This document shows, in pieces, positions 1 to 64,000 of a stretch of 64,000 nucleotides of DNA; the first letter of the stretch is position 1, and the number at the start of each line of letters is the position of its first letter. The position numbers and the translations under genes are program-made. The notes under the pieces were generated by a model. That model was not told the DNA's origin. It worked only from the letters and a program-made list of their open reading frames with translations, and ran no database searches. The stretch comes from Parcubacteria group bacterium. GTDB lineage: Bacteria > Patescibacteriota > Minisyncoccia > Moranbacterales > UBA2206. The stretch is from positions 35,493-99,492 of the forward strand of contig JBAZUU010000001.1 of NCBI GenBank assembly GCA_041661275.1, given 5' to 3'.

Positions 1-290
1 ACAATGAAATGGTTGGATTTACACTCCCTCAATCCAAATTTCATATCATTTCTCTTCTTGATGAGAAAGATCACGCGCAAAACAAAAAAAGATTTTCTAT
101 CACTGCTAATATCTTAAAGAAAAAAGGCATAGGAACAACTATTATCAAGATGCCCAATGATAATATTTTCCATACTATTTTTTCAACAATGGTGCTCGGT
201 GATTGGGTTTCCTATTATCTGGCCTTGGAATATGGCCAGGATCCAACTCCGGTCGATATAGTGGAAGACCTGAAAAAGGAACTGGAATAA
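1..290 (+). CDS. C-terminal fragment of bifunctional phosphoglucose/phosphomannose isomerase-like protein (5' end outside window)
   Basis: ORF runs in from the window edge. The C-terminal motif LGDWVSYYLALEYGQDPTPVDIVEDLK is typical of PGI/PMI family C-termini. Confidence 0.5.
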   Translation, partial: NEMVGFTLPQSKFHIISLLDEKDHAQNKKRFSITANILKKKGIGTTIIKMPNDNIFHTIFSTMVLGDWVSYYLALEYGQDPTPVDIVEDLKKELE

Positions 291-310
291 AAAACTTTTA
301 ACATAATCTT

Positions 311-790
311 ATGCAAAAGAAAAAGCGCAAAAAAATTGTCGTGGCGGTGAGTGGCGGGTTCGACCCTATTCATGCCGGACACATCAGAATGTTTTATGAA
401 GCCAAAGCGCTTGGAGATGAATTGGTTGTGATTTTGAATAATGACAATTGGTTTGGAATTAAAGGGCGAACTCTTTTTATGCCCGAACAGGAACGTAAAG
501 AAATTATCGAAGCCCTAAAGCCGGTAGACAGAGTCATAATCAGCAAACATAAAAAGTCCAAGAAAAAATTTGATCGCACCACAAGAGAATACAGTGTTTG
601 CCAGGAACTGGAAGAACTAAAACCGGATATTTTTGCTAATGGTGGCGACCGCTTCAAGGATGATGTTCCGGAAGTTGAAACCTGCAAAAAAATTGGTTGC
701 AAAACGGTTTTCAATATCGGCCATGGCGGCAAAGTTCAATCCAGCTCATGGCTTTTGGGGAAATACGTGAAAAAAGCCAAGAAAAAATAG
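311..790 (+). CDS. cytidylyltransferase-like nucleotidyltransferase (HIGH motif, RfaE domain II / glycerol-3-P cytidylyltransferase-like)
   Basis: N-terminal VAVSGGFDPIHAGHIRM is the (H/T)xGH nucleotidyltransferase signature. Size is about 159 aa. Confidence 0.6.
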   Translation: MQKKKRKKIVVAVSGGFDPIHAGHIRMFYEAKALGDELVVILNNDNWFGIKGRTLFMPEQERKEIIEALKPVDRVIISKHKKSKKKFDRTTREYSVCQELEELKPDIFANGGDRFKDDVPEVETCKKIGCKTVFNIGHGGKVQSSSWLLGKYVKKAKKK

Positions 791-829
791 TAGAATAAGG
801 CTTAAGTTAGGCATAATTAGGACTTGGGC

Positions 830-858
830 TTGACAAATTCTCGCGAGTAGTGTAATAT
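830..858 (+). promoter_or_regulatory. sigma70-like promoter (TTGACA-17-TAATAT) in front of a long rnj leader
   Basis: TTGACA at 830-835, a 17-nt spacer, TAATAT at 853-858. No ORF follows before rnj. Confidence 0.4.
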
Positions 859-1119
859 TATGTGTTATACTACTTGTACTATAAGCATTCTTCTTTTTCC
901 CTTACCCTTCTTGATAACCTTGTCTTTTAATTTGAAAGGCTAAATTTGAAATTTTACCTGCCTACCGGCAGGCAGGAGTCAATTTTAATTGAATTTTTAA
1001 TTCAGATTTAAATCAGTTTATATTTGAATTAAAATTTTAAATTAAAAATTTAAAATTTCTTCTTAAATAATTAATCAATCGCTCATTTTATAATGAGCAA
1101 TCTTGTTACCAATTTTATG

Positions 1120-1222
1120 CCCGGTGGTACAACTGCCGAGCACATAACATAACTTGATATTTAACTTAATCAACTCGAACGATTTATTATATTTAATAAA
1201 TTATCGTAGTTGTACCACCGGG
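1120..1222 (+). promoter_or_regulatory. 15-bp inverted repeat (cccggtggtacaact / agttgtaccaccggg) forming a long stem that ends 1 nt before the rnj ATG
   Basis: Arms at 1120-1134 and 1208-1222 are perfectly complementary. The second arm abuts start codon 1224. Confidence 0.4.
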
Positions 1223-1223
1223 T

Positions 1224-3014
1224 ATGTTTAGAAAACAAAATATGAATCCGGCTCCGGCCGTGAGTGCGCCTGTGTCTAGCAGCGCGTTTTCGCCGAAAGC
1301 GGATTTCCAGAGACGTCCCCAGCCTATCGGCATCGGGCACGCCAGACACAATTTAAGGATCATTCCTCTCGGAGGTCTGGAAGAAGTCGGTCGCAATATG
1401 ACCATCTTTGAGTATGGCCAAGATATCATTATCGTGGACATGGGACTGCAATTCCCTGATGAAGATATGCCAGGAATCGATTATATCATTCCTGATATAA
1501 CCTACCTCAAAGGAAAAGAAAAAAATATCCGCGGCGTAATCATCACCCACGGACACTATGACCACATCGGCGCTATTCCTCACCTTATGGAGGCGTTGGG
1601 CAATCCACCGATATATATGACGGAGCTGACGCGTGGAATCGTCATGAAGCGCCAGGATGACTATAAGGACAAACAGCCTTTGAATATCCACACTGTGAAA
1701 AAAATTGACCGGATACGATTAGGTTCGTTTAACATCGAATTTTTTCATGTTAACCATACTATTCCGGATGCGGTTGGTCTTGCTATTAATTCTCCAGTGG
1801 GAACCGTCATCCATACCGGCGACTTCAAGTTCGACCATTCCCCCATTTCTGACGCGCCGGCTGATGTGGCCAAGATTGCGCGACTAGGCAGCGAAAATAT
1901 TTTGGCTCTCATGTCCGATTCCACCGATTCCAAAACTCCGGGATATTCTTTGAGTGAGTCAAAAATTGCGGAAACGCTCGATGATATTTTCGAGCAAACT
2001 AATGACGGACGACTAATCTTCGCTACATTCTCCTCGCTAATTTCCCGTATCCAATCGGTAGTAGCGGCCGCGGAAAAACACGGACGCAAAGTGGCCGTTG
2101 ATGGCTATTCTATGAAAACTAACGTGGAAATTGCGAGAACACTTGGATATTTGCAGACTAAAAAAGGAACATTCATTCCGATCAACAAAGTCAATGAATT
2201 TCCAGATAATAAGGTGGCTATTCTTTGCACCGGCTCTCAAGGCGAATCAAACGCCGTGCTTATGCGTATCGTCAACGGTGAGCATAGATTCGTGAAAGTG
2301 CATAAAAATGACACTTTCGTCCTTTCTTCTTCGGTCATTCCCGGAAACGAGAGAACAGTCCAGTCTATTATGGATACGATTTATCGGAAAGATGCCAAGG
2401 TGATAAATTACAAAATGATGGACGTCCACGCCGGAGGTCACGCGCGTCAGGAAGACTTGAAAATGATGATCAATCTTGTTCGCCCCAAATATCTTATTCC
2501 CGTTCACGGCAACTATTATATGCTCAAACTCCATGGAGATTTGGGCAAGGCCGTGGGAATGGAAGAAAAAAACATTCTCATTGGTGAGAACGGAAAAGTG
2601 ATCGAGTTCGACTATCGTCAGAACGGAAAAGTCACTTCAGAAAAAGTACCAACCAACCACATAATGGTGGACGGACTGGGTGTCGGCGACATCGGACAAG
2701 TAGTCCTTCGCGATCGCCAAGTTCTCGCCAAAGACGGAATGTTTGTCATTATTACGATAGTTGACGGAAAAACCAAAAAAATCATTGGAAAACCCCAAGT
2801 GACTTCTCGTGGATTTATTTTCGTCAAAGAAAATTTTGATCTGGTGAACGCTACTAAGAAAAAGGTAGAAGAAGTCATCGCCGCCAAAACCAAACCCGGT
2901 GAACCGGCTAACTGGGATTATGTGAAAAACAATATCCGGGAAGTGGTCGGACAATTCTTGTATACTAAAACTCAAAGAAGACCAATGGTTCTGCCGGTGG
3001 TGATTGAGGTGTAA
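1224..3014 (+). CDS. rnj: ribonuclease J (metallo-beta-lactamase / beta-CASP RNase)
   Basis: HGHYDHIGAIPHL is the HxHxDH motif. N-terminal LRIIPLGGLEEVGRNM is present. The 596-aa size matches RNase J. Confidence 0.9.
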   Translation: MFRKQNMNPAPAVSAPVSSSAFSPKADFQRRPQPIGIGHARHNLRIIPLGGLEEVGRNMTIFEYGQDIIIVDMGLQFPDEDMPGIDYIIPDITYLKGKEKNIRGVIITHGHYDHIGAIPHLMEALGNPPIYMTELTRGIVMKRQDDYKDKQPLNIHTVKKIDRIRLGSFNIEFFHVNHTIPDAVGLAINSPVGTVIHTGDFKFDHSPISDAPADVAKIARLGSENILALMSDSTDSKTPGYSLSESKIAETLDDIFEQTNDGRLIFATFSSLISRIQSVVAAAEKHGRKVAVDGYSMKTNVEIARTLGYLQTKKGTFIPINKVNEFPDNKVAILCTGSQGESNAVLMRIVNGEHRFVKVHKNDTFVLSSSVIPGNERTVQSIMDTIYRKDAKVINYKMMDVHAGGHARQEDLKMMINLVRPKYLIPVHGNYYMLKLHGDLGKAVGMEEKNILIGENGKVIEFDYRQNGKVTSEKVPTNHIMVDGLGVGDIGQVVLRDRQVLAKDGMFVIITIVDGKTKKIIGKPQVTSRGFIFVKENFDLVNATKKKVEEVIAAKTKPGEPANWDYVKNNIREVVGQFLYTKTQRRPMVLPVVIEV

Positions 3015-3049
3015 TCATTTCCTAAAACCTGGTTTTAGGATTAAAAAAA

Positions 3050-3072
3050 GGCGCGCCAACCCGCGTCTTTTT
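3050..3072. terminator. GC hairpin plus T-run (A-run upstream) after rnj; possibly bidirectional
   Basis: Stem ggcgcg/cgcgtc with one wobble pair, followed by ttttt at 3068-3072. Confidence 0.4.
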
Positions 3073-3114
3073 ACAGTCGGTTGACATGGTTTGCACGCAT
3101 GATAAAATAGCATT

Positions 3115-3471
3115 ATGGAAAATGACAAATTAGAAAATGAATATATAACTAAGAAGGATTTGGAAGAACAAACCCAAGTCATTCTTACTGCTGTTGATTC
3201 TGTTCTGGACAAGCGCTTGACTGAAAACCTGAAAAAAGTTGAAGATAATTTACGTAGCGAAATATATATCGTAAGAAATGAGTTGAATGAAAAAATTGAC
3301 GGCGCAAAAAACGAATTGAAACATGATATAAATAATGTTCAAACCTTGATAGATGGATATGTGAAAGAGCAGGAGGAGTTTAAGCAAGAATTTGTTATCA
3401 TGAAAGAGGAAATGAAGCAGATAAAGCAGATCATAAAAGAAAAGCTTGGGATAGAAATACAGGCGATCTGA
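3115..3471 (+). CDS. hypothetical coiled-coil protein
   Basis: 118-aa ORF, charged, heptad-like. Flanked by terminators. Confidence 0.45.
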   Translation: MENDKLENEYITKKDLEEQTQVILTAVDSVLDKRLTENLKKVEDNLRSEIYIVRNELNEKIDGAKNELKHDINNVQTLIDGYVKEQEEFKQEFVIMKEEMKQIKQIIKEKLGIEIQAI

Positions 3472-3507
3472 TTCTTATTTTTATAATTTATTTTTATAAT
3501 TTTTTTG

Positions 3508-3531
3508 AGGCGCGAGCAATCGCGCCTTTTT
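3508..3531. terminator. bidirectional rho-independent terminator between convergent genes
   Basis: aggcgcga-gcaa-tcgcgcct gives a perfect 8-bp stem, then ttttt. Confidence 0.6.
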
Positions 3532-3550
3532 GCTGCCAAAAAAAGTACGG

Positions 3551-3904
3551 CTAAGAGACTTTCCTAAACGTAATTTTATACACCGGCTCGTAGGCATTAT
3601 TATATTCATCTTTCAGCGCCACAGTTTTGCCGTCCATGAGCGTAGTCATAGCGATATCGGTCACCATCTGATCCAGTTCCGCCGCCTTGGCTTTCAGTTT
3701 TTCATATTCATCCCAACGCGCGCCCAATCGCGATTGCGTCATAGTTTCAATTTGCTTTTTCTTCTCGCGCAATTCTTTCACTTTCGCAGTCGTCTCTTCA
3801 TATTCATTGGCATTGACCAACGCGTCTTTATACTCTTTCCTTATCCCCTTTTGCGATTTCTTATTCTCTTGCAACTCATTGTAGACTTCTTGAATGTCCC
3901 GCAT
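3551..3904 (-). CDS. hypothetical protein (charged, coiled-coil)
   Basis: 117-aa ORF with clean intergenic boundaries. Confidence 0.45.
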   Translation of the reverse strand: MRDIQEVYNELQENKKSQKGIRKEYKDALVNANEYEETTAKVKELREKKKQIETMTQSRLGARWDEYEKLKAKAAELDQMVTDIAMTTLMDGKTVALKDEYNNAYEPVYKITFRKVS

Positions 3905-4226
3905 TTTTGTATTTTTAATAAATTAAAATAAGCCGGGTGGGCTACGAAGACAATTTTAGCATAGAATTATTATTTCTTAAAATCTACCTCATCCGCCCCG
4001 ATAAGAATCGGGGCACCTTCTCCTTATAAAGGAGAAAGAAATAATGTAACGTATCCTCCCTCTCCTTTATAAGGAGAGGGATTATGGGTGAGGTCGAGGG
4101 AGTCACTTGCTACTTTATACTTGCTACTTTATACTAAAATCATATGAAAAACCCCGTAAAGAAATTTGCCAAAAAAGTTTGTCTACAGGGTTGATCTAGA
4201 AAAATAACCAAGAAAAATCTATCTTT

Positions 4227-5222
4227 ATGGCCAGTCAAATTTCTAACGGGGCGCGGCGCATCTTTTCCGGCATACAGCCGAGTGGAAACTTACATTTAGG
4301 CAATTATCTGGGCGCCATCAAAAATTGGGTCAAACTCCAGGATGAGTATGATTCTATTTTTTGCGTGGTTGATCTTCACGCCATCACCGTTCCGCAAGAC
4401 CCGGAGAAATTACGCCAGCAAACCTTAGAAGTGGCAAAGGTATATTTGGCGTCCGGAATAGATCCGGAAAAATGTTCATTGTTTGTTCAATCTCATGTTA
4501 GTGAACACACGGAATTGATGTGGATCCTAAATACTATTACAAAAATAGCCGAGCTGGAAAGGATGACTCAATTTAAAGATAAATCTGCCAAGTCCGGAGT
4601 GGACGCGGGACTCTTAAATTATCCCGTTCTTATGGCCGCTGATATTATTCTATACGACACAAATTTAGTTCCCGTCGGAAAAGATCAGTTGCAACATATT
4701 GAAATTACCAGAACACTGGCTAATCGTTTTAACAAAAAATTCGGTGATACTTTTGTGGTTCCTGAACCTTATATCACCAAAGAAGGCATGAGAATTATGG
4801 GCTTGGATGATCCAACAAAGAAAATGTCCAAATCCGCCGCGTCTGATTATAACTATATTGCCCTCACCGATGACGAAGAAACCGTACGAAGAAAAATCAA
4901 AAAAGCCGTCACTGATTCCGGATCAGAAATTGTTTATAGCGGAGATAGGCCTGCTCTGATGAATCTCATCAACATCTATTCCCTACTGTCCGATATGCCA
5001 ACCAAAGAAATCGAAGAAAAATTCAAAGACAAGGGTTACGCTGATTTTAAAGCCGATTTAGCTGATGTAATAGTAAATTTCCTAAAACCGTTGCAAGAAA
5101 AAATCGCCGATTTGTCAGACGAAAAAGTTTTGGAAATTCTGAAGGCTGGAGCCAAAAAAGTCCAGCCAATTGCCAAAGCAAAGTTGAACGAAGTAAAAAA
5201 GAAAATCGGTTTCATCCTGTAA
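4227..5222 (+). CDS. trpS: tryptophanyl-tRNA synthetase
   Basis: Class I HIGH-like motif (GNLHLGNYLG) and KMSKS are both present. Length is 331 aa. Confidence 0.9.
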   Translation: MASQISNGARRIFSGIQPSGNLHLGNYLGAIKNWVKLQDEYDSIFCVVDLHAITVPQDPEKLRQQTLEVAKVYLASGIDPEKCSLFVQSHVSEHTELMWILNTITKIAELERMTQFKDKSAKSGVDAGLLNYPVLMAADIILYDTNLVPVGKDQLQHIEITRTLANRFNKKFGDTFVVPEPYITKEGMRIMGLDDPTKKMSKSAASDYNYIALTDDEETVRRKIKKAVTDSGSEIVYSGDRPALMNLINIYSLLSDMPTKEIEEKFKDKGYADFKADLADVIVNFLKPLQEKIADLSDEKVLEILKAGAKKVQPIAKAKLNEVKKKIGFIL

Positions 5223-5241
5223 AATATTATTAGAAGCTAAA

Positions 5242-5267
5242 GAGAGCCTCTCGGCTCCCTTTTTTTA
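5242..5267. terminator. hairpin plus T7 after trpS (convergent with 5265..5504)
   Basis: gagcc-tctc-ggctc followed by ttttttt. Confidence 0.5.
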
Positions 5268-5504
5268 TCCACATTTAGACTCACTATCGAATTCATTATT
5301 CATCCGACTCTCTTTTTCCCGACAAAACCAACAGGGACATCCCAAGCCCTTCTTCTGGACATGCATCCCGTCACAAAGACCGTTCGGGTCTTTAGTCCCT
5401 CCGCAGGAACAAAGCGACAGTTCTGCTCCGTCTTCAGCAAGAAGACTATGCGGCAAATGTCCCGTGCCGCTCTCACTCATCGCGTACTTTTTTTCCGAAT
5501 CCAT
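5265..5504 (-). CDS. small Cys-rich protein, CDGSH-type iron-sulfur domain-like
   Basis: CSCGGTKDPNGLCDGMH resembles the CDGSH motif (CxC..S/T...PxCDGxH). A further GCPCWFC cluster follows. Confidence 0.4.
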   Translation of the reverse strand: MDSEKKYAMSESGTGHLPHSLLAEDGAELSLCSCGGTKDPNGLCDGMHVQKKGLGCPCWFCREKESRMNNEFDSESKCG

Positions 5505-5529
5505 ATTTTAAAGTTTAATGATTAATCCA

Positions 5530-6285
5530 TTATGACATCTCCTTAATAATCTGTCGCATCATTAGGTCTGCGGGTAAAAATTCTCCCTCCAGAGGGACAA
5601 AAAAATCTCCTTCCACTCTGGTTTTATCGGCAGAAACAGACACTCCAGCCGCGTCAATCATTTCCTTGTCATTAAGATTATCTCCGATCGCTAAGACATT
5701 TTCTTTTTTTAAATTGAGATAATTTTGCAGAGCAGTTAGACCGACAGCTTTGTTTTGAATGTCCCTGACTCCTACATCATACGCCTCTCCATTCCAAAGA
5801 CAGTACAGTTTGTCATACTTGGCCACAACTTCTTCAATTTTTTCTACCCTATCATCACAGTGAATCGTCATAATAAATTCCTTGGGTTCGAATCCTTTGA
5901 CATTCTTTTCTTTTTCAATACCTCTTAATTCTAAAAACAAATCAGAAAGATATTCAAAACTATTGATATGCTGGACTATTTTCCCTTCAATCCAAGTCGC
6001 ACTACCATTTTCATAAGTTATACTGGCAAATGGTAATATCCCTCTAAACACTTCTTGCAGCATATACAACCCCCTCCCAGAATTTATGTTTATATAAAAA
6101 CCGAGTTCTTTTAATTTTTTTATCTGTTCGATTTGCTTCGGATCTATATGCTTAGTTTGCAAGGTCGTAATATCATTTTCTTGCTTTATTTTTGTCCCTC
6201 TTGGCACAAGCACACCATCAACATCAAAAACGATCATTTTTATATCCTTCAAAACTTCTTTGGTTAATTCGTTTATCGGTTTCAT
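5530..6285 (-). CDS. HAD-superfamily hydrolase (Cof/IIB-like sugar phosphatase)
   Basis: N-terminal IVFDVDGVLV is the DxDG motif. About 250 aa. Adjacent to the phosphohexomutase. Confidence 0.65.
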   Translation of the reverse strand: MKPINELTKEVLKDIKMIVFDVDGVLVPRGTKIKQENDITTLQTKHIDPKQIEQIKKLKELGFYININSGRGLYMLQEVFRGILPFASITYENGSATWIEGKIVQHINSFEYLSDLFLELRGIEKEKNVKGFEPKEFIMTIHCDDRVEKIEEVVAKYDKLYCLWNGEAYDVGVRDIQNKAVGLTALQNYLNLKKENVLAIGDNLNDKEMIDAAGVSVSADKTRVEGDFFVPLEGEFLPADLMMRQIIKEMS

Positions 6286-6312
6286 AGTATATTGTGTGTT
6301 TTAAAAAATAAT

Positions 6313-7707
6313 TTATTCTACCGCTCTCTCTGGCTCAACGGCGAACTGACTCAAATAATCAACCAGTTCTTTGTTTTTTTCTTCTAAAAGTTCTTTGGAA
6401 TTTGCTTCCAGATTCAATCTCATCACTGGCGCACTCTCGGAAATTATCAAGGTAAACCACCAGTCCGGAAATTCAACCGCAAGCCCGTCAATCTTACTAA
6501 TTTTTGCTCCAACTTTTTTGTATTTTTCCTCCAATTCAGCGGAAATGGAAATGATTTTATCACGACTTGCCAAGGGAAAGTTAGTTTCTTCTATAGTAAA
6601 ATATTTCGACTTGAATTTATCTATTATCTGTTCTAGAGTTTCTTCTCGTACCGACAGCGCCTGCAAAAAAATTAAAAAGCCTAGAATGCCATCGTCAACA
6701 CTATAAAAATCAGCCAGCATAAGGTGCCCGGAAGTTTCTCCTCCAAAAATGATGTTTTTATCCCTCCTCATTTCTAATTTCAGAGGAATGGTCCAGTGCG
6801 GAAGGACTGTCAATTTTCCGCCGAGTTTTTTTACTAAATCTTTTACCACTCGGGAAGTTTTTACTTCGACAGCTATCCCGTTTCTTGAAGATCCCTTGAT
6901 CAGATATTCACTAATAATAGCAATAAGCAAGCTTGGGTCAATTAGTTCTCCATTTCTGTTAACAGCTGAAAAACGATCCGCATCACCGTCAAAAAATATG
7001 CCCAGATCCGCGTCCACCTCTTTCATTTTTTCTATACCATATTGACGATTTTCCGCTACTCTTGGGTTGGCGGTATGATTGGGGAAAGTTCCGTCAGGCT
7101 CCATAAAAAGTGGGATAATTTCTATGTTTGAGTCAGTAAAAATTTTATCAAAATAAAGACCTGCCATACCGTTGCCGCTATCAACAACGACCTTCAAAGG
7201 CTTAAAGGGAGCTTTAATAAAATTTTTAATTTCTCTTATGTACTTTTCTGTTAAATCTTTAAGTTCTATTTTTCCTTTTTCAACATTTTCAATAAAATCT
7301 TTTTCTAAGACATCTTTTTTAAATTCCAATATTTGTTCCTTGGTGAAAGGAACTGATTTTTTGAACATTGGCTTCATACCGTTGAATTCCTTACTCATGT
7401 GAGACGCGGTTATCATGAATCCAGCATCAGCTTCTGGCGAAACTGCTAAAGAGTAGTAAAAATAAGGCGTACTTGCCAATCCGATATCAATGACATCCGC
7501 GCCTTGACTGATTATCCCATTGATTAGCGCGTCAGAAAGCGGCTTGGATGAAAGTCTGATATCGCGTGCCACCATAATTTTTTTAGCGTTAAAGAACTCA
7601 ACTGATGCTTGCCCAATTTTGTATGCCGCTTCCTCATTAATTTCTTCGGGATAAACTCCCCTGATATCATAGGCTTTGAAAATGTTCGGATTTATTGTTT
7701 TTTCCAT
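6313..7707 (-). CDS. phosphoglucomutase/phosphomannomutase family protein
   Basis: Has ITASHM (TASHNP-like phosphoserine loop) and FGGETSGH (sugar-binding GEESGH-like). Length 464 aa. Confidence 0.8.
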   Translation of the reverse strand: MEKTINPNIFKAYDIRGVYPEEINEEAAYKIGQASVEFFNAKKIMVARDIRLSSKPLSDALINGIISQGADVIDIGLASTPYFYYSLAVSPEADAGFMITASHMSKEFNGMKPMFKKSVPFTKEQILEFKKDVLEKDFIENVEKGKIELKDLTEKYIREIKNFIKAPFKPLKVVVDSGNGMAGLYFDKIFTDSNIEIIPLFMEPDGTFPNHTANPRVAENRQYGIEKMKEVDADLGIFFDGDADRFSAVNRNGELIDPSLLIAIISEYLIKGSSRNGIAVEVKTSRVVKDLVKKLGGKLTVLPHWTIPLKLEMRRDKNIIFGGETSGHLMLADFYSVDDGILGFLIFLQALSVREETLEQIIDKFKSKYFTIEETNFPLASRDKIISISAELEEKYKKVGAKISKIDGLAVEFPDWWFTLIISESAPVMRLNLEANSKELLEEKNKELVDYLSQFAVEPERAVE

Positions 7708-7800
7708 AAAATTAGTTTAATTATTACTGCTTTTATTCTAGCATAAAGCCGTCGGATATTTCCAATAGAAGTTGTGTTTTAGTATTATAATAGAGGATTT

Positions 7801-7848
7801 AGAGGTTCGACCTCTAACACGCTCTAACGCTTTAGAGGTCGAACCTCT
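7801..7848. promoter_or_regulatory. pair of mutually inverted 15-bp palindromes (agaggttcgacctct / agaggtcgaacctct) in the divergent pgm-ychF region
   Basis: Each is itself a palindrome, and the second is the reverse complement of the first. Confidence 0.4.
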
Positions 7849-7900
7849 AAAAAGCACCCGTTGATAAAACCATTATACTATACTACTATTCGTACATTGG

Positions 7901-7930
7901 TATATTCGTATTAAATTCGTAATTCGTAAA
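7901..7930 (+). promoter_or_regulatory. TTCGTA-array motif (tatattcgta-N4-aattcgtaattcgta) immediately upstream of ychF
   Basis: Nearly identical 30-mer recurs at 10241-10270 upstream of rpsR. Confidence 0.4.
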
Positions 7931-7932
7931 GT

Positions 7933-9012
7933 ATGAAAATAGGAATAGTTGGCCTCCCCAATGTCGGGAAATCAACCCTTTTCAAAGCCCTGACTAAAAC
8001 GCCAGTGGATATTAATAATTATCCATTTTGCACTATTGAACCGAATGTTGGAATTGTTAAGGTACCCGACGAGAGGTTGGATAAGCTGGCTGAGATGTCT
8101 AAATCAAAAAAGGTGGTACCGGCTATCATTGAATTTGTGGATATCGCGGGACTAGTGAAAGGCGCTTCCACCGGAGAAGGATTGGGCAATAAATTTCTGG
8201 CCAACATCCATGAAGTGGACGCTATCGTCCATGTAGTTCGAGCCTTTCAAAATCCCAGTATTATTCACGTACATAATGAAATTAATCCCCTATCGGATAT
8301 TGAGGTGATAAATACGGAATTAATTTTGGCAGATCTAGAAACAGTCAAGAAAGTGAGAGTGCGTTTGGAAAAAGATGTCCGGGGGAACAAGAAAGGCGCG
8401 GATGTTCAACTGGCCATTCTTGAAAAGATACAGAAAACCTTAGAAAATGGAAATCTTGCCAATTCTCTGGTAGAGACGCCCCGTCGGGGCGTCTCTACGG
8501 AGCAATTGGATCTGTCAGAAGATAACACTAAAATTATTTACCGAGAATTATCCCTTCTTACTGCTAAACCTTTCATTTACGCCTATAATGTAAGCGATAT
8601 TTCGGAAAAATTATCAGACGATCTTGAAAATAAAAACCACGTGAAATTGGATATTAAGATAGAAGAAGAACTGATTGAAATGAGCGCGGAAGAAGCGTTG
8701 GAGTTGGAAATAAAGTCTAATTTAAACGAGCTTATCGTAAAAGCGTATTATACCCTCGGATTGATTACATTTCTCACGACCGGCGAAGACGAATCCCGCG
8801 CTTGGACTATACTGAAAGATTCCACCGCGCCTATTGCCGGCGCTGCTATCCACAATGATTTCAAGGACCGTTTCATCCGCGCCGAAGTCATCGCCTGGGA
8901 TAAACTCCTTGAAATCGGTTCCTGGTCAAAAGCGCGAGAACTGGGAAAACTGCAATTAGAGGGAAAAGAATATGTTGTGCAAGATGGTGATGTCATTGAA
9001 TTTAAGATATAG
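7933..9012 (+). CDS. ychF: ribosome-binding ATPase YchF (Obg-family GTPase)
   Basis: IGIVGLPNVGKSTLF P-loop. C-terminal TGS-like region. Length 359 aa. Confidence 0.9.
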   Translation: MKIGIVGLPNVGKSTLFKALTKTPVDINNYPFCTIEPNVGIVKVPDERLDKLAEMSKSKKVVPAIIEFVDIAGLVKGASTGEGLGNKFLANIHEVDAIVHVVRAFQNPSIIHVHNEINPLSDIEVINTELILADLETVKKVRVRLEKDVRGNKKGADVQLAILEKIQKTLENGNLANSLVETPRRGVSTEQLDLSEDNTKIIYRELSLLTAKPFIYAYNVSDISEKLSDDLENKNHVKLDIKIEEELIEMSAEEALELEIKSNLNELIVKAYYTLGLITFLTTGEDESRAWTILKDSTAPIAGAAIHNDFKDRFIRAEVIAWDKLLEIGSWSKARELGKLQLEGKEYVVQDGDVIEFKI

Positions 9013-9156
9013 CTATTGACTAATGATCAATTAGCTATTATACTTATTTTAATCTAGAAAGCCCATAGTTTTCTCGCCCCGACGTGCGTCGGGGATAAGA
9101 AAACACCATCCGCCATGGGACTTTCTATTGGCGGTTTAATCATTTATAATCAAACT

Positions 9157-9636
9157 ATGCGATACGAACTGTTTTATCTCATCGGTGCTTCCCGCGAAGC
9201 TGACGCTGAAAAAATCAAAGAAGACATCATGAAACTGGTTACCGAAGCCGGTGGTGTTTTCGAGGAGAAGGAAACCATAGAAAAACGAAGACTAGCCTAC
9301 CAGATCAAGCACGAAACCCATGGGATCTTCATTGCTCAAAGATTCGAGCTGGACACGGAAAAAATTCCGGAGTTGAGTAAAAAAATAAACCTCTACCCCA
9401 ACCTCACTCGATTCATAATCAGCAAGGCTAACGAACTACCGGAACTAAAAACTAAAGAGGAAAGAATAAGTGAATCAATGACCAGACCTGCGCCGGTAAA
9501 AGAAGTGGAAAAGAAAATCGAAACTCCAGCCAAAAAAGAAGAAGTAAAAGAAGACACTAAAAAAGAAGAGTCGAAAGAAAAGCCGGCCAGCGACGATGAT
9601 ATTGATAAAAAATTAGAAGAAATACTAAATATATAA
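9157..9636 (+). CDS. rpsF: 30S ribosomal protein S6 with lysine/acidic C-terminal tail
   Basis: MRYELFYLI... matches S6 N-termini. Start moved to the internal ATG at 9157 (the ORF track starts at 9115). Confidence 0.8.
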   Translation: MRYELFYLIGASREADAEKIKEDIMKLVTEAGGVFEEKETIEKRRLAYQIKHETHGIFIAQRFELDTEKIPELSKKINLYPNLTRFIISKANELPELKTKEERISESMTRPAPVKEVEKKIETPAKKEEVKEDTKKEESKEKPASDDDIDKKLEEILNI

Positions 9637-9707
9637 ATTTTAAGTTTTAAATTTAAAATTTGAAATTGAATTTTAAGTAACTTAATTTTAAATTAAAAAT
9701 TAATCTT

Positions 9708-10184
9708 ATGAATGTCAATAAAGTTCTTCTCGTGGGAAGACTGACTCGCGATCCGGAGTTGAGAACTACGTCGACCGGTCAGACTGTCGCCTCCATCTCT
9801 ATGGCGACCAACAGATTCTGGAAAGACAAAAACGGACAAAGACAGGATCAGACTGAATTTCACAATATTGTTCTTTGGGGAAGACTGGGTGAGATCGCCG
9901 GGCAATATCTGACTAAGGGCCAGGAATGCTATATCGAAGGAAGGATGCAGACTAGAAAATATACCGCCAAGGACGGCCAGGAAAGAAGAGCGACGGAAGT
10001 TGTCGCTGAAAATATGCAACTTGGCTCACGTCCGCAAGGACAAGGATCAGCGCCACGTTCCGGAGGATTCACTCCATCGGCTCCCGCCCAAAATCAAGCC
10101 GCGCAATCTGCTCCAGCCGAAGCACTTCCGACCATTAATCTTGATGAGGAGGAGGAAGTAAAAATTGAAGACGTACCGTTCTAA
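9708..10184 (+). CDS. ssb: single-stranded DNA-binding protein
   Basis: OB-fold N-terminus (LVGRLTRDPELR), Gly/Gln-rich linker, acidic C-terminus ending DVPF. Confidence 0.9.
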   Translation: MNVNKVLLVGRLTRDPELRTTSTGQTVASISMATNRFWKDKNGQRQDQTEFHNIVLWGRLGEIAGQYLTKGQECYIEGRMQTRKYTAKDGQERRATEVVAENMQLGSRPQGQGSAPRSGGFTPSAPAQNQAAQSAPAEALPTINLDEEEEVKIEDVPF

Positions 10185-10240
10185 TCTCTACTAATTACTA
10201 ATCAAATACTAATATACCAATCTCTTTTATTTGTAATTAG

Positions 10241-10270
10241 TATATTCGTACAAAATTCGTAATTCGTAGA
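10241..10270 (+). promoter_or_regulatory. TTCGTA-array motif upstream of rpsR
   Basis: tatattcgtacaaaattcgtaattcgtagag differs at 3 of 31 positions from the 7901-7930 element. Confidence 0.4.
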
Positions 10271-10291
10271 GAAAGAATTAATTTATTGTAA

Positions 10292-10519
10292 ATGAACCAT
10301 ATGAACGAAGTTAACGAAAAAAAGCTTTGCCATTTCTGCCAGAATAAAATAGACAAAATCGATTTTAAGGATGCCTATCTCATCCGTCGTTTTATGAATT
10401 CCCAGGGAAAGATCTATCCTCCCAAAAAACATGGGACCTGCGCTAAGCATCAAAGAACGCTGGCTAACGCCATCAAAAAAGCGCGAACCATGGCTCTTGT
10501 GCCATTTGTCGCCCGATAA
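10292..10519 (+). CDS. rpsR: 30S ribosomal protein S18
   Basis: CHFC...IDFKDAYLIRRF....PPKKHGTCAKHQRTLANAIKKAR is the S18 signature. Confidence 0.9.
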   Translation: MNHMNEVNEKKLCHFCQNKIDKIDFKDAYLIRRFMNSQGKIYPPKKHGTCAKHQRTLANAIKKARTMALVPFVAR

Positions 10520-10523
10520 TTTT

Positions 10524-11081
10524 ATGCTGAATATTTCTGAAATAAAAACAGGAAAGAATATAGTTTGGAATGACATTCCCTATGTCGTCCTCCATCATGA
10601 ACATTCCAAGACCGGCCGGGCTGGCGCGGTTCTGCGCACCCGATTAAAAAATCTTTTGACCGGAGCGGTGATGGAAAAAACATTTCAGGGTTCAGAAGCT
10701 GTGACCGAAGCAGACATCACCAAGTCTAAAGCACAGTATACCTATCGCGAAGGCAATGATTATAATTTCATGGACAATGAATCCTTCGAACAATTTTCTC
10801 TTTCCAAAGATGTCCTGGTCGATAGCGCTGACTATCTAATCGAGGGAACAGAAGTGACACTTCTAAATTTCAACGGGCTACCTATCAATATCGAGTTGCC
10901 AATAAAAGTAAAATTAGTCGTGATAGAAGCTCCCCCGGGAATAAAAGGTAATACCGTTTCTACCGGAGGAAAAGTAGTGAAATTGGAAACAGGGTTGAGG
11001 GTTAGCACGCCTCTTTTTGTTCGGGAGGGAGATGAAATAATAGTTAATACGGAAAAAGGCGAATATGTTTCACGAGCCTAA
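10524..11081 (+). CDS. efp: elongation factor P
   Basis: EF-P-like N-terminus (ISEIKTGKNIVWNDIPYVVL..HSKTGRAGA). Start placed at the ATG at 10524 just after the rpsR stop. Confidence 0.85.
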   Translation: MLNISEIKTGKNIVWNDIPYVVLHHEHSKTGRAGAVLRTRLKNLLTGAVMEKTFQGSEAVTEADITKSKAQYTYREGNDYNFMDNESFEQFSLSKDVLVDSADYLIEGTEVTLLNFNGLPINIELPIKVKLVVIEAPPGIKGNTVSTGGKVVKLETGLRVSTPLFVREGDEIIVNTEKGEYVSRA

Positions 11082-11527
11082 TGACTACATTTTCTATAAA
11101 TAAAAGAGCCCATTTCGACTATGAGATCCTGGAAAAATACGAGGCCGGATTGGTATTAGCAGGACACGAAGTGAAATCGATAAAAACGGGACACGTGAGC
11201 TTGAAAGAAAGTTTTGTCACAATACACGGGGAGGAGTTATATCTGACCAATGCCCACATACCGCCATATAAGCACGCCGGAAAAATTGCCGATTATGATC
11301 CGACGCGACCGCGAAAATTACTCCTCAAAAAATCTGAAATCAAGCATTTGATAGGACAAGCGCGCACAAAAGGCTTGACACTCGTGCCAATTCGAATGTA
11401 TACTAAAAGACGACTCTTGAAGCTGGAATTCGGCTTGGGTAAGGGAAAAAAGGAATATGATAAGAGAAATAAGATCAAAAAGAGAGAGGACGAAAAAGGG
11501 ATGAGGAGAATGATGAAAAATTTGTAG
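11081..11527 (+). CDS. smpB: SsrA-binding protein SmpB
   Basis: 148 aa with SmpB-like motifs. Sits immediately upstream of tmRNA. Confidence 0.9.
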   Translation: MTTFSINKRAHFDYEILEKYEAGLVLAGHEVKSIKTGHVSLKESFVTIHGEELYLTNAHIPPYKHAGKIADYDPTRPRKLLLKKSEIKHLIGQARTKGLTLVPIRMYTKRRLLKLEFGLGKGKKEYDKRNKIKKREDEKGMRRMMKNL

Positions 11528-11590
11528 TTTTTAATTTGAAATTTGGAAATTAAAAATTGGAAATTAAAAATTCGAGCGAAGCGAGTATCC

Positions 11591-11985
11591 GGGGATGAAC
11601 TGGTTTCGACAGATTGTACATTTAAAATATGCAAGCCGGGCCGAATACCCGTAAAAATATTCAAAATGTTATAAGTGCAAACTTACTAACGAAGGCAAAA
11701 ACTGTATTCGCGCAAGCGTTTACTTCAAATTTTGCTTACGCTACAGCCTAATTAATTTTAGACAGTAGCCATCGAACTGTCGAAGTCTCATAGACAGAAC
11801 TTGGTGTCAAACATGAGAATAGCGCGGATTGCATTTCCTTGGCAATATGCGTAAAATAAACATAGGGATAAGTTGAAGTAATTTTTTCTATTTTTATCTT
11901 TAACTGAAATTACCAAATAGGATAAGCTTGTAGATTATTTTGAATGAATAATTTTGGACGCGAGTTCGATTCTCGCCATCTCCAC
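11591..11985 (+). ncRNA. ssrA: tmRNA (SsrA)
   Basis: 5' GGGGATGAACTGGTTTCGAC. 3' GGACGCGAGTTCGATTCTCGCCATCTCCA is the tRNA-like T-arm/acceptor. Internal tag ORF is ...NFAYATA followed by TAA. Confidence 0.8.
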
Positions 11986-12000
11986 ATAGCGATGCCAATC

Positions 12001-12070
12001 TACGAATGCATGCGAATGTCACGAATAGTTCGCATCATTCGCATGTGGTTCGTATCGTTCGTATCGCTAC
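12001..12070 (+). promoter_or_regulatory. nested palindromes rich in TTCGCA/TTCGTA units in the infC leader
   Basis: atgcgaatg...cattcgcat and cgaatagttcg palindromes. Candidate operator for the infC-rpmI-rplT operon. Confidence 0.35.
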
Positions 12071-12170
12071 TAATTAGTAACATAAATATATCAGACGAAC
12101 ATTTCAGAGAAGGCCTTTTGTAAAAAAGGAACCTCTAACCAGGATCAATGAGCGAATTTGGGCGCGCGAA

Positions 12171-12635
12171 GTGCGTGTTATCGGCGCGGAAGGTGAACAA
12201 TTAGGTGTTATGCCGCCCCAACAGGCAATCCTCATTGCCAAGGAAAACGGCTTGGATCTTGTTGAAGTTTCTCCTAAAGCCGTGCCTCCAGTTTGCCGCA
12301 TCATGGATTTTGGAAAATTTCAATATCAAAAATCGAGACAGGAAAGACAAAATAAATCCAAGCAGAAGAAATTTGAGATAAAGGGAATCCGCTTGGGAGT
12401 CAGGACTGATGACCATGATTTGAATTTTAAAAAAGATCAAGCCGATAAATTTCTGAAAAAAGGAAATAAGGTGAAGATTGAGATAATCCTGCGAGGTCGT
12501 GAAAAGGCTCATCAGGATCTCGCCAGAACCAATCTTATAAACTTTTTGAAATCCATTGTTACTGATTATAAAGTCGAACAGGATATAAAAAGATTCCCAG
12601 GAGGATTCAATGTAATAATAACCCCCAATAACTAA
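12171..12635 (+). CDS. infC: translation initiation factor IF-3; true start probably an upstream non-AUG codon (ATC/ATT near 12144)
   Basis: In-frame upstream codons encode INERIWAREVRVIGAEGEQLGV, matching IF3 N-termini. There is no ATG. The tracked ORF begins at GTG 12171. Confidence 0.85.
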   Translation: MRVIGAEGEQLGVMPPQQAILIAKENGLDLVEVSPKAVPPVCRIMDFGKFQYQKSRQERQNKSKQKKFEIKGIRLGVRTDDHDLNFKKDQADKFLKKGNKVKIEIILRGREKAHQDLARTNLINFLKSIVTDYKVEQDIKRFPGGFNVIITPNN

Positions 12636-12639
12636 CAAC

Positions 12640-12837
12640 ATGCCAAAGCTAAAAACTCACAAAGCCCTGATAAAAAGAATAAAGATATCCAAAAGAAGAA
12701 AGGTGCTGAAGCGCGCCACCGGGCAGAATCACTATAATTCCAAGGAAACGGGAAAGGCGGGACGAGCCAAAAAAAGCGATAATCGACTTTTTAAGGCCGA
12801 CGAAAAGAATGTCCTCAACGCTTTGCCATACGCTTAA
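12640..12837 (+). CDS. rpmI: 50S ribosomal protein L35
   Basis: MPKLKTHKALIKRIK... Length 65 aa. Confidence 0.9.
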   Translation: MPKLKTHKALIKRIKISKRRKVLKRATGQNHYNSKETGKAGRAKKSDNRLFKADEKNVLNALPYA

Positions 12838-12861
12838 ATTATAATTACCTAATACCTCTAT

Positions 12862-13206
12862 ATGACACGAGTGAAACGCGGTGTTGCCGCTAAAAAAAGA
12901 AGAAAAAATCTTTTGGCTGATGCCAAGGGTTATCGCTGGAAAAGAAAATCACACTATAGGACTGCCAAGCAGGCAGTGATAAAGGCTGGCCGATATGCCC
13001 TTCGCGATCGCCGCGCCAAGAAAAGAACAATGCGAGCACTTTGGATAACCCGACTTAACATCGCTCTTCGAGAACATGGGCTGAAATATAGCACATTCAT
13101 CAAAACCTTGAGCGACAAGAAAATTGAAGTCGACAGGAAAGTTATGTCGCAGATGGCTATGGATGATCCAAAGGTTTTCGTGAAATTCCTGGAAGCGGTA
13201 AAATAA
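12862..13206 (+). CDS. rplT: 50S ribosomal protein L20
   Basis: MTRVKRGVAAKKRRK...ALRDRRAKKR. Length 114 aa. Confidence 0.9.
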   Translation: MTRVKRGVAAKKRRKNLLADAKGYRWKRKSHYRTAKQAVIKAGRYALRDRRAKKRTMRALWITRLNIALREHGLKYSTFIKTLSDKKIEVDRKVMSQMAMDDPKVFVKFLEAVK

Positions 13207-13228
13207 ACCGACATTTACAATACATAAA

Positions 13229-13258
13229 AAAACTCCCGCTTATTTGCGGGTGTTTTTT
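13229..13258 (+). terminator. rho-independent terminator after rplT
   Basis: cccgc-ttatttg-cggg followed by tttttt. Confidence 0.5.
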
Positions 13259-13274
13259 ATTCGTACATTTGTAG

Positions 13275-13460
13275 TTACTTCTTCAAAATAACCTCCCTTA
13301 TTAATCTTTGCAAGGCGTAAAATGGCAACCAAATCCATTTGGTTTTTCCAGCCCACTTATCCATAAAGGCATTGGGATTGGTCATAGTCAGATCAACAAC
13401 AAGATAGATTATGAATATTGGAATTATTATGATTATGGCCAGAATTATATACGGATTCAT
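13275..13460 (-). CDS. small membrane protein (hypothetical)
   Basis: 61 aa, hydrophobic. Its start overlaps the upstream HAD gene stop in an ATGA overlap, which suggests coupling. Confidence 0.4.
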   Translation of the reverse strand: MNPYIILAIIIIIPIFIIYLVVDLTMTNPNAFMDKWAGKTKWIWLPFYALQRLIREVILKK

Positions 13461-14170
13461 ATGGTTTGATTAGTTTTAATAGAATTGTTTATTTCATAGA
13501 TAACATCCTTTTTCTCAACCACAATTTTCCAACCTTTTTCCAGAGCCATAGCATGTAAATTGGAATTGGGATTAAAGGCAATGGGGTTTTCGACAATCTC
13601 CAAAAATTTAGCGTCTGATTCCGTATCGCCTACTCCATAAGAACCTTCAAAGGTCAATTTATTTTCCATAACATATTGTTTGACCACGTGACCCTTGTGG
13701 ATAGTCGGCTCAAAAAGGGCTTTTCCAGTATAATACCCGTCTTCGTCCGTTTCATAGACAGAACCAAAAACAGCATTAAATCCCAGATATTTATTATATT
13801 CTTCCACTATCTCAATGGGCGATCCGGAAACAGCGATGATATGATAATCTTCTTTTTTCAATTTATCAATCAGCTGGTTGGCATAAATATATGACCTGTC
13901 CTTATAGAATGGCATGGCTTCCCGACTGGCTTCTATTATATCAGATTTTTTGCATCCTTTGAGATTTTCAGCGTAAAGAATAACCAATGCCTTCCTGTAT
14001 TCTTCGTATGTTCCTTTATGATCCAGCCAGCGAGTGTAAAGGCTGATGAGTGTTTTCCTCACCTTTTTGTCAAAAATATTCATCCAGGCCAATTGATCAA
14101 TCAGCTCAAAAGCCAGGTTTTTCCTGAAAATTGTTCCGTCTATATCAAATATGGCGATTTTTTGAGTCAT
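13457..14170 (-). CDS. HAD-IB hydrolase (phosphoserine-phosphatase-like)
   Basis: IAIFDIDGTIF is the DxDGT motif. Length 237 aa. Confidence 0.7.
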   Translation of the reverse strand: MTQKIAIFDIDGTIFRKNLAFELIDQLAWMNIFDKKVRKTLISLYTRWLDHKGTYEEYRKALVILYAENLKGCKKSDIIEASREAMPFYKDRSYIYANQLIDKLKKEDYHIIAVSGSPIEIVEEYNKYLGFNAVFGSVYETDEDGYYTGKALFEPTIHKGHVVKQYVMENKLTFEGSYGVGDTESDAKFLEIVENPIAFNPNSNLHAMALEKGWKIVVEKKDVIYEINNSIKTNQTI

Positions 14171-14340
14171 ATAATTCTAAACTATCATGAAATAATACGG
14201 AAGATAAAAAATTTGAAAAAATACTGTTTGAGAGTTCCAATTTTCCCCAAAATTTTCCTTCGGCAGCCGTCGATTGAGGGGAAATTTTGGCAGGAAAATT
14301 GAGAGCTCGAGTTTATTTTTGAAAATTTTTTATCTTCTGG

Positions 14341-14826
14341 CTATGCCATAAGTTGGTACATAGCGATTCCTGCTGACACGGAAACATTAAGCGATTCCTT
14401 TTTCCCGCGCATAGGAATTTCGAGAACCACATCCGCCTTTTTTATTATATCTTTGTCCAATCCCCTCACCTCATTGCCTAAGATCAGGGCACAAGGAAAA
14501 GTCGGTTTATATTTATTTATAGCCACGCTATTTTTTGCCTGCTCCAGGGCTATAATTTTTACTTTTTCTTTTTTCAGTTTTTCTATAACTACGCTAATAT
14601 TTTTGGCCCTTTCCCAACTCACTGTTTTTTCCGCGCCGAGTGCTGTTTTAGCCATCATCTTTTGCGCGGTAGTCGGATAAGCTTCTTTTCGAGCATCATA
14701 TGGCGCCGGTGAAAACCCGGTCAAAAATATTTTTGACACCCCCGCGCCATCAGCAGTCCGAAAAATAGAGCCGACGTTATAGGCGCTTCGAACATTATGT
14801 ATTATGACGTATAATCTTTTATCCAT
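14341..14826 (-). CDS. SpoU/TrmH-family RNA 2'-O-methyltransferase (TrmL-like)
   Basis: 161 aa. Has the SPOUT knot motifs (NVGSIFRTA, LILGNEVRGL). Confidence 0.75.
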   Translation of the reverse strand: MDKRLYVIIHNVRSAYNVGSIFRTADGAGVSKIFLTGFSPAPYDARKEAYPTTAQKMMAKTALGAEKTVSWERAKNISVVIEKLKKEKVKIIALEQAKNSVAINKYKPTFPCALILGNEVRGLDKDIIKKADVVLEIPMRGKKESLNVSVSAGIAMYQLMA

Positions 14827-14829
14827 TAC

Positions 14830-15003
14830 TTAAACTGTTCGCACCTTAACATAAAGTCCATAAATAGCCAAAGCGACAGCAATAAGGATCCACTGTGTTC
14901 CGGCTAAATTTAGAAGATCTCCTTTGACCAAAAAATCGTATCCGGCAAAAAGCACCGCCAGAATCGACAGTCCCATAAGAATATCCGGTAATTTATTCAT
15001 CAT
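14830..15003 (-). CDS. small hydrophobic protein (57 aa), hypothetical
   Basis: Manually translated: MMNKLPDILMGLSILAVLFAGYDFLVKGDLLNLAGTQWILIAVALAIYGLYVKVRTV. Not in the ORF track because it is under 60 aa. Confidence 0.3.
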   Translation of the reverse strand: MMNKLPDILMGLSILAVLFAGYDFLVKGDLLNLAGTQWILIAVALAIYGLYVKVRTV

Positions 15004-15058
15004 AATACACCTGCCTTTCTAATTCTATACCTATTTTCTTTATAGTAATTATAACATA

Positions 15059-15922
15059 CTATCTTTGCAATTTCTTTTTCTCCTGACTTTTCAGAAAATT
15101 TCCGCTAGTAATGACTTTTCTCCCGGTTTTTTGTTCCAAATCGATTCTTGCTTTTTTGGCAATTCTGCCACCTCTTTTGCCAGCAACTTTGTTTTCATCC
15201 ATACCTCTCGCTTCTGTTGTTTCGGCAATTTGTCTGGTAGAAAATTCGGCTAAGGCTGTAAAAATCAATTCCGCTTCACTCATATGATCACGCAGGTTTT
15301 GTGTTTTCAACCCTTTTAGGTTTTTATGCTCTTTTACCGTTAAGTCCGACCACTCTTGATGAATAATATTAGTAAGAATGGCAAATTCTTCTTTTTCTTT
15401 GATATCATTGGCGCTCCAATAGTCCGTCAGCTTGTTTCTTGTTTCTTGCCCCATCATTCTTCGCTGTATCCATTGTTGATTGCGCCCATGTTTTTTCCAA
15501 TTTTCCCGGGCGCGATTGAGCGACTTTTCCGGATCAGCTAATTCTTGAATTCTTTCATATCCAACTTTAGCTAACCACAATTTGATTGGCTCAGCCTTTT
15601 TTGACGGAACTGATTGAATAAGACGGAGGATGGTTTCCGGATTAGCCGCATCCGTAAGATACTTTTTACCATCAGCGGCTTCCAATTTCAGTTGGTTACA
15701 TTCCGTAACCGACTGATTTCCTTCCGTTTTCAAGCGATTTTTCAGCACTTTCCAATAATTTCTAGCTAATTGAAAATCCTTTTGATCAATCAGTACAGCA
15801 ATGATGTCGATTACAGAAAAATACCATACCTCCTCTTTTTCATTATAAAGACGTCGAATTTCAAAATTTTCAAAAATAGCTATTTCGTGGTTTATGTTTT
15901 TTTCCTTTGTTTTCTTTTTCAT
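15059..15922 (-). CDS. Bro-N / DNA-damage-inducible protein D (DinD)-like protein
   Basis: N-terminal Bro-N-like region (FENFEIRRLYNEKEEVWYFSVIDI). Overall resembles DinD/antirepressor family proteins. Confidence 0.6.
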   Translation of the reverse strand: MKKKTKEKNINHEIAIFENFEIRRLYNEKEEVWYFSVIDIIAVLIDQKDFQLARNYWKVLKNRLKTEGNQSVTECNQLKLEAADGKKYLTDAANPETILRLIQSVPSKKAEPIKLWLAKVGYERIQELADPEKSLNRARENWKKHGRNQQWIQRRMMGQETRNKLTDYWSANDIKEKEEFAILTNIIHQEWSDLTVKEHKNLKGLKTQNLRDHMSEAELIFTALAEFSTRQIAETTEARGMDENKVAGKRGGRIAKKARIDLEQKTGRKVITSGNFLKSQEKKKLQR

Positions 15923-15923
15923 T

Positions 15924-16922
15924 TTATTTTTTCATCCCTTTCTTTAACAACTTTTTTACTTCCCGATCAAAATCAGAGATATAATTTTTGTCTTGGTTCA
16001 CGCGATATTTTTCATATTCTTCCAGTGCCTTCTTTTCAGCCTGTTTCGCACTTACCTTGCCGGATGAATGCAATAAATCCTTTTCCGAAATGGTCAAAAA
16101 TTCATCCAGTTTTCTGATCCAATCCTGCATTTTCATCAAACGGCCACTACTGGCTTGCAACTCTGCGAAATCGATATAGAGCGAAACAATGAGATTCAGC
16201 TGATTTATTTCCCGTTCAGTTAGATAGTTTTTTGCGACAACAATGTCATCGGTCGTAATATAATCACTTCTGAAACTCGTGAGTCCCATCAGGGGTTTCT
16301 TACTATCGGCACGCCGGGCGACGATTTCAGCCGCCGTATGTCCATGCACCGCGTAATGCATCTTGTTCTGCACCGTAGCAAAGAATTTTTGTGTCAACTC
16401 GGCATCAATTTTATAGTCGATGCTTGTCGCATAAATATCAGTAACTTTCTGATAAAACCTTCGCTCACTACTCCTGATGTCGCGCACTCGTTGCAATAGT
16501 TCTTGGAAATAGCGTGCTCGACCACCAACTTGTTTGAGTCGTTCGTCGTCCATTGTAAAACCCTTAATCAGATACTCTCTCAGCCTTTCTGTCGCCCATT
16601 TGCGAAATTGCATCCCCCTATCCGATCGTACACAATAGCCAACAGCCAGAATTACATCTAAATCGTAGTGTTTTGCGTTATAACTTTTGCCATCCGCGGC
16701 AGTTATTCGGAAATTCCTAATAACTGAATTTTCGTCCAATTCACCATCTCCAAATATATTTTTCAAATGTTCGTTGACCGTGGGAACGCTCACATCAAAA
16801 AGCTCAGCAATCAGTTTTTGCGTCAACCAAACATTTTCTCCTTCAATTCTAACATGAATTTTTTGCTCATCGCCAAGAGCTTGATAGATGGCAATTTGCG
16901 GTTTTTTATTCTCCTTTTTCAT
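15924..16922 (-). CDS. RhuM-family protein (virulence/anti-defense associated, HTH)
   Basis: VWLTQKLIAELFDVSVPTVNEHLKNIF...VGYCVRSDRGMQFRKWATERLREYLIKGFTMDDERLK matches RhuM family signature blocks. Confidence 0.75.
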   Translation of the reverse strand: MKKENKKPQIAIYQALGDEQKIHVRIEGENVWLTQKLIAELFDVSVPTVNEHLKNIFGDGELDENSVIRNFRITAADGKSYNAKHYDLDVILAVGYCVRSDRGMQFRKWATERLREYLIKGFTMDDERLKQVGGRARYFQELLQRVRDIRSSERRFYQKVTDIYATSIDYKIDAELTQKFFATVQNKMHYAVHGHTAAEIVARRADSKKPLMGLTSFRSDYITTDDIVVAKNYLTEREINQLNLIVSLYIDFAELQASSGRLMKMQDWIRKLDEFLTISEKDLLHSSGKVSAKQAEKKALEEYEKYRVNQDKNYISDFDREVKKLLKKGMKK

Positions 16923-16939
16923 ATTATTCTGCTAACGGT

Positions 16940-18037
16940 TTATAGTGATATAATATCACTATAACCCTCCCTGTCCAGCTCACTGCTGTGGATAACTTTT
17001 ATCTTCCTCGTAATTCCATGCCCGTTGCAGTGTTTCAAAATCCCCGAATACGACTGCAAGCTCTGGCCAAACGATTCTCTGGAAACTAATTTTTCTCGAA
17101 ACATCTTATGTTTCAGTGATAACTTATGGAATATCCGCCTCTTTGTTTTTGTCCTCAAAACTCTATGGTGCGGTAAAACTATATATCCCAGAAAATCAAT
17201 TCCTTGCCTTAGTTTTCTGATAATAATTTTATCAGGATGCAGTTTTAATTTTAATTCCTGTTCGAGAAACTTTCCTATTTCTGGAATTAATTTTTCTAAA
17301 TATTTTTTGTCTTCCAACAAAATAATGAAGTCATCGCAATACCGCAGATAGTATTTTTCTTTTAGCTTATGTTTAATAAACTGATCGAGTTCATTGAGAT
17401 AAATATTGGCAAATATCTGGCTGGTCACGTTGCCCAGCGGCAATCCTGAATCGAAACTTTTGATAATTGTTTCAATAAGCCAAATAGCATTTTTATCGTC
17501 AATCTTCTTTTGAATAAGTTCCAATAATATTTCCTGGTCAATCGAATCAAAAAACCTTTTGATATCGCATTTGAGCGCGTAAATATTTCTATTATTATTT
17601 CGACTGGCTTTCCGACAAAATTGCTCTAATCTTAGAACCGCCCGGTGCGTTCCTTTTTCTACTCGGCAGGAATATGAATCAAAAATGAAAATTTTGTCGA
17701 AAATGGGGTATAATATTCTGAAAATGGCGTGGTGCAGAACGCGATCTCGCACGCAAGCTTTATGAATTCGCCGCAATTTTGGATCGTGCACGTTAAATGC
17801 GGTATAATGGGAATGTTGGTAGGTTTTGTTTTTTAGCTCGCAGTGGAGTTGAAACAAGTTATCTTCCAGACTAAATTCAAGTTCCTGAACGTCTGGCTTA
17901 TTTTTTTTGCCATTTCGAAATTCCTGCCAGGCTAAAAACAAATTTTCCAAGCTAATAATTTTTTCAAATATATTATGACAAATTTCGTCCCCACTAAAGC
18001 CCCCCCCCAAGGAGTTTCCGGTATTAATGTTGTTCAT
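16940..18037 (-). CDS. diversity-generating retroelement (DGR) reverse transcriptase
   Basis: RT domain with the YCDD active site. Motif 4 reads LGNVTSQ, the DGR-specific [I/L/V]GxxxSQ form, in place of QGxxSP. Located 330 bp from a TR/VR pair. Confidence 0.85.
   Translation of the reverse strand: MNNINTGNSLGGGFSGDEICHNIFEKIISLENLFLAWQEFRNGKKNKPDVQELEFSLEDNLFQLHCELKNKTYQHSHYTAFNVHDPKLRRIHKACVRDRVLHHAIFRILYPIFDKIFIFDSYSCRVEKGTHRAVLRLEQFCRKASRNNNRNIYALKCDIKRFFDSIDQEILLELIQKKIDDKNAIWLIETIIKSFDSGLPLGNVTSQIFANIYLNELDQFIKHKLKEKYYLRYCDDFIILLEDKKYLEKLIPEIGKFLEQELKLKLHPDKIIIRKLRQGIDFLGYIVLPHHRVLRTKTKRRIFHKLSLKHKMFREKLVSRESFGQSLQSYSGILKHCNGHGITRKIKVIHSSELDREGYSDIISL
16941..16998 (-). promoter_or_regulatory. 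promoter/operator element A: 23-bp palindrome tatagtgatataatatcactata (extended -10 TGaTATAAT / TGaTATTAT), upstream TGGACA -35, and 13-mer AAGTTATCCACAG
   Basis: Palindrome at 16941-16963. On the minus strand it reads TGGACA-16-TGaTATTAT ahead of the rhuM start 16922. ctgtggataactt at 16986-16998 is the reverse complement of AAGTTATCCACAG. Confidence 0.55.
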
Positions 18038-18373
18038 AAAAATAGCAAGCCTAAATTATTTATTGACCTTGAAAAATTATACGGCGACTGCTATGATCGC
18101 GTAAAAAATTTTCCCAAGCTGGATAAAAATCTCCTTGGAAAAGAAATTTTACAATTTTTGAACGATACGCACAAAGCCTCTTTGATCTCAATCTACGCTC
18201 CTTCTTATCTTCCTTTAGCCAGCGCTAATTTCGATCTGTTCAAAAAATCATTGCGGATTGCCGTGGACAAAAAATTCATTTCCTGCGGCTGGTATTCGGC
18301 TCATTTTGAAATTATCGTTTCCATTGGAAGAGATATCGGAAAATGGCTAAAAACAAAACGCCCGAAGTGCTAG
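17975..18373 (+). CDS. 132-aa ORF antisense to the RT-TR spacer; possible accessory (Avd-like?) protein or spurious
   Basis: An unusually long open frame for an AT-rich genome. Has a weak DCYD match to the Bordetella Avd N-terminus. It overlaps the RT 5' end and sits on the opposite strand. Confidence 0.2.
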   Translation: MTNFVPTKAPPQGVSGINVVHKNSKPKLFIDLEKLYGDCYDRVKNFPKLDKNLLGKEILQFLNDTHKASLISIYAPSYLPLASANFDLFKKSLRIAVDKKFISCGWYSAHFEIIVSIGRDIGKWLKTKRPKC

Positions 18374-18470
18374 GGCGAGGCGCAACCGGTTGACGCTGTT
18401 GGAGTTGTCGGCATCGTTCGAGTTGAGGTTGAACTCGCTGTCGTACGAGTCGGCAATGCCACACGAGACA
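18373..18470 (-). repeat. DGR template repeat (TR)
   Basis: 98 bp aligning with 18825-18922 at offset 452. Carries A (coding strand) at all 14 mismatch positions. The coding-strand 3' 32 bp are invariant (IMH-like). Confidence 0.8.
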
Positions 18471-18693
18471 AAATAGCGCTGTTCCGTCCTTTTTTCAAAA
18501 AGAAAAAATTTATTTCTTTTTATATCCTGTTTTTCAGGACTCCGTTTGGACGCTAACATAAATTCATTTTTCTCCGTCCCTGGAACCGCGCTGAACTTCG
18601 GGTTTTTGTATGAGGAGGATTCCGCGTACGGAAATCCTGCTGGACTCAAGGTTATTCTATCATCATTTTTCTGAAATTGAAATACTTATTGCG

Positions 18694-18728
18694 ATAAAAA
18701 AACCCCCGCAATGTTTCCATTGCGGGGT
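18694..18728 (-). terminator. rho-independent terminator downstream of DGR target gene
   Basis: ccccgcaatg-tttc-cattgcgggg is a perfect 10-bp stem. It is followed by a T-run on the minus strand (A-run 18694-18702 on plus). Confidence 0.5.
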
Positions 18729-18819
18729 TGAAATCAATCCGGAATCCAGAATCCATTTTCCGCTTCGCGGAAAAATCCTTTCCATCCCGAAGCGGGACGG
18801 AAAATCTGAACCCGAAATT

Positions 18820-19845
18820 CTATAGGGCGAGGCGCAACCGGTTGACGCTGTTGGAGCTGCCGGCACCGCACGAGCCGAGGCCGAACCCGCCGCCGCACGA
18901 GCCGGCAATGCCACACGAGACACCGGGATTCGTACCTTTGTCGCGATGGTCAACGACATTTCTCAGCCAATCCCACGTTTTGGGAGCCAGATATGTTTTG
19001 TTCTTCGCGTAACGCTGGCATGCCAGAATCATTTCTTCTTCCGCTGAAACTACTCTTACTTTCCGCTCGATCGCCGAAATGTATGAGCAATCGCGAAGTT
19101 CGACGATCCGGCCATCCTTGTTGACGATGGTCTGATTGGTGGAGATGTCCTGGGCGCTGTTGGTAAAAATGAGATCCACCATACCAGGAATGACCAAAAG
19201 TGGTCGCTTCCCGATAATCAGCCGAATTATTTCCGCCACCCACGCATTTTTGAAGTCGTCACTATTAAATTCCTCCGGCTCGACAGATATACCTCTTTCA
19301 AGAAGTTCTGCGAGCGTGAGTTTCGTCCACCGGTCAGTGCCGTTCTCCGCCCAGACCCTGAAGCCTTCTTTTTTGAGCGGTTTCATAATCCGCTCGTAGA
19401 AAAACCGGGCGCCAGTCATCTGCGCTTCCGTATCGGACAAGATTAGCGGCGTAGCTTTGACTTCGGCGTAGCTGAGACAGCCCGCTTCTAGCCCGGCTTT
19501 GATGGCCGGCATCCTGTTCGGGTCAATGGAGATTTTCTTGAAATCGATACGGAAATCATCGCCGTAAAACTGGCGATAAAAAACTTCCTGCTCGGCGATC
19601 TGGCCCATCAATCCGCCTGACAGTTTCGACTCCAGCTTATTCTTCTTGAGCCAGAGCAAAAACTTTTTGAGGTTGAGGTTTTTTCTGACAGGGATGATGC
19701 CGGAATTTCTTTCTCGTTCTTCTTTTTTCAAATTGAGAAACCATTCCAGCTCCTCCAAAGACAACTCTCCTTTACGAAGCTTGGAGAGCAGGTCGATTTG
19801 CAGACCAGCCAATCTGGCCGTTTCTGCTCCGATGATCACACTCAT
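18820..19845 (-). CDS. DGR target (variable) protein, 341 aa, VR-encoded C-terminus GSCGGGFGLGSCGAGSS
   Basis: In-frame through the VR. The TR reading in the same frame has AAC/GAC codons where the VR has GGC/TGC/AGC. No obvious signal peptide. Confidence 0.7.
   Translation of the reverse strand: MSVIIGAETARLAGLQIDLLSKLRKGELSLEELEWFLNLKKEERERNSGIIPVRKNLNLKKFLLWLKKNKLESKLSGGLMGQIAEQEVFYRQFYGDDFRIDFKKISIDPNRMPAIKAGLEAGCLSYAEVKATPLILSDTEAQMTGARFFYERIMKPLKKEGFRVWAENGTDRWTKLTLAELLERGISVEPEEFNSDDFKNAWVAEIIRLIIGKRPLLVIPGMVDLIFTNSAQDISTNQTIVNKDGRIVELRDCSYISAIERKVRVVSAEEEMILACQRYAKNKTYLAPKTWDWLRNVVDHRDKGTNPGVSCGIAGSCGGGFGLGSCGAGSSNSVNRLRLAL
18825..18922 (-). repeat. DGR variable repeat (VR) at 3' end of target gene
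   Basis: Differs from TR at 14 sites, all at TR coding-strand adenines (13 A>G, 1 A>T). Encodes the Gly/Cys-rich C-terminus. Confidence 0.8.
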
Positions 19846-20129
19846 CGTTTTCTCCCTTCCTATAACTATAAATTTAAAAAGGTACTTCTTTTTCTCTCAA
19901 TTACCGGCCAATCCGGCAATTCAAGAAAGCATAGCACAAAAGCCGCCCGGAGTCAAACCTGGAGTCAAATTTGGGGCGGTAAAATGGCGTTTTTTGGCTT
20001 GAATAAGCAATAAAATTAGCTATTGCAATAAAATTGGTTCTATGCTAGTATTAATTTACAGAAAGTTCCCGGCCCAGGGTCTACAAGCACCCTACAATGG
20101 CGGGGAATTTTTTTGTGTTTATTTTTTAC

Positions 20130-20546
20130 TTATGACGGAGGAAAGCAAGACATAAAAAATTTGCGTTTGGTTTTAGAATCTTCTTTTATTTGCACAAAAA
20201 AGAGCAATCCTTCTTCGGTTAGCCCTGCAAATCTATAGAAAGTTTCTTTGGGTTTATTGGGATTATTTTTTATAAACGGTTTATTTCTTGAATTTTTAAC
20301 GAGTTCTACCGACGCGCAAAAATACTTAAGCCTCTCTAATCTGTCTTTGTACGGCTTTTGCCGCAAATGATCCCAAAAGTAGTCAAAAAATATTTTTTCT
20401 TTTTTGAAATAAGCACTACGGACATATGGCCTTCTTTTACTTTTTCTTTTTACTTCTGAAAATATATTTAAAGCGTTTCTATATACTTCCGTACGGCTGG
20501 TTCCAGGAACCTTTCTTGATTTTGTCTGATATGGAATAACCTCCAT
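20130..20546 (-). CDS. hypothetical basic protein (about 138 aa) downstream of the DGR target
   Basis: Start chosen at the internal ATG 20546 (MEVIPYQ...), directly behind promoter element B. Lys/Arg-rich. Confidence 0.45.
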   Translation of the reverse strand: MEVIPYQTKSRKVPGTSRTEVYRNALNIFSEVKRKSKRRPYVRSAYFKKEKIFFDYFWDHLRQKPYKDRLERLKYFCASVELVKNSRNKPFIKNNPNKPKETFYRFAGLTEEGLLFFVQIKEDSKTKRKFFMSCFPPS

Positions 20547-20566
20547 TGAATTATTTTTGTTTTTAT

Positions 20567-20625
20567 TATAGTGATATAATATCACTATAAATAATCCTTG
20601 TCCACCCCTACTCCACAATTATCAT
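20567..20625 (-). promoter_or_regulatory. promoter/operator element B: palindrome identical to A (23/23), with TGGACA-17-TGaTATTAT on the minus strand
   Basis: tatagtgatataatatcactata at 20567-20589. TGGACA lies 17 nt upstream on the minus strand. A degenerate box follows (ctccacaattatc). Confidence 0.55.
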
Positions 20626-21807
20626 CGCCTTCCGGCCTTCGGTGATCTTGTCGCGATTTCCCGGGAAATCGTGGATGGCGTTATAAAGAGTGTTGATGTT
20701 ATAGCGATAGCCGGCTCCTTTCCTGGTGCCGGAATCATTGGTGATTATCGTATCACCGTCATAACCGATCAAGACCACGGCATGGTACGGCGGACCGGGA
20801 TATTTGAAATTAGGATTGCCCAGCATCTGCCCTGCCGCCGGAATGATGATCGGTTTTCCCCGCGCCAGATATTTTTTCAAATCTTCTTTTTTGAAATCAT
20901 AAACGACTTTCATATTATTTATTCCATAAAAATCACGTGCCAGAGTCACGATTTCCTGAGCGCTGCTATCGATATAATTGTCATATTTTGTTATCTCGAA
21001 CTTTATCATTTTTTGGATTTCATTTTCAGCCGTGTTTGGATCCAGCGGCTTTCCATCCAAAAAATATTTCACCATAATAAGAGCTGTTTCCTCACAAGCT
21101 TCTTCATGAAATTGATCCCATTGGGCGAATGGTGCTTGCGGAGTAAAAGGAACCTTAATCAGCACTCTTTCGGGAATAGGCGCATTGGTATTGGCATTAA
21201 TATTGGCATTATTATCATTACTGCTTTGACTACCGGTAACACCAACATTTTTATTTTCATTATTGCTGGTAACAATATTATTCTGATTTTGAGAAGAATC
21301 AACCGGACTGGAAAAAACAACCGTATTTTTGGCAATATTATTTCCTTCTTCGATCATCTGGAAAGTAAGACCGGAAATAGCCAGAGCGATGATTGCGACA
21401 ATAAAAATCGTATGCTTTTTCAACTGTCCTGTTATTTTCGTCACAATTATCTGCGTAGCCAGAAGCGCGCTCAAAAAATCAAAAACTACATCAATGAAAC
21501 GTCCGGATCGGCCGGGAATAAAAGTTTGGTGAAACTCATCGCTAGTGGCATAAAAGAGTACTGCTGCTAGAGTCAAAACAAGCGCGTCACGCATAACAAG
21601 ATTCCAGGAATAATAGAAAATACGCCAAACGAGCCAAAGAAGAATGGCATATTCCGCCAGGTGTCCCGCTTTTCGCGCCACTACTTCCAGTGTCACGTTA
21701 GACGATCCCATATTAAGATCAGGAATGGAAGAAAGATAAAAGATCAAAACCATCCAAGTAAAAGCCGGGAGATAATATTTGAAAAAGTTTATAATTTTTG
21801 AATTCAT
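20608..21807 (-). CDS. VanZ-like membrane domain fused to C39-like papain-fold peptidase domain protein
   Basis: N-terminal VanZ motifs (ARKAGHLAEYAILLWLVWR, DEFHQTFIPGRSGRFIDVVFD). The C-terminal half has a C39-like fold (..HAVVLIGYDGDTIITNDSG). Confidence 0.55.
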   Translation of the reverse strand: MNSKIINFFKYYLPAFTWMVLIFYLSSIPDLNMGSSNVTLEVVARKAGHLAEYAILLWLVWRIFYYSWNLVMRDALVLTLAAVLFYATSDEFHQTFIPGRSGRFIDVVFDFLSALLATQIIVTKITGQLKKHTIFIVAIIALAISGLTFQMIEEGNNIAKNTVVFSSPVDSSQNQNNIVTSNNENKNVGVTGSQSSNDNNANINANTNAPIPERVLIKVPFTPQAPFAQWDQFHEEACEETALIMVKYFLDGKPLDPNTAENEIQKMIKFEITKYDNYIDSSAQEIVTLARDFYGINNMKVVYDFKKEDLKKYLARGKPIIIPAAGQMLGNPNFKYPGPPYHAVVLIGYDGDTIITNDSGTRKGAGYRYNINTLYNAIHDFPGNRDKITEGRKAMIIVE

Positions 21808-21810
21808 CGG

Positions 21811-22974
21811 TTAATATATAATGACTGGCGTACCAACATCTGTCCATTCAAAGGCTTGCTTGGCCGGGCCGACTCCCAGTCGGATACAGCCGTGTGACAC
21901 CGGGATACCCAAATGATTAGCGCCCTCTTTATATCCCCCCGGCCATTCCGGAAGTTCATGGATACCGAAACTGCCGTCGCTAGCCACCGCCATCCAATAC
22001 GGCATGTAGAGTCCGTATCTTTTCGACCACACTCTTGGCGCTTTGTTATGAATAGTAAATTCGCCCTTTGTCGTTTCCATCCCTCTTTTGCCGGAAGAGA
22101 TCATGCTGGACATGACTATTTTTCCATTTTCAAAAAGAGAAAGAACCTGGGCTTCCAGATTGACGTCGATATATTTTCCTTCTTCGATCTTGGCCTTGGT
22201 GAAACGTTTGGCCTGCTCAAGTCTCGCCGTGAAATCCTTTTCCCATGATAGGGGTTCCGGCGGCAAAGTAGAAAAAGAACTTCGGAAAATTTCCCGATAA
22301 TTATCGTCTGTGTCTTTGGAAAATTTAGCATAGATGACCAATTTGTATTCCTGCCCTTCCTTTATTTTTTCCTGAGGAAGAATTTTGAACTGCGTCTTAT
22401 CTTCGTTGTTTTTGTAGGACATCGGGCTATCGGGAGTCAGGGAAAATTTCAGAAAAAATCCTTCAGTCGACTGATCGAAATTGACAACTATAGGATCTTC
22501 GATATCTAACGCAACGTCTTTGGCGCTGTCCTCCGGAATTATTTTTGTAACCCGAGGAAACTTGATAGTGGAAAAAGTTATATCCTGCGCGTCAATTCCC
22601 GCCAGCATGGCATTTTTTCCATCTGGAAGCGACAGTGTATATTGGGTTTCTGGCCGCCAAAAGTTCTTTGGCATGATGATCAGTTTCTTTCCGGAATTTT
22701 CCCAGGTGTATTCCATTTCGGTTTCCGGCAGCACTTTTATTCCAGTGCTATAATTTTGCGTCATGACCGGTTGGGAAAAATTGATAACGATGGGATCTAA
22801 CGGCTTCACATTTTCCCTATTTTCCATCGCGATTTCCGTTTTGAAAACCTGCGGGTAAGCTTCGATACTGTAGGCTGATCCGAATACTCCGGCAGCCATT
22901 ATAGACAGCACAAAAACAAAAACTTTCCAGCTGGTTATGTGATGGGTGCCGACATGTTTTTTTATCCTGTCCAT
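21811..22974 (-). CDS. L,D-transpeptidase (YkuD domain) with N-terminal Ig-like repeats
   Basis: C-terminal SHGCIRLG catalytic motif. N-terminal signal/TM. Confidence 0.8.
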   Translation of the reverse strand: MDRIKKHVGTHHITSWKVFVFVLSIMAAGVFGSAYSIEAYPQVFKTEIAMENRENVKPLDPIVINFSQPVMTQNYSTGIKVLPETEMEYTWENSGKKLIIMPKNFWRPETQYTLSLPDGKNAMLAGIDAQDITFSTIKFPRVTKIIPEDSAKDVALDIEDPIVVNFDQSTEGFFLKFSLTPDSPMSYKNNEDKTQFKILPQEKIKEGQEYKLVIYAKFSKDTDDNYREIFRSSFSTLPPEPLSWEKDFTARLEQAKRFTKAKIEEGKYIDVNLEAQVLSLFENGKIVMSSMISSGKRGMETTKGEFTIHNKAPRVWSKRYGLYMPYWMAVASDGSFGIHELPEWPGGYKEGANHLGIPVSHGCIRLGVGPAKQAFEWTDVGTPVIIY

Positions 22975-22978
22975 ATAT

Positions 22979-23998
22979 TTATTTTACCACAGATTTTCCA
23001 TTAAATAATTCCCGCGCGCTGTTCCACAGCTCCGGATGATCTTTTTCCACTTTCAGCCAATACCACCATTCCACGCCCCATAAATACATTTCAGGAAATC
23101 CGACACGCCTCGCGAACGATACATTATCTACTAATTTTTCTTTGTTCATTGATTTAAACTGTTCGTCCAGTGGACATTCAGTCGTGTAGCCGGAAATCCA
23201 TGGTTCAGCTTGAAGCTCGATAACAATAGCCCTATCTTGATTGGCAAAAGTTTTAATCAGCCAATGCTTAAACCAGAAAAATCGGGGTCCTATTGGATAA
23301 TCAAAATATCCCAATCCTTTTTTATATATCGTCCGATACATGGTCGTTCCAAAAATATCGGCGCGTTTGGCCGCCTGTATCCAGAGGCTCAATTCCCCAC
23401 TGTCAGTAACAATTACCGGGCGAGACGGATCCTTAGCTTTGACCAGCGCTATTTCGCTATCAAGAAGATTAGTGTCGAGCGCGGGACAAATGCCAAAGGA
23501 CAAAAATGGCTCATTTTCTACCTGCCAGGCTTCAATATTGCTATAACTTTTCAAATTATCTATTGCTTTATCAATAAATTTAAGAAGGCTTCCTTTTCTT
23601 TTTTGATCATCATTTTTCGCCCATTCCGGGATGGCGCATTCCGGCCAACGCGGCACTTTCTGTCCGACTACCAAAATTACATCGGCATTCCTCTTTTTTG
23701 CCTCATCCAACTGCCAGGCGATATCGGAAAAATCATATTGGCCTTCCTGTTTTTCCACTAGATCCCAATAGATGGGAATCCTCACTTTTTTTACGCCAAG
23801 GTCATCAAGCATGGCGATATACGCCTCCTTCCAGTTGAGCATGATATCCCCGGCATAACGGGAAGAGAAAGTTACTCCCAGCTTGGCATCCGCATTTTCT
23901 TTGGCGACAGGAATATTGAAATAAATTAGAAGTATAATTGCCAAACCCAAAATTATGCCCAGCGTCCAGAGTATGAATTTTAATATTTTTTTTATCAT
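22979..23998 (-). CDS. membrane-anchored glycoside hydrolase (clan GH-A TIM-barrel, NEP motif)
   Basis: WQVENEP acid/base motif. N-terminal TM helix. Length 339 aa. Confidence 0.5.
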   Translation of the reverse strand: MIKKILKFILWTLGIILGLAIILLIYFNIPVAKENADAKLGVTFSSRYAGDIMLNWKEAYIAMLDDLGVKKVRIPIYWDLVEKQEGQYDFSDIAWQLDEAKKRNADVILVVGQKVPRWPECAIPEWAKNDDQKRKGSLLKFIDKAIDNLKSYSNIEAWQVENEPFLSFGICPALDTNLLDSEIALVKAKDPSRPVIVTDSGELSLWIQAAKRADIFGTTMYRTIYKKGLGYFDYPIGPRFFWFKHWLIKTFANQDRAIVIELQAEPWISGYTTECPLDEQFKSMNKEKLVDNVSFARRVGFPEMYLWGVEWWYWLKVEKDHPELWNSARELFNGKSVVK

Positions 23999-24001
23999 TT
24001 A

Positions 24002-24928
24002 TTATCTTTTGGAAACTAAAAATACTCCTATGGCAATAATCAAAATGGCTGATATTTTTTGAATCGTGCTTCTGGCATCTCTTTTTTCTTCAAAAAATCC
24101 GGGAAACCACAAGGAAAATAGCACTCCCAGAATGAAAACAAACACATATTCTATAGCCACTATGGCATTGACAATTGTCACACTGGCCAGAATTAGTGAT
24201 GTCGCGTATTCCTTAAGAATAGAGCCACCGCCACCGATAGCTCTAGCCATAACAAATAATAATCCTGATTTTTTGTGCTCCCTTTCCGGTTCTTTGAATT
24301 TAAAAACGGATGCTAAAATTACTTTCCGCCACCTCGGAACAAAAAGAAGGGTAAGAACACCAAAAAATGACCCGACCACTCTCCAGACATAAACGTTGAT
24401 AAAATTATCGTGGCTATAGAATCCTTTGAGCGTAACGGCGGAGATAGCCAAAAGCGTTCCGGCCAGGATAGACCAATAAAAACCATCAAACAATTTAATT
24501 TTTTTGACGCTTGTCAGGTCATATGATATCCAAAGCCCGCCGATAACGAGAAAAAATATTCCTGTTATCTGACCCGGTTTTAGATGCTCGTTGAGAAATA
24601 TGGCGGCTAAAAAAAGCGCCAAGATCGGCACGACGACTCCGACGACCGGAACAACCCGACTGGCTTCGCTTTTGGCGATAGCGGAAAAAAGAGAAAACAT
24701 CCCATAAATAAAAATTACTCCGGCTACGAAGCGAAGAAAGGCATCCGAATAACTCAAAGCATGGACGCCAAAAGGAATAAAAAACAAAGCAAAAAGCCCC
24801 AGCGCTCCGGCATAAAAAGTGTATATGGCCGGATGGGAAACGCGCCTGCTCGAAAGTAAAAATTTATCCAAAACCACTTCCAGCGCCAGCAAAAAATATG
24901 CAACTGTTGAAATGGCCAACCAATTCAT
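24002..24928 (-). CDS. polytopic membrane protein (EamA/DMT-like transporter?)
   Basis: 308 aa with about 10 hydrophobic segments. Confidence 0.4.
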   Translation of the reverse strand: MNWLAISTVAYFLLALEVVLDKFLLSSRRVSHPAIYTFYAGALGLFALFFIPFGVHALSYSDAFLRFVAGVIFIYGMFSLFSAIAKSEASRVVPVVGVVVPILALFLAAIFLNEHLKPGQITGIFFLVIGGLWISYDLTSVKKIKLFDGFYWSILAGTLLAISAVTLKGFYSHDNFINVYVWRVVGSFFGVLTLLFVPRWRKVILASVFKFKEPEREHKKSGLLFVMARAIGGGGSILKEYATSLILASVTIVNAIVAIEYVFVFILGVLFSLWFPGFFEEKRDARSTIQKISAILIIAIGVFLVSKR

Positions 24929-25282
24929 GACTTTTGGGTTTTTATATTTATATTCTACCTATATTCTACAATGAAAAGTAAAAGCCCGCCACGATGTGAG
25001 CAGGCTTTTAGCAGACCCTTCCTTTTAAAGATCTACTTTTGTTATTTAGCGACGCCATTGCCATTCCTGCTGGCATCCCCAATCATTCGTATATAAATAA
25101 AACCATTACTTTCTGGATGGGTGCCAATCCTAATTCTTCTCTTTCTCATTTTTGCGACTTCCTTACAATTTCGAGGAAATACAAAACCCAGTTCATTTCT
25201 GACAACCGCCTCGGTAATTTCAACATAATTCATAACCCATCTCCTTGAAGAAAAGTTCAGAGCAAATACCGATAAAGAACAA

Positions 25283-25315
25283 ATAAAAATCCACCCTTCG
25301 GGGGTGGTTCTTTTT
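25283..25315. terminator. bidirectional hairpin terminator
   Basis: ccaccc-ttcgg-gggtgg flanked by A-run and T-run. Confidence 0.45.
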
Positions 25316-25456
25316 CTTTCCTCTATCCTTATGGATTAGCGAGTCGATTCAAAAACCACCGCCGTATGAGCGCTGGATGACCCGCCTCCGCAAACGATTT
25401 GGTTTTTAGCTCGTAGTTCCATAGTGATAATAATATAACGGATGGAAGAAAAAATG

Positions 25457-25705
25457 TCAAGCTCGGTTTTTTATTATCTTCATCTTTTCATATCTCGTCA
25501 AATTCTTTATCCGATATTCTTCTTTTAGGGCCTTTGATCTGGTCTTGATTTTTTTGGAGTATACTAACTTCACCGGCCTTCGGCCTCGGGTATATTTCGC
25601 GCCCAACTTTCCGCTGTTATGCCCGTTTATTCTTTTCTTGAGATCGACCGCGATTCCGGTATAAAAAGTTTTGTCTGAACATTGAAGAATATACAGATGA
25701 TACAT
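25457..25705 (-). CDS. GIY-YIG nuclease family protein (YhbQ/UPF0213-like)
   Basis: YILQCSDKTFYTGIAVDLKKRINGHNSG is the GIY-YIG signature. Length 82 aa. Confidence 0.75.
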   Translation of the reverse strand: MYHLYILQCSDKTFYTGIAVDLKKRINGHNSGKLGAKYTRGRRPVKLVYSKKIKTRSKALKEEYRIKNLTRYEKMKIIKNRA

Positions 25706-25743
25706 TAATATCTGTTTAAATATTTAACAGTATAGCTACCTTC

Positions 25744-25911
25744 TTTAGCGTTGCGCCATGGCGCTGACGGCGAGACCGATGTAATACGGCCAGAGAACAA
25801 TCGCCAGCACACCTTGCCAGAAGGCCAGATGCAAGAATCCGATGGTGAACAGCCACCCGGCGAACCAGGAGAAGGCCGTAAAACCATGTTGTTCTACTTT
25901 TATCTTTTGCA
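25744..25911 (-). CDS. GC-rich small membrane protein ORF (55 aa), hypothetical
   Basis: Manual translation MQKIKVEQHGFTAFSWFAGWLFTIGFLHLAFWQGVLAIVLWPYYIGLAVSAMAQR. Local GC is far above the genome background. Confidence 0.3.
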
Positions 25912-26062
25912 TACCCGGTAGTAGAATTTTGACTTTAATTTAGTTAAAATCAAACTCTAAAAATAGGTTTATTAATTAATCTATCTTTTACTCAATAGTA
26001 ATCCGTTGGCCGAAGGCCAGTCAAAATTTCACTACCGGGCATATATTTAAAAATTACGATTG

Positions 26063-26788
26063 TTATTTCGCCATCGCCTTGGCTTTCAAATTTTTTGGCA
26101 TTTTCTCGATGGCATAGCGAAGGGCTGTCCGCGGCATTTTCTTTTTGTTCTTCATGACATAGTCAAAAACTTCCTTTTCGTGCGCCTGGCTCGCCACTTT
26201 CAACATCCATCCGTAACCTTTTTGTACCATATCATCCGGATCTAGCAATAGTATATCAGAAATTTGAAAAATATCTGGCAAAAATTTTCCACGCTTTCCA
26301 GGAACGATGAGGGAGACGGCCGAGGCGCGGCGCATCCAACGATTTTTTGACTGCGCCCATTTTTTCAGACTTTTTACATACTCCGGATATCGAACCAAAA
26401 ATTCGCCGACCGTATGGTTGCAAAAAGTATCACACGCCGCCCAATTGCTGACATAAATTTCTATCCAGCTTTCAAACACTTTAAAATCTTTCGGCTCGTA
26501 ATATTTTCTGACATAATATGACCAGTTACAAGCGATGAAAGCTTCTTCCATATAGCCGGACTTCCACAACTCTTCGCACAAGCCAAAAATTTCTTTTTTA
26601 TTCTGACTTTTAATTTCCTTGAAATTTTCTCTCCCGATCATACTGACGGTTGCCGTCTTCACACCATAAAGCTTGATCTTTTCTTTGAAAAACCTTTCGC
26701 CGCTTTTCCTCACTTTCTCATCGGCATTCTTTTTCAGCTCGCGCCGTATTTTTTGGACAATTTCACTCATTTGTCTATTAAACTTCAA
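26063..26788 (-). CDS. DNA alkylation repair enzyme (AlkC/AlkD-like HEAT-repeat glycosylase family)
   Basis: 241 aa. Conserved W/Y-rich helical repeats (WSYYVRKYY, VSNWAACDTFC, WMRRASAVSL) resemble the PF08713 family. Confidence 0.7.
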   Translation of the reverse strand: MKFNRQMSEIVQKIRRELKKNADEKVRKSGERFFKEKIKLYGVKTATVSMIGRENFKEIKSQNKKEIFGLCEELWKSGYMEEAFIACNWSYYVRKYYEPKDFKVFESWIEIYVSNWAACDTFCNHTVGEFLVRYPEYVKSLKKWAQSKNRWMRRASAVSLIVPGKRGKFLPDIFQISDILLLDPDDMVQKGYGWMLKVASQAHEKEVFDYVMKNKKKMPRTALRYAIEKMPKNLKAKAMAK

Positions 26789-27446
26789 AAGTCATTCTCT
26801 TATACACCTCCCGCGTGCATTCTACATCCCGCTTACAATATTCGCAGATATCTTTCGTTTTTCCGGCTTTATAGAAAGAATATACCTGTGAACCGTCAAT
26901 TCCGTCTTTGGGTGTCGGAATCCCCAAGGCCAGGGCGACATGTTCGAGACCAATATTGCTGTTGGCCCATTTGACCCATTCTTTCATCGTATCGTATATC
27001 GGATAGTTTCTATAACGGGTGAAAGGAAGTTCATAGGCCGGCTTGACTTTATTGATAATAGAACGCTGGTAGATGAACCGCAGATCAAAATCCATGACAT
27101 TGTGCCCGATGAACTGTACGCCATAATCCGGCTGATAAGAATTATGGTTTGGAGAAACACTAATAGACTCAACAATGTCCCAGAATTTTTCGATCATCCT
27201 GGCTTCATCAACGCTCCCGTCCAAAACTTCCACTGGCTCATCATCGATAGCATAAGCGATGCAAAGAATCCGTCCGAACGACCCATCAAAAGAAGTTCCT
27301 AAAAGATACTGCTCAAAATCAGTATGGTCGTCACAATTTTCTTTCTTATTCTTCTTGGCTTTTTTTTTCTCAAACAAAAATTTCAGCGCCTCGTGCTGCT
27401 CATCTCCCGCCGGCAAAGTCTCGATGTCCAGGTACAATCTTCGCAT
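26778..27446 (-). CDS. DEDD-type 3'-5' exonuclease (PolB-exo-like, PF10108-like)
   Basis: Exo I YLDIETLP, Exo II GHNVMDFDLRFI, Exo III YCKRDVECTREVY. Confidence 0.7.
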   Translation of the reverse strand: MRRLYLDIETLPAGDEQHEALKFLFEKKKAKKNKKENCDDHTDFEQYLLGTSFDGSFGRILCIAYAIDDEPVEVLDGSVDEARMIEKFWDIVESISVSPNHNSYQPDYGVQFIGHNVMDFDLRFIYQRSIINKVKPAYELPFTRYRNYPIYDTMKEWVKWANSNIGLEHVALALGIPTPKDGIDGSQVYSFYKAGKTKDICEYCKRDVECTREVYKRMTFEV

Positions 27447-27559
27447 AATTTTTTGTTACAATAGTTAATCTGTTTCAATTATATCAGTCCCTAAAAACAA
27501 AAACCAGCCCACGAGGACTGGAAAACTCGCCAGTTTTTTTAATTTCTGTAATATCTAAT

Positions 27560-27787
27560 CTATAAATGACTTTCCGCTTCAGCGAAGGCCTTGGAAAAAT
27601 CAGCAAAATGATCTTTGAACAACATTATCCGATTAGTTACCCTTTCTCCGTCTTTTTTCTTATACAGTTCAGCGATTGTCAGATAGTGACTGCCGTTAGA
27701 CGCTTTTTTGACATCGAAGAAATAATTTTTGCCTCCCGCTCGAACCATCTGGGAGTGCACTTTCTCCGGCATGTTTTGTCCCTCCAT
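27560..27787 (-). CDS. PUR-alpha-like ssDNA/RNA-binding protein (DUF3276 family)
   Basis: MVRAGGKNYFFDVKKASNGSHYLTIAE...MLFKDHFADFSKAF matches the DUF3276 pattern. Confidence 0.6.
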   Translation of the reverse strand: MEGQNMPEKVHSQMVRAGGKNYFFDVKKASNGSHYLTIAELYKKKDGERVTNRIMLFKDHFADFSKAFAEAESHL

Positions 27788-27907
27788 AATTTTTTGGTAC
27801 GCGTCTTTTAAATTTTTCCATTAGTCTTATGTTAGCTGCAGCTAGATAAAACTTTTGGCGTGACGCATACATATTAAGTATTAGCGCGAGGGTCTTTTTC
27901 CACTCGC

Positions 27908-27963
27908 AGTGATATTCTATCACTGATGATATACCACTGCAAGTACTACCCTGTGGATAACTT
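27908..27963 (-). promoter_or_regulatory. promoter/operator element C: palindrome agtgata-ttc-tatcact with extended -10 (TGaTAGAAT), -35 TTGCAG, box AAGTTATCCACAG
   Basis: Minus strand reads AAGTTATCCACAG-8 nt-TTGCAG-17-TGaTAGAAT, upstream of the gene at 27787. Confidence 0.55.
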
Positions 27964-28013
27964 TACACCATAGCCTACTTGCCCGCCCTTGGAGAGACCC
28001 ATTTTCCTTCTCT

Positions 28014-28328
28014 CTATTTTGAAATGAACAAGATAGCCAGTGCTATGATCAAAAAAAGAAGAAGGCAGCCTAATGTGAGGATGAATAGTTTGACTGCCTC
28101 TTTCTTCTGGCCGTCAAAATAAAGCGTGGCTGGTTTTCCCAAGATCAGAGCGCCCGAAACAGCGGCAGAGAGAACTAAAAGAAGGAGGAGCGTTATTGGA
28201 GCGAAAATAGTATCAGGTTTTTGGCTAAGATATTTTTCAGCGTTTCTAAAGAAAGTTGCGACAAGAATTATATAAACCACTTCGCCCAAAGCGCATAAGA
28301 AAGCAATTTTGAATAATTTTTTTGTCAT
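28014..28328 (-). CDS. small membrane protein (3 TM), hypothetical
   Basis: 104 aa, hydrophobic. Confidence 0.4.
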   Translation of the reverse strand: MTKKLFKIAFLCALGEVVYIILVATFFRNAEKYLSQKPDTIFAPITLLLLLVLSAAVSGALILGKPATLYFDGQKKEAVKLFILTLGCLLLFLIIALAILFISK

Positions 28329-28501
28329 AGTGTTTTTTTGTAAGTTTACCCCGTTAAATTGGTTTTTTATTTAATGGGGTAATTAATTACGTAATTAAAT
28401 GTACCTGACTCCCTCATTCCCCTTATTCTTTATTAGATTAGTGGGATATAAAGTTTGTCTAAAAGTTTGTCTAATGGTTTGTCTAAAATATCGGATTTTA
28501 G

Positions 28502-30160
28502 CTAAACTTTCTGCCACTTGGGATATCTACTTGTGCCCTTGTTTATTATCGTTTTATCCTTTTTAGACATAGCATAAACAATGTTTCTTATTTTATTTTT
28601 CTTTTGTTGTTCATCTAAAATTTTTGGAAGTATATCTAAAATTAATTTTTCAATATCATTTTTAGATGCTTCTTTATACTTCTCTAGATATTCAAGTATC
28701 ATTTTTTTATAATGATCGTCCTTAAATCCTCTCATTTTAATGTATTCGCTCTTTTCTCCAGTTTTAACCGCAACTTTCGAAGAAATGTATATGTTGGGAC
28801 TTCGACCCTCTATGAGATCCCTCCTTCTAAGTTCCTTCGCTTCATATGTGTTTAATTCTTTTCTTTTCTGAACTTTATCCAGAGCGATGATTATTTTCAA
28901 ACCCAGATCGGGAATTTGCGCAAGTTTTTTGGCATATTGTACATCTAGCACTTTTCCTATAATAGTAAGCTTGACTTTCCCGCCAGATAAATCATATTCT
29001 GGAAGAGGGAAAAATTTATTTTTTTGCGATATAAACATCTTTTTTATTCCACTTCCTATTGTGTCAATCATATTTACATTGACCATAGCATCGACAAGAA
29101 ACTTGTTCCTATAATACTCAGACGGTGAATCTGCCTCTATGACATTCTCGATTGTCCCTGGAATAAAAGCACCGAGATTTGAAAATATCAAACTGTCATC
29201 TTCATTTTCAACAACGTTTATTTTTCCTCCAAACTCATAGTCTTGATGAGCAATGCAATTATTAATCGCTTCTCTGATAGTAGTTGGATCATACCTATCA
29301 ATTTCCTCTGGAAAAAGCGTCCTATAAGATATATATCTATAACGCAAATTTCTAATTTTTTTATAAACATTTTCGACAGCTAAAATAAATGGACAACTAA
29401 AATGTTCGTAATCTTTTTCAATGCCATCCTTATCCTTTAAAATCCAAGAGATTTTTGCACAAGCCGGATTAATAAAATGCTCCGCTTCTGTTTTTCCTAA
29501 TAGCACAATGGCTGTTCGTGTAATCTTGCCATTAATCGTAACTCTTGCTTTGTTTAGAAATATCTCGTTGCTCCAACTTTCAATTTCTTTCTTATCAATC
29601 TTGGGATTCTTACGCCCAAATCCTTCTCTCGCTTTCTGTATCGCCCCGCGGTCTAAATCTTCAATTGTAGCACCGTCACAAATTTTAGCACTCCAGTCTT
29701 CCAGCTTTGATTGCAATCGGATTCTCTCAATTTTTTCTATGCTTAACGGAACAAGATCTTCATTTTCTCGAGCATAATAGAATCCTTGCCAGGCAATCGG
29801 AATCCCTTTTGGAGCAGGAGGGATTTCGAATAGAACAACTCTCTTCCCTACCCTTCTCACTTCATAAACATCGATGAAAGATATCCCTCCAGTGGTTTGT
29901 TTAGCTATCTCCGATTTTAAACTGTTTAATTTTACAGGATCTTTTCTATAATTTGTTCCAACAATATTTTTGTTATTTTTTATACCCAAAACCAACCAGG
30001 CTGATTTTATCTTTTTTAAATTTGCTTCGTTGCTAAGTGCGCTAAAATATTTGCCTAGTTTTCTGAAATCAAAATCCGTCTTAGCTTCTTTCCATTCGAC
30101 TACTTCATTTTCAGCCGGAAGTGAAAGAATATAATCAAGTTGTTCTTCTATTTTTTTCAT
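28502..30160 (-). CDS. AlbA_2 (Schlafen-like divergent AAA) DNA-binding domain protein with C-terminal HATPase-like region
   Basis: N-terminal VVEWKEAKTDF...LSNEANLKKIKSAWLVLGIKNNKNIVGT matches the PF04326 pattern. Length 552 aa. Confidence 0.6.
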   Translation of the reverse strand: MKKIEEQLDYILSLPAENEVVEWKEAKTDFDFRKLGKYFSALSNEANLKKIKSAWLVLGIKNNKNIVGTNYRKDPVKLNSLKSEIAKQTTGGISFIDVYEVRRVGKRVVLFEIPPAPKGIPIAWQGFYYARENEDLVPLSIEKIERIRLQSKLEDWSAKICDGATIEDLDRGAIQKAREGFGRKNPKIDKKEIESWSNEIFLNKARVTINGKITRTAIVLLGKTEAEHFINPACAKISWILKDKDGIEKDYEHFSCPFILAVENVYKKIRNLRYRYISYRTLFPEEIDRYDPTTIREAINNCIAHQDYEFGGKINVVENEDDSLIFSNLGAFIPGTIENVIEADSPSEYYRNKFLVDAMVNVNMIDTIGSGIKKMFISQKNKFFPLPEYDLSGGKVKLTIIGKVLDVQYAKKLAQIPDLGLKIIIALDKVQKRKELNTYEAKELRRRDLIEGRSPNIYISSKVAVKTGEKSEYIKMRGFKDDHYKKMILEYLEKYKEASKNDIEKLILDILPKILDEQQKKNKIRNIVYAMSKKDKTIINKGTSRYPKWQKV

Positions 30161-30170
30161 ATACCTACCT

Positions 30171-30602
30171 TTAATTATCTCGATATTTTTTTATAATTTC
30201 CAAACAATCCTCGTAAGCCTCGGCTTTTCCGCCGATAAATTTATTGAGTCCGTATTCTTCGATTTTTTCACTTTCCCACAATTCCTCTTTCCATTCTTTT
30301 CTATAATTTTTTGCTAATGTTGCAATATGATTTTCCAGCGATTTTCCTGTAATTTTTTCAATAAAACCTTTCGACATCAATCGAACTGTGTCCGGATATA
30401 ATTGTTGCAAATTTTCCCAAAGTTCAAATGTTTGATATTTGTCATCTCCACTAATCATTTCCCACTCTTCCGGCTCGATTTCCACAAAATCATCATCTTC
30501 TTCCGTATATTCTTGGCACATAACCAGAAATGGAAAATAAAAATCTTTATACTCATCTAAATATTTCAATATTTTTATTGCCAGCTCTCTTGATATTTTC
30601 AT
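30171..30602 (-). CDS. hypothetical acidic protein
   Basis: 143-aa ORF packed tightly between the AlbA_2 and DpnI-like genes. Confidence 0.4.
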   Translation of the reverse strand: MKISRELAIKILKYLDEYKDFYFPFLVMCQEYTEEDDDFVEIEPEEWEMISGDDKYQTFELWENLQQLYPDTVRLMSKGFIEKITGKSLENHIATLAKNYRKEWKEELWESEKIEEYGLNKFIGGKAEAYEDCLEIIKKYRDN

Positions 30603-30662
30603 AAAATTGGTCAGGATTTAATTTTTATTCCTGATCAATTTTTGATCGGTTTCGTAATTGTG

Positions 30663-31433
30663 TCAAATCGTCAATTTATACCTCCCTTTTCCAATAAATT
30701 CCAAGTATCCGTTGTCCCTCAAGACTTGCAATTGCTGACGAAGTTTATCCTTTATAAAGTTATTTTGGGGATGATTCTTTTTCAGCTCTTTTTCAAAAAA
30801 ATACACCTCATCGAGAGAAAACTCTTTTTTGCCAAGTTTATCGATACAATTCATTGTATCTAAAATCCACCCCTTGGCTGATATTTCTTTCTCATCTCTT
30901 ATAAATAATGTTTTTCGCCAATTTTCCAAAACATTTTTCTTCGTCTCCGCTTTCCTATCTTTGACATAAAATATTTTTCCCGTCTGTGGTATACCAACAA
31001 GTGAAATATTGCACCCTATCCATCCAGCTCGTCTGGCATTTTCCGAAAGTGGTCTTCTTTTTTCAATAATGTCCGGAATAAAAAAATGTTTAGGAATAAC
31101 CAAAAAATTTAGAATCTCGAGATTTTTCAAATCATAATTAAGCAAAAAGAAGTTTGGATTATTGCTACACTGCAATCTTTCAATCATCGTCCGATAAGCA
31201 CCATCAACAATTTTCGTTCCGATTGAATTCTTTTTACTTTTTAGTTCATACTCTTCGGCACAACTCGGACAAAAAAAATCAGCAACTGGCCGATTATTTT
31301 CATAGCTGCTAACATTAGTTCCGCAATTCGGACAATAAATTTCGTTATCAACCCAGCTTTCAGTTAAAACTCTAATTTTTTGCGAGTTACTATTATAGTT
31401 TTCAGCAATTTTAACATCTAGAGCTATTTGCAT
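30663..31433 (-). CDS. DpnI-like methylation-dependent (Type IIM) restriction endonuclease
   Basis: Long collinear similarity to DpnI as I recall it: YNSNSQKIRVLTESWV..YCPNCG..ENNRPVADFFCPSC.EEYELKSKK..DGAYRTM..NNPNFFLL..ARRAGWIGCNI..LNCIDK..IKDKLRQQLQVLRD. Confidence 0.7.
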   Translation of the reverse strand: MQIALDVKIAENYNSNSQKIRVLTESWVDNEIYCPNCGTNVSSYENNRPVADFFCPSCAEEYELKSKKNSIGTKIVDGAYRTMIERLQCSNNPNFFLLNYDLKNLEILNFLVIPKHFFIPDIIEKRRPLSENARRAGWIGCNISLVGIPQTGKIFYVKDRKAETKKNVLENWRKTLFIRDEKEISAKGWILDTMNCIDKLGKKEFSLDEVYFFEKELKKNHPQNNFIKDKLRQQLQVLRDNGYLEFIGKGRYKLTI

Positions 31434-31546
31434 ATTTTAACAAAATTATCCTTTTTGAAATAAGGTTTGTTTTTTATCTCAGACAATATCTTTCTCTGCT
31501 GTGCAACTGTAACCATAGTTTGTAAATTATAACATACGTCCTCCAT

Positions 31547-31603
31547 AGTGATATGGCAACACTACTACAATATCACTGCAATACGCTCGCCTGTGGATAA
31601 CTT
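31547..31603 (-). promoter_or_regulatory. promoter/operator element D: agtgatat-N15-atatcact inverted repeat plus box AAGTTATCCACAG upstream of the DpnI-like gene
   Basis: ctgtggataactt at 31591-31603. Inverted repeat arms at 31547-31554 and 31570-31577. Confidence 0.5.
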
Positions 31604-32252
31604 AATTTTCCCTAAATCTATTATAAAACAACTTCTCGCCTTCTCCGACCACTTTAATTTCATCATCGATGATCGCAACTGCCTGTTGATCAGTAAGGGC
31701 AACTATAGGTAAATTGGTTTTTTTCGCGCCTTCCTGGATAGCTTCAGAAAAATCTTTGGTATAGTGCGCAGTGAGTAAAAAAGGCACAAGATTCAGACCA
31801 GTGAGATCTTTTAGTCCAACCACATCCCTATCCTGATTTTTCCAATGTGACATTTCTATAGTTGGGCAGGCAACATAGCTTCCGGCGCTGACGCCTACAT
31901 AAATTTTTCCTTCGTCCAGAAGTTTTCCAATAATTTTGTCAAAACCACTCTTCCTGGCCCAATCGAGAAGATAAAAAGAATTTCCGCCGTTTACATATAC
32001 AATATCGCAGACTGATAGTTTTTCATATAACGATTCTTCATTCTCTTTTTCCAGATAAACTTCGTCAATTTCCATGCCCATTTCTTTCAACTCATCCTTT
32101 GCTTCCTCGACATAATCCCTGATAACTTCCGGATAGGCGGCTGTAGGAATAAAGCCAACCTTAAGACCACGAGGGTCTTTATCTAAAAAATCCAAAAAAT
32201 ATTTTCTGGTTTCTTCAGGCAATCCGGCCGATGTTAGAAATAATTTTCTCAT
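31602..32252 (-). CDS. peptidase E-like (S51 family) dipeptidase
   Basis: VYVNGGNSFYLL and VGVSAGSYV are S51 signatures. Confidence 0.7.
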   Translation of the reverse strand: MRKLFLTSAGLPEETRKYFLDFLDKDPRGLKVGFIPTAAYPEVIRDYVEEAKDELKEMGMEIDEVYLEKENEESLYEKLSVCDIVYVNGGNSFYLLDWARKSGFDKIIGKLLDEGKIYVGVSAGSYVACPTIEMSHWKNQDRDVVGLKDLTGLNLVPFLLTAHYTKDFSEAIQEGAKKTNLPIVALTDQQAVAIIDDEIKVVGEGEKLFYNRFREN

Positions 32253-32257
32253 AAAAG

Positions 32258-32806
32258 TTAATAAATAAACGGGAATAATTTATAGGGAGTGGTTCTAGTA
32301 TAGGCCTGCCATTCATCCTTATAAAATTCAGCCAGCATTTTTTCTTCTTTGTTTATCTGTTGATTAATAATTCCAAGAATAAAAACGCTAAAAATTATCC
32401 AATAGCTGTTCATAGCAAGCTGGAAGCCGATAATCGCCAAAAGGGAACCAAGATAGGATGGATGCCGCACAATTTTATAGATCCCGTCTGTCACTAAACT
32501 TTCCGGTAAACTGGCAGCGGGCGCGGGAACATAGTTAGATTTAAGCTTGATCCTCGCCACACTGGAAAATGCCGCCCCTCCTATAGACAAAATTGCTCCG
32601 ATATAAGTCACGCTCAAAGGTGCTTTATACACAAAATAATCATAATTGACCAGCTGCATAATGATGGTAATCAGCGCCAATATCTCAGCGATCATCATCG
32701 GCCGGTCAATTTTATTTTTCAGAACACGCTTAATCACGCTTCGCCGCAAACGGATGGCATAAAAAATAATAATAGCGACGATTAGGATTGATTTAATAGT
32801 GAACAT
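32258..32806 (-). CDS. isoprenylcysteine carboxyl methyltransferase (ICMT/PEMT) family membrane methyltransferase
   Basis: VRHPSYLGSLL....EEKMLAEFYKDEW matches the C-terminal family motif. Confidence 0.65.
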   Translation of the reverse strand: MFTIKSILIVAIIIFYAIRLRRSVIKRVLKNKIDRPMMIAEILALITIIMQLVNYDYFVYKAPLSVTYIGAILSIGGAAFSSVARIKLKSNYVPAPAASLPESLVTDGIYKIVRHPSYLGSLLAIIGFQLAMNSYWIIFSVFILGIINQQINKEEKMLAEFYKDEWQAYTRTTPYKLFPFIY

Positions 32807-32816
32807 GAATATACTT

Positions 32817-32850
32817 CAATCCTACGTCAAAACCGGCGCTTTGGCAAAAG
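32817..32850 (-). promoter_or_regulatory. conserved promoter element R1 (TTGCCA-17-TAGGAT with internal GTTTTGACG)
   Basis: One of three near-identical copies. The others are at 33650-33684 and 34619-34653. Confidence 0.4.
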
Positions 32851-32857
32851 AAAAGCC

Positions 32858-33454
32858 CTATTTCAGGCTTTCCAAAAGAAGGGCGCTCATGTAGTGGTCT
32901 ACTTGAAAGTCAGTATTTTTGATAAACTTTTCGATTTCTTTCTTTTCTTTTTTCAGATAAACTATTTTCCCCATCTCAGGCACTAGCCCTTTTTCAGCCA
33001 GGCTTTTTTCAAAATTTTCATAGTGCTTTTTGAATTCATCGCTACTAATTTTGAGCTTTAAAAGAAATATGGCAGCAGCAGTATTCCGCTTTGGAGAATA
33101 TTTTAGATACTTAAGTTCCAGAGAGGAAACTATTTTCTGGTCATCCACTTCTATTCCCACTTCTTCCATAAGTTCTTTTTTAATATTGTGAGAGAGATCA
33201 ATCCTATTTCCACGGATGTCTTTTTTATCCAATCCTCCCCCAACACACTGAACACTACCGGAAATGGCCGTATCGCGACCCATAATTCCAAATATTAAAA
33301 CCTTATCAGAAGTTTCAATGAGGCAAGAAGTATGCAGATTTTTGCAGGCATATTTTTCAGGAAGGCCGATCTTGCGAGTGTAGAGATAATGAGCATAATC
33401 GGAGATGGCTAGAGATGTTTTTATGTCATTACCGTTTTCACTAGTTCCCGTCAT
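32858..33454 (-). CDS. NUDIX hydrolase
   Basis: Nudix box G..(x)..KKELMEEVGIEV. Length 198 aa. Confidence 0.6.
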   Translation of the reverse strand: MTGTSENGNDIKTSLAISDYAHYLYTRKIGLPEKYACKNLHTSCLIETSDKVLIFGIMGRDTAISGSVQCVGGGLDKKDIRGNRIDLSHNIKKELMEEVGIEVDDQKIVSSLELKYLKYSPKRNTAAAIFLLKLKISSDEFKKHYENFEKSLAEKGLVPEMGKIVYLKKEKKEIEKFIKNTDFQVDHYMSALLLESLK

Positions 33455-33649
33455 AGAAAAAACCTCACCACGAGTAAACTTTTTTCCACTAGAGATAAGA
33501 CTGTCCCAATAGGCGTCTACCTTTTCTTGGATATCACTTGGAAGCTCGACTTTCTGGTCAAGATATTCTACTACTAATTGTTTTTTAAGAGTGATTATTT
33601 TATCCGATAGTATAGGGGTTTTAATTATATTTTACTATTATTTGCATTT

Positions 33650-33709
33650 CTATCCTACGCCAAAACCAAAAAATTGGCAAAAAAAGCGGGCTGGCACTGG
33701 CCAGTCCGC
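33650..33709 (-). promoter_or_regulatory. promoter element R2 plus adjacent terminator hairpin (33686-33709)
   Basis: TTGCCA-17-TAGGAT on the minus strand. The gcgggctggc/gccagtccgc stem with A/T runs terminates the upstream gene. Confidence 0.4.
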
Positions 33710-33729
33710 AGGTTTATACGATGCATTTC

Positions 33730-34572
33730 TCAATGTGCTATGTCATCCGAAAAGAACTGGATACTCTCCTTGACTCCGAACGGCACGATGCCAGTGAGTC
33801 GAGTCATGAGTGAGGTGTCGAGCGACGTGTCGGGCGGATGTTTTTTGGGATCATCTGACTTGGACACGCCGACAACAAGAGAAGGATCATATCCCATCGC
33901 TTCCACGGCATCCCGGACAAATTCATAGACACTCATCCGGGGACCGGCGACATGGGCGATTCCCTGATATTCAGAATTGGCCAGCTGCACAGAAACTTTC
34001 GCCACTTGCCTGACATGCATGGGCGAACGGTACATATCACTGAACCATTCAACTCTATGCTTGACAGAAACTGTCTGCTTCACTCTGGAAAGCCTTGAAT
34101 CCAGTCTCGTCTTTTCCTCATCGGCATAGCCATAAATATAGCTTGGCCGGATGATGACATAATTGTGCGCTTCTTCCCGGACGATCTGCTCGCAAAGCGC
34201 CAGATTACCGCCATAGAGCGTCTTGGCATTCGGCGTCTCTATCTCTTTGTAATTTCCCTTAAGGCCGTCATAAATGCCGTCGCTCGAAAAATAGACGATC
34301 CGGCTTTTCCGGCAGGCCCGGACCAGATTACGCATGCCCATAAAAAGCGCGTGCGTTTCCTCGGTGAACTCTACTTTGGCCGTTATGAACACCAGATCGA
34401 CCGCTTCACCTCTCGATACGCTCCGGATGTCATCCTGAAGAATATCGAATAACTGCGAATCACCGCCCACCTGATGCTGATGATGGGTGATTATGGGATC
34501 GACACAAAATGCAGAGATTACTTCGCGGATCTGCGATCCCAGATAGCCCATACCGATAATTGCTACTTTCAT
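33730..34572 (-). CDS. NAD(P)-binding sugar-nucleotide reductase/epimerase (RmlD-like); GC-rich gene
   Basis: N-terminal Rossmann KVAIIGMGYLGSQI. IIRPSYIYG-type motif. Local GC is clearly higher than the surroundings. Confidence 0.6.
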   Translation of the reverse strand: MKVAIIGMGYLGSQIREVISAFCVDPIITHHQHQVGGDSQLFDILQDDIRSVSRGEAVDLVFITAKVEFTEETHALFMGMRNLVRACRKSRIVYFSSDGIYDGLKGNYKEIETPNAKTLYGGNLALCEQIVREEAHNYVIIRPSYIYGYADEEKTRLDSRLSRVKQTVSVKHRVEWFSDMYRSPMHVRQVAKVSVQLANSEYQGIAHVAGPRMSVYEFVRDAVEAMGYDPSLVVGVSKSDDPKKHPPDTSLDTSLMTRLTGIVPFGVKESIQFFSDDIAH

Positions 34573-34618
34573 CTATATCCTCCTTGTTTTGGTTAGGAAC
34601 ATTTGGATTGCTTGTGTT

Positions 34619-34653
34619 TTATCCTACGTCAAAACTTGAATTTTGGCAAAAGA
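34619..34653 (-). promoter_or_regulatory. promoter element R3
   Basis: TTGCCA-17-TAGGAT on the minus strand, upstream of the RmlD-like gene start 34572. Confidence 0.4.
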
Positions 34654-34693
34654 AAATCCCTGCCGAAGTAGATAGGGTTTTTATCGAAAATAT

Positions 34694-35452
34694 TTACGAT
34701 ATCAACTTACTCCAATATGTCCTCACCGCGCCGATCCAGCTGGCAACATTTTCTGGTCGATCCCAGGAGCAAGAAGAACCGCATTTCCAAACGACCATTC
34801 GTTCAGGCGTATTAAGACCCTTATGAGTCAACTCATCAATTCTTCCGCCGACTACTTCCACCGCCTGCTCTGGAGAATCAAAACAGGAATAACCCATAGA
34901 TAATTTGTAATTTCCTTTATATCCCCAGTAGTTATAGCAATCTACGCCAGACTTGGACGGAGCATGCTTTCCCCAATCACTTTCTTTTTTAGCGATAGCC
35001 ACCAGGAAGGCGGCTGTTTCTTTGTCTTTTTGTCCGATAGCTTCGATCATTTTTTCCATCGGGTAGCCGGAAAGAATTTCCCGGATCTTTTTGTCCCGCG
35101 GGTCATTTCCCTTGCTATCTTTCTTATTATTTTTGTCTAGTTTTTCTGAAATCACTGATTTATTTTCCGGCATAACTTCAGCGCAGATTTTTTCGTCTTT
35201 CGCATCTTCCTCGGTCCGGATCTTTTCCATCGGATCGATATTTTCAAGATCAATATCCGTTTTTATCTCTGTCTGTTTAGCCCAAGCCTTTTCTCCAAAA
35301 TGGACTGAAAAAAACAGCCTCGTAATGATTACGAGAGATATTATGACAAGTATTATAAATTTTTTTGTCCTTACCCCCCTAAATCTGTCCCTCCAGGTTT
35401 TCAGATCCGACCCGACAAAGGTTCGAGTCTTCTTCAGGAAATAATCCAACAT
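34694..35452 (-). CDS. membrane-anchored protein with conserved Cys-containing C-terminal domain (paralog of 35764..36843)
   Basis: Shared blocks IAKKESDWGKH, NYWG(Y/F)..., CFDS..AV, VWKCG..CSWD. Confidence 0.5.
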   Translation of the reverse strand: MLDYFLKKTRTFVGSDLKTWRDRFRGVRTKKFIILVIISLVIITRLFFSVHFGEKAWAKQTEIKTDIDLENIDPMEKIRTEEDAKDEKICAEVMPENKSVISEKLDKNNKKDSKGNDPRDKKIREILSGYPMEKMIEAIGQKDKETAAFLVAIAKKESDWGKHAPSKSGVDCYNYWGYKGNYKLSMGYSCFDSPEQAVEVVGGRIDELTHKGLNTPERMVVWKCGSSCSWDRPENVASWIGAVRTYWSKLIS

Positions 35453-35763
35453 TCGGTTCTATCAATTTCCCGGTTCTTTCGGCATATTCTTTTCTTTCCA
35501 AATTCCAGATTTCAGGCAAACACACGGTATTTCGGCCAGCGGCCAGAGATAATTGATTTTTCCCCTTTTTTAGATTGTTAACTCGCATTTTTTGGCTTGT
35601 AAAAGCCATAATTTTGAGCCCCTTAAACACATCTCAATTCAACACCATATTATGCTATCAGATATGGCTTTTCCTGTCAAACCTGCCTGCCGGCAAGGCA
35701 GGGAAGATATCCACAAACAAAAAAAGAGGATCCGAGCCTCTTTTTGGAATATTTTTTCCGATA

Positions 35764-36843
35764 TTATGATTTCTTGAAACCCTCCACCTCATCAAAATAT
35801 CCATCAACATCCGTGACCCATTTCTTGACCGCCGTTTTGGAATCCCAGGAACAGTCATAGCCGCATTTCCAGACCGTCACCATGCCTTCCGGCGTCTTTA
35901 TTTGTTCATTCTCAATGATACTCTTTATCCTTTTAGCCACGCTCTGCACGGCATCGCTGTTACTGTCAAAACAAGTGTGCCCACCTGTCCCCATCTTGTC
36001 CCGCTTGGCTCGAAAGCCCCAATAATTTTTGCAATCCTTGCCATCAAGAACCGGCACGTGCTTTCCCCAGTCGCTTTCCTTTTTGGCAATACCGATAAGA
36101 AAAGCAGCTACAATTTTATCTTGTCGGGCAATATCCGGCGCCATTTTTTCAATTGGGTAGCCCTTGGTCATCGCCCGAATCTTTCCTTCAAAGGAGTCTT
36201 TTTCCGCTTCTTCTCTGATTTTGGTATGTTCTTCCAGGATCTGAGCAGCGATCTGATCTTCTATTTCTTTATTCTTTTTTTCATCTTCCGCGCTCAATAC
36301 TTGCGCTTGTGGAGCATCGGCTTTAGACGCTTTCTCCCCGGCTGACGCACCTTGTCCCAGATAGCGGTACATCATGGTCATCAGAAACATCCCGAAAATA
36401 AGCGAGCTGACAATGGAAACGTTCCACATCCGCACCGTACTGACACCTTCTACGGAATTGCGGAAAAAATCTTTGACAAAATTGATCGGATCAAGGTATC
36501 TTTCTCTTATTTTTTCAAAATCCAGATATTCTTTTTTAGAATAGACAAAATTAGTCTGGACATAGCTGATGCTTCGGTAGTGACGGGATATAGCGCTATC
36601 CAATATCTTCTCCGAGCGCAAAATTTTCTCCCCTCTTCGCGTTCTCGCCAGTTCTTCCTGGGAAAGATACAGTTTGGAATCGGACGTAAAAAAATCGTCT
36701 GTCCTCCCGTGTCGGGAAAACAAAACAGAATTCCGTTTATTTTTTTGAACAAATCTGGCTAAAGGTAAATCAAAAAACCCGATCCTTTGTTTCACCGCCC
36801 GATTCAGCCCATCCAGGCTTTTTTCTTTTGGTATTTGGATCAT
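35764..36843 (-). CDS. membrane-anchored paralog of 34694..35452 with longer N-terminal region
   Basis: Same C-terminal domain blocks. N-terminal TM segment. Confidence 0.5.
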   Translation of the reverse strand: MIQIPKEKSLDGLNRAVKQRIGFFDLPLARFVQKNKRNSVLFSRHGRTDDFFTSDSKLYLSQEELARTRRGEKILRSEKILDSAISRHYRSISYVQTNFVYSKKEYLDFEKIRERYLDPINFVKDFFRNSVEGVSTVRMWNVSIVSSLIFGMFLMTMMYRYLGQGASAGEKASKADAPQAQVLSAEDEKKNKEIEDQIAAQILEEHTKIREEAEKDSFEGKIRAMTKGYPIEKMAPDIARQDKIVAAFLIGIAKKESDWGKHVPVLDGKDCKNYWGFRAKRDKMGTGGHTCFDSNSDAVQSVAKRIKSIIENEQIKTPEGMVTVWKCGYDCSWDSKTAVKKWVTDVDGYFDEVEGFKKS

Positions 36844-36867
36844 TATTTGAAAATATTCGATTGTTTT

Positions 36868-37803
36868 TTACTTTTTTTCTGACTTAATTATACCACTTTT
36901 TTTCGTATTTAGAAACACCAGAAAAGCCGTCGGAACCATCAATAAACTGTAAAATTGTCCCAGTGTTAAAAATCCGATCCAGCCGTCAGGATCGCGGAAA
37001 AATTCCGATATTATTCTGGCAATTGCATAACCAGATAGATAGAACGCCAGCATATTATCTTTCGCCCATTTTTTGTTTCGAAGTAGCCATAGTATGACAA
37101 AGAGTATTATCCCTTCTAAAAAGGCTTCGTATAATTGGGATGGGTTACGTAATTCATGCATATAATCATTCGGAAAATACATTCCCCACCACCCTGTTGT
37201 CGCTCGACCATAAAGTTCGCCATTGATAAAATTACCGATGCGGCCAAAAAAATATCCGGCCGGGATAGCTGGCACAATAAAATTAAACCAATTCAGTAGA
37301 TTAATATTATTTTTTTTCGCCCATAGCCAACCGGCAATGACCACACCGATCAATCCACCGTGATAACTCATCCCATATATGCCGATAAATCTATGCGTCA
37401 CCGGATCAAATGGAGAAATGATTTGGATAGGATGCGCTGCATAATATGAAAAATTATAGAAAAAAACTTCTCCCAGCCTCGCACCAACGATCAGTCCAAC
37501 GAATGCGTATAATAAAAAATCCAATAAATACTCTGAATTTTGAATTTTGAATTTTGAATTTTGAAATAATTTTGAATGATTTAATTTCGAAATTGAACAT
37601 TCTGTCATTTGATCTTTATTCGAAATTCGAAATTCGAAATTCGAAATTTCATTCTTCTTTATCCTATATTTCACTAATAGATATACCACTAGAAATGTTA
37701 CCAAATACATAATTGAGTACCACGAAAAAGATATAAACCCGAAAGAAATATTCGGGTTTATGTGTTCGGGTAAATGCTGATAGAATTGTATGTATCTGTC
37801 CAT
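36868..37803 (-). CDS. lgt: prolipoprotein diacylglyceryl transferase, with an in-frame about 45-aa insertion encoded by heptanucleotide tandem repeats
   Basis: GGLIG and FGRIGNFINGELYG are the Lgt signature. The insertion ISNFEFRISNKDQ...FQNSKFKIQNSEY maps onto the repeat arrays. Confidence 0.8.
   Translation of the reverse strand: MDRYIQFYQHLPEHINPNISFGFISFSWYSIMYLVTFLVVYLLVKYRIKKNEISNFEFRISNKDQMTECSISKLNHSKLFQNSKFKIQNSEYLLDFLLYAFVGLIVGARLGEVFFYNFSYYAAHPIQIISPFDPVTHRFIGIYGMSYHGGLIGVVIAGWLWAKKNNINLLNWFNFIVPAIPAGYFFGRIGNFINGELYGRATTGWWGMYFPNDYMHELRNPSQLYEAFLEGIILFVILWLLRNKKWAKDNMLAFYLSGYAIARIISEFFRDPDGWIGFLTLGQFYSLLMVPTAFLVFLNTKKSGIIKSEKK
37545..37577. repeat. tandem heptanucleotide repeat (gaatttt)x4 inside lgt coding sequence
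   Basis: Read directly from the sequence. Confidence 0.85.
37617..37649. repeat. tandem heptanucleotide repeat (attcgaa)x4 inside lgt coding sequence
   Basis: Read directly from the sequence. A partial fifth copy lies at 37584-37598. Confidence 0.85.
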
Positions 37804-38129
37804 TATTTTTCTAATTTTTCTGCTTTTTCCAGTTTTTTATCCAGTCTTTTTTCTTCTTTCTTAAATATCTTGACCAGATACAAAGATATCAAAACAACGA
37901 TGATAGTGAGGACTGTGGCATAAATAAATTTAGCCCAAACAGTGTTTTCTTTGGCCGGAAAAAAATTTTCAATTAGTGTCTTGACTGCATCGTTCCAGGC
38001 AAGTCCCGCTACTAGCCCAAGAGCTGTCACGATGTATCCTACAGTTTTATTTCTAATTTCCTCCCTTACTCCTGATATTTCTTTTTTTATTTTTGTTTTT
38101 ATTATAGCCATAAAATTATTATTTCCCAT
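37803..38129 (-). CDS. small membrane protein, hypothetical
   Basis: 108 aa. ATGA overlap with the lgt start. Confidence 0.45.
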   Translation of the reverse strand: MGNNNFMAIIKTKIKKEISGVREEIRNKTVGYIVTALGLVAGLAWNDAVKTLIENFFPAKENTVWAKFIYATVLTIIVVLISLYLVKIFKKEEKRLDKKLEKAEKLEK

Positions 38130-38862
38130 TAAATATTTCGTTAATTATTAATCCAACCGTCGTCGCATACACATGATGGATGCCAAAACGATCGACTTCT
38201 TTTTGAATATTTTTATTATTATGTTCAACATGAAATTTTTCGCCTTTTTCCGTCCTTTCGTGATCCATAATGTGCCAGTCGCACTTTTCAAAAAAGCCAA
38301 ACGATTGTTTCCTGGCTCTGATATTTTTAAACATCTTTCTCAACTTAATATTATCACAATTTATAATTACCTGCCCATCACGCTTCGTCTTTCTGATAAG
38401 TGTTTTATATTCATCGGCCATATCGTTCATATCGGAAAAATTTTCGAGATATCTTTGTGTTATGTCGGTGATGACAGATATTTTTGGTTTAATTATGGAA
38501 AGCAAGTGTTTCATATCGCCGCGGCTTGACGCGCCCAATTCTAATATCAGAATAAGCGGAAAATCTTTTTGCCATAGGCTTAATATCGACCGATATAGCG
38601 TCGGCAGCCACTTTTTGTAATGGTTATACCCGCTGGGCAGGTCTAAGACCGCCAGAGGCAAACCTATTTCGGTATTAAAACTATTCTGATTAGCCCGAAC
38701 TTTCATACCTTTTTCTTCCAACACATGTTTTATCTCTTCTTTCACAAAAGTCTTATTGGTCGATCCGGCAATGGCGATTATTGTTGGACGATGGACAAAC
38801 AGCACCAGTTTGGTGATGTATTTGAGATAGTATTTTAGTAATGTTTTGAATACTAGTTTCAT
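38119..38862 (-). CDS. Mur ligase family protein (MurF-like central domain only; possibly truncated)
   Basis: IAIAGSTNKTFVKE is the Mur ligase ATP-binding GxxGKT/S-like motif. At only 247 aa it lacks the N- and C-terminal domains. Confidence 0.5.
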   Translation of the reverse strand: MKLVFKTLLKYYLKYITKLVLFVHRPTIIAIAGSTNKTFVKEEIKHVLEEKGMKVRANQNSFNTEIGLPLAVLDLPSGYNHYKKWLPTLYRSILSLWQKDFPLILILELGASSRGDMKHLLSIIKPKISVITDITQRYLENFSDMNDMADEYKTLIRKTKRDGQVIINCDNIKLRKMFKNIRARKQSFGFFEKCDWHIMDHERTEKGEKFHVEHNNKNIQKEVDRFGIHHVYATTVGLIINEIFNGK

Positions 38863-40103
38863 AAAAAAAGTTTTTCTATCCTATCAAATGCTTCGTTTAT
38901 CTCTCTTTTTCTTTTCCCGAAGCTTATACGGATATGGTTTTCACCATTTTCACCAAAAGCCACTCCGGGAACTGTCGCTACTTGCGCTTTCTCCAGTATC
39001 CAAAGAGCAAATTGCCAGGAGTTGCTTATATATAGATCGTCGTTTCTTCTGTCTATAGTGAACTTCTTGTTTGTTATGATTCTCGGAAAAACATAGTAAG
39101 CGCTGGTTGGTTTTACATAGCTGAAAACATTTGAAAGCCTATCGAGACGCTCGCATATTATATCGCGTCTTTTCTTGTATTTTTTATTGAATAATTTCAC
39201 GTCATCTTCCGCCATTTCCAGCGCCCCCATGGCCGCGTACTGCGATATTACCGGCGCGCAAGTGACCAAAGAATCATGGACTTTCAGAATTTCTTTGATG
39301 ATAGATTCGTCACTATGGACATAGCCTATCCGCCAGCCGGTCATAGCATAAGTTTTGGAAAAACTGAAAACACGAATGACCCGTTTTCGCAATTCTGGCA
39401 ATTCTGCTAAACTAAATATTTTTTGGACATCGGATGTCCAAACTTTGTTTTTCTTACCGTCTTGGACATCCGATGTCCCAGCGCTGTCAAAAACCAGATC
39501 TTTATACACTTCGTCAGAAATTAGATATAAATTATGCTTTTCGGCCAGCTTTGCCAGTCCCAATAGTTGCTCCTTGGTATAAATCGTTCCAGTAGGATTA
39601 TTAGGATTGCAATAAAATATCGCTTTGGTTTTTGGCGTGATCGCTTGTTCATATTTTTCCAGTTCAAACGCCCAACCTTTTTCTTCATTAAGCGGCACAA
39701 AAACCGGTACGCATCCGGCCAGGGTTATCACTTCGCGATATGATGTATAGGTCGGCTCCGGAATGATGATCTCATCGCCCGGATTGGTAATGGCAAAAAT
39801 AGTCGCAGTTATGCCTTCAATGGAACCAGCAGTCACAATAATTTCTTTTTGCCAGTCATAGAACATATTCTCCCGAGCAAGATGTATTTCAATCAGTTCT
39901 CGCAGTTCCGGCAGTCCCGGAGAAAGTGAATATCTGGCTACTACGCCGTCTTTAAGCGCCCTTTCTACCCGGCGCTTAATACACGCTGGCGTATCAAAGC
40001 TTGGCACCCCTTGCGCCAAAGATATCACATCCGGAAACTTGGCCGCCCGCAGTTCCATCTGCTTTATGACTGATAATCGAAGGTTTTTAGTGCGTTCAAA
40101 CAT
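38859..40103 (-). CDS. class I/II PLP-dependent aminotransferase
   Basis: SFSKTYAMTGWRIGY holds the PLP-lysine. Length 414 aa. Contains an internal duplicated palindrome at 39423-39478. Confidence 0.8.
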   Translation of the reverse strand: MFERTKNLRLSVIKQMELRAAKFPDVISLAQGVPSFDTPACIKRRVERALKDGVVARYSLSPGLPELRELIEIHLARENMFYDWQKEIIVTAGSIEGITATIFAITNPGDEIIIPEPTYTSYREVITLAGCVPVFVPLNEEKGWAFELEKYEQAITPKTKAIFYCNPNNPTGTIYTKEQLLGLAKLAEKHNLYLISDEVYKDLVFDSAGTSDVQDGKKNKVWTSDVQKIFSLAELPELRKRVIRVFSFSKTYAMTGWRIGYVHSDESIIKEILKVHDSLVTCAPVISQYAAMGALEMAEDDVKLFNKKYKKRRDIICERLDRLSNVFSYVKPTSAYYVFPRIITNKKFTIDRRNDDLYISNSWQFALWILEKAQVATVPGVAFGENGENHIRISFGKRKREINEAFDRIEKLFL

Positions 40104-40190
40104 AATATTTCAGCATTTTAGGATTATATCAGACATTTTCTAAAAGAAAAAGACATCAAATAATGATATCTTTTCGTATTTCAAATCCTG

Positions 40191-41258
40191 TTATTTATAT
40201 CTCTTCAACGCTTCCCCAATCAACTTATCCAAAAACTCCGAAAATTCCATCCCGGCGGCTTTGGCCGCCTGCGGCGCCAAACTTGTCGCGGTCATTCCCG
40301 GAATGGTGTTGATTTCTAAAAAGTATATTTTATTCGCTTCGGTATCCCAAATAAAATCAGCTCTTGAAAGATCGGCACATCCAACCGCTTTAAAAACTTT
40401 GACAGCATAACGCTGTACTTTTTTCGTGATATCATCGGGAATTTGCGCCGGACAAACTTCTTCTGAACCTCCAGTCTGATATTTAGCTTTGTAGTCAAAA
40501 AATGTGGAAACTTTGGGAATAATTTCAATGACTGGTAAAGCTTTCGGAGACTTGTTTCCAAATACCGCCACAGTCAGTTCCCGACCTTTTATAAATTGCT
40601 CCAGCATTACTTCATTGCCATATTCCAGCGCTTTTTGGATGCCTACTTCCAATTCTTCTTTAGTTTTAGCAATATTTATTCCAACAGATGATCCAAGCTC
40701 AATGGGCTTTATGACGACTGGCAAATTTAGCTTAGCAATAATTTTATCTGAATTGTATTTTTTATTTTTATTAATTACTACTTCTTTAGCGATCTTCACT
40801 CCGGCACTTTTTGCCATCACTTTTGTTTTATGCTTATTCATCGCCAAGGCACTGGCTAAAGTTCCGGAAAAAACATACGGCATTCCTAGCATATCGAGCA
40901 TACCCTGTAATTTTCCATCTTCGACATACTGCCCATGAACGATGGGCATGACTAAATCTATTTTTACTCCAGCTTCTCCTTCGACAAAATCGAAATTATT
41001 ATTTTCAACCACACTCACCAATTTTTGCGATTGTTCCAGATCCACTCCACCTTCCGTTTGAGCCAGTGACAAATTTTCTTCCATATATTGCTTTCCCTTA
41101 TCACCAAGAAGCCAATTACCGCCTTTTGTTATGGCAATGGGAATAATATTATACTTTTCTGCATTTAGTGCGCTCATCACTTGACTCGCTGACTTGATAG
41201 ATACTTCATGCTCACCGGACTTGCCGCCAAAGATAACTGCCAGATTTAATTTTGCCAT
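40191..41258 (-). CDS. ddl: D-alanine--D-alanine ligase
   Basis: KLNLAVIFGGKSGEHEVSIKSA N-terminus. ATP-grasp C-terminus. Length 355 aa. Confidence 0.85.
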   Translation of the reverse strand: MAKLNLAVIFGGKSGEHEVSIKSASQVMSALNAEKYNIIPIAITKGGNWLLGDKGKQYMEENLSLAQTEGGVDLEQSQKLVSVVENNNFDFVEGEAGVKIDLVMPIVHGQYVEDGKLQGMLDMLGMPYVFSGTLASALAMNKHKTKVMAKSAGVKIAKEVVINKNKKYNSDKIIAKLNLPVVIKPIELGSSVGINIAKTKEELEVGIQKALEYGNEVMLEQFIKGRELTVAVFGNKSPKALPVIEIIPKVSTFFDYKAKYQTGGSEEVCPAQIPDDITKKVQRYAVKVFKAVGCADLSRADFIWDTEANKIYFLEINTIPGMTATSLAPQAAKAAGMEFSEFLDKLIGEALKRYK

Positions 41259-41341
41259 ATTTTTTTACCTCATGGAGTAATTTTTTCTTCAAAAAAATTA
41301 ATTTTGCGAAGCAAAATTTACTCCACGGGGTGAATTAATTA

Positions 41342-41878
41342 TTACTCAATGCAGCAATCAATCGCCTTTCGCACCAACTCTCCCATTTTTCCTAAAAATC
41401 CGGTCTTCGCCGTATCGTGTTTATTTACGGCTTTATCATCTATTTTTTTCACATCATCAGTTTTAATAATTTTCATATTCACTGCCCAAAAAAGAGAATA
41501 TAGATCATAGGCCTTTTGGAAAAGTTCTTGCGCTTGTTCCTTTTTCCCCATACCTTGCTGTTTAGTCCCCACTTCCATAAGTCGCATGGAAGCTGCCAGC
41601 AAGTGTTTTGATATGCACCATTGTTCTCCCTCCGGTTCTTTCACGATAAGGCGCAAAAGATCTCCGCGCATCTTTCTAACTTCTTGCAACAAATCATAAT
41701 ACTCCGGTTTTCCCAATTTGGCTCCAGTAAAAAAGAAATGCTCTTCAATACTCACCAGATTCATAATGGCGATGGACAAATCTTGATCGGATGACAAATC
41801 CATCTTGTCAGCCTTTTTCATATTATCAACCTTCTCGATAAGATCGTTGACGTTTTTTATCAAAGTTTCGTTTTCCAT
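41342..41878 (-). CDS. hypothetical protein
   Basis: 178-aa ORF with no recognised motif. Confidence 0.4.
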   Translation of the reverse strand: MENETLIKNVNDLIEKVDNMKKADKMDLSSDQDLSIAIMNLVSIEEHFFFTGAKLGKPEYYDLLQEVRKMRGDLLRLIVKEPEGEQWCISKHLLAASMRLMEVGTKQQGMGKKEQAQELFQKAYDLYSLFWAVNMKIIKTDDVKKIDDKAVNKHDTAKTGFLGKMGELVRKAIDCCIE

Positions 41879-41881
41879 ATT

Positions 41882-42409
41882 TTATTTGTTTAAAAAGTAA
41901 AAAAATATACTAGCAAAAATGAGTGGCACAATCGGCATCACTACTTTTTGGAACGGAAAATAGGCCCGGCCGCCATTTTTTTTCTTCAAATATTCATAAT
42001 ATTCGGCGCCTGAAAAAAACAGAATGCATCCGATGGCAATTCCCAAAAGCATCTTGTCTATTCCCCACATTTTATTCAGTTCCTTTCCTACTATTGGATA
42101 GCCTTTTATTTTTATAAAAAACAAAGGAACAATAATCATTAAAAAATACACGATAATCGTCACTGCTTTCATTTGAAAAAATTTGATATTTTTTCTAGAA
42201 AACCAATCTAGTGTCCAAGAAATCAAAGAAACAGTCAGCCCTCCGACCCATAGTCCGATGATCACATCGTCTACGCCAAATTCTTCGGCCAGTCCCACTC
42301 CGGCTCCGACGGCAATCGTGCATATCGGGCAAACAGCCAGGGCCTTAGGCGCGACACAAAAAACTCCCGTTAAAATAAAAGATGTTAACGTTATTATAAT
42401 CCTCCTCAT
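41882..42409 (-). CDS. membrane protein (hypothetical); start probably at 42409, not 42442
   Basis: The tracked N-terminus is encoded by TTCGTA/TTCGCA repeats. The internal ATG gives MRRIIITL... followed by TM segments. Confidence 0.45.
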   Translation of the reverse strand: MRRIIITLTSFILTGVFCVAPKALAVCPICTIAVGAGVGLAEEFGVDDVIIGLWVGGLTVSLISWTLDWFSRKNIKFFQMKAVTIIVYFLMIIVPLFFIKIKGYPIVGKELNKMWGIDKMLLGIAIGCILFFSGAEYYEYLKKKNGGRAYFPFQKVVMPIVPLIFASIFFYFLNK

Positions 42410-42442
42410 TCGTAGATTCGCATGCAATTCGTAGATTCGCAT
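42407..42442. promoter_or_regulatory. tandem attcgtagattcgcat x2 (TTCGTA-array motif)
   Basis: Read directly from the sequence. Related arrays at 42941-42980. Confidence 0.4.
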
Positions 42443-42444
42443 CG

Positions 42445-42807
42445 CTATTTTGTCTTATCCTGAAAATATTTAATGACATCTTCCTGGCCCTCATAACATT
42501 TTCCCCCGTCCCAAAGCATGGGCACGCCCATCTGTTTTTCGTCAGTTGTTCCGCAAGCCTTATATTTCTCCACCAGTATTGCGCTGTTGTCTTTGTTATG
42601 AAAAACCTCTACTTGGGTAAAGCTTACCTTTTGGGCAATATTGTTCTTATTTATAAAATCCTCAACAATCTGACAGTGTGGACATTCTTTGCCATAAAAA
42701 AGTAGGACGCCACTAGCGTTAGTCGCACTCGGACTTTTGCTAAAAAGCATATAGCCTAAGAACGCTAATATTAAAACAATAAGAATTACTAAAATTGCCT
42801 TCTTCAT
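42445..42807 (-). CDS. thioredoxin-fold thiol-disulfide oxidoreductase (CPHC), membrane-anchored
   Basis: YGKECPHCQ active site. N-terminal TM. Confidence 0.6.
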   Translation of the reverse strand: MKKAILVILIVLILAFLGYMLFSKSPSATNASGVLLFYGKECPHCQIVEDFINKNNIAQKVSFTQVEVFHNKDNSAILVEKYKACGTTDEKQMGVPMLWDGGKCYEGQEDVIKYFQDKTK

Positions 42808-42977
42808 AAAATGTTTTGGTTAATAATTCTACTTAATATTAGCAACAAAAACATTTTTAGCCAAGCAAACGGTATTAAGGATGTAAAAACAGCCCCGAGC
42901 TTGCGCCTAGGGCCATTTTTTATCTAGAAGATACTCTTTTATTCGTATGTGCGCGTTCGTAGTGCGCTATTCGCATA

Positions 42978-43307
42978 CTAGTATCTGTCTCTTCGTCCGC
43001 CTCCGAAACCACCTCTGTCTCCACCTCGATTGAAACCACCAGATCTCTGGGGTCGATCGCCTTGGGGACGAGCTTCGTTGACAGTCAGAGTTCTACCTTC
43101 GAATTCCTGTCCGTTGAACATTTCAACAGCTTTTTTGGCTTCCTCGTCAGTCGCCATTTCTACGAAGCCGAAGCCTCGAGAACGTCCGGACATTTTGTCC
43201 ATGATGATGGTAGCAGAGACAACTTGTCCAGCTCCAGCGAATAGAGAACCCAAGGAATCCTGGGTAGTATTGTAGGAAAGTCCTCCTACATACAACTTTT
43301 GACTCAT
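42978..43307 (-). CDS. glycine-rich RNA-binding protein (RRM)
   Basis: RNP2 LYVGGL, RNP1 RGFGFVEM, RGG-rich tail. Confidence 0.8.
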   Translation of the reverse strand: MSQKLYVGGLSYNTTQDSLGSLFAGAGQVVSATIIMDKMSGRSRGFGFVEMATDEEAKKAVEMFNGQEFEGRTLTVNEARPQGDRPQRSGGFNRGGDRGGFGGGRRDRY

Positions 43308-43449
43308 TGATTTTCTTATATGAATTTACTTTGTAAGGTGACCTTCTCTCTTGTTTACTCTGTTGCGGAATTTAACCGCTCACTTAGCTTACACTAACTT
43401 CATATAAGACTAAAAACGAGAAACGAATGCGAGAAAACTTACATTAATC

Positions 43450-43480
43450 CTAGTATACACTTTTGAGCCAAAATGTCAAC
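43450..43480 (-). promoter_or_regulatory. strong promoter (TTGACA-16-TGtTATACT) for the RRM gene, leaving an about 140-nt 5' UTR
   Basis: Read from the minus strand. Confidence 0.45.
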
Positions 43481-43514
43481 CCAAACAGCATAAATCCCCT
43501 GATATTGATTAACT

Positions 43515-43570
43515 AAAGCATTTATCCACAGTTTCCGATATTTGCCGGTTGACAGAAATCGGCTGCTCTG
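43515..43570 (+). promoter_or_regulatory. TTATCCACAG box plus consensus promoter TTGACA-17-TATACT
   Basis: Box at 43515-43524, -35 at 43542-43547, -10 at 43565-43570. Confidence 0.5.
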
Positions 43571-43589
43571 CTATACTGCCGGAGTAAGA

Positions 43590-43655
43590 TAAGATTATGA
43601 AAACAGCGAAACAAACATTCAAGCTAGTCTTTGGGATGTTGATTACCGTCATTGG
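43590..43655 (+). CDS. 21-aa hydrophobic peptide MKTAKQTFKLVFGMLITVIGR (type I toxin-like / membrane micropeptide candidate)
   Basis: GGAG sits 10 nt upstream of the ATG. A consensus promoter lies 20 nt upstream. A terminator hairpin follows at 43706-43732. Confidence 0.4.
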
Positions 43656-44774
43656 ACGATAAATTTTCGCTGGGAACATAGCATAAAAAAAATAGACAAA
43701 CGGATCCCGGCGAAAAGCGGGGTTTTTATTTTTCAAAGTTCCTTACAACACAAATTCTATTAGCCGGAGAGTGCGTAAAATTTAATTGTGCATTGTCCGG
43801 CAAACGGAATGATTTCCTTGAAAGAAAGATTCTTGAAAACTAATTTGCTTGAATTTTTGCCGACTCACTCGTTTAAATATGGCAGTGATGAATCAGGCTC
43901 TCCTAAAAGGAGAAAAAATAATTTTCAACAAACCGGTTTTCAATAAATTAATCAATCAAGGAAATCTTCTAGATGCCAATCTGCAAGAGGGGTAAGTCAT
44001 CCTACAACCGAAACGGATAGGGGGGAACATGAATCAGCCAAAGAAAGTGACCGAGAAAAGCTTGACCGGAAATAAAGGAAATCTCCTGAAATTTCCCGTT
44101 CCGATAGATGAACGGGAACCTGTCAAGCCACCGAGCTCTCATGAAATCAAGAGGGCTTTCTCTGAACTTTTTATGGCAAAAGCCGTCCAGACGACTTAAC
44201 TCAGTCCCATAAACTCCAAAAGAGTATGGGCATATCAACACAAGGGAGAGGTGCAATCCGCTTCTCCCTTCTCTCAAAAAATTTATTACTTTTTATATAA
44301 CCACCACACAAAAATGAATTTTATATTTCTCACAAATAGCATAATTATGATTATTAACCGACCAGCGTCGAGTTGATTTTGGTTTCCGAAAACTAATTAG
44401 GATCAACCCGACGCCAGTCGGTTTTTTTATTGATTAATAACAACATTATCCTCCTCTCCCTTCGGGAGAGGATGTCAGCCTAAATTTTTCTTAAAATTTT
44501 GGCTGACAGGAGAGGGAAAAGGAGATCTATCATGAAAAAACCGGAAGAAGAACAATGCAAGCTGTCAACTGAAAGCCAAAAGAGAATGCGAAGAATCGCT
44601 CAAAAAGAAGGCAAAAAAAGTGCGTGCGAACTTTGCATCCACAGGGAGAAATGTAAAAAATAAACCCCTAACTTTTTCCTAACATGGAATGAGTTGCAAG
44701 CCGAAAAGTAAAACATACTTTTTGGCACCAGCCGAGCTTACCCCCTTACAGCCCGGCCTTTTTATTGCACCTTA

Positions 44775-44803
44775 TTGACAAGATAAACTACATCTGCTAA
44801 ATT
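44775..44803 (+). promoter_or_regulatory. promoter TTGACA-17-TAAATT
   Basis: Read directly from the sequence. Confidence 0.4.
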
Positions 44804-44815
44804 AAGGGTACTGTT

Positions 44816-44890
44816 ATGAATCAAATTATAAACAACCTACTACTTCTATTGCTTAGCCCGCACGCGGTGGTTGTTTCGTTTCGTTCATAA
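44816..44890 (+). CDS. 24-aa hydrophobic peptide MNQIINNLLLLLLSPHAVVVSFRS (second micropeptide module)
   Basis: The promoter is directly upstream. A terminator (ccgcc-gtgtg-ggcgg plus T7) follows at 44918-44940. Confidence 0.35.
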   Translation: MNQIINNLLLLLLSPHAVVVSFRS

Positions 44891-45297
44891 GCAGTAGTTA
44901 AAACGAAGAAAAACATTCCGCCGTGTGGGCGGTTTTTTTATTTGCGGCTCCCTACATTATTCCCTTCTCCCTTTTAGGGAGAAGGTGGCTCGAGTCCCGC
45001 AATAGCGGACGAGAGACGGATGAGGGAAAACCATGGAATAGTGAGTTTATAAATTAAATTTTAATTTTTAAACTGGCTGTTTCAGAGGGTTCTTTCAACA
45101 ACTAACAGGAGAAAGAGTTATGATTTTTCTTAACGACATACCTCAAATAATCGAAGATTACGAAGCGGTAAGAAAGATTTACCGCAAAAGAGCAAAAAAA
45201 GAGCGGCTTCATCGATTTATCGTAAGATGCCGCATGTTTATTACTCGTTTTCCTTGGATTCACATTTAATTTCAAAGGTCAAAGAAAGGAAGGTACT

Positions 45298-45486
45298 ATG
45301 GACGCGACAGTTCTTTTAACGCAAGGCCTTAGACCACCGAAAGCAAGGGTTAAAGTCGATGAAAATCCCCCCTGCTGCAATTGTGGGGATAAAACACGCA
45401 GGGTCAACGATGCCCTGATCTGGTGTGAATCGTGCAACACAAAAATGAACCCGGCGGGTGAAGAAATAGAGGGATTTGTTTTTTAA
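45298..45486 (+). CDS. small zinc-ribbon protein (CCNCG...CESC)
   Basis: 62 aa. AGGAAGG RBS. A terminator hairpin follows. Confidence 0.4.
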   Translation: MDATVLLTQGLRPPKARVKVDENPPCCNCGDKTRRVNDALIWCESCNTKMNPAGEEIEGFVF

Positions 45487-45675
45487 ACAATACTGCAAAT
45501 CTTTCAAGAGGCGGCTGGATATCCACATCTCCAGACCGCCTTCTTTTTATCCCCCACTATTGATTTATCTGAAAGATTTGCTATAATCATCTTGTTATCT
45601 ATGTATAGTTCCGTAAGGAACTATTTTTCAGCCAGAGGCTGATCCGCCTATGGCGGAAAAAATTGAATATTACAA

Positions 45676-45750
45676 TCCGGCGTAGCTCAATGGTAGAGCA
45701 GTTGACTGTTAATCAATTGGTTGTAGGTTCGAGTCCTACCGCCGGAGCCA
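45676..45750 (+). tRNA. tRNA-Asn (anticodon GTT), CCA encoded
   Basis: Acceptor stem tccggcg/cgccgga. D-arm agctcaatggtagagc. Anticodon loop ctGTTaa. T-arm gtagg-ttcgagt-cctac. Confidence 0.85.
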
Positions 45751-47319
45751 CATGGGATTTGCGTCGCCGAAAGCGGCGCTTTTTCTTTTTCTGGAGCGGT
45801 TTTTAAGAGGTTCGAACGCGCTCAAATTTTCCTCTTCCGGATTTGAGACGAGAATCATCGGCAGAAGCGCGGAATCCGTGTTAATATCGACTTTTTTGTC
45901 TTTTAGGAGGAGGTTCGAACCTAAGGCGGATAAAATTATTTTTCGGGCATGCTGACCTCTCTCGGTGAAGGATTCCTGAGCGTCACTGGCAAATTTGAGA
46001 ACATTATCGGCCGTCTCCAGCCAGCTATCGACTCGGCTGTCCGTATCGTTCAAAAGTTCGTGCAGTTTCGCTTTTTCCTGATTGGTCTTTGATTTTTTGC
46101 GCGTAAATTCTTCTTCGCTGATTTCTCCGGCCGCGCGCATATCGATAAGCGCGTCGAGTTTCTGGACGCAGGCTTCGTAGTTTTTTTGTTGGTTGGCGAG
46201 AATGGCGTTTCGATCGTCAGCCTCTCGTCCGTTTTCATTTTGCAGCCACTTCATCGCCCAGTCATGAAATTCCTGCGGCGGTCGCACTTGAGACAAGGTG
46301 CTTTTAACTTGTCTTTCCAGTTCTTTCACTTCGATGCATTTCTGACTGCACGGACCTTTTCTTTTGGTGCAATGATAGTAAGTGTAATTATGAATATTCC
46401 CGTTCTTATTTTTCTTAACTTTATTTTCCGCCGTCACCATAGCTCCGCATTCGCCGCAACGGATCATGCCGGTATAAGCGAAAGTATGCGTTTCCGGTTT
46501 CGGTTTACTGCCTCGGCCGAGAAGCGCCTGGACGCGATCATATTCGTCGCGGGTGATCATCGGTTCGTGTTTGCCCTTGTGCCAATTCCCACTGCCTTGC
46601 GGCCATTCAAACCAGCCGTAATAAAATGGATTATATAGCACCCGATAGAATCCGCTTCGCGCCAGCTTTTTCAATCCCCATTTCTCGACAGCAATTTCAT
46701 GAACTCTCGGCGCCGTATAGGTGCCACTTAAAATCATGTCGAACATCTTTCGGACAAGCGGAAACATTTTCGAGTCTTTGCGAATTGTTTTAAAGCCTTT
46801 CTGTTTGTCAGGCGTATTCATATATCCGATCGGCGCCGGGCCCGGATGCCAACCGAGCTCCACCTTGCGTCGGAGCCCTCGTTTCACATCGATGCCTTTG
46901 TTATCATTTTCCAGCTTGGCCTGGCTGCAAAGAAGATTGAGCAGAAATTTATCGTTGGGCGTATTTTTGAAAGGCTGGCCGGGTGTTTTTATTTCCTGCA
47001 GTTTATTTTGATCCATTAAATAAACCAGATAACCAGTGTCAACAGAATTTCTGGAAAGCCGGTTGGGATGCCAAGCTAGAATTCCGTTGGCTTCGCCTTT
47101 CTCAATCCGTTTTATCATTTCATTGAAAATCTCCCGACCCGGCGCTTTGGCCGAATATGATTCTTCAAGCAGACTCACGATTTGGAGTTTTTCACGTCTG
47201 GCCAGCGCTTCCAGTTCACCCTTTTGCGAATCGATTGAAAGCACCTGGCGGTCTTCTTGCTCCGATGACTTTCGAGCGTAGAGAAAATATTTAAGTTTTG
47301 ATTGCACTTCCTGGTTCAT
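45736..47319 (-). CDS. large serine recombinase (resolvase catalytic domain, recombinase domain, Zn ribbon); 3' end overlaps the tRNA-Asn 3' end
   Basis: N-terminal YARKSSEQEDRQVLSIDSQ holds the catalytic serine. Length 527 aa. The stop codon lies inside the tRNA T-arm/acceptor. Confidence 0.85.
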   Translation of the reverse strand: MNQEVQSKLKYFLYARKSSEQEDRQVLSIDSQKGELEALARREKLQIVSLLEESYSAKAPGREIFNEMIKRIEKGEANGILAWHPNRLSRNSVDTGYLVYLMDQNKLQEIKTPGQPFKNTPNDKFLLNLLCSQAKLENDNKGIDVKRGLRRKVELGWHPGPAPIGYMNTPDKQKGFKTIRKDSKMFPLVRKMFDMILSGTYTAPRVHEIAVEKWGLKKLARSGFYRVLYNPFYYGWFEWPQGSGNWHKGKHEPMITRDEYDRVQALLGRGSKPKPETHTFAYTGMIRCGECGAMVTAENKVKKNKNGNIHNYTYYHCTKRKGPCSQKCIEVKELERQVKSTLSQVRPPQEFHDWAMKWLQNENGREADDRNAILANQQKNYEACVQKLDALIDMRAAGEISEEEFTRKKSKTNQEKAKLHELLNDTDSRVDSWLETADNVLKFASDAQESFTERGQHARKIILSALGSNLLLKDKKVDINTDSALLPMILVSNPEEENLSAFEPLKNRSRKRKSAAFGDANPMWLRR

Positions 47320-47322
47320 AGT

Positions 47323-48090
47323 TTAGTTATTTTTTAAAAGCGACAGTGTATTTTCATATTGCAGCAAGTTTCCGCTATTGGAGATAAACATGCGCACGGT
47401 CGGATATTTTGGTTCCGCTTCGAGCTCGACCGGAAGTTTATAATCCCGATCTTCATAGAGCCATTCCCAGCGATCATTCTTATCTTCTTTAGAAATTGGC
47501 TGTAATGTAAATTTATCTTTTACGGAAGAATATGTTTCGGGCATGGAGCGTTCGAGATATTTTTCGCCGATAGTTTTAATTTGTTCATTGCTTATCAAGG
47601 GAGAAAATAAGGCGCTTTTTGAATCATCGCAAGTTGATCTTCCTTTTGGATAAACCAGCCCAATGTTTACCACTTCGTGTGTTTTTGGATATACTTCGAA
47701 TCTGTAGATTTCGCAGGTATCAGCTACAAATTCTTTTGATTCATAAATGTTTACAGTCCGTTGCCATTCTTCGGGTGTGGTTATGTGACTGCCGCCACCT
47801 TTTGGAAGCGGTTCGCTTTTTCCGATTGTAAAATTCGATGGCGCTTGCGAACTTATAAAAGTCACCGGATAATTTTCATCGTCCATAAAATTGGCAATAA
47901 CTGTTTCGTCTTGCTTTAAGTCTTCCGGTGATATTATTGTCTCTTTTTGTTCCTGCTTCTGGGCTCCGGAATTGCCCGAAAGCGGTGTTTTCTTTGTTTC
48001 GAGGTTATAAACCCCGATGATCGCCCCAATGGCCGCCAGAACGGCAATTACGGCAATAACTTTTGTGTTTTTTGTCATACGCTTGTTCAT
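47323..48090 (-). CDS. secreted/membrane-anchored hypothetical protein
   Basis: N-terminal TM/signal IAVIAVLAAIGAIIG. Length 255 aa. Confidence 0.45.
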   Translation of the reverse strand: MNKRMTKNTKVIAVIAVLAAIGAIIGVYNLETKKTPLSGNSGAQKQEQKETIISPEDLKQDETVIANFMDDENYPVTFISSQAPSNFTIGKSEPLPKGGGSHITTPEEWQRTVNIYESKEFVADTCEIYRFEVYPKTHEVVNIGLVYPKGRSTCDDSKSALFSPLISNEQIKTIGEKYLERSMPETYSSVKDKFTLQPISKEDKNDRWEWLYEDRDYKLPVELEAEPKYPTVRMFISNSGNLLQYENTLSLLKNN

Positions 48091-48254
48091 TAATTATTAA
48101 TTCTCTACCCAAGCACAACATGGACCCAAAGCCGAAAGAAGTCAAATGCTTAAATTTCCTTTATTTTACTAGTTTTTTATAGGTCTTGTGTTTATTCTAC
48201 CTTAAATTCCGATGAAGTTTCAGTGAAGTGTTGATGAAGTGTTTTTTCTCAAAA

Positions 48255-48370
48255 TTTACCCCAATTTTACCCCAGTTTCACCCCGATTAATTTTCTCATA
48301 TTTTATCTCTCATTTTAATTGTATTCCTCTTAAAATCCACCCAAGTTTTGCCCAAGAGTTGCCCAACCCT
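48255..48370. repeat. iteron-like direct repeats (TT(T)ACCCCA x3; (A/T)TGCCCAA x3) at about 10-11 bp periodicity
   Basis: Read directly from the sequence. Adjacent to an HTH Rep-like ORF. Confidence 0.4.
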
Positions 48371-48483
48371 ATTTTGCTCCATTTTTTCAAAAAAATTGGT
48401 GTATTATTTATACTTTCTTATTATTTTTTTCTTATTGACTGCTTCTTATTATGGGGCTCATGGTGGTCTCCGGTCGGGGTTCT

Positions 48484-48897
48484 CTATGGACTTTGACCAG
48501 GGTTCACTATGAACCCTGGGCTTTTGAAGAGTTGGGGGTTGATCCGGTAAATCGTTCCGGATCGATGGCCGTGTTTGGAAGTGTTGGTTTTCGTTTCGAT
48601 CAGTTCCAGCTGCAGCAATTTTTTTCTGACACGCTTGCAAGTTGATTGGCTGAATCCGTAGGCGGCAAAACCGCGTTCTTTTTCTCCGTGAGTCATGAAC
48701 ATCTTGTCAGTATGCCAAAACCAGCCGTCTTTGGCGGCGTAGCGATTGGAAAGATGACAAAGCACCAGAAAAAAATCACGCTCGGCGTGCGTCAATGAAC
48801 GACGTATTTTTGCATCGTCGAAGGGAGCGTGCGGAACTAAGAAGAAGTTTACATTTTTAGCGGGTGTTTTCGGGCTCGATTGATTCATATGGTTCAC
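48484..48897 (-). CDS. HTH-containing protein, possible replication initiator / transcriptional regulator
   Basis: 137 aa. FSQSTCKRVRKKLLQLELIE is an HTH-like segment. Confidence 0.35.
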   Translation of the reverse strand: MNHMNQSSPKTPAKNVNFFLVPHAPFDDAKIRRSLTHAERDFFLVLCHLSNRYAAKDGWFWHTDKMFMTHGEKERGFAAYGFSQSTCKRVRKKLLQLELIETKTNTSKHGHRSGTIYRINPQLFKSPGFIVNPGQSP

Positions 48898-49165
48898 TAA
48901 TTATTTTGGCTACTTTTTCACTAATGGCAGTTTCGACTTGTCGGCCGACTGCCTGATCGATGGGATGAAAAATATTGATATTTTGATTGGTTACTTTTCG
49001 AGTTGGATAGACCAAGCGATATCCGCCGTCTCTTCGACTGAAAACAGCGACTGATCCCATCCAAAATTTTTCGTCCAACACAAACGAAACGAACCCGAGG
49101 AGGCCGTCCTTGGGTTTCACCGGATAAAATTGGATTTCGCTAATTTTAGTTTGATTGGTATTCAT
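48857..49165 (-). CDS. SpoVG-family nucleic-acid-binding protein
   Basis: ISEIQFYPVK...GFVSFVLDEKFWMGSVAVFSRRDGGYRLVYPTRK....IFHPIDQAVGRQVETAI aligns with conserved SpoVG blocks. Confidence 0.65.
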   Translation of the reverse strand: MNTNQTKISEIQFYPVKPKDGLLGFVSFVLDEKFWMGSVAVFSRRDGGYRLVYPTRKVTNQNINIFHPIDQAVGRQVETAISEKVAKIISEPYESIEPENTR

Positions 49166-49770
49166 AATTATTCGCTAAGTTTTCCCCTAAATCGTCGATT
49201 GAAGGTTCACCCATATAGGTGATTTTGTAGAGTTTAAAAAGATTATTGGCCCGCGAGCTCGCTTCCTCATCGGAAAGATGCACGCCGTAGCGTTTTTCAT
49301 AGAGTCTCTTAAATTCTTCAATGGCTTCTTGAGGTAACATAAAAAGGCTGGCCCAAACGGGACTAGCCTTTATATTTCTTCTCAAGTTCTAATCAGTTCA
49401 ATGCGAGGCACCTTAGTTTGCGTTGGGAAACAAAAAAACGAGACTACAACTTATGCCATCAAAACCCGACCGACAATTCGGTCAAATGTTTTTGATAACA
49501 GAAGTCATAGCCCCGTCTCGTTTAGTTCCGAACAATCGGAACGCCGTCAGGCAAACTTTCTGGATTTGTGATTTTATTTTAGCAAATCATGTCATGCTGT
49601 CAACTCTCTCTCTGTCATATGCCTCGATTTTGGAAAATAAAGGGCTTGTTGATGGGAAAGCTGAAAGGATAAAGGCTTTAATTGAGAAATAAAAAAAACG
49701 GCTGCGAGATATGCCGTAAGGCAAATTTCTCGCAACCGTCTGTTTCTTGAATAGAGGCTAGTGATTCTTC

Positions 49771-50355
49771 TTACTCGTAGTCAACCCTGCCATCCACTTC
49801 GCGGACCGGACGACCCTGATTCTCGATCTCATACTGGTCACGACCAAATCGTGCGATCTGCGGACCTTGCTCATCTTCCTCATGACAGGCATCGCAGATG
49901 CTTTCTCCGTCAAAAGTTTGATGCAGCTCGTCCACTGGTACGGATTTCTTGCACCAATCGCAGGCAATCATTGACACAGATTTGCTAATCTCGCCCTTCA
50001 TTAATCGATATGCCCGAATAGTCCCATTGATTAAAATCGAAGGGTGAGCCTTTATCCAGTTCTGAATCCACGTTTTGAAATAATACACAAGGTTATCATC
50101 CCATTGGCCATCAATTTCAGGGCAACCGAACTGTCGAAGAACAGTCAGCTCATATTTCCCGATGCACGGCTTAATTGCCAATGCGTAGGTGTAACTTTCT
50201 CCTGGAAGATCTCGCGCTTCTGTCCACGCAAGTGCGAAGACATAGTGTTTTGATTTCAGATATCCTTGAGCTTCAAATGGATCATCGAGCAAATGAAACA
50301 AAAGGGGCGGTAAGGACGAGCTGCCAATTTTGGAAACAAATTCTTCAAAGTTCAT
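49771..50355 (-). CDS. hypothetical protein with C-terminal Zn-ribbon (CDWC...CDAC)
   Basis: 194-aa ORF. Confidence 0.4.
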   Translation of the reverse strand: MNFEEFVSKIGSSSLPPLLFHLLDDPFEAQGYLKSKHYVFALAWTEARDLPGESYTYALAIKPCIGKYELTVLRQFGCPEIDGQWDDNLVYYFKTWIQNWIKAHPSILINGTIRAYRLMKGEISKSVSMIACDWCKKSVPVDELHQTFDGESICDACHEEDEQGPQIARFGRDQYEIENQGRPVREVDGRVDYE

Positions 50356-50484
50356 TTTGCATCTCCTTTTTCTTGTCGACTTTATTGCCCATTCGACAAG
50401 ATAAGCCAGGGCGGGCTAATTAAATTAGAAAAAAACAGGCCTCTTCTACTAACGTCGCCAGTCGATGCTGACTTGCTATATTAG

Positions 50485-50545
50485 CACAAAACCAGCCCTG
50501 GGTCAATGGCTGGCTGATTTTAAGAATATTTTGCTTTATATAAGC
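50485..50545. repeat. 61-nt intergenic repeat copy E1 (terminator-like hairpin ccagcc..ggctgg plus conserved tail)
   Basis: About 85% identical to 52740-52800, in the same orientation. Confidence 0.6.
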
Positions 50546-50560
50546 TGTTTTACTAACGGA

Positions 50561-50953
50561 TTATTTTGAATAATATTCTTCCTTGGCTTCTTCTGGTTCT
50601 TCAAGAGTGTTATAATCGACAGTTATTTCTTCCCCCGCTGGAATATCGCGCAAAGCATAGTAATTGTAATTTTTATGATAAGTATTTGGTGTTTTGGAAT
50701 GGTTAATATACCAGCCGATTTCCATATGGCCAAAATTTCGCGGACAACTTAGCATATCGCCCCTGTCTGCGCAAAATTGTCTAAAAAATTCAGGAACATC
50801 TTCTTTCTTTCTGGTAACTGCTATTCTTCCTTCGTCTTCTTCACGGAACAATCGCAAATACGTTCCTTTTTTAATATCGTGAGCGGCAAAAACACCAACG
50901 CCATGCTCGGTTGGTTTTAAAACAAATGAAAATTCTGTCGTTTTTTGATTCAT
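50561..50953 (-). CDS. SET-domain protein (putative protein lysine methyltransferase)
   Basis: GVGVFA..., NHSKTPN (NHSCxPN-like) and EEITVDY (ELxxDY-like). Start placed at the internal Met (MNQKTTEF). Confidence 0.65.
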   Translation of the reverse strand: MNQKTTEFSFVLKPTEHGVGVFAAHDIKKGTYLRLFREEDEGRIAVTRKKEDVPEFFRQFCADRGDMLSCPRNFGHMEIGWYINHSKTPNTYHKNYNYYALRDIPAGEEITVDYNTLEEPEEAKEEYYSK

Positions 50954-50987
50954 TTTTTTAGTAGTATCTCTTAAGTTAATCTTCGAG

Positions 50988-51809
50988 CTAAGCGTGATGA
51001 TTATTTTTGTCCCTGGTAAATACATAATAATACTGTTTCTCCAAAACCGGCCCCAATTCTTTTTTGAATTGAATAAGCCCCGGGTCATGACAGCCTGTCC
51101 CCAGTGAAAATAAATCGCGGTCAGAAAACAACTTGGCTCGTTCATGGTGAAGAAATCTGCTCAGCCCCTTGTAATCATAATTCGCCTTTAGGTGAAGACC
51201 TGCCCAGTTGTGATCTGAATGACCAACGCCCCAAGCAAATCCGGCTAATTTACCATCAATTTCTACGTATATTTGCTTGATGTCATATTTTTCCAGGTTT
51301 TCCAAACAGAAGAAAAAGAACTCAGTGCTTTCTTTTTCAAATAAATCTGACGATCTTTCTTTTTGCCCTTCCCAAAGATTATAAAATTCAGTAAGTTTGG
51401 TTTTGGAATAATTGTTTAAAATATTATAATCATAGCTTTTGTTAAATTGATTTACCCGGTTTTTCATTTTGCTTTTAGGATCAAGAAAGCCGCTGGTTTT
51501 ATAATAATATTCCGTTTCAGTCGGATTTTGATTGGCAATTTCTATATCTTCTTTTTTAATCTTTTTTACCTCTTCCTCGGTTATCATGGACATGGAAGCC
51601 ATTGCCCAATTATCTTTGTTTTTAGGCAGAAAAAGAGAAGGAAAATCGTGGAGATAAGAAGGATCCTGGGTGACGATCAGGTCTTCGCCATTGCGTTTAA
51701 AAGTATAAGCACAAAAATCAAGATAAAGAGGCAATGATACATAGGAAAAAGGCAAATCATTTATTAGCTTGATATGTTTTTTCGAATCAAATTTTTCCAT
51801 GGTTTTCAA
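50988..51809 (-). CDS. hypothetical protein (possible GNAT-fold DUF2156-like domain)
   Basis: 273-aa ORF. Weak resemblance only. Confidence 0.35.
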   Translation of the reverse strand: MKTMEKFDSKKHIKLINDLPFSYVSLPLYLDFCAYTFKRNGEDLIVTQDPSYLHDFPSLFLPKNKDNWAMASMSMITEEEVKKIKKEDIEIANQNPTETEYYYKTSGFLDPKSKMKNRVNQFNKSYDYNILNNYSKTKLTEFYNLWEGQKERSSDLFEKESTEFFFFCLENLEKYDIKQIYVEIDGKLAGFAWGVGHSDHNWAGLHLKANYDYKGLSRFLHHERAKLFSDRDLFSLGTGCHDPGLIQFKKELGPVLEKQYYYVFTRDKNNHHA

Positions 51810-51897
51810 TAAATTTCACTATCATTATTATACACTATACTACAAAAAAAGAACCGCTGATGTCACGTGGGCATCAGCGGTAAGTTCGAGGTTACGA

Positions 51898-52665
51898 TCA
51901 TATAGAAAGGATGTTTGCCAGAGGAGACCATGTTTTTTTGGATTTGATCTCTTCTTCGTGAAAAACTCCACTCTTCCAGAAAACTTTGAAGGCTTTTCCT
52001 CCTTTCCTGAAATTTATAACTCGATAGACTTGGTCGACTATTTCCAGGGCGGAATAATCGCCAAGAGCAACGCCAATGTCGCCATATTCTCGCAGCATGC
52101 TTTTGAAAGCCGGCCTACGCCATTCACCCTCCGATTCGTAATGTGGGCAAAGAGCAAAAGGGAGAAATCCCAAGCCATCTACTTTGATGGGCATCCAGTT
52201 GCTTGGATCCCTGATGCGCAGAGAATCAGAGACACTCCATTTGGACCAGCAGATTGCTCCGGCAGAAAGCCCGGAAAGGACAGCGCCCCGTTCTCCGGCT
52301 TCGCGAAGCATTTCGCCGATGCCTCGCTTTTCCCATTCGCACATCATGAGAGCTGTGTCACCGCCGCCCACATAGATAATATCCGCCCGATTGATCTTTT
52401 TTTGGATCTGTCTGTCGGTCAGTCCTCCTTTCGAAAGTTTGAGGTAATCAAGCTTGCATCCCAAGCGCGTTCTATAGACCCTGTAAATTCCGTGGCAATA
52501 ATCGACATTATCACCGCTGGCCGTCGGGATAAAAAGAAAATTAGGCGAACGCGATTTTGCTATTCTCACCCTAGCCAGTTTGACGATCTCTCTATCTACC
52601 GATAGTGTTTGCGGCAGTCGACAAGGGATAGATATTTCTCCTCCACCAATAGCTACGATTTGCAT
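51898..52665 (-). CDS. S51 peptidase (cyanophycinase/peptidase E-like), GC-rich gene
   Basis: IYVGGGDTALMM and LSGLSAGAICW are S51 motifs. Confidence 0.65.
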   Translation of the reverse strand: MQIVAIGGGEISIPCRLPQTLSVDREIVKLARVRIAKSRSPNFLFIPTASGDNVDYCHGIYRVYRTRLGCKLDYLKLSKGGLTDRQIQKKINRADIIYVGGGDTALMMCEWEKRGIGEMLREAGERGAVLSGLSAGAICWSKWSVSDSLRIRDPSNWMPIKVDGLGFLPFALCPHYESEGEWRRPAFKSMLREYGDIGVALGDYSALEIVDQVYRVINFRKGGKAFKVFWKSGVFHEEEIKSKKTWSPLANILSI

Positions 52666-52739
52666 GATTATAGCTCCCGTGTATGAGTCTGTATAAAAGA
52701 ACGCGATTCTGTCAAATAAATGTTGACATACTATACTAT

Positions 52740-52800
52740 CACAAAACCAGCCCTAGGTCAATGGCTGGTTAGTTTTGGTAGTATTTTGCCCTATATAAGC
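52740..52800. repeat. 61-nt intergenic repeat copy E2
   Basis: See E1. Confidence 0.6.
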
Positions 52801-52804
52801 CTAT

Positions 52805-53575
52805 TTATGGATGGAACTCCATTGCCCATTTATCCTTTCCTTTCCAACTGTCAAAAACTTTGCCAAATCCCTCTTTTATCGCTAATTCTTCAACCATTTT
52901 TAGGAGTTCTTGCTGGGTTTCCAAATCGGCATTCTTCAATACTTTGGAAATTTTGTCTAACAGTTCTTTATTGCTTATTGGCAACTTTTCCAGCGGAGCA
53001 ACTTCTAGTTCTTTTGGCAGGTAGCCGTAAAATGGAGCCAGCCTTTTGTGCAAAGCAAAGAGAGTAATAATCAGATTAGGAATGGAGCTGGCAGATTCAA
53101 TGTGAGCACCCAAAAGATTACCGCTCCGAATACACTTCACTGACCGAAAAACACCGTTCAGATAGTCGTCTATTCTTTCTCCTGTAAATTTCTTCCACTC
53201 GTCTTCAGGTATGGTTCCTTTGGAATCAATCAAATTTTGAATTTCACCCGTTTTATCAATTATCGCCTTAACTCTCGCGAAATCATATCTATCCCAAGCA
53301 AAATCCGTTCCCCATTCGGCATACTCTCTAAATTCAGACAATGATTGAACTGATAAATCAATATCGGGATTGTCGATATTGGAATACTTGGTTTTATATT
53401 CCTCGGCGACTTCATCTTTTACAATTATTTTTATATCATAGTCGGACTTCCCGTTTTCAAATCCTTTTCCCCGCGAACCCTTGAGAAAAAGCCCGATGAT
53501 ATTGTCGTCATTTTTTGCTTCTTCTAAAATTTGATTGTATAAATTTTCCTTTTCCATAAGTTTTATTTTACGCAA
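52805..53575 (-). CDS. nucleotidyltransferase resembling aminoglycoside 6-adenylyltransferase (ANT(6)/AadK-like)
   Basis: LFLKGSRGKGFENGKSDYDIKIIVKD parallels the AadK N-terminal NTase block. Length 256 aa. Confidence 0.55.
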   Translation of the reverse strand: MRKIKLMEKENLYNQILEEAKNDDNIIGLFLKGSRGKGFENGKSDYDIKIIVKDEVAEEYKTKYSNIDNPDIDLSVQSLSEFREYAEWGTDFAWDRYDFARVKAIIDKTGEIQNLIDSKGTIPEDEWKKFTGERIDDYLNGVFRSVKCIRSGNLLGAHIESASSIPNLIITLFALHKRLAPFYGYLPKELEVAPLEKLPISNKELLDKISKVLKNADLETQQELLKMVEELAIKEGFGKVFDSWKGKDKWAMEFHP

Positions 53576-54360
53576 ACATAAAATATAGGCGACTTATAAC
53601 AATTGAAGTCTTTTGACATCGACCCCTCCATCGCCTCGGCGTCTTCCTTGGATAATTCTCCCATCCTTTTTCTCATTACTAATGTAAATCCCGATTTTGC
53701 GATTATTTCTTCCATTTCCTTTTGGCTGGTGAAATGAATAAATTGATATCTTTTCTTCCCATCAACACGATAATTTCTTTCAAAAAACCAATCGCCAAAT
53801 TCGAGCTCTTGAAATTTAAATCCAAGAGGTTTTAAAATATAAAACTTAAGCCATTGCTTGACCCAGAGATACAGATAACTGCCGGAGTAATATCTTTGAT
53901 GGGCGGTGAGGATAAAATGGGATCCGGGTTTCAATACCCGATGGATTTCTTTCAAGGCCTTCAAACGATTGGAATGTCCTGGAATTTGCACCCAGCCATT
54001 GTTGGCAAATATCGCCCCATCAAAATAGTTATCTTCAAACTCCAATTTAGTTGCGTCTCCCACTCTGAAATCCACACTGGTTCCTTTTTCCAGTGCTACC
54101 CTTTTTGCTGTTTCAATCATGCCTGGGGTCAGATCAACTCCAATGACATCAAATCCCTTTTCGGATAAGACAAAGGCAGTCCTTCCTGAACCACAACCGA
54201 TATCAAGAATGTGGGAATTAGGTTTGAAATATTTTTTGATTAAAATATCTTCACTTTTCCATAATCCCTTTTTGGCAATTCTCAAATATTGCTCCTGGGT
54301 ATTCTTAGACCCGAATTCATCGATGCTTTCTTTTTTAATTTTTTCTATTGAGTTTTTCAT
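53563..54360 (-). CDS. class I SAM-dependent methyltransferase
   Basis: HILDIGCGSGRTAFVLSEKGFDVIGVDLTPGMIE is motif I/II. Confidence 0.75.
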   Translation of the reverse strand: MKNSIEKIKKESIDEFGSKNTQEQYLRIAKKGLWKSEDILIKKYFKPNSHILDIGCGSGRTAFVLSEKGFDVIGVDLTPGMIETAKRVALEKGTSVDFRVGDATKLEFEDNYFDGAIFANNGWVQIPGHSNRLKALKEIHRVLKPGSHFILTAHQRYYSGSYLYLWVKQWLKFYILKPLGFKFQELEFGDWFFERNYRVDGKKRYQFIHFTSQKEMEEIIAKSGFTLVMRKRMGELSKEDAEAMEGSMSKDFNCYKSPIFYVCVK

Positions 54361-55841
54361 AGTTCTCTAATATTAAGTGATAATATATTTTTCTCTGCTT
54401 CAAGAATATCTTTCATCTGGAAACTTTCTTCGCCCCACAATAGAACTTCCACTGGGCCGATAAAATAATTTCGTTGAAGCATAAAGTCTTTTAAAACGTT
54501 CCTCTCCTTCTGTATTAGTGGACGAATAGATTCGTATGCCTGAATAAAAGATTTGATTAGGCTATAACTCTTATTTTTCTTTAATATGGACCAAGCCACA
54601 ACTGCGACATCGCTGATCAAATAAGAATAATGGAGGTCGTCGAAGTCCAAAATACCAACCAATTTTTCACCGACGAATAGTGTATTCATAATGGTGAAAT
54701 CCGAATGAATATAAGCGGCAGGCCATTGTCCATAAATGGGCTTAAAATCTTTTGCTCTTTCTAAAAATTTAATCACAGACTTATTTTTTAATTTCGAAAA
54801 ATCAATTTTTGCCAATAGTTCGTTTTCATATTTTGACACTGATTCGTTTCCATTCTTCTGTTTGATATATTTCTGACTAACCAAATGCATTTTAGCAAGT
54901 GCTATACCAAATTCTCTGGCGGTTGATTCAGAATATTTCTCGATATGTTGGCCTCCAATAAATTCCATTAGCAGACTTTTCCAAGCAACATCATTAATAT
55001 TAGTAACATTAGCTGCCTTCCCCAGATTATTAAAAATTATTTGAGGAACGGGCAATCCTTCTTCTCTAAGAAAATTGACGAATCTCGCCTCTTCTTCAAT
55101 CCACTCCAACGGTTCATCAATATTATTCGGATAAATTCTTAAAACATACTTTTTATCGGAAACTATTTTGATGCTAGTGTTTTCAACGCCATATGGAATG
55201 ACTTCCATTGAAAAGTTACTGATATTCCAATTGGTCAACATCAAACCAATATTTTCCTTCGTCGGATTTATTTGATTTTCAGGAGAAATTTTTACAATCG
55301 GCCGCGTCTGAAACTCCTCTTTGGTCAATTCCATCTTCACTGTGCCGCTTAAAATCCATTCGCCGTTATGAAAAACAGTCCTGTCGTTATTTATTAAGTC
55401 GGCTTGTTTAAACCCCATTTTTTTATAAAACCCAATCGCTCTTTCATGTAGTTCACTAGTATCAAGCGTAACATTATCCACGTTTAATGTCCTGAAAGCA
55501 TAATCCAAAGTTAGTCTCGTCGCTTCACTTGCTACGCCTGTTCCCCAATAGCTTTTATTTAAAATAAAAACACTAAATTCACTCTCATTTCCTTCTCTTA
55601 TGCTTGATAAGGAAGTATACCCGATAAAATTATCTTCCTTATCATAAATCTCAAAAACTGGCCCACTTTCAATTTCATCAAGCAAAGACTTAAGTTCATC
55701 AATATTTTTTAGTTCCAGGGCTTGTTTAGCAAAACTGAAATATTGTACCACTTCCAATTCTTTAAACCATTTCAAAAGTAAAGGATAATTTTCCTCTGCC
55801 AACCCATCATTGAGATAAACTTTTTCTCCCTGCAATGTCAT
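54357..55841 (-). CDS. fusion protein: N-terminal GNAT acetyltransferase (RimJ/L-like) plus C-terminal APH/homoserine-kinase-II-like phosphotransferase
   Basis: GNAT segment YWGTGVASEA...GFYKKMGF. Kinase segment HSDFTIMN (HxDxxxxN) and ILDFDD (DFD). Confidence 0.65.
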   Translation of the reverse strand: MTLQGEKVYLNDGLAEENYPLLLKWFKELEVVQYFSFAKQALELKNIDELKSLLDEIESGPVFEIYDKEDNFIGYTSLSSIREGNESEFSVFILNKSYWGTGVASEATRLTLDYAFRTLNVDNVTLDTSELHERAIGFYKKMGFKQADLINNDRTVFHNGEWILSGTVKMELTKEEFQTRPIVKISPENQINPTKENIGLMLTNWNISNFSMEVIPYGVENTSIKIVSDKKYVLRIYPNNIDEPLEWIEEEARFVNFLREEGLPVPQIIFNNLGKAANVTNINDVAWKSLLMEFIGGQHIEKYSESTAREFGIALAKMHLVSQKYIKQKNGNESVSKYENELLAKIDFSKLKNKSVIKFLERAKDFKPIYGQWPAAYIHSDFTIMNTLFVGEKLVGILDFDDLHYSYLISDVAVVAWSILKKNKSYSLIKSFIQAYESIRPLIQKERNVLKDFMLQRNYFIGPVEVLLWGEESFQMKDILEAEKNILSLNIREL

Positions 55842-55844
55842 TCC

Positions 55845-56435
55845 CTATATCAAAACCATATTCCCATCTTCGACGAAGATAGCTTGGTCATCAGTTAGTT
55901 TGATTACTGATCCTTCTTTTCGTTTTGCTTTAAACTCCTCAATCATTTTCTCTTCTATCGGAGTATAGTGCGGAGATACGATATATTTAACCAGATTAAG
56001 ACCAGCCAAATCATTGAGGTTAATGTCGTTTATATCACCGATTCCCGCCACTTCAATATCCGGACCGGGAATAATGCTTCCGGCACTGACACCCAGATAA
56101 AATTTCTCCCGTTTTACCGCGTTGATCAAGACCTTGTCCATACCAGTTTTTCTCATTCGATCAAGGATATAAAAAGTGTTGCCACCGCATACATAGTAAA
56201 TATCATACTCTTTCAGATTTACAAAATTATTTTCTTCCGAAATGTTTATTTTGTCATATCGCAATCCGATTTCCCCCAGCTCTTTATCATATTGCTCGAG
56301 CCACTGCCAATCACTTTCTTCTCTGATAGTAAAAATCAAACAAGCTTTCTTGTCACTAAGCGTATCGAATTGTGAAATGAAAAAATCTCGTACTTTTTTA
56401 TTTTCTAATCCTGTTGAGGTTAGTAATAATTTCAT
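55845..56435 (-). CDS. S51 peptidase E-like protein
   Basis: YYVCGGNTFYIL and LGVSAGSII. Confidence 0.65.
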   Translation of the reverse strand: MKLLLTSTGLENKKVRDFFISQFDTLSDKKACLIFTIREESDWQWLEQYDKELGEIGLRYDKINISEENNFVNLKEYDIYYVCGGNTFYILDRMRKTGMDKVLINAVKREKFYLGVSAGSIIPGPDIEVAGIGDINDINLNDLAGLNLVKYIVSPHYTPIEEKMIEEFKAKRKEGSVIKLTDDQAIFVEDGNMVLI

Positions 56436-56459
56436 ATTTTATAATTTTTTATTTTAAAA

Positions 56460-57389
56460 CTATTTCTCTATTATGTTTTTGGTCTTTTTGCAAGTTACTA
56501 TAGTATATGGAATTTGCCAAGCATATGGCTCTTCGTGATGAGTAAGTACGCCTTGCAATCCTTCAATGTTTTGCCGAATATACTCTTTCGCTTCTTTCAT
56601 CTGTTCTTCTGGGGCGTTGATACGCCGAACAAAGAATTCATCGAATGTTTCATAAAGAGTAGGGCCATCTGCGATTTCTTCAATTTTATCAAATATTTTT
56701 CTGTGCAAATCTATCCCCTCTTCTTTTCCACAAAAATTTACCCTTCTTTTCGCAACATCAAACAGTCCATTAAAGCAATTCGCTTGTTCTTGAGTGTCAT
56801 AAGAACAAAATTGGCTAACTAGAATTCCGCCGGGTTTCAATATTCGTTTAATTTCTTCCAATATCTTAGCTTGATATTTGGGCTCTACATACTGTAAAAC
56901 GCTACGCAAAATAACTAAATCGGCGGTTTCACTAGCTAATGGCGTTTCCATTAGACTAGCTTCAATTTTTTCAGCCTGTACTGAGCTTTGCTTCATTGCT
57001 ACGGCATTTGTGTCAATCATAACCAATCTAGCATCAGAACCATTTTTTCTAAATTTTTCACGCACATAATTTCCAAGTGTCCCCTGGCTCGATCCCGCAT
57101 CAACTATTGTCGCATTTTCCCTATCATATATTTCATTTGGAATATGTCGAGCAAAAATTTCACAATTTTCCTCACTTCCAAAAAAACCTTGGTATAACTC
57201 CTCCAAAGCTCTTGCCTTCCCCTCTCCTGCTCTTGTCGCCAATTCTATATCCTGTTTCATTCCAGATTCAACATTTTCACTCTCTTGCTTTTTTATAGAT
57301 GATTCTTTTTTGTGTTCGAAATTCATATTTTGATTATACACAGACGCTTCATTTTTTCCGATATCTTCAGATACAGGAAATTGACTCAC
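56460..57389 (-). CDS. class I SAM-dependent methyltransferase
   Basis: VDAGSSQGTL...ILKPGGILV. Confidence 0.65.
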   Translation of the reverse strand: MSQFPVSEDIGKNEASVYNQNMNFEHKKESSIKKQESENVESGMKQDIELATRAGEGKARALEELYQGFFGSEENCEIFARHIPNEIYDRENATIVDAGSSQGTLGNYVREKFRKNGSDARLVMIDTNAVAMKQSSVQAEKIEASLMETPLASETADLVILRSVLQYVEPKYQAKILEEIKRILKPGGILVSQFCSYDTQEQANCFNGLFDVAKRRVNFCGKEEGIDLHRKIFDKIEEIADGPTLYETFDEFFVRRINAPEEQMKEAKEYIRQNIEGLQGVLTHHEEPYAWQIPYTIVTCKKTKNIIEK

Positions 57390-57443
57390 TGCAATTTAAT
57401 TTATGGATAATTTAAATATCGTACCAATCTCGAGGAAATATTG

Positions 57444-58322
57444 TCAGGACTGAGATAATATCATTTTTAGTTTCTTTATTATCCTAGTCATGCCTTCTGA
57501 TTTTTTATTTTTTTGATAAAACCAAAACCAATTCATCATCGCTATAATAGTATCCTCCTTAATCTGGAAAAATAAATCATCATTTTTGGCACCATAATAA
57601 TTCAGAATATCTTTCAAAAACTGATCATTACTTTTTTTATTAAAATCAACCAAATCCATAAAATCCATCGCCGGTATGCCGAGCCCCGCTTCTGCCCAAT
57701 CCAAGATGCCGGTAATTATTTTCTTATCCGGATCCCAAAGAATGTTGTTGAAATATAAATCGCCGTGTATAATTGTTGCTGGATTTTCAAAATTACTAGG
57801 ATTATTGGCAATAGCTTTCAGCTTGGCGTTGAGAATCTTAAGCTCATCAGCACTCAAGTATTGTGCTATCAACTTGGGACAAGATCTATAATCACTTTTT
57901 CTCATCACTAAGTATCCAGTGTCGAAATTAATTTTTTTGTCTTTAAATCCGTGGAGTGCTTTTAAAAACAAGCCGAGCTGTTTTGCGATTTTGAGCCTTT
58001 CTTTCGGAGCAAGTTTTTCGATGTCAGATGGGCGAGGGTGTTTTCCAGGTATCTTTTTATAACCAATAAAACCATCGCCAAGGTATTTTGGTGCCGGCAC
58101 TGCCAGAGGAGACACCTTAGAAAATGAGACTAAGAAATCCAATCTTTTTTCCATTTTTTCTTTAGCGTCGTCGTTTCTGGGAAATCGAAAAATCCATTTT
58201 TCATTAACTTCAATAATCAGACTTTCCGTGCCTCTATTTACTGCCTTGTATGAATTGATCTTGAGACCTGTAGCCATTCTTATCTCTTCGATTCTTGCGG
58301 CGATTGATTTTTGCTTTGTCAT
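57444..58322 (-). CDS. aminoglycoside/choline-kinase-family phosphotransferase (APH-like)
   Basis: IIHGDLYFNNILW (HGDxxxxN) and GILDWAEAG. Confidence 0.7.
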   Translation of the reverse strand: MTKQKSIAARIEEIRMATGLKINSYKAVNRGTESLIIEVNEKWIFRFPRNDDAKEKMEKRLDFLVSFSKVSPLAVPAPKYLGDGFIGYKKIPGKHPRPSDIEKLAPKERLKIAKQLGLFLKALHGFKDKKINFDTGYLVMRKSDYRSCPKLIAQYLSADELKILNAKLKAIANNPSNFENPATIIHGDLYFNNILWDPDKKIITGILDWAEAGLGIPAMDFMDLVDFNKKSNDQFLKDILNYYGAKNDDLFFQIKEDTIIAMMNWFWFYQKNKKSEGMTRIIKKLKMILSQS

Positions 58323-58384
58323 AGTTTATCTAAGTTGATCTATGACCATTCTACCATAAACCGGCCATAATCCTATATGCGTAT

Positions 58385-60208
58385 CTACTTTTGCACAATA
58401 TTCTCCAGCCTTTCTTTTCCCATTATATGCAACTCCGATATAGCGCGAGTAAGCGCCACATAAAGAAGATCTTTGTTAATTCTCTTTTTCTCTTCAGCTA
58501 AATCAACATGCCCCTTATCTTGATAATCAGCAAACATTTCTTTGCTGACGCCCACAATAATAACAACGTCAAACTCCACTCCCTGCGCTTCATTCATCGT
58601 CATTGCATGCACTTTGTTGTTATCGCTAAAAGTACTTTTGAACTGAGTCAAATAATTCTCTTCTTTGGCTAATATTCCGACACTGGAAAAATTATTTGTC
58701 GCAATGATTTTTTTGATTTGTTCGATTTCTTCATCCTTGCTTTGAAAAATATATTCTTCCACCGCTTTTCCTTCCTTTAGCTGATCGAGTATTTCAATGT
58801 CATATCCCAATTTTTTGATATATCGCAAAATGTTTTTTGTGTTCCGATAAACTTTTTGCAGCGTTACCTTTCGTTCCTCTTCCATTTTTTCCTCGATATC
58901 TTCCCAATGGCGGATCGTTCCCAGCTTCACTTGCTGAGCCATATCTCCGACATAAACCGTTGATTGGCTTTTCTCGCTGATACAAGATTTTATAAGCCGC
59001 AATTGATCCGGCAAATAGTTTTGGAATTCGTCGATTACCGCTAAGGAATATTCCAAGGGTACCGCTTCCTTCTTCTTTTTTATGGATCCGTTCCTTTGCT
59101 GGATATATCGATCTCTAATCACACTTAAACCCTCGCTGCTCGCGTAAGATATTTTCAGAAGTAAGGTTAAGTCAATTCTGTCATACGCCCTCTCTTCCTT
59201 TTGACGCTGAAACAAAGTTTTTTTCTCGTTGTTCAAATACTTTCCATAAACTTTTTCAAGTATTGAGTGCGAATCTGATTTTGCATATGTCTGCTTGGAT
59301 AAATTATTCAAAGCTTTCAATTTGTAAAACTCATATAAGTCCTTCTCGTACTCACTATCTCCGTATCTTTCCGTAAAATTACCATCCATGCCAAGAATCT
59401 CAAACGCCCATTCGGAAAAAGTAACGATTTTGACATCATCGATACCGAGCTCCGGCAGAAGATGGGAGAAATACTCCTTGGTGCCGTTATCCTGAACGAA
59501 GACTATGATGGATTTGCTGGTGTAGATGTCGGCCAAGTCCGGAGATTGAACAAGATAGGCCACCCGATGAAGAGCCAGGGTGGTCTTGCCGCTTCCAGCC
59601 GGACCGGAGATCAAAAACGATCCTTTATGATAAGCGCGAATTACCTGATCCTGCGCCTTTTCCATTTGAGCCACAATTTCTGGAAGAATGAAGCCTGTTT
59701 TTTTGGTGGAAAAATATTCTTCATATATCAGTTCCCGCGGCTCGGATATCGTTTCCGAAGACAGAAATTTTATTTTTCTATCAACAATCATAAATTGATC
59801 TTTCCTGAGCAGTTTTACTTTCTGTATCATTCCGTCCGGACGCTTATAGCTCACGTCGCCCGGCTTTTCAAACCGAATCACTGAAGCCGGAGTTATCCAG
59901 GAATAAATATCCCTGTCGCTGAATCCAAACTTGCCAAAGTAGATTCTGTTTTCTTTTTCTTCCCCGCTAAACACAATATCGCAGCGCACAAAATAGGGCG
60001 AGCCTTTTAAATGCTTCAGCTCATTGATTCTTTTTTCATTGTTGGCGATGATCGTACTCTCTACCATCTGGTCGGCGTAGGAAAGCGTGCTGAACCTCTC
60101 CTTGCTTAATTTGAGTGACTTCTCCACTTTAGCAAGACCATTTTTCAGGCTCATACAAACAGACGCCAAATGTTCCCTGGCGAGGGATAGAATTTTTTCT
60201 TTGTCCAT
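58385..60208 (-). CDS. UvrD/Rep-family SF1 DNA helicase (HelD-like)
   Basis: Walker A GPAGSGKTTLALHRVAYL, VYVGDMAQQV, ALTRAISEL. Confidence 0.7.
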   Translation of the reverse strand: MDKEKILSLAREHLASVCMSLKNGLAKVEKSLKLSKERFSTLSYADQMVESTIIANNEKRINELKHLKGSPYFVRCDIVFSGEEKENRIYFGKFGFSDRDIYSWITPASVIRFEKPGDVSYKRPDGMIQKVKLLRKDQFMIVDRKIKFLSSETISEPRELIYEEYFSTKKTGFILPEIVAQMEKAQDQVIRAYHKGSFLISGPAGSGKTTLALHRVAYLVQSPDLADIYTSKSIIVFVQDNGTKEYFSHLLPELGIDDVKIVTFSEWAFEILGMDGNFTERYGDSEYEKDLYEFYKLKALNNLSKQTYAKSDSHSILEKVYGKYLNNEKKTLFQRQKEERAYDRIDLTLLLKISYASSEGLSVIRDRYIQQRNGSIKKKKEAVPLEYSLAVIDEFQNYLPDQLRLIKSCISEKSQSTVYVGDMAQQVKLGTIRHWEDIEEKMEEERKVTLQKVYRNTKNILRYIKKLGYDIEILDQLKEGKAVEEYIFQSKDEEIEQIKKIIATNNFSSVGILAKEENYLTQFKSTFSDNNKVHAMTMNEAQGVEFDVVIIVGVSKEMFADYQDKGHVDLAEEKKRINKDLLYVALTRAISELHIMGKERLENIVQK

Positions 60209-60509
60209 AGTTAATAAAAAAACGACTTATAGTATAAGCTGGAAATTGCGTTTTTGGATACAATTTGACCCTGCTTATGTAAGTCGGTTTTCGCTAGAAG
60301 TAGGTAATATTGGCTGGTTTCAAGTGTTTTTGTATTTTCAGTATATCACATATTGGCGTTTTGGCAAATTAACGGCTGCTTATTAGTCTTCTAAAGATAA
60401 GAGTTGACAATAATCTGACAGCCTACACTTAGCTCAGCTCTTGCGTTAATGTCGATTATACTATATAATTTAACTGGAAAGGGACTTAAACACCCCTTTC
60501 AGACAATAT

Positions 60510-61127
60510 ATGAACAAAATACCAACAAAAGGTGAATATTTAGAGGTCTTATTAAGATCTCCCAAAACCGTCTTTTCTACAAAAGATGCGGCTTTATTAT
60601 GGAACGAGACCGATAATGCCGTGGTTACTGACCGATTAAAAAAATATGTTAAAGCTGGAAAGTTAGTTCGACCATATCGCGGTTTGTATGCCAAAGATAA
60701 AAATTATAATCGCTTTGAAATTGCAACGCGAATCTATACTCCTTCTTACATCAGTTTCGAAACTGTTTTGACGAGAGCTGGAATCAACTTTCAATTCTAT
60801 AGCAATATTTTTGTGGCTTCATACGTAACTCGAGATATTCAAGCTGGCGATCAGTCGATTTCATTTGTCCGAATGAAAGACTATGTTTTAAGTAACACGG
60901 TCGGCATTGAACATTCGGACGGAATTGCCATGGCTACCAAAGAGCGCGCGTTCTTGGACAGAATTTATGTGAGCAAAGATTATCATTTTGATAATTTAAA
61001 CGCCTTGGATTGGGACAAGGTGTTTGAGATTTTGCCGATCTATAACAATAAGCGAATGGAAAAGAAGGTTGATGAGTATTTCGATCACTACAAAAGCGAT
61101 CAACCAATTAAACCAGAAAAAATATGA
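60510..61127 (+). CDS. AbiEi-like antitoxin/transcriptional regulator (type IV TA, abortive infection)
   Basis: N-terminal wHTH-like region. 4-nt overlap with the downstream AbiEii gene. Confidence 0.6.
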   Translation: MNKIPTKGEYLEVLLRSPKTVFSTKDAALLWNETDNAVVTDRLKKYVKAGKLVRPYRGLYAKDKNYNRFEIATRIYTPSYISFETVLTRAGINFQFYSNIFVASYVTRDIQAGDQSISFVRMKDYVLSNTVGIEHSDGIAMATKERAFLDRIYVSKDYHFDNLNALDWDKVFEILPIYNNKRMEKKVDEYFDHYKSDQPIKPEKI

Positions 61128-61819
61128 AATTAGATTATTCAAAACACAAAAATATCTTACTGCAGATTTTAAAGGACATTTATTCCGATACGTCTATTGC
61201 TCCCCATTTAGGATTTAAGGGTGGAACGGCCGCTTTATTGTTCTATGGATTAACTCGTGATTCGGTTGATTTGGATTTGGACTTGCTGAACGAAGAAAAA
61301 GAAATAGAAGTATTTGAAAAAATACAAAAAATTATCGCCAATTATGGGACGGTCGTCGATTCGAGAATTAAGAAATTCAATTTGCTTAACGTTCTTTCGT
61401 ATGCGCCCGGTGCGCAAAAAATAAAAGTCGAGGTCAACCGAAGACAGTTTGGCTCGAAATATGATCTTAAAACTTTGCTTGGCATATCAATGCTGGTCAT
61501 GATTGAGGAAGATATGTTTGCCCATAAGCTGATGGCCATGCATGAACGGATCGGCAAAACAAGTCGGGATGTTTATGATGTTTGGTTTTTCTTGGAAAAC
61601 CGCTGGCCCATTAACAAAGAAATTGTCGAACAACGTTCCGGTAAAACTTTCAAAAAAGTGCTGAAAATGACGGCTGAACAGTTGGAAAAGCTGGATAATA
61701 AACACGTATTGGATGGACTGGGTGATTTCCTGACAGATCCACAAAAAGATTGGGCTCGCGCCAAACTGAAAAGTGAAACGATATTTTTACTAAAAGCTCG
61801 AGCGGAGAGTGAAAAATAA
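61124..61819 (+). CDS. AbiEii/AbiGii-family nucleotidyltransferase toxin (DUF1814)
   Basis: LGFKGGTAALLFYGLTRDSVDLDLDL is the family signature. Confidence 0.75.
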   Translation: MKLDYSKHKNILLQILKDIYSDTSIAPHLGFKGGTAALLFYGLTRDSVDLDLDLLNEEKEIEVFEKIQKIIANYGTVVDSRIKKFNLLNVLSYAPGAQKIKVEVNRRQFGSKYDLKTLLGISMLVMIEEDMFAHKLMAMHERIGKTSRDVYDVWFFLENRWPINKEIVEQRSGKTFKKVLKMTAEQLEKLDNKHVLDGLGDFLTDPQKDWARAKLKSETIFLLKARAESEK

Positions 61820-61877
61820 TAAAGGCAGATGCGTTTGGAATTAAACTCGATGATTTTAATGAAATAAAAATACTGAT

Positions 61878-63266
61878 ATGGAAAAACAAATATTTACAAT
61901 CGGATATACAATACCGACATTTGATGAAAATTATGTTGATTTTTACGATGAGTTATCATTAATGGATGCTGATATTTTATTGATTTCGCCCGACTCGTTA
62001 GAGCCAAGGGGAGATTGGGTAAGTTTCACTACAAGCGATGGAGGTTGTTATAATGTTGCGGCATCAAAAACATACAAACAGAAGGTATTTACTTTAAGAA
62101 AAGAGATCGAAGACTATTTGAATGCAGGGAAGAATGTTTTTGTGCTTTTAACTAAAACAGAAGAATATCAACTCGCAAGCGGTGTATCTTCGGAGAGGAA
62201 AGGTCAAAATACTTTTCATACTGAGATGTATGGCAATTATAATTTCTTGCCTACTAAAATTGGCACATTAACATCAGTTTCCGGAAAGCATGTTGAATTT
62301 TCTGGAAACCCAGTATTTAGTGATTTTTATCAAAAATTTAAGGAAAATTTGGAATACCAACTTTATATAGAGAACCTAAGTGGAGCCCAGATAATTTTTA
62401 CAGGCAAAGATAAGACGAAAGTTCTTGGAGCAATTTACAAGGTAGGAAATGGACACCTCGTGGTATTACCTTTTATAAAATACAATAGGAAGAAATTTAT
62501 CACATATAAGAAAAAAGAAGATAAGAGTTACTGGACAAATGAGGCGATAAAATTTGGAAAATCGTTAGTTAAATCATTTGTTGATATAGATAAGGCTCTC
62601 CAAAAGGGCGGAGACAGAACCCCTCCTCCTGATTGGACAGGTGAAGTGAATTTTCAGTTAGCCCAAGAGCAAGTTTTACAGGAAGATATCAAGCAGAAAT
62701 CAAATGAAATCGAAAATCTTATTTTGCAAAAAAATGAGTTGCTATCAAAAATAGATCAAGAGGTTCAGTTAAGAGATTTGCTTTTTGAGAAAGGAAAAAC
62801 ACTTGAAAATGCGATTAATTTGGCACTGGAAGTTTTGGGATATAAGGCGGAAAATTACAATGACGGAAATCTTGAGATAGATCATGTTATCACCTCACCG
62901 GAAGGAGACCGTTTTATTGGTGAGGCTGAAGGCAAAGATACTTCTGCTATAAATATTGATAAGTTTAGACAATTATCAACGAACATTCAGGAAGATTTAC
63001 AAAGAGAAGAAGTTGAAAATCCTGCAGTGGGTATTTTATTCGGGAATGGCTTCCGACTTACAAAGCCAACTGAAAGAGCGGAGCAGTTCACGACTAAATG
63101 TATCAATACAGCAAAATCGTCAAATTGCGTTTTGATTAGGACCGTCGACCTTTTTAGGGTTGCAAAATATACAAAAGAATCAAGGAATAAAATTTATGCA
63201 AAAAATTGCCGAGATACAATAAATGATAGTCTTGGTAAAATTGTCGAGTTTCCGCCATTGCCTTAA
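61878..63266 (+). CDS. unknown 462-aa protein: N-terminal alpha/beta domain, coiled coil, C-terminal region with a possible PD-(D/E)xK nuclease motif
   Basis: EIDHVITSPEGDRFIGEAEGKD shows D...E.K spacing. Sits directly downstream of abiEi/Eii. Confidence 0.4.
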   Translation: MEKQIFTIGYTIPTFDENYVDFYDELSLMDADILLISPDSLEPRGDWVSFTTSDGGCYNVAASKTYKQKVFTLRKEIEDYLNAGKNVFVLLTKTEEYQLASGVSSERKGQNTFHTEMYGNYNFLPTKIGTLTSVSGKHVEFSGNPVFSDFYQKFKENLEYQLYIENLSGAQIIFTGKDKTKVLGAIYKVGNGHLVVLPFIKYNRKKFITYKKKEDKSYWTNEAIKFGKSLVKSFVDIDKALQKGGDRTPPPDWTGEVNFQLAQEQVLQEDIKQKSNEIENLILQKNELLSKIDQEVQLRDLLFEKGKTLENAINLALEVLGYKAENYNDGNLEIDHVITSPEGDRFIGEAEGKDTSAINIDKFRQLSTNIQEDLQREEVENPAVGILFGNGFRLTKPTERAEQFTTKCINTAKSSNCVLIRTVDLFRVAKYTKESRNKIYAKNCRDTINDSLGKIVEFPPLP

Positions 63267-63306
63267 ACATAAAAATCCAAGCCATGGCCAATATTGGCCT
63301 AAAAAT

Positions 63307-63588
63307 ATGGAGAAAGAAACAAAACAACAAATTCTTGAACGGCAAAAAGAAATTGAGCAGGAAATCATGGAAATGCTCAAGGAAACAGGGAGTGCTTTTG
63401 CGCTGAAAGATATTAAAGACGCGATTTTCAACGAAGCAGAGCGGGATGATTTTACACATGTTGTCGCTATGTTCGATCGAGGCGGCGACGCTTCGGAATT
63501 GGAGAATGTGCTTGAACTCGTAACCGATGCCTGGAATTATTTTCCGCACAAAGCCCTGGGTGGCATTTCCCCAGCCGAAAAGGCGTAA
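63307..63588 (+). CDS. small hypothetical protein (start placed at the internal Met MEKETKQQ)
   Basis: The ORF overlaps the 3' end of the previous gene in another frame. Confidence 0.3.
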   Translation: MEKETKQQILERQKEIEQEIMEMLKETGSAFALKDIKDAIFNEAERDDFTHVVAMFDRGGDASELENVLELVTDAWNYFPHKALGGISPAEKA

Positions 63589-63612
63589 GCATATCAGTAA
63601 AAAGGAAGAGAT

Positions 63613-64000
63613 ATGACAACATTTGTTAAGATATTTAGAACTATTTTAACCGCAGACAAAGATGCCAGTCGCAAGGCGGCACGCGAGGTGCGGAAATTTT
63701 TGTATCGATCGCATAGCAACAGGAATAATTATGATGATATTAAAAATATCATCAACAACGCGCCAATTGAGTATTCTGAAATTTCCGAGGATTGGCGGCA
63801 AGAAAATTTTGTCATAGCTGTGTCGGTTATTTATTATTTGCACGACAAAGAAAACCGGCCGGATTTTCTTTTCCCATGGCTGTTTCATCTGCTTTGGCAT
63901 AAAAATGGCAACATCCGCCATGCGGCGGTGAGAATGATCGAGCATGAGCTCGGACCACTCACCTATCACCTTCGCTGTCCTGGCAAAAAATCTTCATTTC
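63613..64000 (+). CDS. hypothetical protein, 5' partial only (runs off the window)
   Basis: AAAGGAAGAG RBS then ATG at 63613. Open frame to the window end. Preferred over the antisense ORF at 63646..63969. Confidence 0.4.
   Translation, partial: MTTFVKIFRTILTADKDASRKAAREVRKFLYRSHSNRNNYDDIKNIINNAPIEYSEISEDWRQENFVIAVSVIYYLHDKENRPDFLFPWLFHLLWHKNGNIRHAAVRMIEHELGPLTYHLRCPGKKSSF

Follow-up and report, generated by a model that had tools for sequence, protein, structure and literature searches.

Protein-coding genes that host in-frame palindromic DNA are known mainly from Rickettsia, where such insertions are called Rickettsia palindromic elements (RPEs; Ogata et al. 2000, via PMC10969869) and form dispersed multi-copy families, with 44 insertions in R. 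conorii (PMC10969869). The element analysed here lies in lgt of a Parcubacteria (CPR) bacterium and, judging from their description, resembles RPEs as a palindrome of ~100-150 bp that lies in-frame in a housekeeping gene, whose product it lengthens by a peptide where the fold allows one; both are conserved as DNA and have no assigned function. It differs from RPEs by its host, by its copy number (one in the window, that is the whole 64-kb stretch of DNA analysed, and one in an unrelated GC-rich genome), by its arms, which are perfect heptamer microsatellites, a feature not known for RPEs, and by being orthologous, at the same site, in several species.

Heptanucleotide repeats are also known from phase variation, as in neuO of E. 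coli K1 (poly-psi; PMC9659370) and in the IgA protease genes of H. influenzae (PMC8178019). The lgt gene shares with them a 7-nt tandem repeat in a coding region, in frame only at certain unit numbers, three units of which encode a 7-aa peptide repeat. In neuO and the IgA protease genes, which are accessory or surface-related, there is one direct array, often a much longer one, whose length is documented to vary, whereas lgt is a housekeeping gene with two short inverted arrays arranged as a hairpin and with no variation observed.

A third group of relatives comprises the small palindromic repeats SPRITE, REP/BIME and intragenic ERIC/BOX (listed in PMC10969869), described, like the lgt element, as hairpin-forming spacer-type repeat DNA that is also found inside genes. 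The likeness extends to a GC-rich stem flanked by A/T-rich arms, as in a bidirectional terminator, in three inserts (L155, L156 and L069); the window copy differs by having neither a GC-rich core nor an immediate U-tract and by being translated inside an ORF. Quasi-palindromes and short tandem repeats are, moreover, sites of templated mutation through template switch or slippage. This would explain the homogenised arms and the arm-to-arm similarity in lgt, but it is a mutational mechanism rather than an element family, and it leaves the conservation between species unexplained.

On balance, we lean towards reading both arrays as the arms of one ~115-bp AT-rich, RPE-like and terminator-like palindromic repeat that is tolerated in a permissive loop of Lgt. 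Such a CPR case would extend in-frame palindromic repeat DNA to a genome-reduced and very different lineage, and would carry the notion of selfish or structural DNA within proteins over to an element whose arms are perfect heptamers and whose DNA is better conserved than its host gene.

Anatomy of the arrays and their host gene

The features of the locus are as follows.

36868-37803, minus strand: lgt, prolipoprotein diacylglyceryl transferase, 311 aa (ORF list; Pfam PF01790, E=2.5e-57)
37657-37722, minus strand: TM1 coding region, residues 28-49, upstream of the insert (AlphaFold helix H28-49)
37535-37649, no strand assigned: whole ~115-nt quasi-palindrome (inverted repeat and folds)
37618-37648, minus strand: 5' arm in mRNA sense, (ATTTCGA)x4.4, 100% matches in Tandem Repeats Finder; (ATTCGAA) on the plus strand
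37606-37608, minus strand: Met66 codon of Lgt, between the arms; start of a 246-aa annotation in a second MAG
37583-37594, no strand assigned: apex, a perfect 12-nt palindrome, AATTTCGAAATT, that encodes ISKL (sequence, folds)
37534-37565, minus strand: 3' arm in mRNA sense, (AAAATTC)x4.6, 100% matches in Tandem Repeats Finder; (TGAATTT) on the plus strand
37456-37557, minus strand: TM2 coding region, residues 83-116, with its cytoplasmic end encoded by the 3' arm (AlphaFold helix H83-116)

Both period-7 arrays are perfect and, as the preliminary description of this DNA had it, fall within the 311-aa minus-strand ORF and encode the peptides given there (EISNFEFRISN... and ...QNSKFKIQNSEY); from the codon layout, EISNFEFRISN is the peptide of the 5' arm, and QNSKFKIQNS, that of the 3' arm, adjoins the start of TM2. 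The second array had been placed at 37617-37649, in agreement with Tandem Repeats Finder, and the first, which does exist, at 37545-37577, about 10 nt away from the more upstream position found here. What has to be given up is the view of two separate microsatellites, since the arrays are inverted complements and form one hairpin that is conserved at the DNA level. Indeed, their units are complementary at 6/7 positions, and inverted repeat I1 pairs 37536-37579 with 37605-37648. The heptamer arrays make up the outer arms, followed by the inner stem and then by the apex palindrome, which lies at the centre of the insert and is conserved in the ortholog L144. At a tolerance of 3 mismatches, a 21-mer taken from either array is expected 0.03-0.05 times per shuffle of the window, and no shuffle matched the observed counts. 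An exact complement of the 3' arm, (GAATTTT)n, would bring in a TGA and with it an in-frame stop every 21 nt; the 5' arm unit is this complement with TGA changed to CGA.

Perfect repeats and palindromes can be mishandled by short-read assemblers, and the contigs of the independent Logan assembly SRR6484324 end inside both arrays, which would suit an artefact of assembly, as raised at the outset, or of sequencing. However, the same Logan assembly holds both arrays, with at least 4 units each at identical positions, a MEGAHIT-style contig (k141) runs across the locus in-frame, and four other lineages, from other samples, share the two-arm architecture, all of them in-frame. The artefact is thereby refuted for practical purposes, and we leave it next to no probability.

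The assignment of the host gene is firm: its match to the Pfam LGT family lies above the curated cut-off, the protein aligns to the solved E. coli Lgt (5azb, E=9.4e-34), and its catalytic motifs WY, SYHGG and GRIGNFINGELYGR align to those of the E. coli enzyme, where the roles of residues Y26, H103, R143 and E151 are described (PMC4728403), and are invariant or nearly so in a 66-sequence alignment. Upstream lies a DUF5654 gene, and its stop codon shares bases with the lgt start codon. The AlphaFold model (pLDDT 88.4, pTM 0.85) has the transmembrane helices expected of the seven-TM fold and is confident except for the insert segment, the sole extended low-confidence coil (residues 56-82, pLDDT ~52). 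TM1 aligns to E. coli residues 5-44 and the insert corresponds to residues 45-58; since the N-terminus and arm-1 are periplasmic in E. coli (PMC4728403), the TM1-TM2 loop that carries the insert is cytoplasmic. Alignment to E. coli Lgt and to the loops of orthologs bears out an insertion relative to canonical Lgt, of a smaller size than the ~45 aa first proposed: 48 residues separate the aligned blocks against 14 in E. coli, that is ~34 aa, and the excess over the minimal 15-aa Parcubacteria loops is ~31 aa, for an overall range of ~31-37 aa.

This loop is variable. Among 120 homologs the segment measures 40 to 93 aa and includes peptide words translated from palindromic DNA; the loop itself spans 15 aa to >60 aa, with sequences unrelated even between close relatives, a tolerance that is useful for engineering and for reading Lgt alignments. 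As to the gene being essential, as initially labelled, most Gram-negatives do not survive its deletion (PMC4728403) and it is essential in Proteobacteria (PMC13251419), but a pneumococcal deletion strain is viable (PMC6549034), and the label is only putative for this organism.

Occurrence and conservation of the two-arm insert

The two-arm element is found in-frame in five lineages, namely the window and the Lgt orthologs L144, L154, L155 and L156, always in the disordered cytoplasmic TM1-TM2 loop, a site compatible with the fold. The 3' arm is (AAAATTC)n in all five, and also in L158, the GC-rich unrelated genome. For the 5' arm, each lineage has fixed its own version of the 3' arm's complement, free of TGA.

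Window: (ATTTCGA)4.4
L155: (AATTTTC)4
L156: (AATTTTC)3
L154: (AATTTCC)4
L144: degenerate; its in-frame unit has AGA, and a TGA is kept out of frame, where it is harmless

Arrays are perfect in 4/5 lineages, yet the Lgt proteins are only 53-66% identical. Perfect arrays imply ongoing homogenisation, in line with the microsatellite-type expansion that had been suggested for this locus.

Comparison of the window with L144 locates the conservation in the DNA. Over the three codon positions, identity amounts to 0.82/0.90/0.90 within the insert against 0.71/0.84/0.45 outside it, the difference at third positions (0.90 vs 0.45) having p=5e-8. Conserved residues use the same codon in 24/27 cases within the insert and in 92/174 elsewhere (p=2e-4), and a composition-matched control gives 15.6/28 identical codons expected for 24 observed (P=0.0004). 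Because synonymous sites are far more conserved in the insert than elsewhere in lgt, it is the insert DNA, and not the peptide, on which constraint or a recent common origin acts. The excess of identity is limited to the insert and falls sharply on both flanks in three sequence pairs.

Two other sources of this conservation were considered and set aside: codon bias is ruled out by the composition-matched control, and a recent recombination tract by the sharp drop in identity at both edges of the insert.

Were the adaptation one of the protein, selection would have favoured the heptad-periodic peptide (ISNFEFR / KFKIQNS) as an added cytoplasmic part of Lgt, for instance an amphipathic helix or an interaction motif. 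The frame is always open, peptide words recur in distant orthologs and the 3'-arm peptide lengthens the TM2 helix in the AlphaFold model; furthermore, the heptads encoded by the neuO repeat modulate activity. Nevertheless, we hold this to be very improbable, as the codon-position pattern is the opposite of that of a selected peptide (at the insert centre, 0.74 of first and 0.95 of third positions are identical), the segment is predicted to be disordered, and the length and sequence of the loop vary as described above.

The same data also bear on the tolerated-repeat reading that we favour. Neutral or selfish vertical inheritance predicts divergence at the synonymous level, and the insert has diverged less; a nucleic-acid function or a recent spread is therefore required. 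Furthermore, the element stands at one site and in one frame in 5/5 lineages, so that repeated independent insertion would need site specificity.

Folding of the element and a possible role as nucleic acid

The ~115-nt hairpin, within the size range of RPEs, folds far better on the strand antisense to lgt than on the mRNA strand. As RNA, the plus strand of the window element reaches -41.1 kcal/mol (z=-6.46) and the sense strand -23.6 kcal/mol (z=-0.70), or -22.3 kcal/mol when folded alongside the other elements; folded as DNA, the plus strand gives -21.5 (z=-2.7) and the minus strand -13.7 (z=+0.6). The element ranks fourth among the GC-adjusted local folds of the 64 kb. The related elements show the same asymmetry (antisense / sense).

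L144: -44.2 / -30.3 kcal/mol
L154: -26.0 / -11.3 kcal/mol
L155: -45.7 / -32.4 kcal/mol
L156: -29.2 / -22.7 kcal/mol
L158: -47.1 / -38.1 kcal/mol

This strand preference, present in every case, and a nucleotide conservation higher than the host gene's and limited to the element would fit a functional nucleic-acid element in lgt, be it an antisense RNA hairpin, a plus-strand hairpin of single-stranded DNA, a terminator or attenuator inside the gene, or a series of 7-bp binding sites; its function would be what conserves it, and its coding capacity would be incidental. In the same direction, among the differences between the window and L144 at paired sites, wobble pairing accommodates 5 on the antisense strand against 1 on the sense strand, and related modules of AT-rich arms and a GC-rich hairpin occupy intergenic, terminator-like positions. 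On the other hand, there are no compensatory double substitutions between the window and L144 and half of the substitutions at paired positions disrupt the pairing, so that a selected RNA structure is not claimed. Rfam has no family at gathering score at the locus, where only sub-threshold generic miRNA-hairpin matches occur (the matches in the window, a tmRNA and one tRNA, are both away from it). A scan for promoter and terminator consensus found no convincing site at the hairpin, and the missing GC-rich core of the window copy likewise speaks against an intrinsic terminator or a SPRITE-like repeat. There are no plus-strand genes nearby to serve, and the strand asymmetry can be a by-product of the removal of TGA from the coding strand. 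Finally, many Lgt orthologs are without the element altogether, and any function of it is thus dispensable. We consider such a functional element possible, though rather unlikely.

A more specific proposal, to which we attach somewhat less credence still, is a conserved functional nucleic-acid module in Parcubacteria lgt, in the form of a strand-specific hairpin of stop-free heptamers that serves as a site of cassette exchange between co-occurring CPR bacteria or as a switch tuning lipoprotein maturation. The module may be a recombination site or landing pad for swapping palindromic cassettes among these bacteria, or it may be a programmable switch that yields a truncated or split Lgt in these episymbionts.

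The signs of a transposed element were searched for as well. The junctions of the window, L144, L154-L156 and L158 have no common direct duplication, no transposase was found near lgt, and the element is palindromic throughout, unlike a MITE, which has only short terminal inverted repeats. No target-site duplications next to terminal inverted repeats could be recognised, which also counts against a tolerated, RPE-like repeat, as does the single copy in the 64-kb window, which leaves a dispersed multi-copy family conjectural.

Reading frame, probable slippage and related palindromes

The 7-nt unit is not compatible with the frame upon single steps, as had been predicted: in simulations, changes of +/-1 or +/-2 units in the 5' array lead, in both alternative frames, to a stop 0-5 codons past the array. 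A change of -1 or +2 units brings up a TGA that overlaps the ATG of Met66 (ATGA). In a second MAG of the same organism, Lgt (MFA6485464.1, P0001; 296,493-bp contig, sources NCBI/JGI) is annotated from Met66 with 246 aa, the window contig having the 311-aa MFA6047268.1 (sources NCBI/ENA); this suggests that the DNA upstream differs in the second MAG.

Given a unit length not divisible by 3 and perfect arrays that imply active slippage, the locus could be a contingency locus, in which slipped-strand mispairing would switch lgt between a full-length ON state and a truncated or split OFF state and would give phase-variable lipoprotein maturation, resembling the heptanucleotide repeat of E. coli K1 neuO. 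The rapid stops past the 5' array, the Met66 annotation and the precedents of neuO (PMC9659370) and the H. influenzae IgA protease genes (PMC8178019) speak for it. Nonetheless, no assembly with another unit number was found, the exact look-up of the 246-aa product giving no match, genome and metagenome scans not including it and neighbour-gene look-ups returning only the window contig and Logan fragments, and 0/17 predicted OFF products (8 frameshift, 9 one-step-stop) occur by exact look-up in a 15-billion-protein collection. A search with the N-terminal 52 aa likewise found no representative protein that shares words. The ~4.5 units per array are short for a contingency tract, and all five lineages are in-frame. 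The breaks in the Logan contigs are uninformative on variation because they are expected at perfect repeats of at least 31 nt (here 31-32 nt) if k=31, which is assumed. Moreover, a simple direct-repeat switch needs neither an inverted second array nor a conserved centre, lgt is a housekeeping gene, and a product starting at Met66 would be without the N-terminal strand and the TM1 residues required in E. coli (PMC4728403). Phase variation, as put forward initially, is thus conceivable and unsupported so far; we regard it as unlikely, both for the switching of lgt and for the lipoprotein maturation that would follow from it, and we do not think that the locus is a programmed switch. If reads were to show variation in unit number, lgt would be the first candidate for a phase-variable lipoprotein-maturation gene.

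The tolerated palindromic repeat, which remains our preferred explanation, would work as follows. The element would be part of the palindromic repeat DNA, terminator-like and of period 7, of which the intergenic spacers of this lineage are full and which may have repeatedly colonised, or expanded in, the permissive disordered loop of Lgt across Parcubacteria. Since a 7-nt unit cycles through the three frames every 21 nt, an arm could persist there only if its unit were stop-free in every frame, as (AAAATTC)n is and its perfect complement (GAATTTT)n, with its TGA, is not; the 5' arm is, in every lineage, a variant of that complement free of TGA, and the total length of the element is held at a multiple of three. 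Replication slippage probably homogenises each arm internally, and the peptide would be a by-product of a probably selfish or tolerated DNA. What preserves the element at the nucleic-acid level could be a function in structure or binding, or else a common origin that is recent, by spread or recombination. As a slip of a single unit would truncate Lgt just past TM1, the locus is a potential mutational hot spot. The requirement for a 7-nt unit that is stop-free in three frames offers a simple rule for repeat DNA living within genes.

The arms in L158 qualify part of this scheme. There, (ATTTCGA)n...(AAAATTC)n lies in the non-coding efp-epmA spacer, and the C that removes TGA is present in the absence of any reading-frame constraint; the avoidance of stop codons, a probable cause of the asymmetry between the arms, may therefore not fully explain it. 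The only hit of a word-indexed search with the insert peptide was P0122, which leads to L158; an exhaustive HMMER search with this peptide recovered only an unrelated repeat protein, low complexity blunting such searches. No further copy of the exact element exists in the 64-kb window, and a DNA scan of viral contigs detected neither two-arm elements nor (ATTTCGA)4. Since (AAAATTC)4 occurs in 18 viral contigs, only one of which has a partial partner, the 3' unit is a recurrent microsatellite and the palindrome is rare.

Related, though different, palindromes are present in spacers of the window and in a neighbouring aminotransferase gene.

948-1060, plus strand: intergenic relative with AT-rich heptamer-like arms around a GC-rich mini-hairpin, CCTGCCTACCGGCAGGCAGG (sequence, fold z=-4.46)
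39425-39478, minus strand: in-frame double palindrome in the aminotransferase gene, two inverted copies of GGACATC(G/C)GATGTCC, a clean insertion of 18 aa

The loop of lgt carries other palindromic inserts in other lineages. The GC-rich hairpin of the L156 insert has an identical counterpart in an intergenic spacer of the window, and the 15-mer at 962-976, within the relative at 948-1060, recurs unchanged at the centre of the L156/L157 lgt insert. The GC-rich mini-palindrome AATCCGCCAGCTGGCGGA was discarded as a sign of mobility: it is also found after stop codons in unrelated phage contigs, at a frequency roughly what a short palindrome might reach, which makes it weak evidence. For annotation, words such as NSKFKIQNS, IFNFQF, NPPAGG and LDSRLRGND in CPR proteins should be read with the warning that they are translated repeat DNA. 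The aminotransferase palindrome, with two exact copies for 0.05 expected, is missing from the 85%-identical syntenic ortholog in L144 and is present in the independent assembly L151.

The palindromic insert of lgt and its place in the protein

The window derives from a 299,612-bp MAG contig of Parcubacteria and encodes a Lgt whose alignment with the E. coli protein (5azb) matches the motifs SYHGG and GRIGNFINGELYGR. The two perfect heptanucleotide arrays that the preliminary description had placed inside this ORF were both recovered by Tandem Repeats Finder, the second where it had been located and the first about 10 nt away from its proposed position. They lie far above the chance expectation for array matches, which is 0.03-0.05 in window shuffles.

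36868-37803, minus strand: lgt ORF, 311 aa (Pfam PF01790, E=2.5e-57; E. coli Lgt 5azb, E=9e-34)
37534-37565: heptamer array 1, TGAATTT x4.6, perfect period 7
37618-37648: heptamer array 2, ATTCGAA x4.4, perfect period 7

The two arrays are a single object and not two separate repeats. Indeed, their units on the + strand, GAATTTT and GAAATTC, are reverse complements at 6/7 positions, and an inverted-repeat search returned 44-nt arms (37536-37579 and 37605-37648). The hairpin of about 115 nt folds at -41.1 kcal/mol (z=-6.46) on the + strand, antisense to lgt, while the mRNA strand folds more weakly (-23.6 kcal/mol, z=-0.70); the seventh unit position forms a G.U pair on the former and a C.A mismatch on the latter, and the asymmetry also holds with DNA energy parameters. 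In a sliding scan of the 64 kb, the hairpin ranks fourth among GC-adjusted local folds, and strong folds within genes are very few, this one and an insert in the neighbouring aminotransferase gene being among them. At the locus of the element, Rfam gave no match and nothing stands out in a promoter/terminator scan. Separately, a palindrome in the 5' part of lgt (37733-37761, minus strand; 11-bp stem ATAAACCCGAA/TTCGGGTTTAT, then a T-run) codes for the arm-1 peptide NPNISFGF and scores terminator-like within the gene.

That the segment is an insertion relative to canonical Lgt was borne out by the 5azb alignment: the two aligned blocks pair window residues 7-46 with E. coli 5-44 and 95-213 with 59-170, so that 48 residues separate the blocks versus 14 in E. 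coli. The AlphaFold model, built on an alignment of 66 homologs, is confident (pLDDT 88.4, pTM 0.85) and has TM1 at H28-49, TM2 at H83-116 and coil at residues 56-82 (pLDDT about 52). Since the N-terminal strand and arm-1 of E. coli Lgt are periplasmic and its cytoplasmic face is positively charged (PMC4728403), topology places the insert in the first cytoplasmic loop. Among 120 homologs, the segment from the TM1 motif to GARLG spans 40-93 aa; the shortest loops read KKKENNFFFDISKLE, and long ones hold translations of repeat DNA (NSKFKIQNS, IFNFQFSIFN, PNSKFQIPN, NNPPAGG, LDSRLRGND, HPRVCGDP). On the Lgt-core tree, loops are wholly different between close relatives, and the nearest neighbour of the window Lgt, P0002 (locus L069), has two GC-rich mini-palindromes there instead. 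Judging from these sequences, the loop is a hot spot. The Lgt loops of two distant lineages (L069:1685-1698 and L155:327-340) share a GC-rich mini-palindrome, AATCCGCCAGCTGGCGGA, translated as NPPAGG; it is also found immediately past stop codons, in terminator-like position, in unrelated phage contigs (L177-L184).

Arms, codons and unit number across lineages

An assembly artefact, which the preliminary description had entertained, is extremely improbable, as the arrays are also found in the independent Logan assembly SRR6484324 and in four orthologs from other samples. In the former, four complete units end contig L151 and about 3.9 units open contig L153, the breaks falling exactly inside the two arrays and truncating the gene calls. 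We read these breaks as expected from short-k (k=31) assembly at perfect repeats of that size, and this assembly therefore confirms the presence of the arrays and is uninformative on their variation. In another relative, the protein P0011 also begins at the internal Met equivalent to Met66 of the window Lgt. The four orthologs, 53-66% identical, keep nucleotide repeats in the same two-arm architecture, in-frame in all. Read in mRNA sense, (AAAATTC)n makes up the 3' arm of all five lineages, and the 5' arms are as follows:

Window: (ATTTCGA)4.4
Ortholog L155: (AATTTTC)4
Ortholog L156: (AATTTTC)3
Ortholog L154: (AATTTCC)4
Ortholog L144: degenerate

An exact complement to the 3' arm would be (GAATTTT)n, which includes TGA, and a perfect palindrome would bring an in-frame stop because a 7-nt unit passes all three frames every 21 nt. 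This TGA was lost by different routes across the lineages, to CGA, TCA or CCA; the L144 arm has AGA only at the in-frame unit and keeps a harmless out-of-frame TGA. Because the arrays are perfect in 4/5 lineages despite a third-codon-position identity of only 0.37-0.57 in the rest of lgt, we infer that they are continually homogenised, slippage being the simplest candidate process.

Codon comparison of lgt between the window and L144
Codon-position 1/2/3 identity: insert (39 codons) 0.82/0.90/0.90; rest of lgt 0.71/0.84/0.45
Conserved residues with identical codon: insert 24/27; rest of lgt 92/174; p=2e-4
Third-position identity: insert 35/39; rest of lgt 118/263; p=5e-8

The non-repetitive centre of the insert (0.74/0.89/0.95) displays the reverse of a coding signature. 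Against a control of matched amino-acid composition, drawn from conserved residues of six syntenic genes, 24 identical codons were observed in the insert where 15.6 of 28 were expected (P=0.0004). In three sequence pairs this excess does not extend past the insert and falls away sharply on either flank, and a recombination tract as its source is therefore ruled out. The conserved entity, as far as codon usage tells, is DNA and not peptide, and a peptide kept by selection is very unlikely. A functional nucleic-acid element is a rather unlikely reading. No compensatory pair occurs among the 16 differences between the window and L144, of which 5 are wobble-compatible and 5 pair-breaking in the antisense fold versus 1 and 5-7 in the sense fold; the pattern is a mild strand bias and not covariation.

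Unit number might also act as a contingency switch of lgt, as heptanucleotide phase variation does at neuO (PMC9659370) and the H. influenzae IgA protease (PMC8178019). Any simulated single-unit change in the 5' arm brings a translation stop within 0-5 codons and, with -1 or +2 units, this stop is a TGA overlapping the ATG of Met66 (37606-37608), the internal Met from which Lgt is annotated in a further MAG of this organism (MFA6485464.1, 246 aa, 296,493-bp contig; NCBI, JGI). The annotation on the window contig has 311 aa (NCBI, ENA), and there are hints that the upstream lgt DNA differs between the two MAGs. However, a product from Met66 would miss the N-terminal strand and TM1 residues needed in E. 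coli (PMC4728403), and 0/17 predicted truncated products are on record in a protein collection look-up; a representative protein set held no member sharing words with the Lgt N-terminus. As lgt is a housekeeping gene, its arrays are short (about 4.5 units apiece), the frame is open in 5/5 lineages, and a second inverted array and conserved centre would be superfluous for a simple switch, we consider this unlikely.

The best-supported reading, which we hold to be somewhat probable, is a palindromic repeat resembling the Rickettsia palindromic element, built with heptamer arms and tolerated by a Lgt loop that is disordered and permissive. Stop-free units and a length divisible by three would hold the reading frame open, slippage would maintain arm uniformity, and the element would be preserved or renewed as DNA.

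Related palindromic DNA outside lgt

38859-40103, minus strand: aminotransferase, 85% identical to the syntenic L144 ortholog outside the insertion
983-1069, 9634-9700 and 11518-11573: AT-rich period-7 spacer arrays with hairpin potential
L158:556-670, non-coding spacer: two-arm element, (ATTTCGA)x4, different centre, (AATTCAA)x3

The aminotransferase carries a clean, in-frame insertion of 54 nt (18 aa; 39425-39478), confirmed in the independent assembly, that consists of two inverted GGACATC(G/C)GATGTCC copies (39425-39439 and 39464-39478) with native-looking DGKK codons between them. Its absence from the L144 ortholog indicates that recent in-frame palindromic insertion occurs in this lineage.

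The 15-mer CTACCGGCAGGCAGG is an exact match between the insert centre of L156 (1691-1705), a distant relative, and an intergenic GC hairpin of the window (962-976), and occurs also at L157:635-649. AT-rich period-7 arms flank the 962-976 hairpin too (whole module z=-4.5). The spacer array at 11518-11573 immediately precedes the tmRNA gene (11591-11987), and a spurious ORF over it translates to IFNFQF...KFQI; period 7 is the most frequent in the Tandem Repeats Finder output for the window (15/64 rows). The common 15-mer, period-7 arms and repeat words argue that the Lgt inserts and the spacers consist of one kind of terminator-like palindromic DNA.

Furthermore, a search with the insert peptide led to a 55-aa 'hypothetical protein' on the unrelated GC-rich contig L158, where it spans an AT-rich element between efp and epmA. 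This element, whose stem is lengthened by GC-rich flanks, shares with that of lgt its orientation relative to transcription and its strand asymmetry. Heptamer arms are therefore not peculiar to lgt or Parcubacteria, and stop removal as sole reason for the C of the 5' arm is weakened because the L158 arm carries it too. A scan of 2.9 million viral contigs gave 18 occurrences of (AAAATTC)4 and none of (ATTTCGA)4 or of two-arm elements. We found no account of such elements in CPR bacteria in the searchable literature.

Other features of the window

Two start codons are each closely preceded by an identical 26-nt motif, TATTCGTA-N4-ATTCGTAATTCGTA (+ strand, 7903-7928 and 10243-10268), of which a diverged inverted copy lies at 10189-10214; 0 occurrences are expected by chance, and the motif may be an operator or leader. 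Further ATTCGTA/ATTCGCA words lie at 42408-42442 and 42940-42975. About 2.4 kb without an ORF of at least 100 aa (43300-45676) end at tRNA-Asn and contain several strong local folds (44356-44475 and 44866-45105), and Rfam returned no family at gathering score over this region. Very strong intergenic hairpins occur at 3976-4095, 7798-7851 and 49426-49545, some with inverted repeats that are perfect over 20 nt (CCTTCTCCTTATAAAGGAGA... and TTTAGAGGTTCGACCTCTAA, the latter present as two adjacent palindromes). Gene orientation switches convergently at about 13.3 kb and divergently at about 60.3 kb, and a GC-skew sign change near 60 kb could mark a replication origin.

Follow-up and report, generated by a model that had tools for sequence, protein, structure and literature searches.

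Transcription attenuation by leader peptides is textbook knowledge for the Proteobacteria, and there are predicted or demonstrated cases among the Actinobacteria and Firmicutes. CPR bacteria have minimal genomes with few recognised regulators or riboswitches, and they draw their amino acids mostly from a host or a community. A full-text literature search returned no paper that ties leader-peptide attenuation to CPR/Patescibacteria. Here we analyze two modules, each made up of a promoter, a tiny ORF and a terminator, in a 64,000-nt stretch of DNA from a Parcubacteria group bacterium, which we refer to as the window. An earlier reading made from the letters of this DNA without database searches (the sequence-only reading) had described them as stand-alone units encoding type I toxins or regulatory membrane micropeptides. 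We conclude that both modules are probably ribosome-dependent, leader-peptide transcription attenuators. The mechanism is already known, and it is the lineage and the regulated genes that are new.

The locus resembles the Leu leader leuL (RF00512) and the enterobacterial trp, his and ilv attenuators in having a short leader ORF that carries Leu codons in a row, in its 1:2 / 2:3 / 3:4 pairing scheme, where the regulatory codons come immediately before region 2, and in the intrinsic terminator that precedes leuA, here in the relatives L165 and L174. It differs in that leuL-type leader ORFs are led by a Shine-Dalgarno sequence (SD), whereas the transcripts of the modules are predicted to be leaderless or nearly so. 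The leu operon lies downstream of leuL-type leaders, whereas the window has genes for tiny proteins, and the host is of the CPR/Patescibacteria type. The modules also match no Rfam family, whether by sequence or by structure. At the gathering threshold, Rfam returned only tmRNA and tRNA and no match for the modules, and a search of positions 43250-45700 with E-values up to 10 gave nothing relevant, including for the Leu leader RF00512. A weak match to the THF riboswitch at 43769-43870 was taken as chance (21 bits, where the gathering score is 36; E-value of 0.3).

Short ORFs that begin where the transcript begins and contain runs of the cognate codon are also a feature of the actinobacterial ilvB/leuA leaders, the LEU element and the leaderless poly-Cys short ORFs of mycobacteria, and the actinobacterial short regulatory ORFs precede leuA, ilvB or cys genes (PMC1262725; bioRxiv 10.1101/834739). 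The LEU element of actinobacterial leuA, however, is described as a pseudoknot in which the Leu codons pair with the leuA SD, whereas the modules combine an intrinsic terminator with a competing antiterminator. The Cys short ORFs have no obvious terminators (PMC1262725). Streptomyces work cited in PMC1262725 indicates that leader-peptide-like elements may act otherwise than as classical attenuators, a point against our reading of the modules. The Staphylococcus aureus ilv-leu leader likewise has a Leu-rich peptide that attenuates branched-chain amino-acid genes (PMC5794164); that case concerns one biosynthetic operon, whereas here at least four separate cassettes lie mostly before small ORFs, and the lineage and sequence differ.

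Two Syntrophobacteraceae-like contigs (L177 and L178) carry leader ORFs beginning MTGSLFLLLLLLLLSS and MTSSLFLLLSLLLNPHS, with a GC-rich terminator between each ORF and leuA, and the nearest LeuA relatives of the CPR LeuA are Syntrophobacteraceae-like (70-77% identity). These Leu-run leaders support the attenuator reading as an independent analogue. Outside the Leu codons these leaders align poorly with module 2 as RNA. Common descent with such a leader, by co-transfer with leuA, is possible; as a homology call the match was set aside, the alignment being unconvincing beyond the Leu codons. Type I toxin-antitoxin loci (hok/sok, tisB/istR, ibs/sib, ldr/rdl) share with the modules a small hydrophobic ORF, a short structured transcript, and a promoter and terminator of their own, but the modules have no conserved antisense promoter-like site, membrane-spanning segment or C-terminal peptide conservation, and they are linked in cis to a downstream gene. 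In Sinorhizobium meliloti, the terminated attenuator transcript rnTrpL and the leader peptide peTrpL have functions of their own (PMC7298713, PMC7968998), and by analogy a second role of this kind is possible for the short RNAs of the modules.

Anatomy of the two modules

Positions are those of the window, on the plus strand unless stated otherwise. All statements about promoters derive from consensus scans, in which a promoter-like site is one with at least 9 of 12 consensus matches. Module 2 opens with the promoter TTGACA-17 nt-(TG)cTAAATT (44775-44803), the layout of which is similar in 8 relatives. The transcription start site is predicted at about 44809-44811, which is 5-7 nt before the ATG, and in module 2 of 8 relatives the ATG lies 6-7 nt past the -10 box. 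The leader ORF, MNQIINNLLLLLLSPHAVVVSFRS (24 aa, 44816-44890), contains six Leu codons at 44837-44854. Region 1 (TAAACAACCTACTA) occupies 44829-44842; region 2 (CGGTGGTTGTTTC) occupies 44865-44877, with a 5′ extension at 44855-44864, and region 3 (CGAAGAAAAACATTCCGCC, 44904-44922) contains the CCGCC of the terminator. That terminator, CCGCCGTGTGGGCGG plus T7 (44918-44939), consists of CCGCC (44918-44922), a GTGTG loop, GGCGG (44928-44932) and the T7 tract (44933-44939). The promoter, ORF and terminator of module 2 agree exactly with the sequence-only reading.

Module 1 had also been recognized, with coordinates that fall 7 nt to the left of its true position. Its promoter has TTGACA at 43549-43554, a 17-nt spacer and (TG)cTATACT with TATACT at 43572-43577 (11 of 12 consensus matches and a TG extension). 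It is kept in relatives, and the start site is predicted at about 43583-43585. The leader ORF, MKTAKQTFKLVFGMLITVIGR (21 aa, 43597-43662), keeps its frame in 8 relatives, where indel lengths are multiples of 3, and is extended to 29 aa in L090, L094, L174 and L175. There is no run of codons for a single amino acid, only a mixed stretch rich in Ile, Leu, Val and Phe, and the middle of the ORF is highly variable yet stays rich in these four residues. Region 1 (CAGCGAAA, codons 3-6) is at 43604-43611, a conserved hairpin, CGTC-ATTG-GACG, lies within the ORF at 43647-43658, and region 2 (TTTTCGCTGGGA, 43664-43675) starts 1 nt past the stop codon, its partner being either region 1 or, as the antiterminator, region 3. 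The terminator stem (43702-43725) includes region 3 (TCCCGGCGAAAA, 43705-43716) and region 4 (GCGGGG, 43717-43722), followed by T5-A-T5 to 43733, and the stem covaries in L090, L094, L174 and L174b (CCCGG/CCGGG).

The GGAG proposed as the RBS of module 1 (43581-43584) is just 4-7 nt past the -10 hexamer, and so coincides with the likely start of transcription or precedes it, and it is missing in most relatives. Because the ATG is 6-9 nt past the -10 box in relatives, suggesting a leaderless mRNA, we do not consider this GGAG a credible RBS. The DnaA-box-like TTATCCACA box noted ahead of module 1 is present at 43522-43530, upstream of the promoter. The window holds 5 exact copies of this box against 0.52 expected, and 5 of 9 sequences, counting the window, have an exact copy ahead of the module 1 promoter.

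Proposed mechanism and conservation in relatives

The following model treats transcription start, leaderless initiation, stalling, termination, read-through and the signal for module 1 as predictions from the DNA sequence. A strong sigma-70-type promoter would give a transcript starting at, or a few nt before, the AUG of a leader ORF of 21-24 codons, and the position of the first translating ribosome would pick one of two mutually exclusive pairings ahead of the U-tract. In module 2, region 1 (the Asn-Asn and first Leu codons, AAACAAC) would pair with region 2 (GGTGGTTGTTT, the "VVV" codons), region 2 could alternatively pair with region 3 (AAACA..CCGCC, including the 5′ half of the terminator stem), and region 3 with region 4 (GGCGG) would form the terminator. 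When charged tRNA-Leu is scarce, the ribosome would stall on the last Leu codons and cover region 1 and the 5′ extension, which would free region 2 to sequester the terminator and lead to read-through into the downstream gene. A ribosome that reaches the stop codon would cover region 2, and the terminator would form. We predict that module 1 acts like module 2, through CAGCGAAA, UUUUCGCUGGGA (1 nt past the stop codon), UCCCGGCGAAAA and GCGGGG. A ribosome at the stop would mask region 2 and cause termination, and a ribosome delayed earlier in the Ile/Leu/Val/Phe-rich ORF would allow a 12-bp antiterminator to form.

Both modules lie between the gene for an RRM protein and tRNA-Asn in 8 related CPR metagenome contigs, and the promoter, ORF and terminator of each recur in L162, L165, L083, L102, L090, L094, L174 and L175. 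Since all three parts recur in 8 relatives, they are beyond what chance would produce. Among GTDB genomes the RRM-protein anchor reached at most 72% identity, with no module homologues at those loci. Iterations of nhmmer yielded mostly unrelated terminators at distant loci, and two loci with RRM homologues (L172, L176) were non-syntenic.

The ORFs proved to be conserved in relatives, in that frame, start and stop are kept and the Leu run varies only synonymously. This run has 5-6 codons per sequence in module 2, and the 55 Leu codons overall use all six synonyms. The last four Leu codons show 171 pairwise nucleotide differences, every one of them synonymous (0 nonsynonymous), and the indels of module 2 are whole codons. 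Both are genuine small ORFs that are very likely translated. The nucleotides of the C-terminal "VVV" of module 2 (GGCGGTTGTTTTTAG) are read in another frame in L175 (SGGCF*), and changes from GTG to GCG (L090, L174) occur solely where the pairing partner is CCGCC. Based on these two observations, the alignment indicates that the C-terminal "VVV" is a constraint on the RNA rather than on the peptide. The sequence-only reading had argued that conservation of RNA structure alone would point to non-coding sRNAs; on this the outcome is mixed, as the RNA pairings are conserved and the coding frame is conserved too. Conservation of a coding frame together with alternative pairings is the signature of a leader-peptide attenuator. 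Sequence comparison shows that the promoter, the frame, the Leu codons and the alternative pairings are conserved, and that module 2 lies directly ahead of leuA in two relatives.

The 1:2 helix of module 2 was recovered in 9 of 9 sequences (RNAalifold). In all nine, the best duplex between the ORF tail and region 3 spans the entire 5′ half of the terminator, with a dG of -11 to -21 kcal/mol and z of -1.7 to -6.0, and the terminator halves covary (CCACC/GGTGG, CCGCC/GGCGG, CCCC/GGGG). The window and L162 differ by compensatory helix changes (CACGCGG/CCGTGTG vs CACATGG/CCATGTG). For module 1, 94.7% of cells in the 2:3 helix are paired (8 sequences), compared with 42-66% in slid controls, and the 1:2 and 3:4 helices are 89% paired, compared with at most 55%. 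The 2:3 helix has two compensatory pairs and a covariation score matched by just 3 of 500 shuffles. Covariation statistics from 8-9 related sequences are weak, and the covariation of the 1:2 and 3:4 helices is indistinguishable from shuffles.

We modeled ribosome position in silico by footprint folding. At the standard footprint (A site -15 to +12), the 4 nt ahead of the module 2 U-tract are predicted to be unpaired only with the A site at the last 1-3 Leu codons, in 9 of 9 homologues. With the 3′ edge of the footprint varied from +10 to +16 this result held in most homologues, the exceptions being L094 and L174, which peak below 0.5 at some settings, and L083, where the baseline is already about 0.5. 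For module 1, the antiterminator is predicted to form except with the ribosome at the stop or last codons, a profile that stands out clearly in four sequences (the window, L162, L165 and L102) and is weaker in the others. That the module 1 profile is noisy in half of the homologues, and that its ORF has no run of one codon type, count against the model. In thermodynamic folding of several homologues, among them the window, the 2:3 helix of module 2 grows into a long hairpin that takes in region 4 as well and ends right at the U-tract, so that read-through is predicted for only a narrow range of ribosome positions. If this long hairpin terminates efficiently, regulation by module 2 may be weak or inverted. 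Constitutive termination by the long hairpin was considered and not adopted, and we keep it as counter-evidence; a ribosome on the last Leu codons would remove the extension.

Downstream genes and further cassettes

The modules had been taken to stand alone, which does not fit their surroundings: the terminators lead directly to RBS-preceded genes. Two relatives, L165 and L174, have an RBS and leuA (2-isopropylmalate synthase) immediately past the module 2 terminator, with no promoter-like site between terminator and leuA in the consensus scan. The encoded protein scores above the curated cut-offs of NF002086 (714 vs 532) and TIGR00973 (673 vs 599). In the window, L162, L083, L102, L090 and L175, unrelated small ORFs lie past module 2, not leuA. 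Those of the window are an RBS-preceded 49-aa ORF that is also a called gene (45120-45269) and an RBS-preceded 62-aa protein with a CxxC...CxxC pattern (45298-45486), and a terminator at about 45525-45548 ends the unit. In the window, just one promoter-like site lies between any of the terminators and the RBS-preceded ORF after it; it is weak (9/12, 45095-45124), and its -10 overlaps the start codon of that ORF. One family of zinc-ribbon ORFs follows module 2 in L083, L102, L090 and L175, and the N-terminus of the 49-aa ORF matches it. Used as the query in a word-indexed homology search, the zinc-ribbon ORF matched only itself, and Pfam gave no match for any small downstream protein.

Past module 1, the first RBS-preceded small ORF encodes 56 aa (44029-44199) and shows weak conservation with a 49-aa ORF of L162; no plus-strand promoter-like site was found between 43733 and 44029 at the 9/12 threshold. 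The genes past the modules differ even among close relatives. That the downstream genes of the window encode tiny proteins without a Pfam match, and are not amino-acid genes, counts against the attenuator model, and module 2 could be an orphan.

The window contains a third, Ile-rich cassette (M3, 44314-44431) that was absent from the sequence-only reading. Its leader ORF is MNFIFLTNSIIMIINRPASS (44314-44376). The 5′ arm occupies 44356-44377 and the 3′ arm 44402-44423, and the terminator consists of CCGACGCCAGTCGG and a T7 tract. In footprint folding, its predicted read-through is tied to the last Ile codons, as it is to the Leu codons in module 2. The ORF past M3 encodes a 43-aa Cys-containing protein (44532-44663, RBS AAAGGAG) with 44% identity to a 41-aa ORF of L162. 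A fourth, Gly/Ser cassette (M4) is on the minus strand at 25460-25285, where the promoter TTGACA-17-TATATT is followed after 9 nt by the leader ORF MELRAKNQIVCGGGSSSAHTAVVFESTR (25422-25336). Its pairings are GGTGGTT with AACCACC and the terminator CCACCC...GGGTGG plus T5, and an RBS and a 63-aa ORF lie downstream on the same strand (25233-25042).

Alternative explanations and possible significance

The regulatory nature of the modules proposed by the sequence-only reading is upheld, and its other suggestion, that they are stand-alone genes for type I toxins or membrane-active micropeptides, we consider highly improbable. The ORFs are short, partly hydrophobic and under coding constraint, and each module has a strong promoter and its own terminator, all of which would suit a toxin. 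Their hydrophobic stretches, however, are broken up by Pro, His, Gln and Ser and, at 6-14 residues, are not long enough to form a membrane helix, and the peptides range from 20 to 29 aa, with a highly variable middle in module 1 and C-termini kept as RNA but not as peptide, as the frame shift in L175 illustrates. The genes past the terminators are RBS-preceded and without promoters of their own in the consensus scans, and a search for antisense sRNA promoters gave no conserved promoter-like site in any homologue (9-11 per module). The strong promoter and terminator would also serve independent trans-acting sRNAs of about 125-150 nt with incidental ORFs, or attenuator-derived sRNAs acting mainly in trans, as would the conserved helices and folding energies that are better than those of shuffles (z of -2.2 and -2.9). 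There is a 23-nt match with 78% complementarity between the start region of module 1 and the 3′ region of module 2, and the Sinorhizobium trp attenuator RNA rnTrpL, which acts in trans, is a precedent (PMC7968998). Complementarity of this quality is common by chance in the repeat list, however, and the synonymous-only variation of the Leu run and the whole-codon indels argue for selection on translation. The codon run sits where an attenuator would need it with respect to the switch, and leuA is directly downstream in relatives, leaving an explanation by sRNAs unlikely; a role in trans alongside attenuation is possible.

It is doubtful that the modules are relics, former leu/ilv attenuators that outlived their lost biosynthetic genes and have no present function in this genome. 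Such an origin would account for leuA lying past module 2 only in L165 and L174, for the unrelated small ORFs in the window and the other five relatives named above, and for downstream genes that vary even among close relatives. Against it, every lineage without leuA at the site has kept an intact promoter, frame, Leu run and set of pairings, the helix changes between the window and L162, its closest relative, are compensatory, and the zinc-ribbon ORF family recurs past module 2 in four relatives, with its N-terminus in the window. In addition, four cassettes are kept in one 64-kb window. For module 1 alone, the missing single-amino-acid run, and an antiterminator predicted for a ribosome delayed almost anywhere in the ORF or absent, could suggest an erm/vmlR-like ribosome-stalling attenuator that senses general translation stress or antibiotics and not amino acids. 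This seems improbable given that no resistance-type gene is downstream of module 1, that the variable middle of the ORF stays Ile/Leu/Val/Phe-rich like ilv-type leaders, and that the adjacent cassettes are amino-acid specific.

With leader-peptide attenuation as the preferred reading, we tentatively speculate that a CPR bacterium, presumably auxotrophic for amino acids, keeps at least four leaderless or near-leaderless attenuators (Leu; Ile; Gly/Ser; mixed branched-chain/Phe) that have lost their link to biosynthetic operons and now control small proteins of the Cys-rich or zinc-ribbon kind; a relative would add an aromatic-rich attenuator. If so, this bank of attenuators would be a starvation regulon that senses tRNA charging, and the terminated RNAs or peptides might act in trans. 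Several codon-specific attenuators within 64 kb would show that CPR bacteria monitor tRNA charging directly. They would also provide a handle on a set of small proteins that evolve fast and mostly escape gene callers, with expression tied to shortages of specific amino acids. We caution that units of promoter, tiny ORF and terminator should not be annotated as toxins or sRNAs. The pattern to recognize is an ATG 6-9 nt past the -10 box, a codon run and competing helices. The region from 42800 to 46000 holds 11 promoter-like sites, compared with 6.7 ± 2.7 in shuffles, and 10 terminator-like sites, compared with 4.3 ± 2.1.

Conserved cassettes beside a tRNA-Asn gene

Modules 1 and 2, the promoter, tiny-ORF and terminator units placed at 43515-44940, lie within a 2.4-kb stretch without any ORF of at least 100 aa, flanked by the minus-strand gene of an RRM RNA-binding protein (42978-43307) and by tRNA-Asn (45676-45750). 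The window is part of a 299.6-kb metagenome contig (ENA ERZ27249449 k141_323660), and the closest source-named proteins to its own are from Patescibacteria, notably Candidatus Moranbacteria. The sequence-only reading described module 2 exactly. It was also right that module 1 exists, though it set the unit 7 nt short of its true position, with the -35 at 43549-43554, the -10 at 43572-43577, the ORF at 43597-43662 and the terminator stem at 43702-43725. The GGAG taken for a module 1 RBS (43581-43584) is poorly placed for that role, 4-7 nt past the -10 hexamer and at or before the probable start site. Because of this, and because no more than 6-9 nt separate the -10 from the ATG in most relatives, the likeliest reading is that the transcripts are leaderless or almost so. 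Relative to shuffles, folding of the predicted RNAs is somewhat more stable (z of -2.2 and -2.9), and Rfam recognised no family at either module. A hairpin, GCCGG...CCGGC (43763-43803), lies just past the module 1 terminator and is conserved in the related loci L083 and L090; a THF riboswitch candidate at 43769-43870 scored 21 bits against a gathering score of 36 and is probably a chance match.

Using the neighbouring 178-aa protein (metagenome contigs) and RRM homologues (their encoding contigs), we found eight independent related loci that share the RRM to tRNA-Asn interval: L083, L102, L090 (identical to L169 and L170 over the interval), L094 (grouped with L097, the same DNA stretch), L162, L165 (grouped with L166 and L168), L174 and L175. 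Both modules occur in 8/8 loci. Module 1 peptides include MKTAKNTNKILGVFITVIRR, MDAAKKTYKLIFGIFTVLIGQ, MKTSAKKTRNIFTLSFIIVIGR, MKNSAKKIYNKFILSFIAIGR and MRNSAKNTLKIILISSVFVGREFFAGESQ, and those of module 2 include MNIKQNNLLLLLLTRHTVVVSKCS, MKNFQNNLLLLLPIQHPVVVFKSA, MKLNQNNQALLLLLLTQHPVVVFKLS and MQNYSNNLLLLLLPTPSGGCF.

Coding constraint, alternative helices and ribosome position

Judged by substitution patterns, coding and RNA constraint are both present, in different parts of the modules. The module 2 Leu run amounts to 55 codons across homologues and uses all six Leu codons. All 171 pairwise nucleotide differences in its last four Leu codons are synonymous, and length differences among homologues are whole codons, which shows selection on translation of these codons. 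The C-terminal "VVV(F)K" corresponds to the RNA segment GGYGGTTGTTT, whose nucleotides are kept in L175 in a different reading frame (SGGCF-stop), and a GTG to GCG change (Val to Ala) is restricted to sequences with the partner CCGCC. Both conserved ends of the module 1 peptide, S-A-K-K at the N-terminus and V-I-G-R at the C-terminus, fall where the RNA forms helices, and the middle of the ORF keeps its Ile/Leu/Val/Phe richness and is otherwise variable.

These RNAs can be divided into regions 1-4, which can form mutually exclusive helices 1:2, 2:3 (antiterminator) and 3:4 (terminator). In module 2, RNAalifold identifies two pairings: helix 1:2 (AAACAAY with GTTGTTT), in 9/9 sequences, and one that joins the start-codon region to the stop-codon region. 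The best duplex of the ORF tail with the pre-loop segment engulfs the entire 5′ terminator half, also in 9/9 sequences (ORF-tail duplexes with dG between -11 and -21 kcal/mol and z as low as -6.0), and the terminator halves covary (CCACC/GGTGG, CCGCC/GGCGG, CCCC/GGGG). Region 2 of module 1, UUUUCGCUGGGA, starts 1 nt past the stop and has as alternative partners codons 3-6 (CAGCGAAA) or UCCCGGCGAAAA, the latter comprising the terminator's 5′ half and loop. Helix 2:3 of module 1 is 94.7% paired over 8 sequences, versus 42-66% with a slid partner, and includes two compensatory pairs; helices 1:2 and 3:4 together are 89% paired versus at most 55% when slid. Coming from few sequences, the module 1 counts are supportive rather than decisive.

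Each RNA was folded up to its U-tract for every A-site position in turn, with the nucleotides under the ribosome footprint (as standard, A site -15 to +12) kept unpaired. With the standard footprint, the 4 nt before the module 2 U-tract are unpaired only when the A site is on the last 1-3 Leu codons, in 9/9 homologues. Varying the 3′ edge from +10 to +16 preserved this result in most homologues; the unpaired peak fell below 0.5 at some settings in L094 and L174, and the baseline was already about 0.5 in L083. In many homologues of module 2, region 2, when no ribosome masks it, folds into a longer hairpin that takes region 4 into the pairing as well and reaches the U-tract, so the model predicts read-through only if the ribosome stalls near the end of the Leu run. 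For module 1 in the window, L162, L165 and L102, a ribosome almost anywhere in the ORF favours the antiterminator, and the terminator forms with the ribosome at the last codons or stop; in the remaining homologues the read-through range is limited to early codons.

Downstream genes and competing explanations

A classical leucine attenuator is a Leu-codon leader ahead of leuA. In L165 (gene at 1497-3026) and L174 (about 1-1354), the sequence past the module 2 homologue and its terminator holds AAGGAGG and then a gene for a 509-aa protein that exceeds the NCBIfam curated cut-offs for 2-isopropylmalate synthase (leuA), and a consensus scan found no promoter-like site between terminator and gene. 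For what module 2 regulates, this arrangement is the decisive comparison. In L083, L102, L090 and L175 the leader instead precedes a 63-73-aa CPRCG zinc-ribbon protein, which the N-terminus of a 49-aa ORF in the window matches. At a threshold of 9/12 consensus matches, the sole plus-strand promoter-like site between the terminators and the next RBS-preceded ORFs is weak (45095-45124), and since its -10 runs into the start codon of the 49-aa ORF it cannot serve that gene. Comparison of the window with L162 still recognises the small downstream ORFs as conserved, though they change faster than the leaders do. LeuA of the CPR loci has its closest relatives on Syntrophobacteraceae-like contigs, at an identity of 70-77% that suggests horizontal transfer. 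These contigs (L177 and L178) carry their own Leu-run leader ORFs (MTGSLFLLLLLLLLSS... and MTSSLFLLLSLLLNPHS...) and terminators upstream of leuA; alignment could not demonstrate homology of these leaders to module 2. No leuBCD was seen in the CPR loci fetched.

The modules had been likened to type I toxins, a reading we disfavour: no conserved antisense promoter was found, hydrophobic stretches in the peptides are short and broken up, and at the C-terminus it is not the peptide that is conserved. Purely non-coding sRNAs, expected if RNA structure alone were conserved, would share the conserved pairings, but the coding frame and Leu run are kept too, and the synonymous-only variation of that run contradicts this explanation. 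A terminated attenuator RNA could possibly also act in trans, for which there is precedent (PMC7968998). That the modules are orphan relics in the window is possible but disfavoured, given that they are intact in six lineages without leuA at the site and show compensatory changes between the window and L162.

Ribosome-dependent attenuation is the favoured explanation. It is highly probable that module 2 is a Leu-sensing attenuator; that module 1 is an attenuator of the same class is somewhat favoured, and the joint statement that both are leader-peptide attenuators stands between the two, as a likely one. The mechanism, already known, is that of a classical leader-peptide attenuator. The modules belong to no Rfam sequence family. 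From Actinobacteria, regulatory short ORFs that are leaderless and leaders of leuA/ilvB have been described (PMC1262725; bioRxiv 10.1101/834739), and S. aureus has a described Leu-rich attenuator peptide (PMC5794164). Full-text searches combining leader peptide or attenuator with Patescibacteria or candidate phyla radiation returned nothing relevant. Of more interest is the puzzle of why such an organism keeps several codon-specific attenuators before tiny uncharacterised proteins.

Further cassettes, repeated motifs and neighbouring genes

Between the modules lies M3 (44314-44431, plus strand), with an Ile-rich leader, MNFIFLTNSIIMIINRPASS (44314-44376), a conserved CGAC-N4-GTCG mini-hairpin, a long hairpin and a terminator ending at 44431. 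It is conserved in L083, L090, L094, L174 and L175, shows the folding behaviour of module 2 at its own last Ile codons, and is followed by an RBS-preceded, Cys-containing ORF of 43 aa (44532-44663, plus strand). M4 (25460-25285, minus strand), with leader MELRAKNQIVCGGGSSSAHTAVVFESTR and a module-2-like GGTGGTT/AACCACC switch, is followed by a 63-aa ORF (25042-25233, minus strand), whose end, ...RNGNGVAK, resembles the ...NGNG C-termini of the post-M3 ORFs in L102 and L090. The window's closest relative, L162, has an extra cassette (2771-2940 on the reverse complement of positions 1-4560), a leaderless, aromatic-rich ORF MKKISNQFYFYFTWFTDQAGLRFSNIS (MKKISNQFYFYFTWFTD...) with its own terminator.

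Just past the M3 and module 2 terminators are paralogous stretches about 511 nt apart (44443-44520 and 44954-45030), which suggest that M3 and module 2 were duplicated together with the post-terminator leader. Both hold a hairpin TCTCCCTT..GGGAGA that occurs nowhere else in the window (0 copies expected), followed by GAC(A/G)GA(G/T)GAGGGAAAA; the hairpin's purine-rich arm could hide an SD or imitate one. Exact TTATCCACA, the DnaA-box consensus, occurs five times in the window against 0.52 expected (0/100 shuffles reach 5), at 5265, 16987(-), 27952(-), 31592(-) and 43522. Four copies read (G/T)TTATCCACAG upstream of promoter-like sequences, those at 16987, 27952 and 31592 are followed by AGTGATA...TATCACT palindromes, and the exact motif precedes the module 1 promoter in 5/9 sequences, window included. 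The motif may be bound by a transcription factor.

The gene of a 527-aa large serine recombinase (45736-47319, minus strand) overlaps the tRNA-Asn 3′ end by its last 15 nt, which resembles an integration junction. Each relative has different genes between module 2 and tRNA-Asn, leuA among them, as would fit a hot spot of insertion. Small ORFs of 81-85 aa that resemble GIY-YIG nucleases recur beside cassettes or beside tRNA-Asn (window 25457-25705, minus strand; L162 358-609; L175 2119-2364; also L083, where the called ORF lies about 60 nt downstream of a partial tRNA-Asn-like copy and reaches the intact tRNA-Asn). A strong promoter, TTGACA-16-TATACT (43452-43479, minus strand), is directed at the RRM-protein gene, leaving some 140 nt of 5′ UTR (43308-43445) that may be regulatory and is partly conserved in relatives.

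Follow-up and report, generated by a model that had tools for sequence, protein, structure and literature searches.

The 64,000-nucleotide stretch of DNA analyzed here (the window), from a tiny uncultured bacterium of the Patescibacteria, contains a five-nucleotide block (45744–45748) that is very probably the attL junction of a genomic island; the enzyme responsible would be a large serine integrase and its target the 3' acceptor end of a tRNA-Asn gene. We extend the same confidence to the scheme of integration as a whole. As proposed, the integrase would read the T-loop, T-stem and acceptor 3' strand of the tRNA as the left half of attB and cut at a 2-bp core within the sequence GGAGC, most likely G71-A72. 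Comparison with related loci shows that everything 3' of the core was supplied by the element: the CCA, the discriminator G (provided that GA is the core), the terminator and the integrase gene, whose ORF crosses the terminator and att arm in antisense and stops inside the tRNA. The junction opens onto a conserved backbone of 3.9 kb that encodes the integrase and the Rep-like, SpoVG-like and 79-aa proteins and contains iteron-like repeats, followed by variable cargo. In relatives, newer elements of this kind enter at the tRNA::element junction and displace older ones outward, which generates tandem arrays. The far junction of the island would be expected to carry only the 2–5 nt core and no repeat of the tRNA.

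The tRNA-Asn gene and the overlapping recombinase

ARAGORN and Rfam placed a tRNA-Asn(GTT) gene with an encoded CCA at positions 45676–45750 of the forward strand (75.9 bits). The gene is preceded by a sigma-70-like promoter (TTGATT-16-TATAAT, 45560–45587, forward strand; 10 of 12 matches) in host DNA that is kept in a syntenic relative (L278). An ORF on the reverse strand (45736–47319) runs antisense to the tRNA gene and overlaps it by 15 nt, with its last codons (TGG CTC CGG CGG TAG) being the reverse complement of CTACCGCCGGAGCCA. A first-pass annotation of the window had reported a recombinase ORF overlapping the 3' end of this tRNA, and the tRNA and Pfam searches agree; its stop codon does lie inside the tRNA gene rather than upstream of it, as that annotation had read from the match between the tail codons and the tRNA end.

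Judged by its combined domain set, the 527-aa product of the ORF is a large serine recombinase (LSR). Pfam domains were identified for Resolvase (PF00239, residues 12–154, E 1.1e-18), Recombinase (PF07508, 27.5 bits with a cut-off of 21.1) and Zn_ribbon_recom (PF13408, 34.9 bits), together with a SHOCT/putative coiled-coil region. The YxRxS motif (Y14, R16 and the serine nucleophile S18) and the zinc-ribbon cysteines (C288, C291, C317 and C324) are invariant in an alignment of 31 sequences. The protein also matches the PHROG integrase family (E 9e-64), the A118 RD-ZD structure 4kis and, over the full length, SPbeta integrase structures, with a similarity that is remote (E about 1e-8). Residues 373–440 had matches to SHOCT and DUF4164 only, and the alignment to the SPbeta integrase continues through residue 470.

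The last ~20 codons of the LSR gene are conserved as DNA (att arm and terminator) and not obviously as protein. The C-terminal codons contain an intrinsic terminator for the tRNA (45761–45791, forward strand), which is carried by the element and consists of a hairpin (45761–45779) and a T-run. Covariation supports the hairpin, with 97.5% of cells paired, compensatory changes in three of the seven pairs and none of 500 shuffles equally good.

Junction mapping and attachment-site anatomy

Host–host and element–element comparisons bracketed the junction from both sides. Host synteny stops at 45748, from where the relatives bear a different LSR element. For example, the L278 locus is collinear with the window from 23018 to 45748 and then continues into a different element with a 582-aa LSR, and L281 likewise has another LSR element at this tRNA. 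In loci with non-tRNA or tandem contexts (L004, L081–83, L229, L212, L256 and L272), homology to the element begins at 45744 and, in L229, amounts to 88% identity over 45744–49604. Thus, the integrated-element boundary proposed in the first-pass annotation, with the element at higher coordinates, stands, and the crossover is confined to the block GGAGC (45744–45748, forward strand; tRNA positions 70–74). The identity common to junction partners is limited to this block (at most 5 nt) at both tandem and replacement junctions. In L004, a tRNA-Asn is followed by an element of 8.6 kb that carries an LSR of its own, after which come GGAGCCA and another LSR element. The two junctions have only GGAGC in common, and the 8.6-kb element is thus fully bounded and lacks a repeat from the tRNA 3' end.

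The tRNA-Asn side of the junction reads ...CCGCCGGA, and the element side reads GCCACATGGG from 45747 onward. From these alignments, positions 1 to ~70 of the tRNA are host-derived and the encoded CCA is element-derived, because the conserved element sequence starts inside GGAGC; the discriminator would be element-derived as well if the crossover is GA. GGAGC gives no exact placement of the central dinucleotide, which is most likely the GA at 45745–45746 (G71-A72). The mirror symmetry between the B and P' arms is strongest about this GA, at modest values (0.33 and 0.39 versus a background of ~0.25).

The predicted left half-site of attB (B arm, 45727–45744, forward strand) was delimited from the position of GTTC in tRNA-type arms and the mirror symmetry with the P' arm. 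It includes the T-loop GTTCGAG (45727–45733), TCCTA (45734–45738) and the acceptor 3' strand. The element-derived P' half-site (GCCACATGGGATTTGC...., 45747–45770, forward strand) is conserved in 35 unique junction sequences and encodes on the opposite strand the ..ANPMW of the LSR tail (protein motif ANPxWL); a clear GTTC-type outer motif was not seen in this arm. GTTC is located at x=-17 in all 31 unique tRNA-type arms, and 7 of the 11 unique element-derived arms have it at x=-22, which places the T-loop GTTCGA of tRNA arms 5 bp nearer the crossover than the GTTC of most element-derived arms. The zinc-ribbon motif of the LI integrase is also 5 bp nearer the center in attB than in attP (PMC3783163). 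The GTTC shift is consistent with this attB/attP rule of serine integrases, with GTTC as the putative zinc-ribbon motif. Related elements provided 11 unique non-tRNA junctions. About half of the matches in a metagenome scan for the junction pattern were chance matches that lacked the terminator signature and were removed by hand.

Association of related recombinases with tRNA genes

We compared 80 related genome loci and found a tRNA gene downstream of the LSR ORF in 56. The first downstream tRNA was antisense to the LSR in all 56 loci and was overlapped by the end of the ORF in 19, and the tRNAs located upstream of the LSR in the 80 loci had no strand bias (3 versus 4). Furthermore, the C-termini of the LSR homologues (WLR..DSN..) are the antisense translation of the CCA, acceptor stem and T-loop, always in the same frame. 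By these counts, the LSR-tRNA overlap is far beyond chance. The targets of related LSRs include Asn, Gln, Glu and Leu tRNAs, and closely related LSRs occupy different tRNAs. Related recombinases throughout Patescibacteria show this arrangement as well; relatives of the LSR are present in at least 592 species-level genomes, and tRNA 3' ends appear to serve the clade as landing sites. Within the limited coverage of the literature searched, no account of serine integrases that target tRNAs was found for Patescibacteria.

A broader proposal is possible, if somewhat doubtful as one joint claim: that a large, Patescibacteria-wide clade of serine integrases evolved to recognize as attB the near-universal T-loop/acceptor end of tRNAs, where GTTCGA would serve as zinc-ribbon motif, with a crossover at 71–72 and an element that rewrites the discriminator, CCA and terminator. 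If true, these integrases would be the main island-building machinery of these reduced genomes. They would also constitute a natural set of tRNA-directed, repeat-free integrases with specificities that shift among Asn, Gln, Glu, Leu and other tRNAs.

The search for relatives recovered three further syntenic loci (L278, L281 and one from P0249). None of the syntenic relatives with recovered DNA had an empty tRNA-Asn site; each bears an LSR element there, and the argument for insertion is, for this reason, one of replacement rather than of presence versus absence. For the P0249 relative, represented by a gene listing with no DNA, the genes named at the site are those for a Pif1 helicase and a primase fragment, and a recombinase is not among them. 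Two other loci with homologues (L277 and L280) were rejected as relatives of this kind because they are not syntenic. Neither attP nor an excised circle was seen. The first-pass annotation had also named an observation that would speak against its reading, namely the same downstream genes next to tRNA-Asn with no recombinase, and we saw this arrangement in none of the relatives.

Conserved module, cargo and extent of the island

The element side of the junction starts with a conserved module of 3.9 kb (45744–49603), after which the gene content becomes variable. In addition to the LSR, the module encodes on the reverse strand a 255-aa protein (47323–48090) that has a hydrophobic segment in its N-terminal part and matches no family. 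This protein has homologues in 20 element loci and is a variable member of the module. Iteron-like short direct repeats (three copies of TTTACCCCA and two of CCACCCAAGTTTTGC, 48244–48400) adjoin the Rep-like gene and are flanked by DNA that is conserved among elements. The Rep-like gene (48484–48897, reverse strand) codes for a 137-aa protein present in 31 element loci. The protein is weakly similar to DnaD-like or replication-initiator winged-helix proteins (PHROG, E 5e-5 to 5e-4) and is thus a candidate replication or regulatory protein. A SpoVG-like protein of 102 aa (48857–49165, reverse strand; Pfam SpoVG, 30.1 bits with a cut-off of 29.6) was identified in 25 element loci and a 79-aa protein (49146–49385, reverse strand) in 26. 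Few accessory genes of the module are as widely conserved as the gene for the latter, which occurs even with LSRs that are only ~50% identical; more speculatively, its product is a candidate directionality factor or regulator. The homology of the module ends at 49603/49604, at a strong promoter (TTGACA-16-TG-TAAAAT, 49576–49603, reverse strand; 11 of 12 matches) that drives the module operon. Contigs of the same strain from other samples break at 49535/49557 and near 64 kb and are identical up to the break.

Pfam-type and defense-gene matches were used to annotate the variable cargo block (49771–60208, reverse strand). The block encodes a 194-aa protein, SET and DUF2156-like proteins, two S51 peptidases, a nucleotidyltransferase, two methyltransferases, a GNAT-APH fusion, an APH and a UvrD/GajB-like helicase. 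A homologue of this helicase is fused or linked to an LSR remnant in L253. Beyond the block is an AbiEi/AbiEii toxin-antitoxin/abortive-infection pair (60510–61819, forward strand; PADLOC E 4e-57 and 2e-76). AbiE homologues adjoin the modules of L175, L178 and L218, and an AbiEii gene adjoins the module of L081. We also identified genes for a 462-aa unknown protein and a 118-aa protein (61878–63588, forward strand) that probably belong to the island. The 118-aa protein is also found beyond the module of L081, and its gene forms with the next one a cassette that is 85% identical in an unrelated context in L276. The accessory content that the first-pass annotation had listed downstream of the tRNA is therefore confirmed for the iteron-like repeats, the SpoVG-like and SET proteins, the methyltransferases, the APH/GNAT enzymes and AbiEi/AbiEii. 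No conjugation genes were seen in the element.

The cargo differs between modules that are 88–94% identical. Some loci have longer stretches in common: L006 (tRNA-Gln) and L230 (tRNA-Asn) have unrelated host flanks and at least 10.9 kb in common, and L178 and L218 have 8.9 kb in common. By these alignments, related elements are at least 9–12 kb in length.

The far junction is probably beyond the window. Neither a GTTC-N19-GA pattern nor a weight matrix of 11 element arms gave a credible match to attR in the window to the right of the LSR. The best matches to the attR models fell in coding DNA or to the left of the tRNA. The tRNA 3' 25-mer has no second copy in the window, even when up to three mismatches are allowed, nor did a search for direct repeats in the 40–64 kb region return anything relevant. 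The first-pass annotation had likewise seen no second attachment repeat in the window. The direct-repeat search with ggttcgagtcctaccgccggagcca that it recommended as a check failed in the window and would fail even for a genuine LSR element: because junction partners share at most the 5 nt of GGAGC, the far junction should carry no recognizable repeat of the tRNA. Indeed, the lack of a repeat after serine integration means that the far end is missed by repeat-based island finders and by a reader's eye.

We also considered as far junction the sequence CTGTGGA located beyond the module promoter. This candidate was rejected for its variable spacing (17–21 nt), for its lack of the inner motif that would be expected and because GA is followed by A, C or T in every case. 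The lack of a discriminator G at this position is not what a native tRNA remnant would leave.

Alternative explanations

An integrase gene next to a tRNA 3' end with accessory genes beyond is also what a tyrosine-type tRNA island would present, and the first-pass annotation had described the site as 'classic' attachment architecture, which would entail a tyrosine integrase and a direct repeat of 15–25 nt from the tRNA 3' end. That part of its reading did not hold. The only recombinase is a serine enzyme, no Phage_integrase match was found with Pfam among 30 proteins (36.9–63.6 kb), the 25-mer repeat is absent from the window and partners at tandem and replacement junctions have no more than GGAGC in common, leaving a tyrosine-type island extremely unlikely. 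A prophage with the LSR as phage integrase is very unlikely as well: although the LSR matches a PHROG integrase family and IMG/VR contigs contain distant LSRs (41–48% identical over the N-terminal part), IMG/VR had no close relative of the LSR clade, and the proteins scanned between 47.3 and 64 kb included none recognizable as capsid, tail, terminase or lysis proteins. We assign a practically negligible probability to a coincidental overlap, in which a host recombinase gene runs into a neighboring tRNA. The poor conservation of the last ~20 LSR residues as protein would be in agreement with coincidence, but not the antisense orientation of every downstream tRNA (56/56), the reading frame fixed relative to the CCA, the presence of closely related LSRs at different tRNAs or the break of host synteny exactly at the junction.

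The size and present state of the element allow for two further readings, each of them unlikely. The 3.86-kb module (45744–49604) could be the whole mobile element and the genes beyond it part of the host flexible genome or older unrelated insertions. Homology to L229 (88%) and L081 (80–82%) does end sharply at 49603/4, with unrelated DNA beyond, and a ~4-kb element seems present at such a junction in L256. However, what lies at the end of the module is a promoter -35 box rather than an att-like arm, and the CTGTGGA beyond it has the variable spacing noted above and is never followed by the discriminator G. Furthermore, L005, L006 and L230, as well as L178 and L218, show 9–12 kb co-moving between tRNAs and hosts, and AbiE and helicase genes recur beside modules elsewhere. 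With a comparably low probability, the island could be a decayed and immobile remnant whose LSR and junction were kept as supplier of the tRNA 3' end and terminator. Such scars are known (L216 retains ~150 nt of LSR tail and the terminator after tRNA-Asn, and L253 retains 380 nt), and the failure to find attR in the window would be consistent with decay. Yet the full-length LSR ORF retains every invariant residue, the promoter of the module operon is near-consensus and near-identical module genes are present in many genomes, implying recent spread. We favor an island of module plus cargo integrated at the tRNA-Asn acceptor end by its own serine integrase.

Comparison with known systems

Islands at tRNA genes are attributed almost wholly to tyrosine integrases and are found via partial-tRNA repeats, and Patescibacteria are thought to be poor in mobile elements. 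The att anatomy described here is unusually readable, with a 5-bp T-loop shift, a 5-nt crossover block and a tRNA terminator in the coding tail of the integrase. It yields concrete attB/attP predictions for integrases of a new group, which would land in a conserved tRNA without destroying the gene.

The LSR has the resolvase, recombinase and zinc-ribbon domains in common with the large serine integrases of the phage type (A118/LI, SPbeta SprA, phiC31 and Bxb1) and is also similar to them in the short att sites, the 2-bp type of core, the lack of long repeats and the 5-bp motif shift between attB and attP. Phage-type integrases differ in having protein-coding or intergenic targets, whereas a tRNA gene is targeted here, at its 3' end. 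Also unlike them, the P' arm and the tRNA terminator lie in the integrase's own tail codons, and the carriers are non-phage islands of Patescibacteria. SCCmec-type elements use large serine recombinases (CcrAB) to insert at the extreme 3' end of rlmH (orfX), preserve the gene and accumulate in tandem at the target site. Their recombinase genes are, however, internal, and they target rlmH (orfX) in an unrelated phylum, whereas the LSR gene here overlaps the junction and the target is a tRNA.

The serine integrases of streptococcal ICEs target rumA and have the att site inside the 3' end of the integrase gene, so that integration swaps the last codons of the integrase and leaves very short flanking repeats (PMC4701971). 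An att site in the 3' end of a serine integrase gene and very short repeats are also features of the island described here. The rumA elements are, in contrast, conjugative and disrupt or alter a protein-coding gene; here the tRNA is restored and only the last two LSR residues (RR) and the stop codon change.

Tycheposons are cargo elements with integration and replication modules that insert at tRNA genes and stack in tandem, with newcomers displacing older elements outward; they carry tyrosine recombinases in 910 of 937 cases and leave direct repeats of the partial tRNA (bioRxiv 10.1101/2020.12.28.424599). Possible signs of a replication module in the island are the weak PHROG matches of the 137-aa protein (E 5e-5) and the iteron-like repeats. 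Unlike tycheposons, the island has a serine integrase, no recognizable repeat and no recombinase of the tyrosine clade, but it resembles them in its integration at a tRNA site, the tandem stacking seen in the L004 array and the variable cargo.

A serine integrase gene ends inside the tRNA-Asn gene

The tRNA-Asn(GTT) gene at 45676-45750 on the forward strand (ARAGORN and Rfam, 75.9 bits, CCA encoded) is adjoined by only one long ORF (45736..47319, reverse strand), which codes for a protein of 527 amino acids. This ORF closes with TGG CTC CGG CGG TAG, the reverse complement of CTACCGCCGGAGCCA; the two genes overlap by 15 nt and the ORF stops inside the T-stem. The protein has Resolvase, Recombinase and Zn_ribbon_recom domains and a coiled-coil-like region, matches a PHROG integrase family (E 9e-64) and aligns over residues 11-470 with SPbeta integrase structures. 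These features make it a large serine recombinase (LSR), assigned to the serine integrases by its resolvase, recombinase and zinc-ribbon domains and its att-site features, with a predicted integrase activity. The names of homologues place the organism in the Patescibacteria/Parcubacteria. The window also contains a tmRNA gene (11591-11985, 153 bits, tag peptide ANLLTKAKTVFAQAFTSNFAYATA) unrelated to this finding.

The tail of the LSR carries the imprint of the tRNA in other genomes as well. When 30 homologues (50-96% identity) were aligned, the tails read ..ANPxWLR.. and then often ..DSNxxP, which is the antisense translation, in a constant frame, of the CCA (TGG, Trp), acceptor stem and T-loop (GATTCGAAC, DSN). 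Furthermore, a scan of one genome per species recovered at least 592 LSR relatives, from which 80 loci were retained, re-run through ARAGORN and each LSR ORF lengthened to its stop codon. A tRNA was located downstream of the ORF in 56 of the 80 loci; the first such tRNA was antisense to the LSR in every case (56/56) and overlapped the ORF end in 19 of the 56, by 12-113 nt. Upstream tRNAs had no strand bias (3 vs 4). These results show that the association of LSRs with tRNAs across the clade is not due to chance. The first-pass annotation of a recombinase overlapping the 3' end of tRNA-Asn was correct, and the arrangement it described is highly non-random.

The closest LSR relatives occupy tRNA-Asn or tRNA-Gln sites and more distant ones occupy Glu or Leu tRNAs. 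In some of the seemingly tRNA-less loci, a group I intron interrupts the anticodon loop of a tRNA-Asn that ARAGORN overlooks. This intron (~190 nt; Rfam Intron_gpI, 70 bits) is present in many relatives (L178, at 9416-9605, and L281, L002, L005, L167, L175, L180, L182, L188, L189 and L224); the window tRNA-Asn lacks it. We also identified a second, shorter LSR family (L028-L080; ~420 aa, ~46% identical across the N-terminal 345 residues) with an antisense tRNA (Ser, Trp, Gln, His, Asn and others) always 0.2-9 kb downstream. A 3' trailer (..CGTGATAGCACGAGA..) is conserved among several of these tRNAs. The group looks to be a further family that targets tRNAs, with an integrase gene located away from the junction. 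In addition, a distant relative of the window LSR occurs twice in each of six viral contigs in IMG/VR (L091/L095, L100/L111, L118/L140, L099/L142, L126/L145 and L155/L156).

Host and element comparisons bracket the junction

In a relative that carries another element at this site (L278), the housekeeping genes are collinear with window positions 23018-45748 and homology ends at 45748, straight after GGAGC. Beyond it lies a different element with a 582-aa LSR; L281 has the same pattern, with a different element encoding a 580-aa LSR. Conversely, related elements located away from tRNAs (L004, L081-83, L229, L212, L256 and L272) match the window only from 45744 (GGAGCCA...) onward, L229 with 88% identity over 45744-49604. 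Because the host match stops at 45748 and the element match starts at 45744, the exchange took place inside GGAGC. The two independent comparisons show this junction at 45744-45748 (tRNA positions 70-74) and bear out the earlier interpretation of the overlap as an island boundary.

Tandem and replacement events occur at the same site. Locus L004 contains, in order, tRNA-Asn, an 8.6-kb element with a 573-aa LSR overlapping that tRNA, ...ATGTGGAGCCACATGGG, and a second LSR element 94% identical to the one in locus L003. The inner element is fully bounded and its two junctions have only GGAGC in common. The classic mechanism implied by the first-pass annotation, and the 15-25 nt repeat proposed as its check, pertain to tyrosine integrases rather than to the LSR found here. 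A search for a 25-nt repeat of the tRNA 3' end in the window found none, nor is one to be expected because L004-type junctions share GGAGC alone. The locus from P0249 belongs to a relative with 89% identity; there, the genes of the same synteny block on the side of tRNA-Asn (2069-5213) encode a Pif1 helicase, an AEP primase fragment and a SEC-C protein, and no recombinase was called. The hotspot may be occupied here by an element of another kind or by a decayed one.

tRNA and element arms resemble attB and attP half-sites

To describe the site, we used junctions of elements with the window's type of conserved LSR module, collected with a metagenome pattern scan and from genome loci. The 62 junctions comprised 42 of tRNA type (31 unique arms) and 20 non-tRNA junctions, which yielded 11 unique element-derived arms once chance hits were taken out. 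With x=0 set at the base preceding GAGCCA, every one of the 31 tRNA arms has its T-loop GTTC at x=-17, and 7 of the 11 element arms have GTTC at x=-22; both sets share an inner TCC(A/T) at x=-10. Mirror symmetry with the conserved right arm (GAGCCAyrTGGGATTwGC) is greatest, for both arm types, when centred between x=1 and x=2. This centre is the GA at 45745-45746, the likely crossover within GGAGC.

By a rule derived from the structure of the LI integrase bound to attP, the zinc-ribbon motif takes up positions 16-24 in attP (element site) and 11-19 in attB (host site) (PMC3783163). The outer motif is, thus, 5 bp nearer the centre in attB, and the arms collected here follow the same shift (positions 18-24 in element arms and 13-19 in tRNA arms). 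This is good circumstantial evidence that the tRNA arm is genuinely an attB half-site and that the others are attP half-sites. In such an assignment of motifs to protein domains, the T-loop would be the zinc-ribbon motif.

The element supplies the tRNA with its 3' end

The encoded CCA is element-derived because the conserved sequence of the element begins inside GGAGC. In L004, for example, the inner element exchanged ...GGAGCCA for ...GGAGCAT, and integration can, therefore, alter whether CCA is genomically encoded. The discriminator G would also come from the element if the core is GA. Sixteen nucleotides farther on, the tRNA-sense strand has a hairpin (45761-45779) and then a T-run, which together were scored as an intrinsic terminator. 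In a comparison of 17 distinct elements, the stem was paired in 97.5% of cells and 3 of the 7 pairs had compensatory changes; no shuffle or register shift was near as good. This shows that the terminator covaries. On the LSR strand, no T-run follows the hairpin. Hence the predicted role of the hairpin is to end transcription of the tRNA in place of the displaced native terminator.

The att arm and terminator both lie within the last ~20 codons of the LSR, which is why its tail is conserved as DNA and variable as protein. Excision would change only the last two LSR residues (RR) and the stop codon. We also identified integrase scars (L216 3148-3375 and L253 2371-2749) that retain only the final 150-380 nt of the LSR gene, downstream of tRNA-Asn (L216) or an element arm (L253). 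Both keep the att arm and terminator, as if the piece were retained for the tRNA's need.

Variable cargo follows a conserved module

A backbone of five genes, conserved among relatives at the nucleotide level, runs from 45744 to ~49603. Besides the LSR, it encodes a variable 255-aa protein, a 137-aa protein weakly similar to DnaD-like or replication-initiator proteins, a SpoVG-like protein and a 79-aa protein, and it includes iteron-like repeats; we infer a replication function for this module. The backbone ends at a near-consensus promoter and homology stops sharply there, even in the 88%-identical copy. We considered an element of only 3.9 kb and rejected it: the module boundary has no att-like arm, and a CTGTGGA motif close by varies in spacing and is never followed by the G expected of a native tRNA remnant.

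Units of at least 9 kb are, instead, mobile. At least 10.9 kb are common to L006 (at tRNA-Gln) and L230 (at tRNA-Asn), which have unrelated host flanks, and L178 and L218 share 8.9 kb. Cargo also recurs beside modules: AbiEi/AbiEii homologues immediately follow those of L175, L178 and L218, an AbiEii gene has the same position in L081, and in L253 the LSR remnant forms a fusion with a homologue of the UvrD-like helicase found in the window. A 118-aa gene (63232-63588) has a counterpart past the L081 module too. Because large units move together and cargo recurs, we think that the island runs at least to ~63.6 kb. It probably extends past the 64-kb window, within which the far junction was not found. 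The cargo includes a SET-domain protein, two S51 peptidases, a nucleotidyltransferase, two methyltransferases, APH, GNAT-APH, a UvrD/GajB-like helicase and AbiE. Within the part of the island inside the window, we saw no phage structural genes, and IMG/VR had no close relative of this LSR clade.

The 118-aa gene and the next (~200 aa, running off the window) form a cassette (63232-64000); a copy with 85% DNA identity in L276 (9705-10386) sits between IS110 fragments in unrelated surroundings. Homologues of the ~200-aa protein number more than 340 (60-90% identity) across Patescibacteria, and no family has been assigned to it. In the cargo block, an 88-nt direct repeat (80% identity) occupies two intergenic regions (50465-50552 and 52720-52807). 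Both copies lie immediately upstream of a cluster of genes on the minus strand, and the repeat may represent the duplication of a promoter or regulatory region.

Left of the tRNA, the ~2.3 kb (43308-45560) between an RRM-protein gene and the tRNA promoter have no ORFs beyond very small ones (44-62 aa; one is zinc-ribbon-like), and a terminator-like hairpin follows each of them. The corresponding interval measures ~0.3 kb in L226 and 1.5 kb in L084, where it includes a GIY-YIG gene. Farther left, 28000-32000 has low GC (0.34 vs ~0.40) and a 256-aa gene (30663-31433) with 67-70% DNA identity both to an L081 stretch holding a DpnI-family gene inside its LSR island and to DNA 1.7 kb past the L216 LSR scar. 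The stretch lies 15 kb left of the tRNA and may form a second accessory region.

Comparison with known systems

The literature searched contained no description of serine integrases targeting tRNA 3' ends in Patescibacteria, which is weak evidence of absence. In streptococcal ICEs, the rumA-targeting serine integrases have the att site in the integrase 3' end, and every tRNA-targeting integrase in the same survey is of the tyrosine type (PMC4701971). The window LSR shares with these serine integrases the att site in the 3' end of its own gene. Ccr recombinases also insert at a 3' end, as the window LSR does, but that of rlmH. Stacking at tRNA genes, as observed here, is also known from tycheposons and classic islands, but nearly all of these use tyrosine recombinases and leave partial-tRNA repeats. 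The site architecture, thus, has three partial precedents: the serine integrases of streptococcal ICEs, Ccr, and tycheposons or classic islands.
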